Part shown: positions 1 to 64,000 of the stretch, piece after piece | Position numbering within the stretch: position 1 is the first letter of the stretch | Layout: every line of letters begins with the position of its first letter | NCBI GenBank assembly: GCA_028023455.1 | Contig: JAQFVV010000002.1 | Coordinates: 9,238,001 to 9,302,000, forward strand | From: Epiperipatus broadwayi | Lineage: Eukaryota > Animalia > Onychophora | Reading direction: 5' to 3' | Length of the DNA: 64,000 bases | Notes under the pieces: generated by a model | The model's database searches: none | The model's input: the letters and a program-made list of their open reading frames with translations, nothing else | What the model was told of the DNA's origin: nothing | Program-made: the position numbers and the translations under genes

Positions 1-623
1 ATTTTTTAGTGATAATATATAAAAAATAAAAACTATATGACTTTTAGTAAATTTAATAAATAAATAAAAAATCCGTAAAATAGGGACCAGTGTGCTGAAA
101 ACTATAAGTGTTTGTTTTAATGTAATTAAGATAAAATTTGAGTACATTATTCATTCTAAATATATATTTTATTCTGATATTTCTGTTATAAAACCTAATG
201 ATGCTAACATATGCCAATGATTTGACTTTAAACTAGAATAGATCATATTTTTAATGATTAATAAAAGCTAATTTATAAATTGTAACTATTTACTGAATTT
301 AGTGGCTGCATAAACTTTTTTTTTTATAATGAATTAATTTTTTTTGATTATTTATTAAATAATTTTTAGTAATTTATTTTAATTTTATAATTTACTAATC
401 AAAGTTCTTTTGAAGAGATGTTAATTTTTAAGTTTTAAATTTGGAGTAATTTTTATTTATTTTTTGTTTTGATATTAGAATGTATGTAATAATGATTTAT
501 TTTTTTAATATTTTCTTTTATTTTAGAATATTATGCATAACCTCTGCCTGGTGCATATTCCTTCACTTTTGATAGACTAACTATACAAAAAAATATAAAG
601 TTTGGGTTTTTTTTTTTATATAG

Positions 624-1100
624 GAATGAAGTCAAAATTAGACAAAGGATTAAATAATAAAGGAAGTGAAAAAGTACAGGATAAAAACAAATCTGTATCA
701 GAAAAGAAACCTTCTAGTAAAGGCAAAGTGACAAGCAAAAATAAATCAAACAATGGTACAATACTGAATAAAAATAAGGATAAAATGGCACTGAATAAAA
801 TGAAGGTATCGTCAAATAAAAGCAAATCTATATCAGGAAAAGATAAACCTCTTTCTAATAAAGATTCATCAAGACCAAATAATGAAGATAAAATAGGATC
901 AACAAAAAATAAAACAAATGTGCATAAAATTTCTAAAAATAAGCAAGTATCTCAAACTGACAAAGATGGAAATGAACAAACTAAACAAGGTTCTAAATCT
1001 AACAAGCAAATCTCAAAATCTACTAAACAAATTTCTAGTGGTAAAACTGACAGACCTACATATACCCAACGACCATGGACTCCCACCACTCCATTAAATG
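624..1100 (+). CDS. Probable coding exon of an unidentified host gene; low-complexity Lys/Ser/Asn-rich region ending ...RPTYTQRPWTPTTPLN(G)
   Basis: Poly-T tract plus TAG acceptor at 621-623, ATG at 626, and 158 open codons in AT-rich DNA where stops are otherwise frequent. Donor candidates: ATG|GTAATT at 1100/1101 or GAG|GTATTA at 1129/1130. Family not recognised. Confidence 0.55.
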
Positions 1101-1278
1101 GTAATTTACGGCAACTTGATACCCTTGAGGTATTAAACATATTTTTCTCTGAATACACTGTAAAGAATTAAAGTTGTTTGTTTTTTAATTATAAAAAAGT
1201 AATATGATTAAATAATTTCAGATTTATGTAAAAAAAACTACAGAATTATTTAAAAAAAAAAATATTAATACTTTACAG

Positions 1279-1412
1279 AGTATGGAGAAGTTATGTTGCC
1301 ATGTAAACTATCTGCTTCTTTTGTGGAGAGTTTAGTGATTGATCTGTCTTTTTTTTCTGATTCTTTTCTTTCAACATTTGCAATATGCTTCATAATTTAT
1401 GTACATGTTTAG
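1279..1412 (+). CDS. Candidate terminal exon (phase 1): (E)YGEVMLPCKLSASFVESLVIDLSFFSDSFLSTFAICFIIYVHV*
   Basis: ctttacag acceptor at 1271-1278; stays open 44 codons if joined to the 1100 donor; followed by 3'UTR-like AT/TA-repeat sequence. The join is inferred. Confidence 0.25.
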
Positions 1413-2868
1413 TTAAACATGGCCTTTAATCAATGTCTGCTGTACTTAATCAAAGTACAATATTTGTTTTATGCTTCTGCAATATTCTCTTCTACAATAG
1501 TGCATGCAATACTTTTTATATTTATTTATCATCAAAGTGAATTTAAAAATTCTTTTCAAAATATAATAATGTGAATTTGTTTGTATATTGATGTATTTAT
1601 GTGTGTTTGTATATATATATAAGAAATCATTATTGCATTTTTACATATTGCCATATGAAATTATATATTTGTAAAGGTATATATATATATATGGATAGCA
1701 TGTAATTTATTTTTATATTGTTTAGTATAGTTGCTATATTTTCATAAGTTATTGAGCATGCTTAAATAAATGTTCATATGTCCTTATATATACATACATA
1801 CAGTGGTGAATCTTTTAATAAACATACACTTTAATAATCATTGTATATTTCTTTTTAAAAGAAATATCTGTATTTAAAACATTATTATGAATTATTAAAA
1901 TTATTATTAAAATGAAAATTATAGCATTATTGCATTTCTAATATGATTTTAGAAAATATAGCTATCTTAAAAATATTTAAAACACTAAACTAAATTTATG
2001 ACTCAAAGACAGTAAAACTAAAGACTTTTATTTTAAAACATTATAATTTTAAAAAGTCAAAACATTCAAATAAAATAATCTTTGTTTTATATAATAAACT
2101 AACAAATATACTGAAAGATATCCTCAAGTGTATTTGAAATGTTATAATAAATTTGAAAAACAGAATTGTAGAAAAAAATAAAAAATGAATTGCATATTAA
2201 TTTTGATTTTTAATATTTCAAACATATTACTTTTTAATTGTTTCAGAATCTTATAAAGTTAATTGAATGATCACTATTAAAATGATTTTCTCATTAACAT
2301 GCAAAATTGTCAGTAAATGCATGTTTATTATATTAAAAATATAAGAAATCGTATATAATTAAACAACATCTATCTACTATGGAATTTAATATAAACTAAT
2401 ATCAATGTTATCAAATATTTTTAGATAACTTTAGAAGCTGAATTAAAATCATGTATCCAGGATCAGTACTTTTTTAAGTCTAACTTTGTCATAAACTGAG
2501 TTAAATATCAAACCTCAGAATAACATTGTTTATATATAAACATTTTGTTGTTTTCATTATTACATAATTCTTTACGAAACATGTTATTAGTCACTATAAG
2601 TCTAAAATTGCTGCCAATCATGGTGCCTTAATATATTGTAACAATCAAACTCAGATAAAAAGTCACTTAATCATGCCCAAGTTAAGTAGTCAAATGTAAC
2701 AATATCCTTTCAGGTAAAAATGATTTATCAGGCCCTAGTTGGGTGGCAAATGTATTTGTCTTTAATGGCTGTAAAGGGAGCTTACAAATGAAAATTAATA
2801 TTTCTTTTAAAATGTTTATTAAGTTGAACATTAAGTAAAATGATAACAAGTAAAAGAAATATAAAAAC

Positions 2869-3007
2869 AGGCAAAACTCTCCATACAGTAGTGCCACTCA
2901 GTGTAAGCCAGAGTAGCTTGCATTGAGTGGCACTACTATATGGAGAGTTTTGCCTAATTTAATAACAGTTATGAGCCAGCATAAGAAATGGTGATCATGT
3001 GATGTTT
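2869..3007. repeat. 40-bp-stem hairpin (2869-2955) built from a dispersed repeat whose other copy is at 51425-51511
   Basis: aggcaaaactctccatacagtagtgccactcagtgtaagc / gcttgcattgagtggcactactatatggagagttttgcct with a 7-nt loop. The right arm plus flank (agcttgca..gtggcactact..ggaga...agaaatggtgatcatgtgatgttt) recurs at 51425-51511. Confidence 0.85.
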
Positions 3008-3502
3008 AAAAAAAGTATGTAGAATGTTTATCTAATGTTTGGGATATCTAATTATAATAATGTATTAGTACAAAATAAAGACTCTCACATGGAGTGGAAT
3101 ATTCACCAATAGATTTATTAAATGATTGGAATATATTTTAATTACAAAAAGAATTTTATTGAATTCAAATTATATCTTTAAAGTACAATAAATATTTGAA
3201 TATTCTTAGATTATTAAATAATTTATTTCATAATCATACTAATAATTTATAATACAATTTAATTCCTCAGGGATGCAATATATAAAGGTGAATAAATAAT
3301 AAATATATGAGTGCAATAATCTTTTATGATTAATTACAAAAACCAATTAATTAAATAGCAATGAAATTTATTAATAAAATAATAATAAATATAAGATATA
3401 AATATTAAACAAGTAAATAAAATATTTCTTGCCAAACAGTTACCTTTACATTGACTTCTATTTATTTATTAAACTTATTATATTTAAATACAAGTCTATA
3501 TG

Positions 3503-3575
3503 TAAATAGAGGTGATTTGAACCCAGACTTGTGTCTAATTCACAATTATGTGCTTCAGATAATATACCATGAAAT
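3503..3575 (-). mobile_element. Possible tRNA-derived SINE head fragment
   Basis: Minus strand contains the B-box-like gggttcaaatc; no clear A box or tail. Confidence 0.25.
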
Positions 3576-6149
3576 CAAAACATGTTACATACTAGGACAA
3601 ATACTGCTAAAATAAATATATAAAGATATAATTTACAAGATTTAATCAGTATGTCCAATTTACTTACTATTTTATCATCAAAATAAACATAATATTAATT
3701 TATATTTTACAAAGATTATAAATGGTTATTAAATATATAAACTTTATTAATATCATCCATAAATATTTATAAATAATAACTTATTTTCTTTCTTTTTTTT
3801 AATATGGATGAAGAAGCAAATAAGCATTCTTCTATTTAAATATACTAAAATCATCACTAATAAATATTTTTCTTTTTTTTTACTATTTACTTTAACTTCT
3901 GTTGGTAACAAAATATTTTTGTATAATAAACATATTTTTAAACCCAAAGAATTTTATGATATGAATGAATTACCTGGTAAGCTTTACTTTTCATTTAAAA
4001 AAAATATTAACTAAGTTATCTAGTTTAAATATTGGCTCAAAAAGAAGTTCAATATAGTATGATTCCAATAAAAACAGGAGAAACTGCAGATTAAAACAAT
4101 TTTACTGTCAATAATTTCAAATAGTTTTATCTTGCTGACTATTTTAAAGTGTTTTGCAATACTATATTACACTCATAAGTACAATATTTATTATTTACAA
4201 CCAAATTTTATCATCTATTTATATACATTTTTTATAAACAAAACAAAAAAAAATGTAATTCACAGTTCAAAATTTTTTATGTGTTCTTCATTGAAAATTT
4301 TTTCAATATTTTCCCCGTATACTAATGTTAAATGTAATCCTTAATTATTATAAATTACTAACTTTCCATACAAATTATTTACTTTTGACAATTTGCTTTC
4401 AATTTTAATAAAGTATTTTTTACTCAGCATTTTATGACATTTACTTTGGGCATTATAGTAATAATATGTATTAAAGTCTTCAAAATATATTTGTAAATTC
4501 ATATCACACTACTCTACTCTGGCACAACACTATTTATTACAATGATATGAATTTATCTGATGTTATATATCTTGATTCTCATAATACTATGAAATTTTTT
4601 AAACAGATATTTATGACTCTTACTCTATAATATTCATTTTTTTTAAATTTTCAAATAACTTAGTTAAATATATGCACTAACTTTTATGCTGTTTATTTAT
4701 TGAGACAAAAAATGAGAGAGCATCTAATCTAAGATCAGGGGTTTAAAATTTTTCTCTTAATGATATAACACTTATGTCATCACATAGATATTGTTTCTAT
4801 AGTATTTTATGTTGTAAAGTCTAATTTCACTTGTTTCCATGTTTTTTTATTTATTAATCTATCTGTATATCCACCTGATGAACATACTTTTTGTAATCCA
4901 CTAACATTCTATGATGTTAAAATACTTTTTAAAGTTTTGCAAAACAAATATTACACAACAATAAAAAAAAAATTACAGAATAAATACAAAATAAATTTAA
5001 GATCATAATTACATAAAATAGACATTCCTTTCTATTTATTTATTTTATATATATATAATTTAATGCTGTTTAACCATGCCAACGTATACACTTACTTTAA
5101 CAGTAATATAATATCTTATTTGTTTGGGTTTTTTTTTTCAAAAAAAAATAAACATTTTTGCAAATGTATGCAGTAAAAAAATGAAATAAAATGAGCAAAT
5201 TTATTAATATGTACCTAGTTTTATTATTGCTATACCCTTAAAATTATATATATATATTAACATATTTTCAACATAATATATGTCATTAATTTTATTATAT
5301 AATTTCTAGAACAAAATAATCAATATTACTCTCAAAATTTTACCTCAATAAATAAAAATAAATTTTGATACATTACTTGTTAAAAGGAGGTTGTCTTGAC
5401 AACAGATTCAGATTGTTGGTTATTCGCCATATTGGAATTGTCTAAGTGTTGACTGATTTTAATGATCACATATTAAATGGCCATTTTACATTATGATGCA
5501 TTTTTAAATTAAGTTAAATATTCTTAGAATTAAAAATCAGCTAACAAAATTTTTATATAGGTAATATCACCAAGTTTAAATTCAAATCCATATGTACACA
5601 CATTTTAAATTCTCTGTCATACTTTGACTAAATTGGGTATTTTGCTATTGCTTGCCACTAATATATAAATATGATTACTTATTGGTTATTAAAAAAAAAT
5701 TGCTATTACATGAAATGTGGCCTGTTCATTCCTAAGCAGAATAATTTTCTAACAATCACTCCATATATTGTTATTATTATTGTAGCTATTATTACTACAT
5801 GATTATTAGTGGGAAGTTTAATGTTTTTTAATCTATGAATTTAAGATTTAAAAAATATCTTTCTTTTTAGATGTCTAATAGCACCTGTATGATTCATGAT
5901 AATAAATTATGTTCTCTTATTTCGAAGACTAAAATTATTAACCAAGAAGTCATAAACAAAATATCTGAGAATTACTTGTTTAGTAATCTAGGCATTCTAC
6001 CTAGCTATATACAATTTTCAATCAAAGAAACTATCTAATATTAAATAGATTTTGTTAGACTTTGCAAAATTAAAAGAGTACATAAAAAAGCAATAGATAG
6101 AAAAAAGTTGAAATATAGTTTATTATATTGAATGCATAAGTTGATTTAC

Positions 6150-7000
6150 ATTCATTATAAATAAAAAATGAAACACATTATCGAAAATATTTATGATGTA
6201 TTAAACAAGGTTAGTTAATCAAATTTATAGAAAATGTCAAATACAAATAATTTTGTTTTATATCTCTAAAATTTTTATTTTGAAGAGCAAATATGGGATA
6301 TTTATAGAGATGTGTAGAATGAATTTAAACAAATCAAATAATATTTTTAAAGTGTCATTGTAGAATTATTTTAATGATGGAATTGAAAAATGTTTGAAAA
6401 ATTAAATTACTATGAATAATAGACATTTATTAGAAAAATATATATAGTCCTGTACAATCTACATTAAAATATAAAATTTATCAAGATTTTTAAAAAAAAT
6501 ACAAACTGTAAATAGACATAAAAGCATTGAAATGAAGACAGTGTAGCAGATTATATTTTACCTAACAAAAATATGTATTTTAAGAATACATATTCTAAAT
6601 AGATTTAGAATAGGAAATATTTTCCTATTAATGAATCATAACATTAATTTAATAGAAAAGTATGTAAACAAATCTGATTTTAAAAGTAATAAGATTATAA
6701 TCTCTCCATAGATAGAACACAAACACTGGTTATCAATTAGTTATACATAAAATATATTAATGCAAAAATTGAGAGATAAAAATTATTAAAGAAGGCACTA
6801 TTAACAAACTTAAGCTAGAACATAAAGGGTTTTAAAATGGCTCAGACATGTTTAAAATTAATAAAATAAAAAGCAGCAGTTCAACAATAAATTTTCATCT
6901 AAGATAAAGCAATCTATGTATAAAAAAAAAAAGCAAAGAAATTAAAATTTTTATATAATTTGAAATTCTGTATGATATAAGAAATTACAAATGTGAAATG
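6150..7000 (+). mobile_element. Highly decayed RTE-like LINE reverse transcriptase relic
   Basis: Frame-broken traces resembling EEQxGF (gaagagcaaatatgggatatt) and later RT segments; no intact ORF. Confidence 0.3.
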
Positions 7001-10000
7001 TCTAGAAATAAAAATCTCACAATTATAAAATAGAATGAATTTTCAATAATAATAAATAATGATACTATTATTGTAAAAAAGTTATTGTTAAATGTACTGA
7101 AAAATTCTACAACAAAATGACACAGTATGTAAACTAATTTAAAAGCATTAATTATTTAGTTATTCTTGAATTGAATAATACAAAATATATCAATATATAT
7201 AGTTTTTTTTAGGATATTTGTATTTTTAATTCAACATAAAAAACATTATAAGTATTTGTGAATCAAATCATCCTTTCCAAATAAAGAAGTAAAATAATAT
7301 TTAATACAGATATCTTGATTTTAAAATAATATTTAATATATATATATACTTGATATAAATATTAAATAGCATAGCATTTTTAGATTTATATGCAATTTAG
7401 ATAGAAGCAAACTTTTTTACACCCTGCACTCTCTATCATAAATATTTCTAAAGTATGGTGGTTACTGCAAATGTTTAAAAATGAGATACTTTCTTTCCCC
7501 TGAGATTAATTATTTGAATCTTTACTAGTAATAAGCTGATTTAAAAATCTGGAAGTTTAATAAAATCACATTCTATTATTAGCACTGTTAATAAATGTTG
7601 ATTTATTTAAAAAGTATGCTCTAAATATGGCTGGCTGCCCATGATTTTAGAATATTTATTGATGGGGAAAACTCTCAAGTAGTTTTTTTGCTTTCATCTA
7701 AATTACATATATACTTGATATTAAAGCTAAAACATTTCAAATTTTTTTTTTAATGCTTTAATAAATAACACTTTAATAATATTAATTTCAGCTTATAAAA
7801 ACAACTATGCTTAAGAATGTATAAGAGATATAGCTCTGAATATCAAGATAAAAAATTATTTGTATTAAGCAGGGCAACAATAACAAATGACCATTACAGT
7901 AGTCTACAATATATACATATAAAACGATTTAATAATTCAGAAAAGTATTCTCATCTATTCACAGAATGAGTTCTCTCATTTTCTACATATTTTAATCAAA
8001 ATATCTACATTCACTTTGTATACAAAATTGATTTATAATAATTCACCTTCTTTTGTGTATTTAGTCAGTGGGTATTGAAGCAATTTGAAAATGCACATTA
8101 AATATTTAAGATCTTAACTATGACTTTAATAAATGCAAACAATTATTTTCAGAATATATTTCAGGCTGCTATATTAATTATCATAATACAAAAAGTTGTA
8201 ATATATAAGAATTATTTTTCATTGTAAATTATTTTTGAAAAGAATTTAAATGGCTGTGTTGACTTGTAGAGTTACAAAAAAACATGATCTGAGAATCTAT
8301 AGTAAAATCAAAGTTGATAACAATAACAAATATTATTCCAATACAATCTATTTGTCCAATAGGATACTATGATTGCTATTGATTTAAATTTATTTCTTTT
8401 ATTACTAAACTCTAAATAGGCATACTAAAATAGATTTTTAAATGGTCAGATAATTTTTTATATTTTTGGATTCAAAAATTGAGTCACAATTGAATTTTCT
8501 TGTTTTTTATTGGCATATGACCCAATAAAAGTCTATGTTTTCATGCTTGAACATCTCATGACCATTCAAGCAACAAATCATTTGATTTATTATTTTAAAA
8601 ACTGAGCATTGAAATATAATCATTACACAATTAATAAATGGAAGCAAACTGTTGTTAGTTTATATGTGATGGGGTAATTTATGCTTTAGCCAATATTATT
8701 TCTTGAATGATTATCACCAATTCTTTTAGCTTAGAAAAAATTAGAAATTTTATTTTAAAAAATATAGATGAATTTTAAATGTGAATAAAAATATCATCTT
8801 GGTGGAATAAATTGTCAAAAATTCAGTAAAAATATTCTTAATTTTCAATTTCTTCTTTTTTCCTTGTGAAAGTATTTGTGAGATAATAGAAAACCCCTAT
8901 TGATATTGTTTGTTTAAAATTTACACAAAGTATTAAAAAAAAATATGATGGGAAGATTTTTGTTTTTCATTATTATTGTCATCATATCTTAGTAACTTTA
9001 AAAAGAGACTGGGTTCAGTTTTGTATTGGATTTTTAAATAGTTTCATTTATAAGGTCACTGCTGCTTTTTCAAGTTTATTTCCATTTTAGTGAAAAATAT
9101 GAGATAAAAATATGTTTCAGTAGTTTTCTTTATTATTGAGTATGCAAAAATTTGTCATAATCCTAAATATAGATGTGGGTTATTTCTGATTGACATTATT
9201 TAATCAATTGAAATTAGTGGAATATATATATAATTTCATCATTTTAAATTTCCATATTTTGTTAATAATATCATTAGAAATTAATAGTTTCCATTTTTAT
9301 ATTTGTATGGTCAACCTCTTATTGGAAACATTCATATTAACAAATTTACTTATCAACTGTTCTAATGGAGATAAGGGGCATATTATAGTTAGTAAGACCA
9401 AACATGTCTAAGTCTTTGTCAAAACAGAAGAAAAACAAAATTTTTTGCCTATAAATTTATTTGATCTAAAAAAACATAAGATGACTGATTTTGTTTTGAA
9501 ATTTGTAAAACAATAATTTGCTTAATTCTTGTCTCATTTTTGTTTTAGATATGTTCAGTAGAATAGCAAGAAATGTTTGAAACAGAATAGAATATTTCTT
9601 GCTTATAACTAATTTATTTTATAATTCTAAATGTTATATCCATTTTTCTTTTCAAATTTAATAGTCTTTCAATAATTACTAATGTATAAAAACAAAATAT
9701 TTCTTTTGATTCTTTCCAAAATTTATTTTTATTAAACTAAACCCTATAAAATTTATGTAATATGAATAAAACATAATAAATATTATTTTTACATTACAAA
9801 TACTTTGTTTATTTAATATAATATTTTTCAAAAATAATATAAAACTATTTCAAAAATATGTATAAAAAATCAAAATAATAAAATACATCATAAACATCTA
9901 ATATGAATTTACAATAATTTTACAAAGTATTTTTAAATTTAAAATTCTTTAAATAAAGAAAAACTATTAACTCATAATTAATTTTTAACTCATAATTTTA

Positions 10001-10763
10001 TTAAGAAATGTGTTTTATTTTTCTGTAGTTTAACTTTATTTTTGAATTTTTATTTTAATATTATAAATAAATTCAATTTATTGTAATTATTTTTTTATCT
10101 TGGAAAAACAAGATTTAATTTTTATTCAATAGGAAAAACTTTTCCTATTTAAATATTATTTCTATTTTAAAAAATTTTAGTCTATTAATATAATTTTTTC
10201 TGTAATTATTCTTTCAGTAAATTTTTTACTCTTTCAATTACTTCAATTTTATAATTATAATATTTTTGTTCTTAATTTTTTAGAATATAATATATTGCTT
10301 AAATCTTGTTTTTAATTTATTTCTTTGTAATAATTATTTGTCTTACTTTACAGTAAAGACATATAATTTTATACATTATTTGAATGTTTATTTTTATTTT
10401 ATTATTATAATTGAATAAATTATACATATTGTTTTTCTTATTATATAATAAATTTATTTTAATATCAATTTTATATATTTTATTTATGCATTTTATTATG
10501 TTCATTATAATTATTTTAATTACCATAAAATTTTTATAATTATTTATAACATTAAGAAAAGATTTAAAGATAATATAAAGTTAAACTATATAAATAGGGT
10601 TACAAAATAAAATCATGTTTTTTGTGAAATTAAAATCTAAAAATGGGTTTATTTGATGAATTTTAAATATTTGCTTCATTTAAAGCAATAAAAAATTTAA
10701 AAATATTATACTTTGTAAAATTATTTGGGTATTTGTATTACATGTTTTTGGTGTGTTTTATTA

Positions 10764-12206
10764 CACCTGGGTCTCGTTTTATGCAGTAGATATGTTCTCA
10801 GAAAATGTGCACAAAAGAAATCACACAAAAATAGACTTACCTTACCTTGAAAAATGGGGGATAGGTTACTGTAATTTTCAAAAATTGCATAAAAGCAAAG
10901 CAACAACATAAAATTACTTCAAAATTCACACACAAAAAAAAGATAAGGAAATGAAATATGACTAATAAAAAATTTCAAATTTGGGAAAAATTGATACAAG
11001 ACAAACTTTTTTTACTTATTTATTAACTACAGTATTTAATTTTATTCAAAACAATATATTTTTATGCGTTATTTACAGTATTTTTCATTTTTTCATACGT
11101 GTACAATATTGACGATAAGTAAGTTCGTTTCTAAACTAGTAAGACATCAGATTCATCATGATGTAATGTGATGTGATGTACTGTAGCTTCTCCTTAAACG
11201 AAGTCAAGAATCTCTCAGCAATTATGCCCAGAGAAATTTGTTAGCTACTTCACAAGAGGAAATACAACTAGCGCCAACTTCATTTTTTTAATTGTTCTTA
11301 TCATGGATTCGCCCAAACTAAATGTTTTCCAATTGCTGTTGATCCTTCTGATTTCGCTAAGCAATCTAAAATTGAAATTTTTGTTTCCAAAGAAATTCAT
11401 TTTCTTGGGTGTTTTTTTTCTTTTCTGTTAGAATAAACTAAAAGTTTAAAATAAAAATAAGAACTTAGACTTATGATAATAAGAAGACACTGACTCACCA
11501 CTGTTGTACAAAATTTAATTAAAACTAACAATTAAAAATTAAATTCTTATTTCTGTCTTAAATTTTTTAATTTTCAATTCCATTTAAAAATCAAATTTCA
11601 TGGTTTCATGTCACATTGATTTCAGATCACATTACGTAATTTTTAAATTGTTAATTATAATTAAAAATCAGATTTTAATTGTCAAATTTAATTATGCTCA
11701 CTGCTATAACTCACCTTTTAAAAATAAACTTGCAGACACTAAATGATTAATTGATTATGTACTCTTTTTTAAAAAAGCAAAAATAGAATGATTTAAAATG
11801 CAAAAACAACAAGCATAATAAAGGCATCTATAACATTTGAACAGATTTACATTATAATCTTGTAAATTTTAATGTGTGTTTATAAAATGGGGAAATCCTG
11901 ATTTAAAGTAAATTATGAGCTTCTTTATTGCATAAAATCTATTACAGTACTATTATAAAGTGCTGAAAATATTGAAATTATTAGAGAGAAGTCGAACTCC
12001 GATAATGCGCTATTACTTTAAATATGACGTATGAGTGCGTGAAATTTATAATATTTAAAGTAATAGCGCATTATCGGAGCTCAACTTCTGATCTAATAAT
12101 TTTTATTGCATAAAATAAAACCGCATACAAAGATATTAAGAAGAAACATGAACCACATAACTTCAAAATCGCATTAAATAAATCCGCATAAAATGAGACC
12201 TGGGTG
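10764..12206 (-). mobile_element. Internally deleted Tigger/pogo-family (Tc1/mariner superfamily) DNA transposon
   Basis: TIRs CACCTGGGTCTCGTTTTATGC (10764) and GCATAAAATGAGACCTGGGTG (ends 12206), TA on both sides. Minus strand ~11250-11400 gives ISLETKISILDCLAKSEGSTAIGKH / SLGESMIRTIKK, a CENP-B/psq-type N-terminal HTH with a frameshift. No DDD domain remains. Confidence 0.85.
11975..12102. repeat. ~50-bp-stem CpG-rich hairpin nested in the Tigger relic, within a 163-bp segment flanked by a 15-bp direct repeat
   Basis: Arms 11975-12025 and 12051-12102 (...actccgataatgcgctattactttaaatat / atatttaaagtaatagcgcattatcggag...), 25-nt loop; tttattgcataaaat at 11924-11938 and 12102-12116. Confidence 0.85.
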
Positions 12207-13732
12207 TATTTGTCAGACACATTTTTCAAATATTTTGGCAATATTAAACTAGAAAAATATTAAATAAACCATCTGAACACTTAGAAATATATAACATATT
12301 TTGTTCATATTCAATAAATTTATTACACAATTTACTTCAATAAAAAAAAAATTTAAGAAAGAGTCAAAAAAAGTGTTTCTATATATATTAATAGCTCATT
12401 TTCAGAGAGAGAATTTTTTATTGCAAATAGTAAATTAAATTGATACCTAGAAGATATAAATATTATTAATATTCTGCAAAAATAAGTCCATTTACAATAT
12501 CAAAATGAAAAGTAAACATATATATAATTTTTTCATTTTTAAAAATGGAACCCTGTAAAATGCCTTTTCAATGGGTAAAATGTAGAAAGAGACATATTAT
12601 TTTTAGAGCTATTCATTTATTAAGTATTTTTAATTGCTCAGAACAAAAAGAAGTTTCTAGTAGTACATTTTTTGGAAATAAATAAAGTAATTTTATCAAC
12701 TAGATTACAGACAACCTCAATATTTTCATGCTTTGAAATAGTTAAATTTATTTGTCTGAGAGAATAATTTTTAGGTCTTGTTATACTGTACATAATAAAA
12801 AATTTTGTGTCTTAATGACATAATGAATAAGAAGATGATCAATTATTATTAATATAATTTTTTGAGGAGTTTTTTTCTTTTTAATTTATAAAAATTGAAA
12901 TGATGTGTTATTATTTAATCAGAATATTTATATTATTTATGCATAAATATATTTAACAAACACTTTATTAAAGAAGTAATGTGCAATCTACTATACAAAT
13001 TTTGTATGAGATATAATCAGTAACAAATTGTTTTTATCTTCATTTTATTTATTCCATTAATTATCTCATCTTTTGTGATATATTAAGAATTATAAAAAAC
13101 ATTTTAATTTTTTAAACTTTTTCTTAATTCACATATGATCTCAAGATTTAACCGTTGTCCTCATTTAGAAATGAGGAAATATCTTTCATAACGAGAAAGA
13201 AAAAAAATCCATAATTAAACATGTTTTGAAAAATATTCTTCATTGAATGAATTAGTTTTCTTATTCATTTATTATGTGGCATTATTTTATTAATCTAAAA
13301 AAAATTGTTAAATTAATTTTAAAGATTGTTTTTTAATTGATTAAATATTTGTCATATAAATATAGCAAGCAAAGATTATTATTCAATAGCCCGACATTAT
13401 TAGATAATTTAAGAGATATTTGGTATGTCACTTGTATATTAAAAATCTGCTTTAATTAGAAACAAGCAATAATGGTGAATTTTAAGACAGTGATGAAACA
13501 GTATTATGATATGATGTAATTGAATACTTTATTAACAAATTCTATTTCTCCTACTTTAGTTTTGCCACTTGAGAAGTAAAAAATAGACATTTCCCCCTGA
13601 GAAATGATCTGTGTTGAGTGAATAGCATTGGATGAGGAAATTATTTTAAGATAAAATATATCTGAAATTGTCACAAAAAATCATTTCAGTATTGAAATCA
13701 AGAAAAAATTAATGAGGCATTTTACTATTTAA

Positions 13733-13821
13733 TGTAAACATTCAAATATCAGCCTTTTAAGCTAATTGTGAGAAAGTATTCATTCACAATTAGCTTAAAA
13801 GACTGATATTTGAATGTATAC
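13733..13821. repeat. Isolated ~38-bp-stem hairpin
   Basis: acattcaaatatcagccttttaagctaattgtga / tcacaattagcttaaaagactgatatttgaatgt with a 12-nt loop. Confidence 0.9.
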
Positions 13822-16499
13822 AATTGTAAACATACGCTATATAAAATAAATACTTATTTAATGTAAAGGAAATGTAAAATTCAGTGAATAAATGTAGTTC
13901 AAGTTAAGATAATTTTAGCATATAATTATATCTTTATTTAAAATCATTTTGGAAATGAGAAGTTTAGTCTGAATATCATAGAGAGCAAGTAGAACTTTTA
14001 GTCTGGTGAGTAAATATAAAATTAGATAATAGTACATAATTGTGAGATAAAGAAAAATGGTAAAAAATGAACTTTACTTTTGTAGAGATTACTCATATTT
14101 TTTAAGACCTAGAATTAAAATAATGATTGCATTAAAGATATTTTGGACCATTCAATTACTGGGTTTAAATTATAAAATAAATTATTTACAATAAGGAGAA
14201 TACATCATAAGTTTTTATCAGTTATTTAGTTTTAATTATTATTGTTATGAGTTCTGAGATAATACATTAAAGCTTGTTATTCCTAATTTATGCATAATGC
14301 AAGACATTTTCTGTGTATGCATAACTCCTTTTCATTATGGGTTTTAGTACTATTACTTGGAGCTTTATGAAAACTAAAATGTCTAGTGATCCTTCTAATT
14401 CAAAGAAAGAAAATAAATAAGTTGTGAAAATAAACTCAGAAAGTCTTTATCTGTAAAAAAAATAATTAGATTCTACATATGCATAATATTTACCATTAGC
14501 ATTTTGTTTTTCACAATAAATATATCAGTTTTAATTAGCAATTTTATTGTTAGTTTCTCAAATAATTATCAGAGTCTCATGTATTTGAATGGGAACTAAT
14601 GATTTTAAGAATTTGTTAAAAGTATGACTTCCAAGTAATTTATAAAAGTGAGAATCAGCAATAAGAATATAAATGAGAATTCATCAAATGTTAGTGAGAG
14701 CTTTAGAGATATAGGACAATGAAGACTCACTTTACTGTAAAATATGCAGAATTACAATAATGATTAAAGTGGATAAATTTTGATTTTAGACAATCAACCG
14801 TATGTCAAGTCAAAAGCATCTAAGATATTGGCTTCTATAATAAGGAATGAATATGAGTCACAATTGCTGTTGGTTAATCTTGGATAATTTTTTAATCAAC
14901 AGGACATTCACTTTACATGTTTTTTCACAGATTATGATAATATATCAGATGTTAAGCATTAACCATGTTACCATCTTGTTATATTAGTATATGTTGGAAA
15001 AATTTTGTCAAAGAATAATGGGTTAATTTTTCATAAACTATTAGAATATAGTCCTTGTAATACATTAAATGTTTTTATGCATTTAATTCAATATGATTTT
15101 TGTACAATTTTTTTTCTTTTTAATTTTGTATTTCACCAAGATAAATGATAGTTGCATGTTTTATAGTAGACTGATCATGATGAACACTAACTATCTGATG
15201 AAAAGGAACAACCTTGGATTATGGGGAAATTTTAATGCTGTCCTATACTTCCTGATAATTGACACCAATCGATCGAAGTTCTGTAATTTTATATTTGCCC
15301 TATTAGTATGAATCAGGTAGGAAGGGAATGCAATTCGCTCTAGATGGAGTGCCTACACCAGTGCAAATGACTCTAATATAATCCTAAAAGTGAAAGGAAT
15401 AACCTTGTAACTATAAATTTTCAAAAAAAATATTTATGTAAATGATAATTGATGTCTATAAATGAATTTTTCCATGTTTATTACTCTGTACAAACAAATT
15501 GTTTTCTAGAATAAAAGTTCTTTTTTAAAAAAAATCAAATAGTTGATTGTTCATGAGTTTGTAAGAAATATGGGCACTAGAAGTGATAGTTAAAACTATG
15601 GTTTATGGATCTTGAAATCTAGAGCCTCTACTCTATTCATCTATGGCAATATGCTTTATGGTAAGAATTATCTTTACAAAATTCAATATAAACTATTCAT
15701 CTATTTTATATTTGTTTTTTATTAAACTGAAAATTAAAAAGCCAGGAGGTTAAGGTGCATACTTATCTAAGTTTTAAAAAGTAATCACTATAACCACTAA
15801 CATTTGTACTGAATTCGTTAATAATCTAAAATAATATTTATCTTTTAAAATCATTTGTAGAAAATCATTTGAAGGAGGTTTTAAAAGTTGTAGTGTTATT
15901 GCCAAAATAAATTTGCAGAGGAATGTGTTGTTTGTAGATTGAATGATGTAAAATAAAATTGTTTATTTCATCAGCATATAAAAACTTCTGAGAATGCAAG
16001 TGACCACAAAAACTGGTAGGATTTAATGCTGATTTCATCTAACTAATAATATTTTTTTGCCCAGCAGCAGGTTGATGAATTATTAGTATTTTAGATATTG
16101 TTCACCTTTTTGGTTTGTTCTTACCAATCTTAAGTTAATACTAATGATCATCATTCATTTTTGTAAAAAATTTCTAAAGTTGCATACTTTTATCAGTTTT
16201 TACATTTTCTTTTTGAATAATGTAAAACAAGTTGATATAGTGAATGTGTTATGTAAAATTCATTTGGTATATAGACATATATTAAAAATTTTTTTGATTA
16301 AAGTCAATTTAAGTGGATCAACATTCTCTTAGAAAATTCAATGAAGAAAAAGTAGATTTGGTTTAAAATATATTAATATAAAGCAGCTAGAATGAGAAAA
16401 TTATTATCACAAGAAATTAACAATAATCAAAAATAGAAAATATACATTAATAATTAAAAAAATAGATAAATTTAAAAAAAATTAATTTATTCATATAAA

Positions 16500-17500
16500 C
16501 AGAAAATTAGATAGATCAGGATGAACTAGATTATGTAATATTCAATAAAAAAAATAAATGTATTAAATAAAATGAAAAATGGCAAAGCATGGAAACAGCT
16601 GAAATTCATTCATTTCATTCAATATTTCAAATAAGAATGAGAAGTGTTTGAATAAAATAGTTAATATTTTTAAATAATTATTAACCAGAAAAATAATAAA
16701 TGTCAAAAGCAATGAAATGTGAGGATTTTTAAAGCAAAATGCTTTATCTCAGGTATAGCTAAGGCCTTATGAAAGAATCTAAAATAAGCATATTTTTAAT
16801 GGAATATATTTGTTGATCTGAAAAGCAGTTTAATTTAGAAAAGATAGATGCAATTAAAGTTTTGAGAACTATTGTTAAGAAATACAGTATAGTAAAAAAG
16901 AAATGACATTAATATTTGTGTTGATGTTCTTTTAAAAGATATTGAATGTAATGTTTCTATGAAAAATTATATGTGAATCAGAAGTTATTTGTAAGTTTAA
17001 ATATAATTTTTATTGAAAAGATAAATAGAAAAGGAAGTAATGCAGGAATGATGATCATTTTTTAAAAATGAATCTAATATAGAGGATAGAAAAGTTTGTT
17101 AAATCATATTTGATAATATGTTAGTAGCTTTAGCTAGTGAGTATAAATTTAATACAGTATTATATAAAATTCATAAAAATTTTTGAAGATTTTGTGTGAA
17201 TATAAATAAAATTAAAGCAAGGAAAATATGCACTGTAAAAAGAACAGTATTAAGGATTTTAAATATTTAGTATTTTATTAACTGAAGATGGAAGTAGAAA
17301 TAAAGAAATTATTATTGAAATTGCAATCAATAAACAGTTTTAAATAAGAATAAAAAATTAGTTTACTCTATAATGAAATGAAATTTAAAAAGAGAATCAT
17401 CAAATAACTATTTTGTTAGATGTATAACTTTTTATGGATCAATATAAGACAATAAAAAGTTAAAATTAAAATGATTATTAATATTTAAATGAGTGTTAAT
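16500..17500 (+). mobile_element. Decayed RTE-clade LINE, RT 3' half
   Basis: Traces of GVxQG (ggaagtaatgcagga), IxFxDD-like (atcatatttgataatatg) and TEDGRxxKEI (actgaagatggaagtagaaataaagaaatt) in the expected order. Confidence 0.5.
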
Positions 17501-19874
17501 ATTTATCTAATAAAATTCTATATTGTTAGGTATTTTTTTACAGGAGATGTATTTCTTTTACATCGGTTCTAAATTTGAATAATCAAGAGATGTCAGATAA
17601 TGCTTAATAAATCCTTATTCTATTATCACTTACCCATATCCCTAGAATAGTTTCTAACATATGGTTTTCATCATTAAGAAATTTTAGATCTTGATCTAGT
17701 ACATGTGTAATTTTTATATTTAATGCATTTTTCCTCCAATAACCATCTAGCATTTATTAAATACTCAGATTATATTAGATGGCAGACCTGAAAGAGATTT
17801 GCTACACAAAAGTTTTATGTAAGCTGGTAATATATGGTATTTATTTTATGACAATGTATATGATATGAGAATGCTGAATGTATACTTGGTACAATAAATG
17901 TTACTATATTTTATATTTAAACTCTATATGATTAGAATGACAGAGTATCAAAATGTAATAGATAACTATCACATCTGTATAACTATGCAAAATGTTGGCT
18001 TATATTAAAAACAATAAGATGTTTTTGAATTTTAAATTGATAGCTTGATAGTAAACAAGGGATAATATATAGTTTCTGAAAAAAGATGCATTAGATCCAA
18101 ATATCCAAAAGCACTAGATCCAAACTAAAAATTAATCTGAAGATATGGAAAGAATAACGCAGGATAGGAAATTATTAAGCACTACCATCATTACTCAAGC
18201 TTATATTAAGTGACAGAACTGAAAATGAAAAAAAAAAAGATCTACATAAAAATATTCTGTAAGCTGAGTTTTCATAGTGTGAAATGTTCGATTGTTACAT
18301 TACATCATTAATTTTCATTCCAGAAAATATATGGATTTCTGTCTTCTAAAATTGTCCAGAATAACTTATAATAACATTTTTAAATATATATATATACATA
18401 TATTTTGAGCTTATAAAGCAAAAAAAAATGTCTAGAAGAATATTTAAAAGGTTTGCCAAATCTGATGTTCAAATAAGAGATATTCAGAATATTTTAGAAA
18501 TTTTTTTTTTGTCTGTAAATGCATAACTGATTGTCTTGAGTAGTTTCCAAAAATTAAGGATGTTCACTGAAGGTGTCATATTACTTTCTATAAGTAGATA
18601 CAATATTCACTTGAGTATTTCTGTTGCTTTTAATATTTCTTTTAAAATCTTTTAATTGTATTTAGTTAGAAAATATTTACAGCTATAACCCATACACTTA
18701 TACCTCATCAATTTTATTTGATTTGACTGCTAAAATTCTTTTTTTTTTAAATTTTAGATAAGTTTATATACAATTGTCTTGGTTTTTTAAATCCAGTATT
18801 TACAATTTTAAAATGAATTAAATGTACTATAACTTGATAACATGTTATTAAAACAAAAATTATGATTAAAATTATTTCTAATGATTAACATATTTTAATC
18901 TATAATTTTAATAGAAACAAATAAAGCTGATGTTTACGGAAGTTGTAGAAATCACAATAATACCAGTGAATATTTTTAATATGTACTATCCATATGTATT
19001 CATATATGCATATGGGTTTAAATATTAAAAAAGAATGTATTTGTATCAATTTAAAATTCTGTTTTTAATGTATTTTAATTATTTTGAATTTTAAGATATT
19101 TTCTTTGATTGATCAAAATTGTATTGAAATATGTTTGTTCATAAAATCATTTTTTCTTAATTTTTGCATGAAACCCATCTAGTTATAAGCATGTTGCAAA
19201 TGTTATAATTATAATAATTTTGTGTTATGAAACAGTACCACTCATTTCTGTAGTGTTAATTTAATGTTTTATGTACAATTGTATTTTTAAGATCTTTTAT
19301 AAGTTTGTTAGTTTATATTGCATAAAAATTTTGTTGTAGCATGTTATGTTTTTAATTATAGCAACTTTTTGTTATTAACAATGATTATTTTTACATGTTT
19401 TTAATATTAACATTTTTGCATTATTAGCCATCATTACTTTGACATATAAGCTATGATATTTGTTTACTTTTTTATTTTTGCTACTAAAGTGTTAAATATA
19501 TAAAATATAGATTTTTTAAAATAATTTTCATATTCTAAGAATACAAACAAAGCAAATGCAAACATTAAATGATGTACAGTCTGGTAATATGAGCATATCT
19601 GTTTATGATTTTAATTTAATTAAAAAAATATTAGTATTTGTTTACATTTGTATACAACAAGTTATATATTATATATGATGGATATACAATAATTGAATGT
19701 TTTTTTTCTTCAAAAAATTGTTAATACAGTCAAGATAATGTATTCTTTAATGAATAATATTTCTATAATTTTCACTATGCCACTCTCATGCAAGGTAGGA
19801 GCTGGTTTCTATCCACTTTTAACACCTTGTAGAGGGATATAATGATCAAAGACATATGAAAAAGATGTATAATC

Positions 19875-19916
19875 CTAAGATACACATTTCATGCTGAACC
19901 AGCACTCATTAGTTGG
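19875..19916 (-). ncRNA. Degenerate minimal type I hammerhead ribozyme, copy A
   Basis: ccaa CTAATGA gtgctg gtt cagcat GAAA tgtgta tc ttag. Confidence 0.7.
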
Positions 19917-20231
19917 CCCAGAACTACAAACTCTTGCACATACCTTTATATCATTATTCAGTATGTATATATAGATAGCAAACTACTATAGTTTAATTAA
20001 TGTGTCACATTTGCTGCTTTCATAATGTTGATGCAAACCACTTAATGGACCTATATTAATATATTTTACTATTCATTCATTAGACTAGAGATTAATGAAT
20101 AATATTTTTGTAGTGTAATTTTCACTACACTATTCTCATTCAAGGTACGGACTGGTTTTTGTCCACTTTTAACAGTTTATAGAGGGGTGTAATCATATGA
20201 CCAAAGACAATTTGAAAAAGATGTATGATTT

Positions 20232-20273
20232 ACAAGATGCATATTTCATGCTGTACCAGCACTCATCATTTGG
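20232..20273 (-). ncRNA. Degenerate minimal type I hammerhead ribozyme, copy B (357 bp from copy A)
   Basis: ccaa ATGATGA gtgctg gta cagcat GAAA tatgca tc ttgt. Confidence 0.7.
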
Positions 20274-20390
20274 CCCAGACCACAATCTCTTACTCATATC
20301 TTTATATCATTGTTCTGTTAGACTGTAATAGTTTGCTATCTATATATACTGAACAATGATGTAAAGATGTGTTTGAGATTGTGGTCTGGA

Positions 20391-20432
20391 CCAACTGATG
20401 GATGCTATTTCAGCATGAAATTTGCATCTTGG
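20391..20432 (+). ncRNA. Degenerate minimal type I hammerhead ribozyme, copy C
   Basis: ccaa CTGATGG atgcta ttt cagcat GAAA tttgca tc ttgg. Confidence 0.7.
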
Positions 20433-20962
20433 GGATCATTTTCTTTGGTCATATGTTTATAATTGCATACCTCTAAAAGTGGATAAAAACCAGTCCCTAC
20501 CTTGCATGAGAGTGATATATTGAAAATTACACTACAGAAATATTATTCATTATTGGATAATCTTTAGTCTAATGAATGACTAATAAAAATTATTAATGTA
20601 TTCTTTAATTTATATTAACTATTTTTTCTTTTCTGAACAAATAAGTCAGCTACTAGTTTAGAAACATAAAATTATATTAGTTATTCTGTAATTAGAACAT
20701 AAATGTATATATCAGTCATAGAAAGTAAATATTTTGTTCATTTTTTTCAAGGGGCCAAAGAAAATAAATTTATCAGATAAGAAATAATTTAAGTACTATT
20801 CATTGAAATGTTGTACATGTAAAGTACAACTTAAACATTAACATTAACCATAACTCACATATTAATATTTCATACTTATTATTTTCAAAACACATAAATA
20901 ATATAAAATACAGTTGTATTTATATGTTGGACTAAATCCATCATCAAATATGAGTGTTTAAT

Positions 20963-23031
20963 GTTTTTAGAGAAATTTAACTTTATTTAAATATTCCAAA
21001 TACATTCAACTGTTAGTGATAATGCACAAGTTAGTATATGTACAATATTTCAAAAGGTATTATTCTCCCCTCTTCTTCAGATGTTGCTGGCCTGACCAGT
21101 GACAGTACTAGAATAAGAATAGAATCTGGACCCTTAGATTTTTCGAATATTGAATATTAAGGTAACATTTTAACCAACTGAGCTATTCTGCCAAAAGCAA
21201 GTCAGTAGAAATTTCATATACTTATCTATGAGATACCTCCTGATTCCTCCACTCTTTTCTAAGAGCAAAGTTAATTTGTGGTTTCCATACAGTATGTATA
21301 GTTGCACTAGGTTGACATATGGAATTTTTTGCCATTGTCATGAGAACAGCTTCTTTAAATTTTCTTCTTTGTATGTTTTCTTCTCTATCCAATATTTTTG
21401 TATTTTCCCAATTGAACATATGTTCATTGGTACATACAAAGTCTGCTACCTTAGAGATATCTGTTTTCTCTCTTTTAATCGTACATTTGTTCTTGCAAGT
21501 GCTTTTCAATGGGACAACTGGTCTCGCCAATATACATTCTTCCACATTCACTTGGTATTTCATAAATGTATTTTTTTGCTATTCAGCATTTCATGTTTAG
21601 GCTTTGTAGATGTTAGAATTACTTGTAATGTGGTATGGCTCTGAAAAGCTGTTCTGATGTTATACTGATTGCAAATTTTCCTTAATTTGTATGCTATTTT
21701 TGGCATGTAAGAGTACAATACAGTACCAATAATTGTTTTTTTCTTTTGATGGTACTTTTTGTTGTCTATTTAAGGTTTTCTTAATAATGGCTAATGAATA
21801 ATCATTTTTGATAAGTGTTTATTCTTTATAGATCTTTTTTTTTTCAAATCACTTGTTTCTAAAAAAAACTTCTTGTTCTGTTCCATAGTGATAGTATAAC
21901 TCCATGTTTTGTGTTTCTGGTGTAATTGGATGTATAGGCTAAGTATTTTTCTATCTGTGTGAGTTTTTGATAAACTGTAGTTTTGATTTTGCCATGAGGG
22001 AATCTTGTCACAAGAACATCTAAAAATGCTAATATTTGTTCTTTTTCTGATTCTATTATGAATTTAATTGAAGGGTATATGTTGGTGACATGTTTCCAGA
22101 AAGTTTGTGGTTGTGCTTCCCATATGGCCTTACAACAAATGCATCATCTACATAGCGAAGCCAAACTTTAGATGGATATGGAGTAGTTTTTATAGCTGTG
22201 GGTAATGTTCTTCCATGTAAATGTTGCTAATCATGGGTGACAATTATGAGCCCATAGCCATATCTTGATTTTGTTGGAAGAATTCTGTTATATTGAAGTA
22301 GGCTGTTTTTATGCAGAAATGTTAATAGTTCCATTATACTATCAGTAGGAAGAGTTCTGATTTGTAAGCTACTATCACCATTTAATGTTTTCCATACAAT
22401 AAAAAATGGTTCTTCGCATGGTATATTTGTGAATAAACTTTTCACATCAAAGCTTACCAGTAAGTTAGTTCTTTCAATTTTCATGTCCTTGATTAATTCT
22501 ACAAAGTGACTAGAAACCCTGACAAAGGAGTGGGTCTTGTATGCCAAAAGACTTAGAACTTTGAGAAGAAATCTTGACATATTTCTAGAACTATTAATAG
22601 GTCGTAATGGAACATGATCCTTATGGATTTTAGGTAAAACATAAAGGTGAGGAATTTTGTTGGAAATATGATGTTATTTTACTTTTTTCTGTATCACCAA
22701 AGTGCCTGCAGTGCTTTCTAAGTAATGCTTGGAACTTTGTTTTTGTACTCGATATCAGATTTTTTGCCACTTTTCTCTATTGACCCACTATGAGGAGTTC
22801 TTGCATTTTCTTGTCATAATCAGTTATATCCATTACAATAACTGTTGCATTACCTTTGTCAGAAGTGAAAATAATTATGGATTTGTCTTTTTTGATAAAT
22901 TTAATGGCTTTCCTCTTATCATAGAATATGTCTGACTTCAATTTTTGTTACTTCTCAAGTGTTTTTTTTAATTCTCCAGCATAATTCTGCTGCTTCTTCT
23001 AAAGGCAATTTATAAGTGATTTCCTCAATGG
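20963..23031 (-). mobile_element. 5'-truncated Penelope-like element (Penelope/Poseidon type), left arm of the palindrome
   Basis: Minus-strand translation gives SDKGNATVIVMD, LYVLPKIHKDHVPLRPI, LVSFDVKSLFTNIP (RT) and HMFNWENTKILDREENIQRRKFKEA (GIY-YIG C-terminus); multiple stops and frameshifts. Confidence 0.9.
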
Positions 23032-24755
23032 TTGCCTTTAGAAGAAACAGCAGAATTATGCTGAAGAATAAAAAGAACACTTGTCAAGCAACAAAAATTG
23101 AAGTCAAACATATCCCATGGTGAGAGAAAAACAATTATATCCCTCAAAGTCGATAAATCTATAATTATTTTCCCTGATGACAAAAGCAATGCATCAGTTG
23201 TAATGGATACAAGTGTTTATGACATCAAAATACAAGAACTCCTCACAGCAGGCCAATAGAGAAAAATGACAAAAAATCTGATAAGTCACAAGTATTACTT
23301 AGCAAGCAATACAGGTACTTCAATGATACAGAAAAAAGTAAAATAACATCATATTTTAACTAAATTCCTCACCTTTATGGTTTATCTAAAACCCATAAGG
23401 ATCATGTTTCATTATGACCCTATTGTTTTAGAAATTCACCTTGCCAAAATTTGTCAAGATTTCTTCTCAAAGCTCTAAGCCTTTTGGCAAACAAGAGCAG
23501 TCTTTTATGAGGGATTCTAATCATATTGTAGAATTAATCACGATCATGAAAATTGAAAGAACTGACTTATGATAAGTTTCAATGTGGAAAGTTTATTCCC
23601 AAATGTTCTATGTGAAGAAGCATTATATATTGTAAAGAAAAGATTAAATGGTGATAATAGTTTACAAACCAGAACAACTCTTCCTATTGACAGTATAATT
23701 GAACTATTAACATTCTACATTAAAACAACATACTTTCAATATAATACAGAATACTTTCAACAAAATCCAGGAATGGCTATGGGTTCACCATTGTACTCCT
23801 GATTAGCAATATTTACATAGAATAACTTGAAACCACAGCTATAAAATTATTCCATATTCACCTACTTTAGATTTACTATGTGGATGATATATTTGTTGTA
23901 TGGATACTTGGTGAAGGACTATTACATACTTTCTGGAAACACATCAACAACATCTCATCTTCAACTAAATTCACAATAGAATCAGAGCAAAAACAAAAAT
24001 TGACATTCATAGATACTCTTATGACAAGACTCCCTAATCGCAAAATCAAAACTACAGTTTACCAAAAATCCACACATATAGGAAAATACTTATCCTATAC
24101 ATCCAATAACACCAAAAACACAAAACATGAAGTTATAATATCATTATGGAACAGAACAAAAGAAGCTTGTTCAGAAAGCAGTGATTTGGAAAAAGAAAAT
24201 ATCTATATAGAACAAACGCTTATGAAAAATGCTTATCCATCAGCTGTTATTAAGAAAATATTCAATAGACAACAAATAGAACCATCAAAAGAAAAAAAAA
24301 TCAAGGAAAGTCTGAAATCAGTAGTATAACATCAGAACAGCTTCCCAGAACCATACCACACTATGAGGAATTTTAACATCTACAAAACCTAAACTTGAAA
24401 TGCTGAAAAAGAAAAACTGCATCTATGAAATATGTGAATGTGGAAGAACTTATATTAATAAGACTAGTTATCCAATTGAAAAGCACTTGCAAGAACACAA
24501 ACTGAGGATCATACAGATGTGTCTTAGATCAGACATGTATGTGCCAATGAACATATACTCAATTGGGAAAACAAAAATATTGGATAGAGAAGATAAGGTA
24601 CAAAGAAGAAAATTTAAAGAAGCTGCTCACATGGCAATGGCAAACAATCACATAAGTCAATCTAAACCTAATCAATTTTGCTCTTAGGAAAAAGTGGAGA
24701 AATCAGGAGGAATCTTATAAATAAGTATATAAAAATTTTTACTGACTGTTGCCTT

Positions 24756-24840
24756 TGGCAGGATGGCTCAGTTGATTAGAGTGTTACCTTAAAATTCAAT
24801 ACTCAAAGAATCAAGTTCTATTCTCATTCTAGTATTGCCA
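24756..24840 (+). other. tRNA-like segment in the PLE 3' UTR (mirror copy at 21100-21193, minus strand)
   Basis: TGGCAG...TGGCTCAGTTGATTAGAG (A-box/D-arm-like)...GTTCTATTC (B-box-like)...TTGCCA; the ends can pair and finish in CCA. Not a functional tRNA. Confidence 0.5.
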
Positions 24841-24852
24841 CTGATCAGATCA

Positions 24853-24900
24853 GCAACACCTGGAGAAGAGGGAAGAATAAGACCTCTCGAAATATTGTGC
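24853..24900 (+). ncRNA. Hammerhead-like core in the PLE 3' end (mirror copy at 21040-21087, minus strand)
   Basis: CTG(G/A)AGA-agaggg-loop-cctct-CGAAA in the right arm; CTGAAGA...TGAAA in the left arm. Stem I/III partner and cleavage triplet not resolved. Confidence 0.45.
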
Positions 24901-27349
24901 TATTATTTAACAGTTGAATGTAATTGGAATATTTGAATAAAGTTAAATTCACAACTAAAACCCCATCATCACAAACCTTCTGGAAAGTAATATATGCAGT
25001 ACATTTTCATACAATTTTAATATCAAAATAATTATATATGTTTAAAATATCAATCTTAATTACAATGTTTAGATAAGATTACTTTTTCTTAACAAATGTT
25101 TTTATCTAATAATTAATTTGTTATAAAAAGTAATTTATTTAATTGTTTAATTTGATAAACTATAATAATTATAAATAAATAGTTTATAATCAATGTATTT
25201 ATATACTTTGCACTAAAAGTAATTATTTTTCCAACACAATTGGTATATTTATATTTAACTTGAAATAATATCATAAGGTCCAAAAATCAGTTTACTCATT
25301 CTTTTGTGATCCCCCATGCTTTTATTTTAAGTTAAATATAAAAACCCCAAGTAATTAAAAGCATTGAGTATAAAATATTTTTATATCTATTATTATTTAG
25401 TTTTTATTATTCGGATTATAATCAAAGTTGAAAGTAAAATCATAAGCATTAAATGTCTTGTTCACAATATTCTTTTGTTCATCCATCCTCTGCTGTATAT
25501 TTAAAAAAGTAACCTACCTAAGATATTTGTCATTTTGCATCACCAGTAGTGACTTATGAAAAATTACCAAATTTAAACAAATCATAGTGAATATTAATTT
25601 ATAAATTCTTGGATTTTAAATTTTTATTCTAACTTCAGTAAAAGCATTTAACTGAAACAATCATCTAACAATATATATATATGTCCCCCTTTCACACACA
25701 TTGCTGAAATTTTTTATAATTTTTAAGCAACTTATTTTAAATTTGATATCAAAATAGTTCAAATTTTATCTACCCACTGCTCTATATTTAACTTTATCAT
25801 CACACTCAAGCAGTGTGGAAGATTTTAACAATTAAATTTGTGGGTTTTTATCCCCTGGTGAAAATTTTGTGAAACTTTTCTTACGGCTTTAAAATTCATC
25901 TATATTTTCTAATATTTTAGTTACAAAAAAAAATCAAAATATGATGAGAAAATCGAATATCAGTATTATAAAGAAACTTTAACCATTGTTTGATGATTAT
26001 ACATTGTTAATTTGGCAATCATGAACTTTTCCAAGTGTATTTCACGGAAAATTATGATCGCTAAGAAAATATTACAATGGTTTAAAAACTTACTTTTTTA
26101 GAAAAATTATGAATGTATTTGTATCATAAGTGTAAAAATTATTAAAAATAAACAATAAATATTTGTTTTTTACAGAAGTGTTTTATTTTTAAATATAAAA
26201 TTTTTTCTTCTGAATATTGTTACTATAGAGATTATGGTCACAGGAAGACACAGTTTTGTAGGAATGAGATCACTCACCTAATTGTTATTATATTTAGCAA
26301 TATCTTAAAAATTACAAAAAATTCTAAACTTTTAAATCATAAAATGATATATTTAGTAGTTATTAAAAAATGTGTTCAGATTTTTTATCAAACATGAAAC
26401 AAAGAAGATTTCATTCATTTTGCAAGTTGAATCTGTTCAACCTAAAATTTGATGACATATGACAGCATGTTGTTTTTATTAAAATATAATTTTTAAAATA
26501 ATTCCAAAAATAAGATGTGATTTTTTAAAAAAATTATTTAATTTTTAAACAAAAATATTGAATGAGGTCAGATTTATTATATTCTGATAAATAATAATGG
26601 TTTAATATTAAAGTGAAAGTTGAAAGCTTAAATCTAGTGAGAATAAAGAAATCTGTCAAAATACTGGAGGGTTAAGAAATTAATGAATCTATCTAAAATA
26701 TTTTAATGTTACATTGCATTGCCAGTGATTTATATCAAGTGTATCAAATTTAAACAAATTCTTTTGTATATAAATATATTAAATCTCAATTTTAAAATTT
26801 TATTCTAACATAAATAAAAATATTGAATAAAAAATAATTTAATTGACATTTATTTGGATAAATCTTAAATTATTATTGTGAACAAAAAAAAAATAAGAAA
26901 GGTTGGGAACATAGTTAATTATTTATAATTTTTAAAAAAGTAAAAATAAACAGTAATCATGATGATTATTTAAAAAAATTAAAGTAACAATAATATCATT
27001 TGAAGTTTTTAAAAAACTATCCATAATAAAAACTTTTGTAATAGGATTAAAATTTATGAGTAAAAAATGACAGTTCAAAAATTGATGAATCTGGAAAAAG
27101 AAATATGTATTTTTATAGTACTAATTTTGGACCTAAAAAAACGTTGATGAATTTAGAAAAACATTTTATGTGTGCATGATGGATTGAGAATTCATATATT
27201 TTATCATGAATCAACCATGTAAGCACAAATAATCAATAAATATCATATGGTATTGTTTTTGGTTATTGGCCTTCTCATTTGTAAGCCCAATTTTATCTCC
27301 TAAAAGGATTGATGTGAATTGCTGCTGTAATAATGGAGATAAAATGTAA

Positions 27350-27445
27350 GTAAAAGAAATCATTATTATTTTTATATGATTTAATATAAAAAATGTAGTA
27401 AAAGAAATCATTATTATTTTTATATGATTTAATATAAAAAATGTA
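27350..27445. repeat. 48-bp tandem duplication
   Basis: gtaaaagaaatcattattatttttatatgatttaatataaaaaatgta occurs twice in tandem. Confidence 0.85.
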
Positions 27446-27559
27446 ATAATTAAAAATAAAGTATTTATTTTATAATAAAATTACTACAAAGATAATTATT
27501 TTATAATATTCATAATCATCAACATTATTTTCAATAATTATCAATCCATTTCTAAGTTT

Positions 27560-28930
27560 AGTCCAATTTTTTGATCCATAGCTTTACTCTGTTATTCCAG
27601 AAAATTTCTACATGCCATTCTTCTATTTCAAATCTAGTTACTGTCTATGCCTTTTATAATCTTTTAGTATCCAATTAAGATTTCAACTATCTATCTATTA
27701 TATCCAGCCCAGTTCAACAATAAATTTTTATTCTTCCACTCATATATTTTTATATCTTTCTATTAATCTGAGTAAACATTTCTTCACAATTCTCTATAGT
27801 GCAATCTCTATATTGTTTTTCTATTAAACTTCCATGTCTTAGGTTCATAAGTAAGCACTGGAAATTTCTTGATTTATTAAAAATCTTTATTTTCAAGCAT
27901 ATGGGCATTTTTTTTAAATATCGTTATTTATATTAAAAACTCTTCATCTAAGTTTAATTCTATGTTTCCATCAATATAAATAAGATGATTATGAGATTTA
28001 TTGTTATGAACATCTTCTAATTTATTACTGTCAACATTTATTGGGTTTCTATGATTATAACTAATATGGTTGTGAGATTTATTATTGTATTATCTAATTA
28101 ATTGTTGTCAATTTTTGTTTTCTCTTTTGAAAAGCCATTAAACAAAACTCTTGTATTATTTCCTGGGTCTTTAAAGCATTATTTAAAAAAAAAAAAAACA
28201 TCATCCACAAAATACTTCTTATAAAATTGCTTTAGAAAGTTGGAAAGATAGAATCATCCTGTCATAATTTGCAGCATTAATCTTTACAGAGTCATCATAT
28301 TGTTTAATTACTGCTTTGATAAATATTTGTCAATATTATGAATCTATGTGTGATATATCAAATTTGACTTTAATTGTTCCACAAATGCATAGAAGATTTG
28401 TACATATTTTTATAATGTATAATCCAATGCATACTTTTTAATCTTTTCTATAACTTTTCACAGTTATTGGATGTGATCTACACATCTTTAAATCCACTTT
28501 ACTTTTCAAGTTATTTTCTCAAGTTAATTAATTTGAGTTCAATGTTCTTTACAGTTAATTTATAATAAAGATCATATATAAATAAATAGAAGATTGGTGG
28601 ATCTATAATATTAAAATGCTATTTAGTTATTTCTTAAATATCAATAATACTATTGCATTTTATAGTCATCTAATATATATTTATCATTTAGATATTTACC
28701 AATATTCTTCACTTGGTTCTTTTATAATATTTATAATGATTCCTTAATTTCATAAAACTGCTCCATTCTGCATTGATTTAACTGCTTGCCTCACCACTTC
28801 ATTTAAAATACTTGCTAATAAAAAAAACAGCATCATATATTTATTTTAATATATGTATTGCAAAATAAATTTATTGATTATGCAGGATCTCTTGATTATT
28901 ATTAATGCTATTTTGCCTTTACCTTCACCT
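27560..28930 (-). mobile_element. Decayed RTE-clade LINE RT relic
   Basis: Minus-strand traces KNIGKY..YRST (cf. IGxYQxGFRxxRST) and PVLTYEPKTWK (cf. PVLTYGSETW). Confidence 0.55.
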
Positions 28931-30429
28931 AATTCTTATCAAATATTTTTGTAGTAGTTAGTGTTAAAAATTCATTATAAAGTAATGATTTTGATATTAT
29001 ATGATTTGATTTAATTTTACTTAACATGTGCACCAAGTTCATATTATAAAAATCCAAATTAATACATGTCTATACATATTTCCTTTTAAGTATACCATTA
29101 TTTTTTTTAAATTGTGAATGAAATATATATATCAAGATTTAGTAGTATGTATTAAGCAATCAAATTAAAGAAGATGATTTAAGAATGTTGGAATGACAAG
29201 TTTTAACATGAAAAAAAAGTTAATGTGTATTTCATATTTTAATTTTTTTTAATAACTTTGAAATTAAATTAAGTAATAACATTATGTGTGTAATGTGTTA
29301 TTTAAAATGTGACATCTTTCATTTTCTATTATATAGAAATAGATTATATTCTTTATTTAAATTAATATGCTGTGCAAATCTATAAAAAATTGATTGAAGT
29401 ATTATATCTATTTTGGATAGAATTCCAGATAATTGATTGATATTCCAAGATTGGAAAAACTAGATACAAATACTCTGAGCTTAATTAGATCACTAAATTG
29501 TCTGCTCTATCTTAAAATAGTATCTATAATTATAAATAATTTATTGACCATATATGAGGTGGTGGTGAAAAGAGTCATAACTGGTAAACAAAATGTCAAA
29601 ATCTTTTTGGAAAACAAATTATTTTAATGTCTCTAATATAATAAGAAACATTTAAAAATTCTGATTTTTTTTTAAAGCAAGACATAATGGAACTTTTTTT
29701 TTTTGTATTAATGACTATTCTATTTTTCTTGTGCATTAAACAAAGTTATATGTATCCATGTAAAGAAGATTACCATCATTTCTGGTAATACATTTAAAAA
29801 TTTTGCAATCATTTGCATAAGAAAGAAGATGTGAAAATTTGAGATTATAGCTAAGTTTATTAATGAAAATAATGAATAATGATAGTGCAAGTATATTATT
29901 TTGAAATAATCCCAAACTACAAGAATATATTGAAGAAGATTTATTATTACATTTTATTAAAATCTATTTTTATGTAGGATTCAAACCATTTAATCAAATT
30001 TTTAGAAAAATCAATCTGAATAATTTAACAAATCAAAATATATAATATTCAGCCTACTTTAATCATCAAAAACATATTTTATATGAAGAAAAGTTATAAG
30101 AAAAATTTGTTTCAATAATCTGAGAGACAAAAATTAGCATTACATTGGAGTTATAAAATTACTAACATCAGTGACATTTTTTTTATAAATAACTTTTTTC
30201 AAAAAGTCATGACCAACTGAAGTAGACCTATAATTATTGACAATCTTTGGACTGATTTTTGACAATTGAAACCATTTTGCCAATTTGAGAAATTAGGAAA
30301 AGCATGATTTAAAATAGAAAGATTAATGATGTAGGAATGGATTAGCATATATTAATAATGTATTTTTTTGTTATAAAGTATTCTTTTACATTTTTGAGAT
30401 TATTAATCAATATATATATATTACAAGGA

Positions 30430-33200
30430 ATCTTTTTGTAGTGTACTGGTCGAAAAATGTATATCGATCCAACAAAACCCGGAATACAGGTAAAGTACCT
30501 CGAGTCTGACCATGTACAAGACATATAAATCAGGTACGTCATAGATTCTGCCCTATTTACCAATATCTCCAGGTCAAAGATCTAATCAATAACCTTTCTC
30601 GACAATAACATCGAATTCCTCTATTTTCACCGTGCTCGGAGCCGAGCCTTCAAGCATAAGATTCATTTTTAATTATATTTTAATGAAAACTTGGTGATTG
30701 ATTTATATATATACTTAAAATCAAAGATTACCTAAAATAAAAGTAAATGAAAAGATTCGAAGAACACTGGAAGTTTTGTTTTAGATATATATATCTTAAA
30801 CTCATTAATTATTTTACATTTATATTTAACTCAAGCTCATAAAAAAAAAAACAATCTTTAAATTAATTTTATAATTATATAATAAGTTTATGTGAGTCCA
30901 CGTCCTGCACGACAGATTTACATTAGCGGTTATCTGTTTTATTATTTTGTTTGCACAAATTTATTTTGTTTACATTTATTTAAGAAAGAAAAAGAAACAA
31001 AAAAGATTTTAAAATTAAATGACCACAGATTTTAAATTGTCTGTCCACATTTAGTACAAGGTAATAATACATCAGCGTGTCTAAACATTTGACTAACTGA
31101 TGTATATAAAGAATAAACATTTTATTTCTTCTTTATAAAAAATATTTAAAAAACATTTTATATTAAAATGGATATCAAAGAAATAATTACAATAAGACTG
31201 ATTCGATGTCCTACTCCAATGACATATGGAAAGAAAAAAAATTGATTTTATTTCTCTTTATAAATAATAATTTAGATCTCAAATAAAATAATATTTTATT
31301 ACATTAGTGGACCTTGCTGGAATAGCATTAAACTACACAGTGATTAAAAACTATAAGCTGTTATATAAAAAAGTAGATCACTTAATTATCAAGCAAACAA
31401 GTCACTTTAGTTGGACTTTCAACTAAAATCATTCCTTATAAAAATTATAATGTGAATTAACAAAATTAAGATTTTAATAATGAATAAAGCAAAAGAATTG
31501 ATTACTCCAGTCGAAGATCCTTGAGTAGAATCATTTCCCCATGGCTTACGTATTAGATAGGCAAAAGAAAAGCATAATGTTGGGTTCACAAACATATGAA
31601 TGCCAATGAAAGAAGAAAAATACATGTAGGATCACATGAGCTGGTTCACAGACACTCGCATGTCTATTCTAACGAAGAAAAAGGGAAATTGATACGTCTG
31701 CCTGTTGCGAACAAATACTGAAAGGAGATAGGAAGTACAGAGAGCCCTCATGTCCGCCTGTACGGATATCATGCTGACTAATCAATTCTACCTCAACCAC
31801 GCTCTCTGGCCCACAGATGTATGCGTAACTGGGAGCCAACTCTGAACACCAAATGAATGACCGTTTTAGGTCTGTCCACACTACTTTGAGCATTCTTTAT
31901 TAACCCGAGATATTATAATCATCAAATATGAACTAATTATAATTAAATAGCCTTAAATGACCTAATACTGCATAGAGATCAACCTGTATAACCAACTACT
32001 TTATGTAAATATTTAACTAACAAAAACCAAACGTATAGAATAAAAAAATTTACTTCTCGAATAAATCCCCCCTTCCCACTTTCCTAACTTTAAAAAAAGG
32101 CATGATAATTAATTGACGCTATCCAGCGGCACTGTTACTAGGTCAAAATATATATATATTACTTTTGTTTCAATTTAAAGAAATCTAAAATTATAGAGTC
32201 CCATCCTGGGAAATCTATAATAAAACTATTTAAAGAATTACGGTAGGTTTATTTTGATATACATATATATATATTCGACATAACTTCACTTGCAAAAATA
32301 AAAATAGATAAACTTATTTTCATTTTTAAAATTAATTCATTCTTTGCTAAAAAAAATTCCCTTTCCCCTTGTGAACATAATTTGCTCTCTTAGCTGATTA
32401 CTCTCTTTGAGCCCCCACGAGTGAAGTTTGTCAAAATAAAAAAATCAAAGCATGAAATCTCATACTAAAATTAATATAAAAACAAATAAATATTTTCATA
32501 TTCAATAATCCAAAATATTAAAATTGTTGTGAGCTTGAGTTATAAAAAACATTATAAATAATTTAAAAAGAAAAGGTTAAAAAGTCAGTTAAAAATATTT
32601 CTAATAAACATTAACTTTTGATATTTTTTTAAGATTTTAGAAATTACATTTTTATATTTTAATGATAATTTCTAAATCAGGATGACAGGATTTAAGCTCA
32701 TCAGCATTTTACCTGGAGTTCCCTGAAATGAGTTCTGCGGGCAAACATTGATGGCAGGTGGCATTTGAAGGCTGGTTCTGGCAGCAGCATAATGGGAGAT
32801 TTCAGGTCTCAGGAAGGGATGGGTGTGATTTTCCCTTAACTACTCGCTCAACATTTTAACTTGCATGGAGACGTTTTGCAACTTTCTCTTTTTTTTTTAA
32901 AAAAAAGACCACTATTTATACCTTAGTATTGGTATTCGAATTATCTGCTGCCTGAGGTGATTTTTTTTTAGGTTTTCTATGAAACAATAGGAAGTCATAC
33001 TTTTCTAATTTTAGAAAGTTTATACCTCGATAAGGATTGATAGAGATTTTAATATAAGTTTTATCTAACAATGTAGAATCTCTATTAATTCATTAATAGA
33101 AATTCCAAAGTAATGAATTTTGGTAATTTCCAAGTGTTTTAATTTAACATTTATTTTAAACTTCTTATCGAGGTACAAATCTTTCAAAAAAAAGGCCATC
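30430..33200. promoter_or_regulatory. CpG-retaining island, candidate promoter/enhancer domain
   Basis: About 40 CG dinucleotides counted by eye in 2.8 kb, versus roughly 1-2 per kb in the first 10 kb. Confidence 0.4.
33014..33185. mobile_element. Small MITE-like element with ~21-bp imperfect TIRs
   Basis: gaaagtttatacctcgataag ... cttatcgaggtacaaatctttc. Confidence 0.5.
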
Positions 33201-34473
33201 TTGGATTCTTAAAGAAAAAATAAGACATTTTAAATATATATAAAAAACATATCAAAAAAATTCAAAACTTATTTGAATTTTTTTTTTTTTAATAAATACA
33301 ATAACTTAGCGTGTTAGTATAATTAAACATGATTAGTACTATCCAAAATAAATTTTAGTAATTTATCCAGGATAGTTGTGTTAAAAAATGTTTTAAGAAT
33401 AATTTTTAAAAAATGTTGAAAAATACATTTCTCTACATAGGAGGGCTTTAATTAAACCCCCTTAATAAGTGATTAGGTGGGTCAGACAGTGAAATGGCAA
33501 ATCAGATTTACCATTGCAATAGTTTCAATTTTTTTATTTCTCATAAATTAATTCATATCTCAAAAATAGATTGTCTAAATTAAGCTAAACAATACTACAA
33601 TATTAGTAATGTTATTTTTTTCTATTACAATTTAGTTAACCATTTTATGATTGAGATACTTCACTCTAATAACTGTCATCAATTAAAAATCTTGTATATT
33701 CTTGTTTTTTTTTATTTAGATCATATTTATTATAATTTTAATATAGTCAATATTTATGAATTTTTTTAATTTTTAAAGAGTAAATGTTGTGAATAAATAA
33801 TTTTTAAAAATCTTATATGAATTTTTCTACCCAATATATATTTGTTGTTTTGGTTTTTTTTTAAAAAAAAAAAAAGTTTTGAATATTTGTGCCTTTATTT
33901 TTTTGTCCAGACTCAAGTCATGACTAAATTAATATACAATCGTATAAAAATTAAACGCATGTATATGTTTTCTAGAACATTCACATGCAAAAATTATTGA
34001 AATAATTAGTCATAGACTTATAAGGTAATCTAAAGTCAATTCTTAGCTGTTTTGATGTAATAGATTTTAACTTTTTAAAGTAATGATTGTTTTTGTTTCT
34101 TTCAGTTTTATGAAAAATTAATTGCAGAATAATTGTAAAAATAATTTTTTGCTAGCTAATCTTTAATTTACTGATATGACATAACATTGTTCATGAAAAT
34201 ATTTTTTTTGAAAAGAGCAAATGCCATTTTATTTTTAAAAAAACATAAAATTATTTATTATGAAAGTTAATATATGTAAATATCATTATTATTAATATTA
34301 ATTTGTTACTGCTGTCAGTTTGTGTCATAATTTTTTTAAAATGAAGGTTTCAATATATATATTTATTTTACTTTTAAGTGGTAAATATTAATTTTCAATT
34401 TATGAAGCATTAAATTAAAACAAAGGTAGTAAATCACCCTCCCTCATGCTCTGACTTAAAAGCATTCTAAATA

Positions 34474-34751
34474 TTGAACAAAGGAATCAAGAATAGAATG
34501 AATCCATCTACTCTTGGTAATTCTGATGTTTATAAGCATACCTTTATCAACATTGTTGATAATTTAGAGTGAAATTAATTTATTAACAGATAGAATATGG
34601 TACTTAAAAGTTATTAAATTCACAATTACTTATACAAGGTTGGAGACAGCATCTCACTCTGAATTACCAATAACGTTGACAAAAGTATGCTTATAAACAT
34701 CTGAGCTACCAAGAATAGGTAATTCATTCTATTTTTGATTTGTTTGTTTAA
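34474..34751. repeat. Fold-back with ~100-bp diverged arms and an ~80-bp spacer
   Basis: 34474-34573 (gaatagaatgaat...gatgtttataagcatac...agagtga) is the reverse complement of 34653-34751. Confidence 0.85.
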
Positions 34752-37700
34752 CATTTAGAATGATTTTAAGTCATAGCCAGGTGGAGCATAATTTACTCCC
34801 TTTATTTACATATACATGGAGCTATGTTTAATTTAAAGTTTACATGATATTCTTTATAAATATCTGTTTAATTATTCATTGTTATTTTAAAGCAAATTGT
34901 TTTAAAACTTAAAAATAATTATTGAAATATTTATTCAATAATACAGAAACTGTCATTCAAATAAACATAAAATCATTAAATGTGATTAGGAAAAGTTTAA
35001 TTCTTTTAATTTGTTTATAAATTGTTTGATTCTTATATTAATAACACACTTTAATGACTCAACTATTTACAAAAAAGAAATAGCATATTTAAATTCAGTA
35101 TATATTATTTATCCAAATTTTATATGAATACATAAAATCCTTAATAATATGCTATATTTAATGTACACCAGACATAATATGTTAATATATTCAGTATAAT
35201 ATATTTAATTTAATGTGAGTGAGTAAAAATTAAAATATTTCATTGTAATCAATATTCATCATATTCAGAAAAAAAACATGCAGTTCTCTTCTTGATCATA
35301 ATTTATAGAAAATCTAGCATAATTATTGGATATTAATATACTTGTTACATTATTTATATAAAAAAGTTAATAAGAGCCATTTATTAAGTAATTATATTAT
35401 TAATGGAATATTTATAAATATTCTGCTATTTCCAGATAAATAGAAATTATGTACAACAAAGAAATAGTTTACATTATTGAATTAAAAAGAAAAACATTTA
35501 ATTAATAATTGAATTTTATTAATAAACAAGTAAATAGTAATTCAAATGAATAATTCAATTTTAATATTTAAAAAATCTTTTTTTTCTTCAAATAGTTAAA
35601 TTTTTAAAGCATGGAAAATATTTATATAAGTTTATATCATATTTTTTATTATGTTGATGTCCAAATTAAACTACATTTTTATTTTTCATCTGCCATTTAG
35701 TTTTGTTTTTTATGACAACAGTAAATTCAAAATTGAAAATTTTCATATGAATTCCCAAGTCTATTCATTCAAAAAAAAGTCTATTTAGTCATTTAAATTA
35801 AACTATTGTCTTTAACTTGTCAATTTAGTGCTGAAATATCACTTGATTTCCCAAGTAATTGTCATACATTTATTTTATTGTTCTTGTTAGAATTAGGTAT
35901 TGTTTTTATATAAAAATGCTAGCCTTTCTGTTGTTACTAATTACTTCAAATGAGAACCTTTTATTGTTAATGTTGTTGTCTCAAAAAAAATTATTAATTA
36001 ATTAAATTAATGCACTGCTGTTGATTTAATTAGACGAATTGTTTATAGTGTATAGAATTATTATCTAAAACTATTATAGCATTATTATATATTATTGAGT
36101 ATATACCTTTTTGTTTAAAATATTAACAAATGATTAATCTGTAATTTAATTTATAATATCCATAATCATTTCTTTTACAATTTGTCTTAAAATAAAGATG
36201 TTTGCTTTTTTTTTTTAAAAAATTATGTCGATTGTTTTTTGAATGCATGGATATAATAAATATATAAATTTTAAATAAAATAACGGTTGATATAAATGTA
36301 TTTACTTGCAAAAGTTTGCACTATAGTATATACAAAGAAAAAGAAAGAGAGAGACAGATAAAAAAAATATAAAATCTATAAATGTAATAGCAAGAATTTG
36401 AAAATTATAGTTGATTTACATATTTAAAAAAAGAGAATATATTATATGGAAGCTGAAATTCAGTTTTATTAAATTTAATGTGTCATCATTGTCGTGTAAT
36501 GTGATACTTTTCTCTTTATTTTTTCTTAAAATTTACTTTGATAATGGTGATTGTAATTAAATAATCGAAATATTACTTTTTGTAGGGAATAAAAATAAAA
36601 AACATATATATATGATATTTTTTTTGGTATACTATTTTTATTTTTTCATTGCTTTGGTTTAATAATGAAACAAGTTTTAAAAAATTAAAAAGATGTTATA
36701 TATTAATGCATTCTGTTCATACTCTTCCTTTTATAATCCTGAGCATTATTAATACTATTTCCTTATAGCATTTGTTCATTAATAGTAATTTCTCTTCTAA
36801 GCCTTCCTTCATTAAAAGAAAGATATTAATTATGTATGTGATATATCTGGCCAAAAATAACTACATGTCAGTTGGGTAAAACTGGCTTAATTCATAAGGA
36901 TGTTATTGCACAGGATTTCCAGCTTAAATAACTGACAGTTAAAGAATTACATACTAAAATAACTTTATCGTTATAAATTAAAAATATTATTACATTTATA
37001 TAATAAAAAAAATCCTAAAAGTTTAAATTTTGATGGATACTACAATTGTTGTTTTAACACATTATAATAAATATGGATGAACAATAAAAAATATAGAAAC
37101 AAAGTTATGAATAAAAATTAGGTAAGCACTAGGATTCCACAAAAGTTGAGATTGAGTTTCAAAATTAATATATATATTTAAAAAATATAATGATATATAT
37201 AAAATTTGATAAATGTTAAAACAATAAAATATAGAGCTTAAAATGAAAAAACAAGTATTGCAAACATTGAAATATTAATTTCAAAAAATGAAAATCAAAA
37301 AGAAAATATCCCATTTTTTATTGCACAATTTTTAAGTTGCATCATAAATAAATCATTTTAATACCTAATATTCTTCTGGGTTTCCCTTTCATCTAAGCAA
37401 TATTGCAATGTGAACCTTAATCCAAGAAAATCTTAAAAAGAAAATAGAAAACATTAAATCACTTGAGAAATCATACTTTAATGCAAACATTCCTCTTTAA
37501 CATACCTGCAGTGACAAGAATTGCATATTAATTCCTCATAACATTGTACACCATCTTTACTAAACACATTTAATTACTATGCAGAAAACTTAATTTGGGA
37601 TAAATGCACAGAAACCATTTCAATTAAACATTTACAAAAATCCACTTGCTCTCAATAACTAGAATTACATAATATATACACATTAAGAATACAAAAAGCA

Positions 37701-38446
37701 TTTAACATAATTTTATTATGTTATAATACCCTTCCACAATCTAGAGATCATTTGTAAAATTACAACTACTGACCGACTCTTCCCAATATAAAAATATTTA
37801 ATAACTTTTGAAACTTCTATTATCTATTTATAACCTTCATTTTTGTTTCCTCTAAATATAAATATTGAGAGATGCATTCATTGCTTTATCTGCCATCCCA
37901 ATATGGAAAAAAACTCATATTAAACATCCCCAATAAACAACTATAACACAAACTTAAATGCTGATCACTAAACCCCAAATATTTTGGCTTTTTAATAAAA
38001 CTAAACTTAGGATCCTTGCCCATAGTACACTGCTATAGATTTAAAGAACACAAATTTAGAAGTTCAGTATACTTTTTATCACAAAAATATTGAAATAATA
38101 ATTAACTCAGTGAACATAGATTTTGTGAGCAGCTAATCTTTGTTTTCAATCATCTCTTTCTTTCTGTGCGGATTTCCTCATTGTATACCTTCTCATGAAT
38201 GATATATCAAATACTAAACAAAAATTGTTTTTCCAAAATCACATTTCTTTTGGTTCTTATATGTTTTATATATCACAATCTCTAATAGGAATTTATTCTG
38301 TCTTTTCCACACACATTCTCATATATACAACACCATTTTTTTTTAGAAATTTTGAAAGGGTTTGCTTATTTGTAAATAAGACAATTAATCAATCTTAATT
38401 TATATACATTATATGATACATGAATATCTGTATGGTTATATATATA

Positions 38447-39242
38447 TATAGACTTTCAAGGCTCCTTTAATCTATCCATTCTTTCTCATGCAACTGATAC
38501 ATAAGATCAGCTACTTGTGAAAAAAAAAGATCTCCATTACACATATTTTGTGATGAACCAGCATTCATTAGTTGGTCCAGATCATCATCTACCATACACA
38601 TATATAATTAGTGCTCAGTTTATATTAAGAGAGCAAATCTTCAAACTTTAATGGACAGACTTCAATCTACTCCTCCTTCCAACTCATCAGCCATCCATAG
38701 CATTGAAAATCTGATTATAGAATGTCCAATTCTCTTGTTAATGCTAATATTGTCATGTTCATGTTGACTTTAAATCAGTCTGACCCCTCATGTATAGGAT
38801 CTTTGTCCATTTAAATACATTTGTAATACATTTAAATATTACAAATTCAGCCTGTATCTTCTCCAGCCCTCTTCTGTGTATTTAAATGGTGAGATCTTAC
38901 ACATGCAGGATCAGACTGACCTAATGTTAACATGGGCATGACAATAATATTAGCATTAACAAGGAATCTGGACATTCTATCATCAGATTTTCAATTATAT
39001 GGATGGATAAAGAGTTGGAGAGTGGAGTAGATTAAAGCCAGTCCATTAAAGTTTGAAGATTTGCTCTCTTAATATAAAGTGAGCACTGATTATATATATA
39101 TGTGGGGGGGGGATGATCTGGACCAACTGATGAGTGCTGGTTCAGCATATTGGGGATTATTTATTCTTTTCACATGTATGTGGTCTTATGTCTCGATCAT
39201 ATGAGATAGAGTGGATAGCAGAAGTGAGATTGAAAATCTATA
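38447..39242. mobile_element. Fold-back element with ~370-bp arms, each containing the same hammerhead family as 19.7-20.6 kb
   Basis: Arms 38447-38820 and 38877-39242 are inverted. Cores at 38534-38575 (-: ccaaCTAATGAatgctggttcatcacAAAAtatgtgtaatgg) and 39123-39153 (+: ccaaCTGATGAgtgctggttcagcat, GAAA segment deleted, then ttgg). Confidence 0.85.
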
Positions 39243-41829
39243 TTCAAATACCGTATATTACACCTAAACTCCCGAGTTAATTATTTTTGTATTTAAATAT
39301 TATGTATATATAAAATGCCAATGATGCAATTTAATTTAAAATTTATACATGTGTGAATGAGAATGGCATAAATGTGTTTATTCATTTATCCTTTTCAAAA
39401 CAAATATTTATTTAAGCACATAAAGAAAGCATTTCGTAGTTTTTCTTAGATTATTATTGATTAAGAATCATTTGAGTATTTATAGAACTATTTATTACTT
39501 GAAATAAGCACTGTTTATACATACCTATGATACAATTTAATTTAAAATTATATGTCAATAAAAATAATTAACATAAAAATAAAATAATGTAGCTATGAAA
39601 AAAATTATAGTAATAAGCTGAGAAAAATAGATTAGATTCATATTTACTCAAATCTATTCCTTTCATGGTTAAATCGGTTATTTTTATTTTATCATATAGA
39701 ATTTCCATCATCATTAACTTAGAGCTTTGGACCATATTTTAAAAATATTTATTTAATAATTTATGGAAATAATACAAGAAATATATTAACTGTGAATGCA
39801 ATCATATGATAGACTGAATATATTCTGGATTCATGACATCATTCGTGTAGGCATGTGCACACCAGAAATCTATAAATTCAAGTTTATAAATTTGTAAGTT
39901 TTTCAATTTTTATTATCTTCAAACTGCAGAAGGCAGAATTGTGGATACATAAAAGACAACTATATTACAAAGTAATTTTTCTTAAATACTAATAGTGAGA
40001 AAAATAACCCACATTTATTCACTGGATCATAAAGTTTAATTACCTATAGCAAATATGTTTCCTAATCCCAAGAGTTTTTAGCATTCAGATTTTGAGATTT
40101 AAATTTTAGTAGTGCAGTTTTTCAATATGCTCTTTTCATACTCAAAATAAAAACAATCAAGATATTTATAAAATTATATAATCCATCTTTCCATTGAATA
40201 AGGCCTAGTATAGTTCATTCATAAAATGTTATAGTTGTTGAACTTGATAAATCAGTGAATATTTTTTAGTTCTGAGGATTTATGTTTTTTACTTTTTTAA
40301 TCTGGAAGTTATAGGTTTCATTATATTATCATAAATTTGATCACATCCTTTTATATAAAGATATAGTAAATTTTGGAAATCACATATTCCTCTTCTTTTT
40401 TTTTTGTTGACACATATAAATTTCAAAAATTTTTATGTAAAAAAAAAAAAAACAACTAATTTTTATTTGGATAAATCAAAAAATAAAACTTTTTTTTTGC
40501 TTTCGCCAGTACATAAAAAAGGCATCTGTTTTTAATATAAATATTCAACATAATCTCCAAAAAACTATATATAGTATTGGTTCATGTTGTTGATTTTATC
40601 TGAGATTTTAGTTGTTTCTAAAGTCATTTATGTAACACCCCCATTATCAATTTACATGAATTGTTTTACTACATTCAAACATTTTTGAACATTCATAATT
40701 TTTGTTTATTTTTGCCATCACAAATTATGATGTCTTCTGATCATAAAAATTCTAAATATGACATACATCCAATAATATTATACCAATAGTGCTAGCAATA
40801 CTGAAAAATTATATACAGATAGTAATATAAAGAGTGGCAGCTGCTCCACAAGCATTGTGGCATCCCCCAAAAAATTAATTATTAAATTTATTCTTGAAAA
40901 ATCAATATATATATATAACAATTATTCAATATTTTACATAATTATTTTATGTAAATAAAATTAATTAAACCATTTTTAAAAATAATTATGTAAATGATAT
41001 TTGAGATTTTATTCAAAAATGTTACTAATTATAGCAGTTCCAGAAATCTCATATTCAATAAATTTCAGAAAGTTTCACTGAGATTGGTTTGTTTTTTTCA
41101 ATACTCATAACTAATGCCATTGGGTGCTTGTTCTGGCAGAATCAATAGCTATTTGAGCATGGTATGTTTATTCTGATTTCAGAATGAATAAATTTTTTAT
41201 TGTTTTCATTTAGGATGAACAATAAAATATTATTTTCTTTTTTGTACTTAACATTTGTAAATTAACATAAATATTTATTGCAGAAAAATATACCAAAATA
41301 AAAAAAATATTACTTTAAATATTTTATCATGATAAGGTTAGTTAAAAATTATATTTTTCCATTTGTCCTTACGTGAAAACATTGAAATGAAAAATAAAAA
41401 TCAATCTACTTCAAATATTATTATTTATCAAATAATAGTTAGTAAAATGGTTATGTGGTTGCAAAATTAGAAATGCTTTGTGTTTTCCTTGTTTACTTTT
41501 GGTGACGATACTGTAATAAAGCATCCTTGCTTAAAAATTTCATGGACCACCTCTGAATATAAACTTGTTCAGTTCTAATTATATTGTGTTAGTGATAATT
41601 AAGTGAATGACATTTGCACTTTAGTTAGTTTTATTTAACAATTTGCTATTATTACCCACCACCATTATTTATGGACACATCATATTATTAAAAGTAAGAT
41701 TAGTTAATGTATGTTTCTAACCTATTTTATATATTTAAGATATAAAATGTATTGATTTTTATTTATGCCTTGACAATTGTATAAAAAATTGCAAATTTCT
41801 ATTCAAAAAAAAAAATTTACTATACACAT

Positions 41830-44011
41830 TGTAAGGATGGCTTACAACCCTATCCTACCATCCTATGTTAACCCATAATACCAATTAGAGCCATGGAAAA
41901 TATTTGCTTAACCAATAAATTGCTAAGCACATACTAGTATTTTTTTTTTAATGCACATATATACAATAAACCTCTTTTTTTCTTGTTAAAAGCTAAAACA
42001 CTAAATCACACAACAACTTAATTTTAATAAAAAGGGTTATAAAAATCATTAAACTATTAAGTTAAACACCTAAAGAAAAACCAGTCAAACATATATGTAT
42101 GTTGATACCAAAGTTAAAGACTCGTGGTGTAAGTCATTAACTAGACTACTACAATAAGTAAGACATTTAGACTGTGAGGTGAAAAAAAAAAAAATAATGA
42201 CCTGATCTAAAAGCAATCACTTAGCAACCAACTGCTGAAACGAAATTAAATCTTAAATTAATGATTGTTTTAATCACAAATACTGTAAATAAAGTCTGCA
42301 TAACAATAGGAAATCATATCATATAAGGAAATGAGCTGATCTCGTTTTTAAACCGAATGTTATATAAAAGGGATTCAAATCTTTTTTTTTTTTTAAAAAA
42401 AAAAAAAAGTAATACTCTTGCTAAACAAAAACCAACTTCATTGTGCATAAAATTCGAATAATAGAAAGCTGGGCATATGTATTCTAAATGCCATGGATTT
42501 TTAAATGATATTCATGCAAATGGGAGCTAAATTAACAGTTGGACTGTCAGTCAATAAATAACCACATCAATTCGAATAATTTTTTTTTAGGAAGCAAGAA
42601 AAGTGAATCATTGTTAACAACTAAAAAGGCAAAAAAGTAAATAATTGCTCTTTATATACATACTCATTATTAAATTACAAATTGGAACTATATAGTATTC
42701 ATTATTATATGATGCATTCTGGTTAAAGAAAAAAATATCAAAGGGTGTCCGAACAACACACGAGCCATGAAAGCATAGTGACATCATCTGTTTATTGCTG
42801 CAAAGAAGCCTGAAACACATCCATTGTCTTCTATAAGATGCTTATACATCACTACATCTCATGCCAAGTGTGAGAATGCCACTCTTTGAGGAAACAGTAT
42901 TCTATCTTTTCCAGGGAAGCCTATTTTGAAAATAGTGGACTAATAATGTGAAGGACATTTTCAGCAGACTCATTTGGACTTTAACTAATATGATTAATTG
43001 AGAACTTTGATTTTTTTTATTTTCTATTATCATTGTTATATTTTTTTTCATTTTCTTGCTTGGAAGCAAAGATGTTTGAAATTTTGGGGAAATTCATTTT
43101 AAGAGTATAAAGGGGGGGGGTGAATAGATTAATTAGGTATTGTTATTATATATTAAATAAAATTTAGGTTGACTTACCCTTCCATCAACTTGACAGTGAC
43201 ATATTAATGTAGGGTAGAACAAAAGGTAAGATTTTGGTTATATCCTATATTAATTACGTATACTAGATACAGAACAGAGTTCATGTTAATTATATATCAT
43301 TAACATATACTAGATACAGAACAGAGTTCATGTTAATTATATATCATTAATTAATATTTGTTATGTGTTTCTTTTCATTTTTCTGTATAGCTGATTAACA
43401 ATCTTATGTGAAAGCTTCTTTTCTATCAATATTAGAGACATCTATAAATAGAAAGAGCTCCCAAGAAGATTTACCACCATCAGCATGAACTGGACAATGA
43501 GGATCACTTATAAGAATGATTCAGCCAGTTAGGTTCATGATTGTGTAAATATTGTTATATATATATCTTTGTAAACTATTTGGTGCCAAGTAGTGAATTT
43601 CTATTGTGGTTTTCTAAAAGAATTTTTCATTATTTTTAATTCGTAATATGGTAGAAGCTCATCCTAGACATGCTCGATTATATAATTTAGAATTGTTGAA
43701 CCATTGTGTGTTTTTTTTATTTTGTTATTAATAAATGTTAAAGAATTTGTTACTTTATCTGGTCTCTTGCCTACCATTGTATCTTACTTATCATCATATT
43801 CCCTGAGGTTGAATACTGTAGTATAATGGAGCCAGGAAGGGGTCAGAATTGGATGAACTAACCCAAATGTGTCTCAAAATTATACTTCGAGCTAGTCTAT
43901 TGAAAGTAGACACAATCATTAATTATGTATTTCATCGTGTGATCATTTGTACCCTATCCAAAGATCCATGTGCTCCCCTATCTCTTCTGAGTAATCCCTC
44001 GGCCCATTACA
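41830..44011 (+). repeat. 5' LTR (2182 bp), containing a private ~49-bp tandem duplication near 43258-43350
   Basis: Starts tgtaaggatgg and ends cccattaca; colinear with 47033-49609. Confidence 0.9.
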
Positions 44012-44769
44012 TTTGGAACCAAGCATATTGGGCATGGAATTAAGTTTTCAGATACTCAGTTGTTGAACTTATAAAAAAAAACTATTTTTTTTTCTTTTGA
44101 ATCTCCTTTCCCATAAACTTTTGTAATGTAATCACCATTAACTTACATATATACTATATGATTGATACATGCGACCACAGCATTGATGAATGTATCTAAC
44201 AATCCTTTTTTTAAAAAAAATTACTTCGAACAGATGTAACAAATGGAAATTATGCCTAAAATAATGAATGTATGTTGAAAAATATAAATAATGAAATGAG
44301 CCGAGACCAATAATGAAATACTTAATCAGTGAATAAACTGAGGTTAAAATAGATGAGCCAGGGAAAATAAAAGACAAGGCTATAAAAATAGGCAATAAGA
44401 AGCATGAACATACAAGTGCACACACACACACATTAAAAAAAGTCCACATTAAATGCAAATACAAAGGGTGGCAAATCAAACATATCTTAATTTTTGAGCA
44501 AATTTCGTCAATGATAACTAGAAATAGGAAATATTTATTAAACATGGAAAGAAAGCATTTACTTGAAACAGAGAGCAGTAATTGTGAAATAGGAGATGGT
44601 ACGGATAGTGGTGAGAAAGAATACTCATTTAGCCAAGTACCTGAGGGCTATAACAAACATTTTCCACAGGTTCAGGAAGGGAGCTAGGCAGCTTTGCAAA
44701 CTCAAGAGACCCCTTCCACTGAACTCAGTCAACTACCTCGAGCTGATATAGCATAGGCTACAGAGAATG

Positions 44770-45900
44770 AGATGACCATGATGTAAATGTTCCAAGCAAT
44801 GATGAAAGAAATGAGGGAAACATATGGACAAAACAAAATAAATAATAATATGAATGAATAATATGAAATATACCATGGCAACCAGAGAAGATGAATAAAA
44901 TAAACAGTAACATAGAAACAAAGATGGAGATTGAAAATAGACTTTCTGTGGATATGAAGCAGCTGTCTTTAGGCTTAGAGGGTGTTCAGCAAGACATTGC
45001 TGACTGAAAACAAGCTGTGAGCAAAATAAGGAAAGATATAGATGAAAAAGACATGAGATGTCAACAGAGACTGGAAGACATCAAAAGCATTATCACCAGT
45101 TAACTAAATGCTAAACATAGTGAAATGCAGTGAGTTGCAAACATTTTCAGGAAGAAATACATACTGAACAAGTAAACATCAAGATAAGATTTAACCTGCA
45201 GGATAGATCGAATCCATTCCCAACTAAATGCTGAAGCAGAAATATGTGATTAAGGCTTTTGAAACTATGAGTTAGAGTTTGAGACATCTGGAAGATAAAA
45301 TAGCCTCTACTGAATTGGAGACCTTCCTGAATAAGATAAATTTAGAAAGAGTAATTGAGAGCATGAAAGAGGTTCAGGACCACATGGACAAAGCTGTCAA
45401 TTACAGATTTGAAATGCTCAAGTCCCAACTACACAAAGAGCACAAAGAATTGGGATGCTACATACTGAAATTGATAAAATAGCTCAGACTAATAAAGTGA
45501 ATAGCGATGACTTAGGGAACTGTATTGTTGCCCACTTTCAAAGACCCAGATAAAATGAGCAACCAATTCAAAGAACAATACTTGCTCTAGGCAAAGTTTG
45601 CAAATATGGTGATAGCCTTCAGAGTGAATCACTGTTAACACATGACTGCCACCATGAAAAGCTTTCATAACCACAACATTGGTTCAAGAAGTTCAGATAA
45701 AGGCAAAAGATCTGACCATCTCAGATGTTTGTTGTGGCATTTAAAATCTCTACTATCAATGAAATGATCCAGATAAGGGAAACTTGGAACATGGTAGAGA
45801 AATCCACACCAGAAACCACTAAACAAAAGGATTCCCAGTTCTGTAAGCTATGCAATACATATGGAAGTCCCTTCACATTCATTAAGCATAGAAATTCTAC
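44770..45900 (+). pseudogene. Decayed gag-like region (coiled-coil N-terminus, capsid-like segment)
   Basis: Heptad-rich fragments EIENRLSVDMKQLSLGLEGVQQDI and RHLEDKIASTELETFLNKINLERVIESMKEVQ, plus FKDPDKMSNQFKEQY; located after the PBS. Confidence 0.5.
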
Positions 45901-46239
45901 TGCTTGAAAAACAAATATAAGGGATGAACCTCAAAGATTGCAACATGTGGAATGAGATATATATATATTTACACACAAACCAACCAATGATGTCATGAAC
46001 AGAAGAAAAGAATGTTCATTAACAGATAGGGCATGAGTAGATGCACCTATGCTTTTTACTAAGCCACAATATATGGCCATCCAACCAAACATGATACTAC
46101 CCAGTCAAATAGCACCAGAGTGGGATGTACCATAATATGTTTTAAAAAGAAAGGAATATACATAGATAAGACAACCAATGAGTAAAAAAACTTCCACTAC
46201 AATATTCTCCACATATCAACCCCCAGTAAATACCACTGA

Positions 46240-46490
46240 AATAGATGTAGACAAAGAAAGATTAAAAGCATATGAAAAACTCTCAAATATGACTAACCAA
46301 AGAAACAAGGATAGGAAAAAGAAAAGATCTCATATTTTCAGAGTATAAGATGAAAACACCACATGCCATAAATTTTTTAATCAATATGGACCATTTACAA
46401 TAGTAAAGCAATCTGGTCACAATGCATTTTGGATTGATGTTGGAGAGATATGGAGTACATATAATGCCCGTATCTTAAAATGTATTATGG
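46240..46490 (+). pseudogene. C-terminal tail of a gypsy-type integrase
   Basis: KAYEKL...IFRV*DE then HKFFNQYGPFTIVKQSGHNAFWIDVGEIWSTYNARILK, matching the GPY/F module and YNxxxLK end. Confidence 0.65.
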
Positions 46491-47032
46491 ACTCCACATA
46501 ACCATATAGTTGCCTTGTACAATCCACAATCCAATCAACATCAAAGAAATATATGGGTGATTATGCAAAATATGTGCATCACTAGGGATATTAAGTTTTG
46601 ATGAGGGTATACCCAGGTTAATGCTTAGAAGCATTGTTGACACTAACCAAGATCCAAAAAGTCAATCCGTATAGAGAATAATGAATGCTCTAATATTTTG
46701 TTAGACCAAAAAATCCAGTAAGACTCGAAAAGGAACAGGGTGAAGGCTAACAAAAACTTAAGTGTCATCTACAATAGAGACACATTACCAGTTAATTATT
46801 TATCTATATAACCATCAAAACCCCTAATTCCATGCCTTAAATGAAATGACCTAGCAAAATTGTGAAATAGCACAAGAAATTAACTGATAATATATAATGA
46901 ACATTGAAGTGAACTTTTAAAACCCTTAATTTAAACCAAACATGATCCAACATCAAATAGACTCCTACTCATGTGAAAGTGTTAAAATTTTAATCATAAG
47001 TTAAAATTTTAACCCTGAAAAGAAAGGGGAGT

Positions 47033-49609
47033 TGTAAGGATTGCTTTCAACCCTGTCGTACCATCCTATGTTAGCCCATATTACAATTAGAGCTATAGAA
47101 AATATTTGCTTAACCAATAAATTGCTAAGCACATTCTAGTATTTTTTTTAAAATGCATATATATACAATAAACTTTTTTCTTGTAAGCTAAAACACTAAA
47201 TCTCACAACTTCATTTCTTTTAATAAAAAGGGTTACAAAAATTATTAAACCATTAAGTTAAACACTCTAAAGAAAAACCAGTCAAACATATATGTATGTT
47301 GACACCAAAGTTAAAGACTTGTGGTGTAAGTCATTAACTAGACTAGGACAATAACTAAGACAGTTTAGATTAGATGCAAAAAAATAATTATCTGATCTAA
47401 AAGCAATCACTTAGCAACCAACTGTGGAAATGAAATTCAAACGTCAATTAATGATTGTTTTAATCGCAAATACTTTAAATAAAGTCTGCATAACAATAGG
47501 AAATATAAGGAAATGAGCTAATCTCATTTTTAAACTGAATATAAAGAATTTGAAACTTCATTTTTTTTAAAAAAAGTGATGCTCTTGCTAAACAAAAACC
47601 AACTTTGTTGTGCTTAAAATTCGAATGCTAAAAAGATAGGCATGTATATTCTAAATGCCACAGATTTTTAAATTATATTCAAGCAAATAGGAGCCAAATT
47701 TACAATTGAACTGAATCAATAAATAACCACATCAATTTGAATAAATAAAGTTTTTTTTTAAGAAGCAAGAAAAATAAATTATTGTTAACAACTCAAAAAG
47801 GCAAAACAATAAATAATTGCTCTATATAAAGGCACTTCACACCTGGGAGCTTAATTGTAAGTATAGAGGATTTGATAATCTTTTCTACATGTGTATGGTC
47901 GTGTGTATCAGTTGTATGAGATAGTGTGGATAGTTGAAGGGTGCTTGAAAATCTGAGTTCAAATCCTCTATACTTACAATTGCTCTATATATACATACTC
48001 ATTATTAAATTATGAATTGGAACTTGATAAAATGCATATATAGTGTTCATCATTATATAATGCATTCTGCTAAAGAAAAGAATATCATAGGGTGACTGAA
48101 TGCCATTAACAGATCCATAAAAGCATAGTGACCATCTGTTTATTGCTGCAAAGCCTGAAAACCTGAAAAACACCCATTGTCTTCTATAAGATTTCTACAC
48201 ATAACCCAAGTGGATATGTTATCTGGACAAGATTGTGATATCATCATGCCAAGTGTGAGAATACCTCTCTTTGAGGGAAGAGTATTTTATCTTTATCCAG
48301 GGAGGCCTATTTGAAAATAATCGACTATTAGTGTGAAGGACATTTCCTGCAGACTCATCGGACTTTAACTAATATGATTAATTGAAAACTGATTTTTTAT
48401 TTTATTTTTTATTATTGTTATATATTTTTATTTTCTCATTTGGAAGCAGAGATGTTTGAAATTTTTGGGAAATTTATTTTAAGAGTATAAAAAGGGGGGA
48501 AGTAAATAGGTTAATTAAATATTCTAATATATTATCGAATAAAATATAGGTTGACTTATCCTTCCATCAACATTACAGTGACATTAATGTGGGATAAAAC
48601 AAAAGGTAAGATTTTGGGTATATCCTGTATTAATAACACACACTAGATATTGAACAGAGTTCGCGTTAATTATATATCATTAATTAATATTTGTTATGTG
48701 TTTCTTTTCGTTTTTCTGTATAGCTGATTAACAATCTTGTGTGAAAGCTTCTTTTCTATCAATATTAGAGACATTTATAAATAAAAGGGGGGGGGGGGCT
48801 CCCAAGAAGATTTACCACCATCAGGATGAACTGGACAATTAGGGTCACTTAAATGAGACTGTAAATAGGAATGATTCAGCCAGTTAGGTTTGTGGTTACG
48901 TAAATATTGTTCTATATATATATCTTTGTAAACTATTTGGTGCCAAGTAATTAATTTCTACCATGGGTTTGGTAAAAGGATTTTCATTATTTAAATTCAT
49001 AATATGATAGAAGCTGATCATTGATATGCTCCATCACATAATTTAGATTGTTAAACCATTGTTTTATTTTATTTTTCTTTATTTTGTTATTAATAAATAT
49101 TAAAGAAGGTGTTATTTTATCTGGTTTCTTGCTCATCATTATTAGCTTGCTTATCATCATTATTCTTATTATTAAAGTTACAAATATATTGATTAGTGCC
49201 AATTGATGTGATAATCTTAAATATATAAATACATGCACACACCTGCCTTATTATATATGTTATGATATAGGAGTATATTAAATGAATTTAAATAACCAAT
49301 TATCATCTATAGAGAAATATAATTGTTGCTAATTAGTGTAATTTCATTCCTTGTTAAGACTGTTTAAAGCATTTACTCTAAGTTTGAATACTGTGGTATA
49401 ACAGAGCCATGTAGGGGTGAGAACTGGATGAACTAACCCAAATTGTGTCCAAGTTAATAAAAATACACAGAACTAGTCTATTGGAAGTAGACACAATCAT
49501 CAGTTATGTATTTCATTGGATAACCATTTGCATGCTACCTGAAGACCCAAAGTCGGACCATAGTCAGATGTGCCCCCCTTTCTCATGTGTAACCCCCCAG
49601 CCCGTTACA
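47033..49609 (+). repeat. 3' LTR (2577 bp) with secondary insertions at ~47829-47977 and ~49150-49380
   Basis: Starts tgtaaggattg right after the PPT and ends cccgttaca. Confidence 0.9.
47829..47977 (+). mobile_element. 149-bp insertion in the 3' LTR with a 14-bp TSD; related to the sequence downstream of the 39.1-kb hammerhead
   Basis: aattgctctatata at 47815-47828 and 47978-47991 (a single site in the 5' LTR); internal ...atgagatagtgtggatag...ttgaaaatct resembles 39165-39240; B-box-like gagttcaaatcc; 23-bp inverted repeat. Confidence 0.75.
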
Positions 49610-49950
49610 ATATGTACATTACCTTTTCTTCTCAAAGACAATCAGACTTTTTGTTTTGCTTCATTTTTTTATTATCTATTAACACATCAAAAAAAAGTTT
49701 AACAATGTGTTTAAAAAAATATATTAAGCTATCAGTAAGCTTTTTTTTTTTTTTTTAGTAAAGATGGCAAACTAGTGTCTCTTTATCATAGTCAGTCCAA
49801 ATACTACAACATAATATCCTGCTGCCTTGACATTTTTAAAATTATCCAAGCTATTTGAAACAGACAACATATAAACATATACATATGAGTATGGGATAAA
49901 ATGCTGAAAGTCTGTTTAGTTACTTTTGAAAAGTTTGAAAATTTATATTA

Positions 49951-50105
49951 TTCTATGTCAAACATTTTTTGTGCTTATATATATAAAATTTCTGTTAATT
50001 AGAACAAAATTGTAATTATAATAAATTCTATGTTAAACATTTTTTGTGTTTATATATATATATAAAATTTCTGTTAATTAGAACAAAATTGTAATTATAA
50101 TAAAT
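49951..50105. repeat. ~75-bp tandem duplication
   Basis: ttctatgt(c/t)aaacattttttgtg...tgtaattataataaat occurs twice. Confidence 0.85.
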
Positions 50106-52690
50106 GTAACGATAATAAACTATTATAAACAATATTTTAATCCACATAAGTATATTCTGTTAATTTCTTAAACCTATCTCAACTGCAATTAAATTCAAAA
50201 AACCAAGCAGCAGCAAATGTCATCAATTCAAATCCTATAAATTCTATATTTTAATGTTAGCAAGATGTTCAATCCCAGGGTAGTATGCATTGATTGCAAG
50301 TTACTCATCCACAAGGCAACTTTGTTAGTATTATTTTTCCAGTTCTATAGCACATATTGGCAGTCTAAAATAGCTATTTTTTCCCTCCTATCAGTTAAAT
50401 ATTTAGCATTGGTCTAAGACCACATCTTGACTACTAGGGTTAAATCTACATTGGCTTGAGCTTATTTATGCACTCACACTTCAGGTAAAAAAATATAACA
50501 TTTATGTAACACTGTAATGGATAATCTATCCTGGGCTAGTAAGGTTACTTATAAAGTAGAAAACCACAATGTTAAGGTAGGAGTTGGCATATTAATTGTA
50601 GGCATAATCTTAAGTGACCACATATATACACACTCACATTTAGTTTAGTATGTAAAGATGATAATGCTCTAATATTTCAATATCATCCGCCATGGGGCCT
50701 GCATGCATTCACCCACACATTTGAAACTGTGTTCTTTTTATTTGTTTTTTGTCTTTATTAATTAATAAATGTATTTAAAATTATGCTGGTTTCATATGTC
50801 TTTCTTGCTCATAGTCTAATTCCATTTCAATTTAATCTCTATTTAGTAAATTATGTATGAGTGATATGCATTCATGTTAAATTACAAATATTATCTCCCT
50901 TTATCACACTGTATCAGTCCATTTTAACCCTTAAAGTTAGTATTATATTTAGTCACCCCCTGAGTCTGATGTTTCTCCCTGTGTTATGCCAGCCATGAAG
51001 AAATTGGGACCGAGTATAACTTCAGAGATGTCATTTATAAGATGTTAAGTCACAGAATTTTGGTGAATGAGATGAAGCTTGGTCAGATTCGGAATCTCAC
51101 CATATCACTCTGGTCAGCTTTGGTATATTTGCCTGAATTCTGGATTTTGTTGTGTGAATGCACAAATCTGACTGTTACAATATATAGCAGTAGCAAATAT
51201 CCAGACAGTAGTGTGACCCAGTACAAGTTTAGTAATCAATAGATACAGGGAGGTTTTTGCATAAAATCCCTATCTAGTGCCTACTCATCTCCTATCCTCA
51301 GATTAGTTTGTAGCTTGTGTCTTTCATCAGTGAGAAGTTTTGGATCTGAGAGCACTGCATCTGGATCTAATGCAACCCTCAGCAGCCACCTTTTGCCTAT
51401 TTACCTGCATTCATTGATTACTAAAGCTTGCACTGTGTGGCACTACTGTCTGGAGATTTGCTATTGCTAATAACTTGTGGAAGTATCAGAAATGGTGATC
51501 ATGTGATGTTTTGTTGGTTTATATATATAAATGAGTGTATATTAAGTCACTAAATATAGAGGATTACAATATTTAAGAAATAATAAATAATAAAATGTAA
51601 AATTTAAAAAAGCACAAAAAATCAGCCTAAATAGAAAAATATATATATTAATAATGTTTTTAAGGAGTGAATATTATCTGAAGAATGAAAGGTGTAGATA
51701 GTACATTAGCATAAGAGATATAAGGTATTGAAAAAATGAGAGAAATAAATTAATAATAATCTCATTTAATTGATTTTGAACAAATTAATCTAAAAACAAG
51801 TTTTTATTTAATCTATGATTAACTATTTGATGGACTCATTTTATAGTGAGAAAGTTATTGTTTGTGAAGACAAAAAAAAAGAATTTGGGCAACTAAAATG
51901 GAATTATTGTGCAATGATAATAATAAGAATTGTGCTAGCAATAGCTAATAATATGATTTCTCAATTTGGACAGTTATGAAAAATACCCAACCACCTCCCA
52001 TAAATGAATCTACCATTATCAATGATTAATAGTCGCCAGATTCATTACCATAAAAAAATAAATATAAAAGATTCTATTTAATTGTGATTCTAGTGCAAGA
52101 CAAAAACACAAAAATTGGCTGCATTATGCATCTTTAAAAAAACCCCCGTTGAAGGTTACAAATTACCAATGTGACAAAGAAAGGAGTTATTAGCAGTAGT
52201 ATGACAGAGTAGACAGAAGACGATGGGGTACTCTCTTTTGCTTTCCACTTTATGTAATTATTTAATATGTTATATTAGTTTAACATTACTAAGTACTGTA
52301 CATCATTTATGTTTTTTTTTATTTAATTTATTTTTGAAATTTATTGTCAATAATAATTCAAAATTTTATCAAACCATATTCATAAATATTGAAAAGGAAA
52401 ATTATATTGATATTTCTAAATTAATCTTATATTTAATTGCATTTATTTTCTAAAACTTATCACAAAACCATATCTCTTTAATTAAGCCCAAAAAGTTTTT
52501 TTTAACACTTCAGAATTAAATACAGTAAAAATTTATGTATGTATATTATAATATTGTTGAATATTTGAATGTGTTTATATATGTTAATTATACAATTTGA
52601 AATTCATTAAGAAAAAATAATGAATTTTCTTTAAATAAATATATTAAAGTTTTTATTTGCTTTTAATATAAATATTTTTTTTATTTTCAG

Positions 52691-52790
52691 TTAATCGATT
52701 ATGGAAAGCGTTACCTTGTAAAATTACAAGTTTTTGCCAAAATGGAGGAACCTGCACTTATTATGAATCAATCAATTCACATGTATGTCA
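52691..52790 (+). CDS. vn: Internal exon encoding Cys1-Cys4 of an EGFR-ligand EGF domain, vein/neuregulin-like: NRLWKALPCKITSFCQNGGTCTYYESINSHVC(Q)
   Basis: Strong acceptor ttattttcag and donor GTAAGT. C-x5-C-x-NGG-x-C-x10-C spacing as recalled for insect vein. Phase-2 intron between Cys4 and Cys5, the known hallmark of EGFR-ligand genes. The Ig-domain exon and the Cys5-Cys6 exon were not found in the window, so orthology is inferred. Confidence 0.7.
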
Positions 52791-55700
52791 GTAAGTATTT
52801 GAAAAATGTGAAACTTCCAAAAGTTAGTAAATTTAAAAAGTTGACTGTTTATATTTTACTTTTAATATTTATTTATTTGAATTTTTAAAAAAAGTTTTAT
52901 ATAAACTGAAGTTTTTTATAGAATATTGTATCCTTTTGAAAATACCAGGTCTAAAAATTGAAGTAATTAGATGTCTCTCTCTCTCTCTCTTTATATATAT
53001 ATGTATATTGTATACTATAAATAGAAAATAAACACCTTTCTGCTTGTAGGACTGGTTATTCATTATCGAAAAGTAGCATATGTTTCCAAATTAGCTAAAA
53101 TATAGGAATTTTTTGTTAAGTATACAACAATCTATAACACATTTAACAAATATAGTTATATTTTAATGAAAGATCTGATCAAATCTTGTATTGAAATCCT
53201 TTTTTTTTTTTACCAATCATTTTAAATCTTTCTAGAAATGTTAAAACTATATTTTAAAGAATTAATAATAATAAAAAAAGAAGATAGATATTGGAAAACA
53301 GAATCAGAAACATTTTTATTGTTTTTCTGATTGCAGGACCAAAAAAAGCAAATGATTAAAAAAAATTAATATCTGTAGAAATAATGAATAGAGATTTCAT
53401 TACATTTTCAAAATATATAGATATTGTTCATGCACTTGAAATAATATCATTTTTAAATGATTTTCAAAAAAGGAATAAGATTAATATTTTGTTTTTTAAA
53501 TATAGAAAATTACAAGAAAAATTATAAATTAAAAGTAAAGATAGCAAATATAAAAAACAAAAAATACTCATAACTTATACATTTTAGTTTTTAAAAAAAA
53601 ACATATATTGGAATAAAATGGAAGTAATTAAAAATGAAAATTCTCAATATCTTTGTCAATCAATTATTTTTTCACTTTTAAAACTATTTGATACAGAGTG
53701 GCAGCACACACATTTTAAATTAAATTATTAAATACTGAAAGCCAAATATAAATCATAGAGAAATGATGTAAAAAAGTGAATATTTGACCATAGCAAATTG
53801 GCACAGTGATGTCTCTAGTTTACATTCAATTATTTTCACTTGCAGTTAATCTCACATCATTCAATTCATGAGACATTCATATAATTAATAAGCACTGACT
53901 AATAATGCCAAATTTTAAGAGACCCAATATAATAAATCCACTTACCATTTCCATCATCTAAAATTTAAGAGATATTTTTGTCGTATTTTTTTGCCTTAAG
54001 TCTGGACCAACATGGAAATATGCTCTAATGGAAAATTATTACCTAATATCAAATTATTTTAATGGATGTTTTCCTCCAAAATATCTGTTTTCCTTGAAAT
54101 ACTAAGAAAATGTACTTAGAAAACTTTTTATCAAATATAGATGGACAGTATTTTGAAGGGATTTTGAATGATTTACTTTTATGCTATATGGAGTACAGCA
54201 TAGAGAGAAAAAAATTTTTGTTGAAACTTTTTGTTGTTAATAGAAATAGCGCAAGCTCTTTTTTTTTTCATTGGTGGAGCTGGAGGAAAGAAAGCCAACA
54301 AGAACTTTACTTAGCTTTAAATTTTATTATTTTTCTATATTTTTTTAATATTCATATTTTTAGAATATGCAATTTAATATATTCTAGAAATAAGCTCAGT
54401 TTTAAGATTTAAATGATTTATTTTTAAATAAAGAAAAATAATAGGTATCAGAAAAATTTAGTTTTTCCGAAAGGTAAATATAAAAAAAATACCTATAACT
54501 TGTTATATGTTTGTATGACCATGAAGAGAGTGGAATCACCATATTTAATTCCAATAATTGTTGGGATTAAAGGTAAATTATTATGCCATTTAATAATATT
54601 TTAATGTATATTTTGTTTGTTTATTATATTACTTGATTATTAAAACCAGATGGAATCATGTTTATATGATTAAGAATATGTTGTCTTCTGAATGTAATAG
54701 AAAGTTAAAAAAATACTGTGTGTTGTTTTCTGAATGCAAAATACCATGTGTGTTATCTAAAGGTATTTAAATAATTTTATGAATGCTTAAGTATGCACAT
54801 CTTTAAATATAATTAGGAGTTACCAAGATATCATTCTAGACAGTATCTGTTTAGATACAATAAATGAAAATGCTGATCTCTGAATTATTTAATATGATAA
54901 TATAAGTGAATGAATGTGTGATAAAGATGGATTTTATGAAATCATTTGTGTATACAATGTTTTTGCACCTTCTTGATTTTAATATTAGATATTATTTTAA
55001 AATGTAGTTTGGTGATTATTTTATGTAAAGTAGTCAGAATTTATTTGTGATGTCAAGAATGTGGAAGATAAAGGATAGTCATCTGGGAAATTAGTTTTAA
55101 AACAAAATCCTGGGTGATAGGGATATTGAGTAGAAATATATTTGAATTATATTTTCACGAAGTAATGAATTAAATACAGGTAACAAAGTTCATGACCGGA
55201 ATTTAAGGTACATGATAAATATGTGACTATAAACACTGCAACCATGATATTTCATATTAGTTTGAGTTATTGTTATATTCATATCCCTCACTGTAATCAC
55301 TATTGATCACCACTGGATATTACATCATGAATGGTACAGTTTAAAAGTTGGTCAGAACAATCGCTGGACTGTAGAAGATTGTTAGTATTTATTAATGCAA
55401 GAGGACAAAAATTTTATCACAAATGATTTATATTGTTTTTATGGGTAAAGATAAAAGGAATGGTTTGATATTTCTAGAGATATATGAATAATGGAGATTA
55501 TTAAACTGATATGTTAAATGCATATTTTTGTTTGAGTGAAAGATAATGGAATACAACATCTAAATGCTATTATGATGATAGATATTGAAATAAATAAATA
55601 AAGTATATTCAAGCAATATATAATTATTTAATATCTGAATATTTTATAAGTAAAGTGAACTTAACAAAAATTAAAGTTATGGAGTTATTTAAGTATTTTA

Positions 55701-56559
55701 TAGCAAATAACTTATAAAGTATAAAGGAAGTTATTACATTATATTTTCTTTATTTTCTTTTATACTAGAATATTAAAATATACTTAAAAGGTAAAGGTAA
55801 ATACTTTTGTTGGTATATAAACGATATACTTAGTATCTTAAGGATAATTTTATATGTTGAATTTTTAATAAGTATTAAACTTAGTTTAAATTTATAGTAT
55901 TGATAGGCATTACTATAATAATAATTTTCTTTTGGAAATATGAAGTTTACTATAGATATAAATGATAATGTAAGTAACTTGTATTCATTACTGTTAATGT
56001 TTTATTTAAGTATGATAGTGATGATGGAATATTGCTATCACAATTATAATCTCTTATATAATTTTATACAGTAAAGTCAAGAGTGAAGGGTATTTAATAT
56101 TTTATTATTTTCATAGTATCTCTTATGTAAATAAATATATTAATTTAATTAAGTTTTTGTTGTTATTTTGTAAATGTTAAAATTTTATAAATTTACATTT
56201 TTTGTAAATTTAAATATGTTGTTAAATAATAAAATTGTTAATGTTTTTTGTAATTCATATTGTCTTAAATGTTTTTTTGTTTGATGTGTCCAAGTGTTCT
56301 TGAATCTTTGTATTCACACATATGAGTTATAAAAATTATTTGTATCATTATATTACTGCACATGGTTAACAAGAATATATTATTACAATTATCATTATTA
56401 TTATAGAAGAGTTTATTAAATTTGCTAATTATGAAGATTATATAACACCAATTTTTAAAATTATCTAATATTACAATTATATTAAGAGTATGATGTTTCT
56501 GTAAATGCCACATAAGAATAAAAGATTTTATATCATAATATGATATACAGTGTTTTAGA

Positions 56560-56900
56560 ATTTATTAAAAATATTCTATATGGTGTTTTTATAAGAATTT
56601 ATAATGTTATTTATGTTTATTGAAGAGTAGTAGTTGAGTAAATGTATTATTTTAAGAATCATGAAAATATTCTAGTTGTTCATTATTGTTTTGGAAGAGT
56701 AGTTGAATATATGTAAAATCCCTCATTACATTTAGCTACGTTGTATTAATTTGTTTATCATTATTATTAGGAAATGAACCTGAGATATTGAATAATTATA
56801 AGAGTTAAATGAAGTGATGATGGATTGGAATTTTTAGTTAATGTTAAATTTAAATATTATCTTTCATGAAGAAATAGCAATTGCTTTATTGTTTCATAAT
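56560..56900 (+). pseudogene. Decayed SF3 helicase (NS1-like) domain; mirror copy at ~57925-58280 on the minus strand
   Basis: Two-arm consensus reads FIKNILYGVF..NVIYVY[decayed Walker A, reconstructed as G.SS.GK]YYFKNLENILVVHxCFGRVVEY..CIN..III..NEPE (Walker B)..GKEFLANVKFK (B')..CFIVS(N) (motif C). Order and spacing resemble densoviral NS1, but frameshifts are needed. Confidence 0.5.
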
Positions 56901-57406
56901 AAATTTTATAAATTATTTAATTAGGATTTATTTTATGTGTGTTGTGAGCAATGAGAATATTACAAGATAGTTTATTTATATAAATAAATTATGGATAATA
57001 TTTTTATGCCATTGATAGTATATCTTTCGGGATACATTCTCAATGTTAAACCAACAATGTACCTCGCTAAATGTCTCATGCAAAGTTTCATAATTTTTTT
57101 GTTAGTATTTTAATCAAACCATATTTTAGTAGTAAATAATGAGCTAGTCATAGTTTAAATTGTTATTATAATAAATGATTTTTGAATCCAATTTGAAATT
57201 TAGTATTTAATTTATGTGTTTTGACTTTCTTAGTTTATTATTTAAATAAGATAAATTATTGAAATATTACTTTGTTAGATATAGTATGTTAAAAATGCAT
57301 TCTGAGTTAAAGTATTGCTTTAATAATAAATATTGTTTTAATAATTCAATTGTGATTTGAAATATAATAGCTAGAGTTTAGCTGGAGAGTTTTCCAATGT
57401 TAGCCA

Positions 57407-57536
57407 GAATGAATCTAGGTTAGCTTTAATTCGGTAAGGGTATAGTGTTAGTGGGTTTTGGCATCCAACACATGGTGTCAAGACCCACTAACACTGAACC
57501 CTTGCTTCCTTACTATAATAAGGAAACTCACCAAAT
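57407..57536. other. Branched hairpin at the axis of the large palindrome
   Basis: 30-bp stem 57436-57465/57474-57503 with an 8-nt loop; 7-bp stem ttcctta/taaggaa at 57506-57525; GC-richer than the arms. Confidence 0.85.
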
Positions 57537-60500
57537 GGCTAACATTGGAAAGACTCTCTGGCTAACATTAAACCATTACCCATCAAATCACAATTGAATT
57601 CTCAAAATAATATTTATTAAAGTAATACTTTAACTAGCTCAGAAATGCATTTTTAAAAATAATATATCTAATAAAATTAACATTTAAAATAATTTATCTT
57701 ATTTAAATAATAAACTAAGAAAGTCAAACACATAAATTAATTATTAAATTTCAAATTGGATTCCCAGCTCATTTATTATAATAACAATTTAAACTAAGAC
57801 TGGATCATTATTTATTACTAAAATATTATTCAAATAAAATAAGTGCACTGTTGTTTTAACATTGAGGATGTATCCTGAAAGATATATTCTCATGGCTCAC
57901 AACATAAATCCTACTTAAATAATTCATAAAATTTATTATGAAACAATAAAGCAATTACTATCCCTTCATTAAAAACAATATTTAAATTTAACATTAGCTA
58001 AAAATTCCTTTCCATTATCACTTCATCTAAGTCTTCTAATTATTCAACATCTCAGATTCATCTAATAATAATGATAAACAAATTAATATAATGTAGCTAA
58101 ATGTAATGAGGGATTTTACATATATTCAACTACTCTTCCAAAACAACAATGAACAACTAGAATATTTTCAAGATTCTTAAAATAATACATTCACTTAACT
58201 ACTACTCTTCAATAAACATAAATAAGAATATAAATTCTTATAAAAACATCATATAGAATATTTTTAATACATTCTAAAACATCTTATATCATATTATGCT
58301 ATAAAATCTTTTATTCTTATGTGGCATTTACAGAAACATCATACTTTTAATATAATTATAATATTAGATAATTTTAAAAATTGATGTTATATAATCTTTA
58401 TAATTAGCAATAATAAGATCTTCTACAATAATGATGATAATTATAATAATATATTCTTGTTAACCACATGCAGTATATAATGATACAAGTAATTTTTATA
58501 AATCATGTGTGTGACTCCAAAGATTCAGAAACATTTGGACACATTAAACAAAGAAACTTTTGAAACAATATGAATTCCAAAAACATTAACAAGTTTATTA
58601 TTTAACACCATATTTACATTTACAAAAATATAAATTTATAAAATGTTAACATTTACAAAATAACAACAAAAAATAATTAATCAAATTAAAATATTTACAT
58701 AAGAGATACTATGAAAATAAAATATTGAATAGTTTTTACTTTTACTATTTGCTATATAAAATTATATATGATATTGTACATTATAAGAGTAATACCATTA
58801 CGATCTTTTATACTTGTGATAGTGATATTACATCACCACTATCATACTTAGATAAAACCATAACAGTAATGAATACAATTTACTTACATTATCATTTATA
58901 ATTTATATTTTGAAACAAAATTATCATTATAGTAAAGCCCATTAACGCTATAAATTTAAACTAAGATTAATACTTATTAAAATATAACATAAAATTATCC
59001 TTAAGATACTAAGTATATCACTTATATACCAACAAAGTATTTACCTTTACATATATTTTAACATTCTGATATAAAAGTAAATAATAAAAAAGTAGTTAAT
59101 GAAATAACTTCCTTCATAATTTATAAGTTATTTGCTATAAAATACTTAAAATAACCCTATAACTTTAATTTTTGTTAAGTTCACTTTACTTATACTATAT
59201 TTATTTATTTCCATATCTATCACTATAATAGCATTCAGGTGTTGTATTCCATCCACTTTCTCTCAAACAAAAATATGCATTTAACATTTGAGTTTAATGA
59301 TCTCCATTATCCATATATCTCTAGGAATATCAAATCATTTGTGATAAAAGTTTTCTTTCCTCTTGCATTCACAAATACTAATAACTTTTTGCAGGCCAGC
59401 TATTATTCTGACCAAGTTTTAAACTATATTATTCACAATGTAATATCCAGTGGTGATCAATAGTGATTTCCAGTGAGAGATATGAATACAACAATAACTC
59501 AAACTAATATGAAATATCATGATTGTAGTGTTTAAGGTCACATATTTATCATGCACCTTAAATTTCAGTCATGGCTTCTACCTGAGCTCTTACTGAACTA
59601 TGGAAAGAATGTAACTGACCATGTATTAAATATACAGAACTTTGTTACCTTATTTAATTCATTAATTCACAACAATATAAGTCAACTATAATATTTCTCC
59701 TCAATATCCCTATCACACAGAATTTCATTTTACAACTAATTTCCCAGACCACTACATTCTGAATACTTCTCTTGATATCGTGAAGAAATTCTAAATATTT
59801 TACATAAAATAATCTCCAAACTATATTTCAAAATAAATATCTAATATTAAAATCAAGAAGTTCAAACACATTGTATACACAAATGATTTCATAAAATACA
59901 TCTTTATCACACACTGATTCAATTATATTATAATATTAAATAATTCATAGATCAGTGTTTTCATTTATTGTATCTAAACAGACACTGTCTAGAATGATAA
60001 CTCATAATTATATTTAAAAATATACATATTTAAGCACTCATAAATGATTTAAAGAGCTTTAGATAACATACACAGTATTTTCTATCTTTATATTACAATC
60101 AAAAAATAACATATTCTTAGTCATATAAATATGATTCCATCTGGTTTTAATAATCAAGCAATATGCATAATAATTTACCTTTAATCCCAACAATTATTGG
60201 AATTCAATATGGTGATTCCATTCTCTTCATAGTTATCCAATCATATAACAAGTTATAGGCATTTTTTTAATCTTTTACCTTTCAGAAAAAATAATAAAAT
60301 TTAAAGCTACATAAAGTTGTTGTTGGTTTTCTTTCCTCCAGCTATGTCAATAATAAAGATCTTGCACTGTTGCTATTAACAACAAAAAAGTTTCAACAAA
60401 ATTTTTCTCTCCTCCAGATGAACAAACTTCCTAAGACATAAAAGTAAATCATTCAAAATCCCTTCCAAATACTGTCCATCTATATTTGATAAAAAGTTTG

Positions 60501-63500
60501 TCTAAGTACATTTTCTTAGCATTTCAAGAGAACAAATATTTGGGAAGAAAACAACCATTAAAATAATTTGATATTAGGTAATAATTTTCTAATAGAACCT
60601 TTTTCCATACTGGTCCACACTTATGGCAAAAAATATAACAAAATTAATATCTCTTCAAGAAGCATTTGTATACTTTATAAAATAACACCAATAATTATTT
60701 CATTCATTTTTATTAAACAATTTTCATTTAAATTCATTTCCACATATATTGATAAATAATTTGTAATGTAATCATAATAATTTATAAAATAAGTTTCTTT
60801 TGTTTTAAATTTCAAGAATTTTTCTTTTCAGATGTGCACATTCATTAATTAATTTCTTGCAAGTCTTTATACTTTCTTCCATCAGATAATAACATATTCA
60901 AAACTTAAAAGAATTTTAAAATATTATTAAAAGTTCATTTTCTCTTTAATGTATCAATCCTTCAATGAAAATTTTATGAAAACACGTTTTTTTTTCATTT
61001 TCCACACATGATTTTTAAAAAATATATTACTCATTCGGGCTGTTTTTTTCTTTTTAAAACAAATTACTATCAAAAACATTTTCACAAATGCATTCACAAA
61101 TAATTAGTATATATATATGTGCTCTGCGCACAGATAATGAAGCTATTAATTGTCTATGAATTTATTAAAATTTACCGCCAAGCACTTTCAGGACAGTTTA
61201 TAGTTTCATATTCATGGTGACTGTATTCAATTGATAACTATAATATCAATGCAAATTTTATGCAGATGTTACGTGGACCATTTTCAAGATAGGGAAGAGC
61301 ACATACATATACTAATTTACTTTAAGCGTTAATGAAGTAAAATCTTAACTATCACAAATAATATAAAAATATATGCCCATTTATAAAGTTCCATCACACA
61401 TTTATTTTATTTGCATAATGTCATTTATCATTCTTTCTTTTCTTCCTTTTAAAGAAAGAATAACTTTTCAAATAGCTTTTGATAATTATCCTCAACATAA
61501 TAACAGGACATAAATTTCACAAAAGTTTATATTTATGAGAATTTATCATAATTGCTAAATATAAATGTTCTCTCATTTCATTCATACAAATAACATTAAA
61601 TAAATAGTTCTTACAACTCCTTAGGTTTTTCTTGAATATATGGTTACAAATTTTATAGCTTGTTCTTTGCATCAGGTCACTGATTAGATAACAACTATTG
61701 GTCTCCATAAAGTTATCACAGTTTCGTTAAGCTTCGATATGAAAATTTACTGACAGGGAATTAACTTGTTTACCCAATTATAGGATACATTACACTAAAT
61801 TGTTTAAAATTATACTTTTAACTTTACTAATAAAAAAAATATTTTATAAAAAAATTAAAACTTTACTTGAGTAATTTGATTTTAAAAAATTGGTTTAGAT
61901 TTAGACTGAAATTAAAATAGATTTAAAGACTTAACACACATACTTATATCTTTTTTTATCTAGTTATTTCACTGGCTAAACCCAGTTATTCTTAGACACT
62001 AATTTACATATCAGTTACATCATTGTCTACAACTTATTTTCTAAAATAATCTAATTTAATTATATTTTATATTATATAAAATTTATTTAATATTTTATAA
62101 TATAAAATATCTTTATTTAAACATTAAAATATTTTTAATAATCTGAATATCAATTTAAAATAGAAAATATTAGTTAGACAAGTCAATAAAAATTAATTGC
62201 TACTTTTAAAATAAAAATTATAAAAATTAATATTTCTGACTAAAACATGTAAGCTCAAGGACAAAGACATATACTTTCAAGACATTTGACACTATTTTAG
62301 AAACATTCTAGAATAGCTAAATAATGGTTATTTAAAATAATAACTTAAATAAAATTATTTTAAAACATATTAGAAAAATTATATAATATTAAATATTGCT
62401 AATAGAATATTATTTCAACATTATATTCTTTAAATATAATAAACATTAAATAATTATATATTTCAAATAATAAATTATATATTACTTTTATCATTAAAAT
62501 TATATTACCACTTTAAAATACTTTGAATAAATGTATTAACTCTTTACCTAACAGGTTTAAGCTTATTTTACAGACAATATCAATACAAAATATTATTGAC
62601 TAATAAAAATTTAATTTTTTTTCAAACTAGCTATTTTTAAATCTTTCTAAAAATGACTATGGCAAATGGCATGGTCACAATATTGTACCATTTTGAAATC
62701 TCATTTGCCTTTATCCATTTAAAAAAATGATACAATATATCTGTATTCATCATGAGCATGAAATGATTTGTACATTTTAAAATGGGAGATCGATAATAAT
62801 TTTCGATAATACCCAGGGTTAAATATAAACGAGTATTTCTTTACTAATTATTAGAGGAAAGAAATTTAATTTCTAAAATCAAAATCTTCCCTTGTTAAAC
62901 TATTTACACTTCCACCCCAATATCTATTTGCCCGGTAGACATTTTCCCTCACTCTTTGCATACCTTTAAAAGATTGTATTAATTTAACAATCCTTAGCAC
63001 CACCCCCAACATAATAAAAGAAAGCAAAAAGTTAAATAATTTCCCTTCCCTATCCGCTGAGAGAGTATGCAAAGAGGTTATTGTACATATGTTTAATTTG
63101 GATGAAGGAAAACTGGGTGAAAAGTATATTATAATTCAACTCCCCGATATAATATCCCAATGGCTAGCTCAAATATAATTCCCCATCTCAGGTACTTTGG
63201 GTAAATATTGCTATAACTTTTTATAGCCATGGTAAGTAGATATTACAAATAGGTGATTGCATTTTATTATTATTTTGCATTATTCTACAATGAATTATAT
63301 CATAAACAAATAAAGTATAAGAGAATATAGTTTATTTAACTAAAAAAAAACTCCACCACATACATTTAAACATTATAATATTGAGTCATAAATTAATTAT
63401 AAGGCTTTCTATTTCAATTTTATTATTCTAAAAAATATTTAAATCCCTATATTCAAAATCTACATTTAGATTAAAAGGAACAAAGAAATAAAATAAAAAA

Positions 63501-64000
63501 TCCATTTTCTAATTTATACGTAAGCTGGCTTATTTACCATAAAAAATGGTTAAAGATGGATGCCAATGGGATGGTCTATACTCCCCTCTCCCCACACAAG
63601 ACAATGACTGTTTCATTTTATAAATTCTCCAAAAACATGCAATAAGTTATATACAGATCTAACCCCTTGAACTTTCCGCATTTGCTCATATAAACTCTTA
63701 AGACTAGATACATCTTTACATTTGGGTACATAAAGTAATAATTTACATATATATTATTATTTTTTTATAAAAAAAAATAAAAAAATGTATAGGCTGGCTA
63801 TATAGGTCACTCCACGAGGGATGATGCTACCATGATTAAAATTAACTAAGATGTAAAGATTAAAAAAAAATGAGGGAAAAGAACAAGAAAATAATAATCC
63901 TATATTTACTGGATTTGAGTGAGATCTATGTATAAGCAATATTATTTTACAATATTTTATACAACAAAAAAAAATGATTATATCTTATAATGTGTTAGTA

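What the first reader, a model, noticed from the sequence alone, without database searches (positions are those of the whole stretch)
20931..24971. 4-kb head-to-head Penelope palindrome with a snap-back junction
Seen: two 5'-truncated copies diverge from a 22-nt spacer (23010-23031). The spacer continues the left arm's frame (A-T-I-E-E-I-T-Y-K-L-P), so it is native element sequence, and its end (TTGC) is complementary to GCAA at the left-arm end. A degenerate direct repeat flanks the structure (actaaatccatcatca at 20931; actaaaaccccatcatca at 24954). Inference: one insertion event in which the truncated cDNA folded back on 4-5 nt of microhomology and copied itself, rather than two independent insertions. 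PLEs are known for inverted termini, but a fully symmetric 2-kb fold-back is unusual.
Basis: partly seen in the sequence, partly recalled or inferred. Interest (0 to 1): 0.8.

Follow-up and report, generated by a model that had tools for sequence, protein, structure and literature searches.

The report
Old head-to-head Penelope retrotransposon pair
Two decayed, 5'-shortened copies of a Penelope-like retrotransposon lie head to head as an imperfect 4-kb palindrome; this is the published, still unexplained way these elements insert, so it is a clear but ordinary example.

Summary
The palindrome is real. The left arm is 20974-23008 (element on the - strand) and the right arm is 23032-24949 (+). 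Both arms are dead copies of a Penelope-like element (PLE) and cover about residues 206-801 of an 834-aa PLE ORF.

The spacer continues the left copy's reading frame and encodes a conserved PLE motif; only 2 of 4638 random 23-mers from the window scored as well.

The claimed target-site duplication does not hold. A match that good arises in 16-26% of random flank pairs. Both "flanks" also look like repeat-family sequence, and the two 16-18-mers can pair as the halves of an AC-rich stem-loop.

The claim "unusual" is wrong. Head-to-head inverted 5'-truncated copies, junction palindromes and a self-priming model are published for PLEs (PMC3846280, PMC8557442). This window holds three more fold-back repeats, and the scan has noted many Penelope palindromes elsewhere in this genome.

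One insertion event made both arms (about 0.85). The near-equal arms favour fold-back of the first cDNA. Priming from both cut DNA ends (PMC11167929) gives the same junction and cannot be excluded.

No other copy of this family could be fetched, so the microhomology, the sister status of the arms and the true ends remain untested.

The parts
20912..20973 (-). Sequence beyond the left arm's 3' end. It is probably still repeat-family DNA (a 3' extension or tail) rather than unique flank.
   Evidence: the bin 20900-21036 has the highest summed depth of the whole stretch in X1, X5 and X9. Nine X16 contigs begin their fit at 20912 and are preceded by a 30-nt consensus that matches the reverse complement of the right flank at 28 of 30 positions.
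20974..23008 (-). Left arm: a dead, 5'-truncated PLE copy. The 3' UTR lies at about 20974-21260 and the ORF remnant at about 21270-23008.
   Evidence: alignment with the right arm. (tblastn to the 834-aa PLE ORF P0001, residues 244-801, at least 5 frame changes).
23009..23031 (-). 23-nt spacer. It is native coding sequence that continues the left copy 5'-ward. Together with 23032-23035 it encodes A-T-I-E-E-I-T-Y-K.
   Evidence: I-E falls on the nearly invariant [IV]-E column of 13 full-length PLE ORFs; profile score 4.1 bits, reached by 2 of 4638 random 23-mers from the window.
23032..24949 (+). Right arm: a dead, 5'-truncated PLE copy. The ORF remnant runs to about 24690 and the 3' UTR covers 24690-24949.
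   Evidence: (P0001 residues 238-789, at least 4 frame changes, several stops).
24950..24987 (+). AC-rich 38-nt stretch beyond the right arm's 3' end; a candidate PLE 'tail'.
   Evidence: X9 contigs run on to 24986 and diverge there, and the X16 loose-end consensus is its reverse complement (28 of 30). Length and composition fit the published 30-40 bp tail (PMC11167929). It occurs once in the window.
22840..22860 (-). N-terminal PLE motif DKGNATV in the left arm. The right-arm counterpart, DKSNASV, is at 23179-23199 (+).
23877..23888 (+). RT active-site motif YVDD in the right arm. The left-arm counterpart is at 22143-22154 (-).
   Evidence: Homologues carry Pfam RVT_1.
24421..24468 (+). GIY-YIG endonuclease motif remnant in the right arm (IYEI ... 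YINKTS). The left-arm counterpart is at 21517-21567 (-) (IYEI ... YIGETS).
   Evidence: The homologue P0145 carries Pfam GIY-YIG.
23257..23259 (+). In-frame TAG shared by both arms (left copy at 22777-22779, -), at a Tyr column conserved in most of the aligned PLE ORFs.

Best explanation
One retrotransposition event of a Penelope-like element (RT plus GIY-YIG endonuclease) laid down both arms.

Inferred order of events:
1. The first cDNA was primed at the left cut end and copied the element RNA from its 3' region up to about ORF residue 206.
2. Its 3' end (...TTGC) paired with GCAA 27 nt back on the same strand.
3. Synthesis then continued on the cDNA itself. This produced the right arm and left 23 nt of native sequence as the loop.
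4. The structure was opened and fixed between the two target ends.
5. Both arms have since decayed independently, by about 7-8% each.

Shown: the palindrome, the PLE identity, the native spacer, and the independent decay of the arms. Inferred: the single event, and the fold-back itself, which I prefer only because the arms are nearly equal in length.
For: - Arms of 2035 and 1918 nt stop within 23-27 nt of the same element position, with no foreign DNA between them. Two independent truncation points in an element of roughly 3 kb would fall that close about 2% of the time.
- The spacer is native and contiguous with the left arm.
- The high-identity arms both end at the position where 286 other family contigs also end (20979). 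The outer ends are therefore element 3' ends and not arbitrary breakpoints.
- Frameshifts coincide with arm-to-arm indels, so they arose after the duplication.
- Of the 40 best-supported sites where the window differs from the family, 31 are private to one arm and the other arm keeps the family base; 5 are shared.
- A relative-rate test shows no clear age difference: 55 versus 36, p=0.06; 36 versus 26, p=0.25.
- Three more fold-back repeats with near-equal arms lie in this window.
- Self-priming at palindromic junctions was proposed for PLEs in PMC3846280.
Against: - The junction sequence is equally predicted if two cDNAs primed from the two cut ends anneal by their terminal TTGC/GCAA. A purified PLE protein cuts and extends both strands in vitro (PMC11167929).
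- If the 38 nt beyond the right arm are element sequence that the left copy lacks, the right arm cannot be a plain copy of the left cDNA.
- The copy is old (K2P 0.164), so the centre may have been reshaped by a later deletion.
- First-stage readers notice symmetric palindromes, so the symmetry is partly a matter of ascertainment.
- No TSD brackets the structure convincingly.
Confidence: 0.45

Rival explanations
1. One event with two primers. The PLE protein cut both target strands and each 3' end primed its own cDNA on element RNA. The two cDNA 3' ends, ...TTGC on the top strand and ...GCAA on the bottom strand, then annealed, and each was extended on the other.
For: - In vitro, a purified PLE protein cleaves and extends both top and bottom strands and starts reverse transcription at two internal sites about 30-40 nt apart. 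This explains a 'tail' at only one end (PMC11167929).
- Here the right end carries a 38-nt AC-rich extension that the left end lacks in that form.
- The typical published PLE insert has an inverted copy shorter than its partner, which two independent primings explain (PMC8557442).
Against: Two independent cDNAs have no reason to stop within 27 nt of each other after about 2 kb. That would need a shared stop site, a shortened template RNA, or tightly coupled polymerases, and none of these is shown.
Confidence: 0.35
2. A host-level DNA rearrangement. Either a single old PLE copy was duplicated in inverted orientation by break repair or replication template switching, or an originally longer palindrome lost its centre by deletion, which created the present 23-nt asymmetry.
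For: - Palindrome centres are unstable, and microhomology such as GCAA/TTGC is typical of repair joints (general knowledge).
- Both arms share an in-frame TAG.
- The copy is old and full of indels, including ones of 48 and 14 nt.
Against: - Both high-identity arms end at the family's usual 3' end and do not run into flanking DNA. Similarity of the flanks in inverted orientation is at chance level, P about 0.10.
- The same architecture recurs for other elements in this window and, by the scan's notes, across the genome.
- The shared TAG was not flagged as deviating from the family, although neighbouring sites 4-13 nt away were. It is probably a family trait.
Confidence: 0.08
3. Two independent insertions. 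A second copy landed exactly at the 5' end of an older truncated copy, in the opposite orientation.
For: The family is extremely abundant (106,600 contigs at 80% or more in one run). PLE endonucleases are reported to target their own sequences (PMC11167929).
Against: - It needs zero intervening DNA together with truncation points only 23-27 nt apart.
- There is no sign of different subfamilies or ages.
- The recurrence of symmetric fold-backs argues for a mechanism, not coincidence.
Confidence: 0.05

Closest known systems
Canonical endonuclease-containing Penelope-like elements with an adjacent inverted 5'-truncated copy (Evgen'ev & Arkhipova; Arkhipova et al. 2013, PMC3846280; Craig et al. 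2021, PMC8557442)
   Same: [quoted passage not shown]
- Heavy 5' truncation.
- Two copies head to head, with a short palindromic junction.
- A possible 30-40 nt tail at one end.
- An AT-rich target.
   Different: - There is no direct partial tandem (pseudo-LTR) and no longer partner copy. The insert is only two nearly equal truncated arms.
- No hammerhead ribozyme is recognised by Rfam.
- The TSD is not demonstrable.
Two-strand cleavage and extension by the Anolis PLE protein PAc, with internal RT start sites in an AC-rich stem-loop (PMC11167929)
   Same: The 3' extensions are AC-rich. The extension differs between the two ends.
   Different: Nothing was tested biochemically here. The stem-loop was assembled from pieces of two different arms plus a 30-nt read consensus. 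The start sites are inferred only from where the similarity ends.
L1 twin priming (5' inversion of LINE-1 insertions; recalled from general knowledge, not checked here)
   Same: A second priming event during one retrotransposition gives two segments in opposite orientation, joined by microhomology.
   Different: Twin priming inverts a different, adjacent part of the element, so the two segments are not copies of each other. Here the arms are copies of the same 2 kb.
Hairpin self-priming by reverse transcriptases during cDNA synthesis (classical second-strand artefact; general knowledge)
   Same: The cDNA 3' end folds back on a few complementary bases and copies itself, leaving a short native loop.
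   Different: It is known from in vitro reactions with RNase H-containing RTs. It has not been shown for a PLE RT or at a chromosomal target.

Membership tests
Penelope-like elements (endonuclease-containing, C-terminal GIY-YIG) | PLE-type reverse transcriptase | tested here: met
   The 149-aa piece 23880-24326 hits 5578 proteins. The best is an 834-aa ORF (E 2e-24) that carries Pfam RVT_1. Both arms are colinear with its residues 238/244-801 and contain YVDD. Pfam did not match the short ORF pieces themselves.
Penelope-like elements (endonuclease-containing, C-terminal GIY-YIG) | GIY-YIG endonuclease C-terminal to the RT | tested here: met
   Both arms align to the C-terminal block of the homologues (IYEI...YIGETS on the left, IYEI...YINKTS on the right). 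The homologue P0145 carries Pfam GIY-YIG.
Penelope-like elements (endonuclease-containing, C-terminal GIY-YIG) | Conserved N-terminal domain with the DKG motif | tested here: met
   DKGNATV at 22840-22860 (-) and DKSNASV at 23179-23199 (+), aligned with the nearly invariant DKG column of the full-length ORFs that cover this region.
Penelope-like elements (endonuclease-containing, C-terminal GIY-YIG) | Pseudo-LTR (partial direct tandem) | tested here: not met
   No direct repeat of element sequence lies in or around the insert. The literature describes this feature as frequent, not obligatory.
Penelope-like elements (endonuclease-containing, C-terminal GIY-YIG) | Adjacent inverted 5'-truncated copy (head to head) | tested here: met
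Penelope-like elements (endonuclease-containing, C-terminal GIY-YIG) | Hammerhead ribozyme in the terminal repeat / 3' region | tested here: inconclusive
   Rfam gives no hammerhead hit, even at E up to 10 on the 3' UTRs. By eye, the left arm has CUGAAGA-stem-GAAA starting at 21080 (-), followed by a palindromic UGUACA; the right arm has CUGGAGA. Minimal PLE hammerheads may escape the Rfam models.
Penelope-like elements (endonuclease-containing, C-terminal GIY-YIG) | 30-40 bp tail at one end, and a short TSD | tested here: inconclusive
   A 38-nt AC-rich extension lies on the right (24950-24987). The left extension is 27 or 62 nt, depending on the reading. The TSD candidate is at chance level.
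Fold-back (self-primed) insertion | Equal arms, a loop native to one arm, and microhomology at the turn | tested here: met
   The arm 5' ends lie 23-27 nt apart, the loop is native (p about 4e-4), and the pairing is 4 nt. Whether GCAA is ancestral is not testable with these tools.
Fold-back (self-primed) insertion | The second arm contains nothing that the first arm lacks | tested here: inconclusive
   The right arm is followed by 31-38 nt that other genomic copies also carry and that the left end lacks. The evidence that this stretch is element sequence rests on a few contigs.

The most novel reading that the evidence does not exclude
In this genome, Penelope-type elements and their non-coding dependants may insert systematically as symmetric fold-backs whose turn sits on a few self-complementary bases of the nascent cDNA. 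With more than 100,000 family fragments, a census of young copies (arm-length difference, loop length, microhomology, which end carries the tail) could decide between self-priming and two-end priming. That is the open question of the PLE integration mechanism.
Probability: 0.3. Interest if true: 0.5.

Novelty: new member of a known kind. Interest (0 to 1): 0.25.

Why it matters
How Penelope-like elements integrate is still unresolved; the field calls the tandem and inverted structures products of "still undefined features" of the transposition cycle (PMC8557442). A 5'-truncated pair with nearly equal arms and a native loop is the kind of product that self-priming predicts. This copy is old, its ends are blurred, and by itself it cannot separate the models. 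Its value is as one data point in a genome that appears to hold very many such inserts.

Tried and rejected
- Pfam on six ORF pieces gave no hit. Identity was established through full-length homologues instead.
- The search for homologous proteins with the 149-aa piece gave nothing at E<=1e-10. The collection seems to hold no ORFs of this family in that length range.
- The look-up of encoding contigs for the best homologue returned a 2.6-kb contig of a distant PLE (about 40% amino-acid identity), useless at the DNA level.
- A metagenome scan with a 21-nt pattern from the DKG region returned 45 loci. None is similar to the arms at the DNA level; one (L041) holds a distant PLE.
- The window holds no third copy of the family.
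- Read laying at 80% likeness showed the family's abundance. The printed rows include no contig bridging 23009-23031 and none running through the truncation point on the left copy. The 'opposite strands' joints listed lie at mirror positions and are alignment switches between the arms, not real junctions.
- ARAGORN and Rfam do not recognise the tRNA-like and hammerhead-like parts of the 3' UTR. The miRNA hits at 22969-23071 are only the palindrome centre.
- Assembly artefact was rejected, because the arms differ at 15% of sites.
- The protein-level relative-rate test is noisy because of frameshifts.
- I built no family consensus and no repaired frame.
Full report
**What is there.** An inverted repeat spans 20974-24949. 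A gapped alignment of the reverse complement of the left side with the right side gives arms 20974-23008 and 23032-24949. There are 1609 matches and 275 mismatches (85.4% identity) and 52 indels, including ones of 48 and 14 nt. Kimura distance is 0.164, with 172 transitions and 103 transversions. Identity is even along the arms at 80-88% per 200 nt, so there is no sign of gene conversion. The two arms are the only copies of this sequence in the 64-kb window. At 15% divergence this cannot be an assembly fold-back artefact.

**What the arms are.** The window is 24.6% G+C and strongly CpG-depleted (observed/expected 0.21). Both arms are dead genes with several frame changes and stops each. The 149-aa piece 23880-24326 finds 5578 proteins. 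The best is an 834-aa ORF (P0001, E 2e-24) with Pfam RVT_1, and a related 882-aa hit also carries Pfam GIY-YIG. Both arms are colinear with P0001 residues 238/244-801. They carry:
- the N-terminal DKG motif;
- YVDD;
- the thumb block KIKTTVYQK;
- the GIY-YIG block IYEI...YIGETS.

This is a canonical endonuclease-containing Penelope-like element (PLE). About the first 205 codons and the 5' UTR are missing from both copies. The sense strands point outward, so the copies are head to head.

**The spacer.** On the minus strand the frame runs K-A-T-I-E-E-I-T-Y-K-L-P-L-E-E from 23038 into the left arm. In an alignment with the full-length PLE ORFs that cover this region, the spacer-encoded I-E falls on a nearly invariant [IV]-E column (I or V in all 13; E in 12 of 13). 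The spacing to the DKG motif is also the same as in P0001. I built a profile of that region from 13 ORFs and replaced the spacer with random 23-mers from the window. Only 2 of 4638 replacements reached the observed score. The next codon upstream (Lys, read from the right arm's antisense) does not fit the hydrophobic column of the homologues, so native sequence ends about where the right arm starts. The Ala codon GCA fits that column (Ala in 3 of 13), but this cannot show that GCAA is ancestral.

**Relation of the arms.** The frame changes in each arm coincide with arm-to-arm indels, so they arose after the arms separated. The read lay lists 40 best-supported sites where the window differs from nearly all family contigs. 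At 31 of them the other arm keeps the family base, 5 are shared by both arms, and 4 show a third base. Both arms therefore descend from something close to the family's common sequence, and most of their mutual divergence is private decay. A protein-level relative-rate test against P0001 gives 55 derived changes on the right and 36 on the left (p=0.06). Against the column majority it gives 36 versus 26 (p=0.25). This shows no clear age difference, though the test is noisy. Both arms share an in-frame TAG at a Tyr column conserved in most of the aligned ORFs (22777-22779 and 23257-23259). It was not flagged as deviating from the family, although sites 4-13 nt away were, so it is probably a family trait.

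**The ends and the claimed TSD.** The 16/18-nt direct repeat exists, but a match that good occurs in 16% of shuffles and 26% of random pairs of window segments. The DNA beyond both arm ends also does not behave like unique flank:
- The bin 20900-21036 has the highest depth of the stretch in three of the four runs.
- Nine contigs that begin their fit at 20912 are preceded by a consensus that equals the reverse complement of the right flank at 28 of 30 positions.
- Contigs of another organism run on to 24986 before diverging.

I joined the left extension and the right extension in sense orientation. Because the arms are inverted, the two halves of an element hairpin look like a direct repeat. 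This recalls the AC-rich stem-loop in which a purified PLE protein starts reverse transcription at two sites 30-40 nt apart, the origin of the PLE "tail" (PMC11167929). This reading rests on few contigs and on a composite sequence. The alternatives are a real TSD in a repeated target with a 27-nt tail on the left, or tails on both arms; I could not exclude either. 286 family contigs end at 20979, so the high-identity arm ends coincide with the family's usual 3' end.

**How common this is.** One DNA run holds 106,600 contigs at 80% identity or more to the stretch. The window holds three more fold-back repeats, with arm identities of 81-84%:
- 20052-20600, loop 29 nt;
- 34418-34807, loop 75 nt;
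- 38446-39243, loop 57 nt.

It also holds a 6.7-kb palindrome at about 53987-60633. The scan's earlier notes list 51 Penelope-palindrome findings in this genome, including a perfect 1.59-kb-arm PLE palindrome. I did not check those notes.

**What is known.**
- Craig et al. 2021 describe an inverted 5'-truncated copy adjacent to the element, a 30-40 bp tail at one end, and "complex tandem/inverted" insertions as hallmarks of PLEs.
- Arkhipova et al. [quoted passage not shown]
- Frangieh et al. 2024 show cleavage and extension of both target strands in vitro.

**Mechanism.** A single event is well supported (about 0.85):
- there is no DNA between the copies;
- the truncation points lie 23-27 nt apart after 2 kb (about 2% by chance);
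- the outer ends sit at the family's 3' end;
- decay of the two arms is comparable;
- the architecture recurs.

The route is open. Under fold-back, the top-strand cDNA ending in TTGC pairs with GCAA 27 nt back and copies itself. Under two-end priming, the two cDNA 3' ends anneal by the same 4 nt. The products are identical. The near-equal arm lengths favour fold-back. The in vitro data, and the possibility that the right arm carries 31-38 nt of element sequence that the left lacks, favour two-end priming. I put fold-back at 0.45, two-end priming at 0.35, a host rearrangement or central deletion at 0.08, and independent insertions at 0.05.

**What failed.** No other copy of this family could be fetched from the protein collections or the metagenome contigs. 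The arm-sister test, the DNA-level test of GCAA and the empty-site test therefore remain undone. Rfam and ARAGORN do not recognise the hammerhead-like and tRNA-like parts of the 3' UTR.

**Verdict.** This is a real, old, ordinary example of the known head-to-head insertion mode of Penelope-like elements. The TSD and the claim of unusualness do not hold.

Noticed in passing
window 20052-20600, 34418-34807, 38446-39243: Three more fold-back repeats with near-equal arms (267/253, 158/157 and 374/367 nt), loops of 29, 75 and 57 nt, and arm identity of 81-84%, close to the PLE pair. None is similar to the PLE arms by blastn. Rfam finds no hammerhead in them, although CUGAUGA motifs occur in the third.
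   Followed up: partly
window 53987-60633: A large imperfect palindrome of about 6.7 kb with 85-92% complementary blocks. I did not examine it.
   Followed up: no
window 22777-22779 (-) and 23257-23259 (+): Both arms share an in-frame TAG where most of the aligned PLE ORFs have Tyr. The read lay did not flag it as deviating from the family, so the family, or its abundant subfamily, may carry an in-frame stop, as reported for several rotifer Penelope families.
   Followed up: partly
window 24757-24840 (+) and 21110-21195 (-): The PLE 3' UTR holds a decayed tRNA-like module (GGCAG.ATGGCTCAGTTG.TTA...). Other genomic copies read GGTTCGATTCC (a T-arm) where both arms have decayed. ARAGORN and Rfam do not call it. 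It suggests a 3' end shared with the tRNA-headed SINEs noted elsewhere in this genome.
   Followed up: partly
window 21040-21080 (-) and 24866-24900 (+): A hammerhead-like core by eye: CUGAAGA, a 5-bp stem, GAAA, then a palindromic UGUACA on the left arm. The right arm reads CUGGAGA. There is no Rfam hit.
   Followed up: partly
window 20974-21015 and 24908-24949: The outermost 42 nt of the arms are 95% complementary, clearly better kept than the rest (85%). This would fit a 3'-terminal recognition sequence, or a chance fluctuation.
   Followed up: no
whole window: 24.6% G+C and CpG observed/expected 0.21. Arm-to-arm differences are transition-rich (172 versus 103), consistent with methylation-driven decay of repeats.
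   Followed up: partly
window 2860-2964: A 105-nt hairpin (84% self-complementary) gives sub-threshold miRNA-family hits in Rfam (mir-2804, 39.8 bits against a gathering score of 86). It is probably another small fold-back repeat.
   Followed up: no
L041:109-1370: A metagenome contig picked up by the 21-nt pattern carries the N-terminal half of a distant PLE ORF (29-39% identity to P0001).
   Followed up: no

Follow-up and report, generated by a model that had tools for sequence, protein, structure and literature searches.

A 6.7-kb palindrome of Epiperipatus broadwayi belongs to a high-copy repeat family and may descend from a parvovirus-type replicon

In the window, a 64-kb stretch (64,000 nucleotides) of the AT-rich Epiperipatus broadwayi genome, two inverted arms span positions 53964–60658 and form a DNA palindrome of ∼6.7 kb (Table 1). 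The two arms proposed by an earlier, sequence-only reading were confirmed by the alignment that it had called for, in which 2752 of 3087 ungapped columns are identical (89.1%), with 73 gap events; the alignment took in ∼60 flanking bases on each side. Several blocks of 28–131 bases present in the left arm are absent from the right arm. The reported flip of the strand skew is also there, GC skew being +0.30 in the left arm and −0.31 in the right arm, with the sign changing at the axis. The arms are T-rich and 22–23% GC, compared to 41% at the centre.

The palindrome is real. In all four runs (one sample), a contig of 419–453 bases starting at 57240 crosses the central hairpin without a single difference, and the left end is crossed by short-read contigs of 1053–1090 bases. 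An assembly artefact, which had been considered unlikely, is thus ruled out at the centre and at the left junction, although none of the contigs listed spans the whole 6.7-kb element.

Table 1. Features of the palindrome and of one further palindrome in the window
Feature	Position	Strand	Basis or remark
Left arm	53967–57406	+	G/T-rich strand reads toward the centre; arm alignment, skew
Putative remains of a long, defunct reading frame	54716–57100	+	First codon positions enriched in G; right arm holds the mirror image
SF3-helicase-like motif series	56600–56900	+	By eye, not significant; interrupted by stops that both arms carry
Walker A-like motif	∼56620–56640
B-like motif	∼56770
B′-like motif	∼56837
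C-like motif	∼56890
Branched centre	57380–57565	.	GC-rich (41%); fold, and contigs matching without difference in 4/4 runs
Weak third branch of the centre	57407–57432
Inner stem of the centre	∼57433–57505		Inside the closing stem
Side hairpin of the centre	57506–57525
Right arm	57536–60655	−	89% identical to the left arm, K2P 0.111
Mirror of the motif series	57940–58240	−
Possible continuation of the unit past the mirrored part	60656–61000	−	Depth, contig joint, polarity; uncertain, maybe another repeat
Penelope-like palindrome	20974–24949		4 kb, head-to-head; hammerhead-like cores near both outer ends

The region 57340–57620 is predicted to fold at −70.9 kcal/mol (z −13.9), and none of 200 shuffled sequences folded as well. 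The predicted fold is multi-branched on both strands (z −13.9 and −13.7), and the branched hairpin noticed earlier at the axis recurs letter for letter in the contigs. In predicted structure alone, it is the branched terminal hairpin of ∼100–400 nt that is expected of an endogenous viral element (EVE) derived from the Parvoviridae. The hairpin pattern had no match in metagenomes, and an Rfam scan returned only miRNA-like hairpins, far below the gathering score, and no ribozyme.

An excess of G at codon position 1, present at 54716–55166 and 56216–57100 with the frame untraceable in between, supports an old gene that would have been read toward the centre. At 56216–57100, the values for G at the three codon positions are 52/42/25, a signal equalled in 1 of 126 other windows of sequence. 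Coding on the outward strand was rejected, since there is too little G there and the periodic signal lies on the inward strand; a mitochondrial origin, considered from the skew, had no Pfam support. Over 173 codons of the helicase-like frame, 18 stops are common to both arms, none is confined to the left arm and four are confined to the right arm. The shared stops occur at random density (18.4 ± 3.9 in shuffled sequences); the gene had therefore already died by the time the two arms parted. It ends ∼0.4–0.5 kb before the hairpin, leaving no room for a capsid gene; neither tblastn nor cluster profiles matched a capsid protein (VP), in agreement with the earlier statement that no capsid-like frame was recognised there. 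The ORF at 54098–54409 had no usable Atlas match, and a single-sequence fold prediction reached a pLDDT of 49.8.

The SF3-helicase-like motifs lie ∼480 bases before the hairpin and read inward. By hand count, the A–B, B–B′ and B′–C distances are 44, 22 and 17 codons, compared to 41, 22 and 17 in a natural NS1 (L010); judged by eye, the spacing appears to resemble that of densovirus NS1. The series that had been described is visible, but it is not statistically significant: candidate profile scores were 9–13.6 bits, against shuffled maxima averaging 13–16 and a window background of 20–30. As a control, the same scan gave 28–47 bits on intact remote parvoviral DNA; a distant relative in heavy decay could thus escape it.

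The searches for NS1 and VP that had been suggested were run by tblastn, cluster profiles and NS1 profiles, tests that are weak at such decay, and no score beat chance. None of 36 parvoviral ORF clusters stood out, nor did a brevidensovirus NS1 profile, and Rep profiles for CRESS-DNA viruses and alphasatellites, built from 78 and 89 natural sequences, stayed at the null level. Pfam gave nothing above cut-off on 12, 18 and 11 read-through frames; as it also missed the Penelope-like element of the window, this blank on the arms weighs little. A word-indexed search matched 0 of 30 candidates, tblastn against phage and plasmid sequences found none, and a PDB search gave one match at E 1.3 and none when performed a second time. 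With phmmer, 56402–56950 had one match among 1.84 billion proteins, a 17-fold tandem-repeat protein, which was rejected as summed noise. Frameshift-aware scan peaks near 57000–57090 were set aside as composition-driven background.

A look for an HUH motif near 55250–55330 had been suggested. No inward-reading H-U-H-U-U motif is found in either arm, compared to 10 of 13 natural NS1 that carry one, and the suggested site would lie ∼490 codons from Walker B, versus 294–321 in natural NS1. Decay could have erased such a motif. Natural NS strands are A-rich and 35–42% GC, whereas the arms are T-rich and 22% GC. Parvoviral descent of the repeat unit is plausible but unproven.

The palindrome is a member of a high-copy repeat family and not a lone fossil. 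Per run, 5,991–6,273 contigs map onto the arms at 80–100% identity, ∼2,600 of them less than 90% alike. Depth bins on the arms range from 365 to 8,425, compared to 21–45 for single listed contigs; summed arm depth is roughly 100-fold above single-copy, abundance having been taken from contigs alone. The centre has a depth of 284–386, ∼1/20–1/30 of the summed arm depth, and stands at ∼7–10 copy-equivalents by a rough estimate from contig depth. Among 39 listed variant sites, 34 have an aligned partner in the other arm; the partner carries the family letter in 26 of these, the window letter in seven rows (six pairs) and neither in one. This predominance of the family letter in the partner points to star-like decay from a master, and letters specific to one arm are mostly private against the family. 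The arm distance of 0.111 is close to the 0.12 that separates an LTR pair of the same window. Scans for related loci picked out 14, 245 and 434 stretches by pattern, none of which was confirmed.

The arms had been read as ending at homologous outer positions. That the outer ends are natural termini is not borne out: at the right end, depth is ∼1,150 at 60689–60900, contigs join 60528 to 60693 and the strand polarity score runs on to ∼61000. No hairpin was seen at the outer ends, and no exact flanking target duplication was found; age may have blurred a short one.

The window holds at least seven other self-palindromes, one of them Penelope-like and with no DNA similarity to the 6.7-kb element. 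Therefore, palindromic structure in this window is by itself no sign of a parvovirus; the host forms palindromes by other routes too.

The data establish a palindrome with a structured centre, abundant and divergent related copies, and a loss of coding that preceded the separation of the arms. Our tentative best explanation is a parvovirus-type replicon, itself non-autonomous, that was replicated in trans and integrated at this site as a dimer of tail-to-tail units. The unit, at least 3.4 kb long, highly repeated and with its gene already dead, may derive from a parvovirus-like genome that was defective or held NS alone, as suggested by the SF3-like spacing and by a layout like that of the ns segment of Acheta domesticus segmented densovirus (AdSDV), and would have been amplified in a burst of non-autonomous replication. 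Two copies would be joined tail-to-tail through the GC-rich branched hairpin, which would have primed copy-back synthesis and so produced the dimer, likely in one step, as in parvoviral rolling-hairpin replication. A helper would likely have supplied the replication protein for this copying; no helper was seen. The dimer would have been inserted without target duplication, and its arms would then have drifted neutrally, by ∼5.5% each. The wider proposal is slightly more doubtful, namely that a parvovirus-derived, capsid-less and protein-dead replicon lives as a genomic parasite of about a hundred or more copies, replicates by rolling hairpin in trans and integrates in the form of dimers bridged by the hairpin; it would represent a 'rolling-hairpin' class of non-autonomous transposons. 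Against the replicon stand the absence of any shown homology or HUH motif and the mismatch with natural NS in GC and base composition. The depth of the centre also speaks against it, since rolling hairpin yields tail-to-tail concatemers with termini at about half frequency (PMC3187698).

Among known systems, AdSDV, which is Brevihamaparvovirus-related, has an ns segment of 3316 nt that encodes an NS1 of 796 aa with an SF3 domain, has polyA at 2865–2880 and carries T-shaped terminal hairpins of 208 and 220 nt (PMC10267136). Like the element, whose NS gene is putative, it is a capsid-less unit of ∼3.3 kb with a long NS gene and terminal hairpins; different from it, the element is integrated, high-copy and dimeric, its gene is dead and no outer-end hairpin is seen. 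Three brevidensovirus NS1, other than that of AdSDV, showed no similarity to the element that could be detected. AAV snapback genomes are self-complementary subgenomes that replicate with Rep in trans, the 5′ snapbacks holding partial rep and the 3′ snapbacks the capsid region (PMC8235507). They share the self-complementarity and, under the explanation above, the replication in trans, but are packaged into particles, whereas the element is an old genomic repeat family. In the endogenous IHHNV element of Penaeus monodon, parvoviral DNA forms long inverted repeats, with inverted repeats of the virus at their axes; its fragments are jumbled, lie at one or two loci and are ∼98–99% like a known EVE (PMC8982415). 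The element of the window, in contrast, is a single clean mirror of 6.7 kb with an unrecognisable protein and a far more abundant family.

Break repair by fold-back priming can create a palindrome. A mostly monomeric dead repeat, broken beside its hairpin and repaired in this way by the host, is an unlikely but serious alternative: it accommodates a centre 20–30 times rarer than the arms, a right arm that may continue past the mirrored part, and the other palindromes of the window. However, it leaves the amplification of the unit unexplained, and the centre is still multi-copy by the rough estimate above and is a dedicated GC-rich multi-branch, whereas that of the Penelope-like palindrome is a simple stem. 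Passage through the host's Penelope-type retro-machinery, with self-priming giving inverted copies, seems quite improbable, despite the Penelope-like palindrome nearby. Penelope-like elements are able to mobilise unrelated DNA in trans, and they leave inverted 5′-truncated copies whose junction is palindromic, an arrangement interpreted as self-priming (PMC3846280, PMC8557442); those copies are mostly head-to-head with RT and GIY-YIG, whereas the element is tail-to-tail with respect to its old gene and has neither. No RT, GIY-YIG or pLTR with hammerhead was seen in the arms, no hammerhead-like core lies at the outer ends (one weak motif occurs, in the centre), and depth falls outward.

Foldback DNA transposons (Galileo, FB) and Polintons have very long terminal inverted repeats and form non-autonomous high-copy families. 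A non-autonomous foldback element with giant inverted repeats, or a snap-back Polinton-like derivative moved by a DDE integrase, is an improbable but close alternative here. Both outer ends begin AAGAGATAT, and contigs join outer to inner parts (54349–57329, 54072–56388), resembling internal deletion derivatives. At 57990–58022, the right arm resembles the second-Asp motif of DDE integrases and gave the top match of an integrase profile in the window (10.5 bits, iE 0.05). This is not significant, and the test is circular, the profile having been chosen through the motif itself. The left arm differs at this site, the spacing to the first Asp misfits, depth is lowest and not highest at the outer ends, no exact target duplication is present, and the arms have no internal tandem arrays beyond short AT-rich rows. 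The fossil originally proposed, in which one replicative dimer of a functional densovirus-like genome or NS-only segment was integrated and then decayed where it lay, is very improbable. Its tail-to-tail geometry, the hairpin and the position of the gene end all fit, and stops could in principle have become shared through long gene conversion between the arms. A working virus is nevertheless contradicted by stops common to both arms at random density (18/0/4), by the high copy number and mostly private arm letters, and by the lack of an NS1, VP or HUH match.

If the non-autonomous replicon is the true origin, parvovirus-type hairpin replication can amplify a high-copy repeat, which would link EVEs and transposons; no comparable case was found in a literature search that had most subscription journals outside its scope. 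Under the alternatives too, kilobase palindromes derived from unrelated elements are unusually frequent in this genome. The large palindromes here are a good system for how such structures form and persist, and each could yield a long hairpin RNA.

Self-comparison of the window confirmed the inverted arms of the 6.7-kb element. In global alignment, the arms share 2752 identical against 335 different ungapped columns with 73 gap events, the long gaps lying mostly on the right-arm side. The GC skew flips at the axis, from +0.30 on one arm to −0.31 on the other. Compared to the arms (22–23%), the centre is GC-rich (41%); the fold on either strand has a closing stem, two clear branches and a third, weak one, and none of 200 shuffles equalled its stability. 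The branched hairpin proposed by the sequence-only reading is upheld.

The 6.7-kb element is real and unusual. Four contig sets from one sample were mapped onto window positions 53700–60900 at 80% likeness. The hairpin was crossed by a contig without any difference in all four runs, and the left junction was likewise crossed; no single mapped contig covered the entire element. Each run mapped 5,991–6,273 contigs, with 473–585 at 99% identity or above and 2,560–2,643 below 90%. Summed depth, which is not copy number, was 365–8,425 in arm bins, 284–386 in the centre, and 92–132 and 1,140–1,215 in the left and right flanks respectively, compared with 21–45 for individual listed contigs. Adding mirrored bins gives a rough estimate, on the order of 100–300 arm copies along a large part of the arms, with lower numbers towards the outer ends; for the centre the estimate is below ten. 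Contig joints such as 54349–57329 suggest internally deleted copies. At positions 56386 and 58103 the summed depth reaches 17,000–41,000, far above the remaining arms; these short parts may belong to an even more abundant repeat.

An old gene reading inward (from the outer end to the centre) in the element is supported by G at the three codon positions: 36/24/13 in 56402–56930 and 52/42/25 in 56216–57100, the latter contrast being reached by 1 of 126 other windows, with limits set after data inspection. The same frame is favoured in 54716–55166. Among ∼176 codons of this frame, Gln and Pro occur once each and Ala twice, consistent with heavy C loss on the inward strand, as would result from single-stranded exposure.

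The three inward frames of 56402–56930 contain 18, 15 and 16 stops common to both arms, with 0–1 left-only and 0–4 right-only; shuffled sequence gave 18.4 ± 3.9, against 18 in the helicase-like frame. We also compared the arms with the family, the abundant repeat whose copies map onto them, using the best-supported 40 of 1,641 variant rows. One row outside the arms was dropped and 5 had no aligned partner, leaving 34. The partner arm carries the base typical of the family in 26, so the arm differences are mostly private changes from a common master. In 7 rows (6 pairs), of which two have weak support and one lies in an ambiguous alignment, it agrees with the window, hinting that the arms are sisters; in 1 it has neither letter. 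The arm K2P distance is 0.111, similar to that of an LTR pair inside the window (0.12). Shared stops at shuffle-like density, private changes and this distance together argue that the template for copying was already unable to code; the arms would have been identical when inserted. A lone dimer of a live virus, the fossil proposed earlier, is very improbable given the 18 shared stops and the high-copy family.

By eye, the spacing of the SF3-like motif series resembles that of a natural NS1, L010 (44 versus 41, 22 versus 22 and 17 versus 17 codons). Between Walker B and B′, 7 of 26 positions are identical, and both arms carry stops at two Walker A-like positions. Statistical tests gave the NS1 assignment no backing: for this region tblastn, hmmsearch --max and a frameshift- and decay-aware scan gave 9–13.6 bits, under shuffled maxima, with the best local match nevertheless in the expected register. 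Profiles of 36 parvoviral ORF clusters, brevidensovirus NS1 and Reps (78 plus 89) were at null level on the element. Since the scan scores intact remote parvoviral helicases at 28–47 bits and Pfam finds no match even in the recognisable Penelope-like element of the window, these blanks weigh little. Broad searches for relatives were empty or gave spurious matches. The expected HUH motif was absent from the arms, VP was not found, and the SF3 spacing fits by eye at scores below null; the element was not filed as a parvoviral endogenous viral element. The capsid-less layout recalls the AdSDV ns segment (excerpts of PMC10267136).

Tentatively, the most likely mechanism would be hairpin-primed mirror copying, in which the hairpin primes a tail-to-tail product and a nicking and unwinding protein is supplied in trans. 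Excerpts describe a tail-to-tail product of rolling-hairpin replication (PMC3187698) and AAV snapback genomes with replication protein provided in trans (PMC8235507). The chief difficulty for this model is the scarcity of the centre, which could arise if palindrome centres tend to be lost or if perfect hairpins sequence poorly. Contig joint 60528–60693 and the strand-polarity score suggest that the repeat unit extends beyond the mirrored part. As a rival explanation, host fold-back of a monomeric repeat is unlikely. No target-site duplication was found at the element. A right-arm integrase-like motif scored 10.5 bits in a circular test. A foldback or Polinton-type transposon, compared by generally known features, is quite unlikely.

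It is decidedly doubtful that the element was a passenger of Penelope machinery. The 4-kb palindrome at 20974–24949, which we take to be a Penelope-like retroelement from its RT and GIY-YIG-like motifs, folds back inside the coding region; its arms are 84.5% alike (K2P 0.17), with hammerhead-like cores near both outer ends (21080, −; 24860, +). Its head-to-head layout and these cores match what excerpts of PMC3846280 and PMC8557442 describe for Penelope elements. Unlike this head-to-head palindrome, the 6.7-kb element is tail-to-tail, has a dedicated GC-rich centre and lacks an outer ribozyme motif; the two share no DNA similarity. Among described cases of parvoviral DNA inverted within a host genome, the nearest is the shrimp IHHNV element, which is jumbled (PMC8982415, in excerpt); the literature searched, as excerpted, describes no comparable family that is at once high-copy, hairpin-bridged and protein-dead.

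Coordinates of features in the window
Feature	Position	Strand	Remarks
6.7-kb palindrome	53964–60658		inverted arms
Left arm	53967–57406	+	
Right arm	57536–60655	−	
Branched hairpin	57380–57565		
LTR retrotransposon (likely)	41830–49610		LTRs ∼2.1–2.5 kb, start TGTAAGG, end TTACA; LTR distance 0.12
Candidate host exon, 92 bases	52691–52782	+	between AG and GT
Open frame, 190 aa	599–1168	+	Lys/Ser-rich
Possible coding remnant	∼33025–33910	−	codon-position G contrast 3.7
Small palindromes	19747–20600 and 38446–39243		82–86% arm identity, common 46-base motif
Further palindromes or inverted pairs	34418–34807, 2860–2964, 11975–12102, 13733–13822, 51185–51469		
Nested inverted pairs	9695–9870 with 12208–12378; 9876–10089 with 10517–10763		region 9695–12378; possibly old DNA transposons

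Pfam gave no match to the Lys/Ser-rich open frame. The G contrast of the possible coding remnant is the highest in the window outside the 6.7-kb element. Given the candidate host exon, the palindrome possibly lies inside an intron. CpG depletion of the sequence, the Penelope-like and LTR elements and the size of the sequencing runs suggest that the host is an animal whose genome is large. The window holds seven further self-palindromes of at least 80 bases; the 46-base motif of the small palindromes is hammerhead-like by eye and was not listed by the pattern scan, and 2915–3007 resembles 51425–51511.
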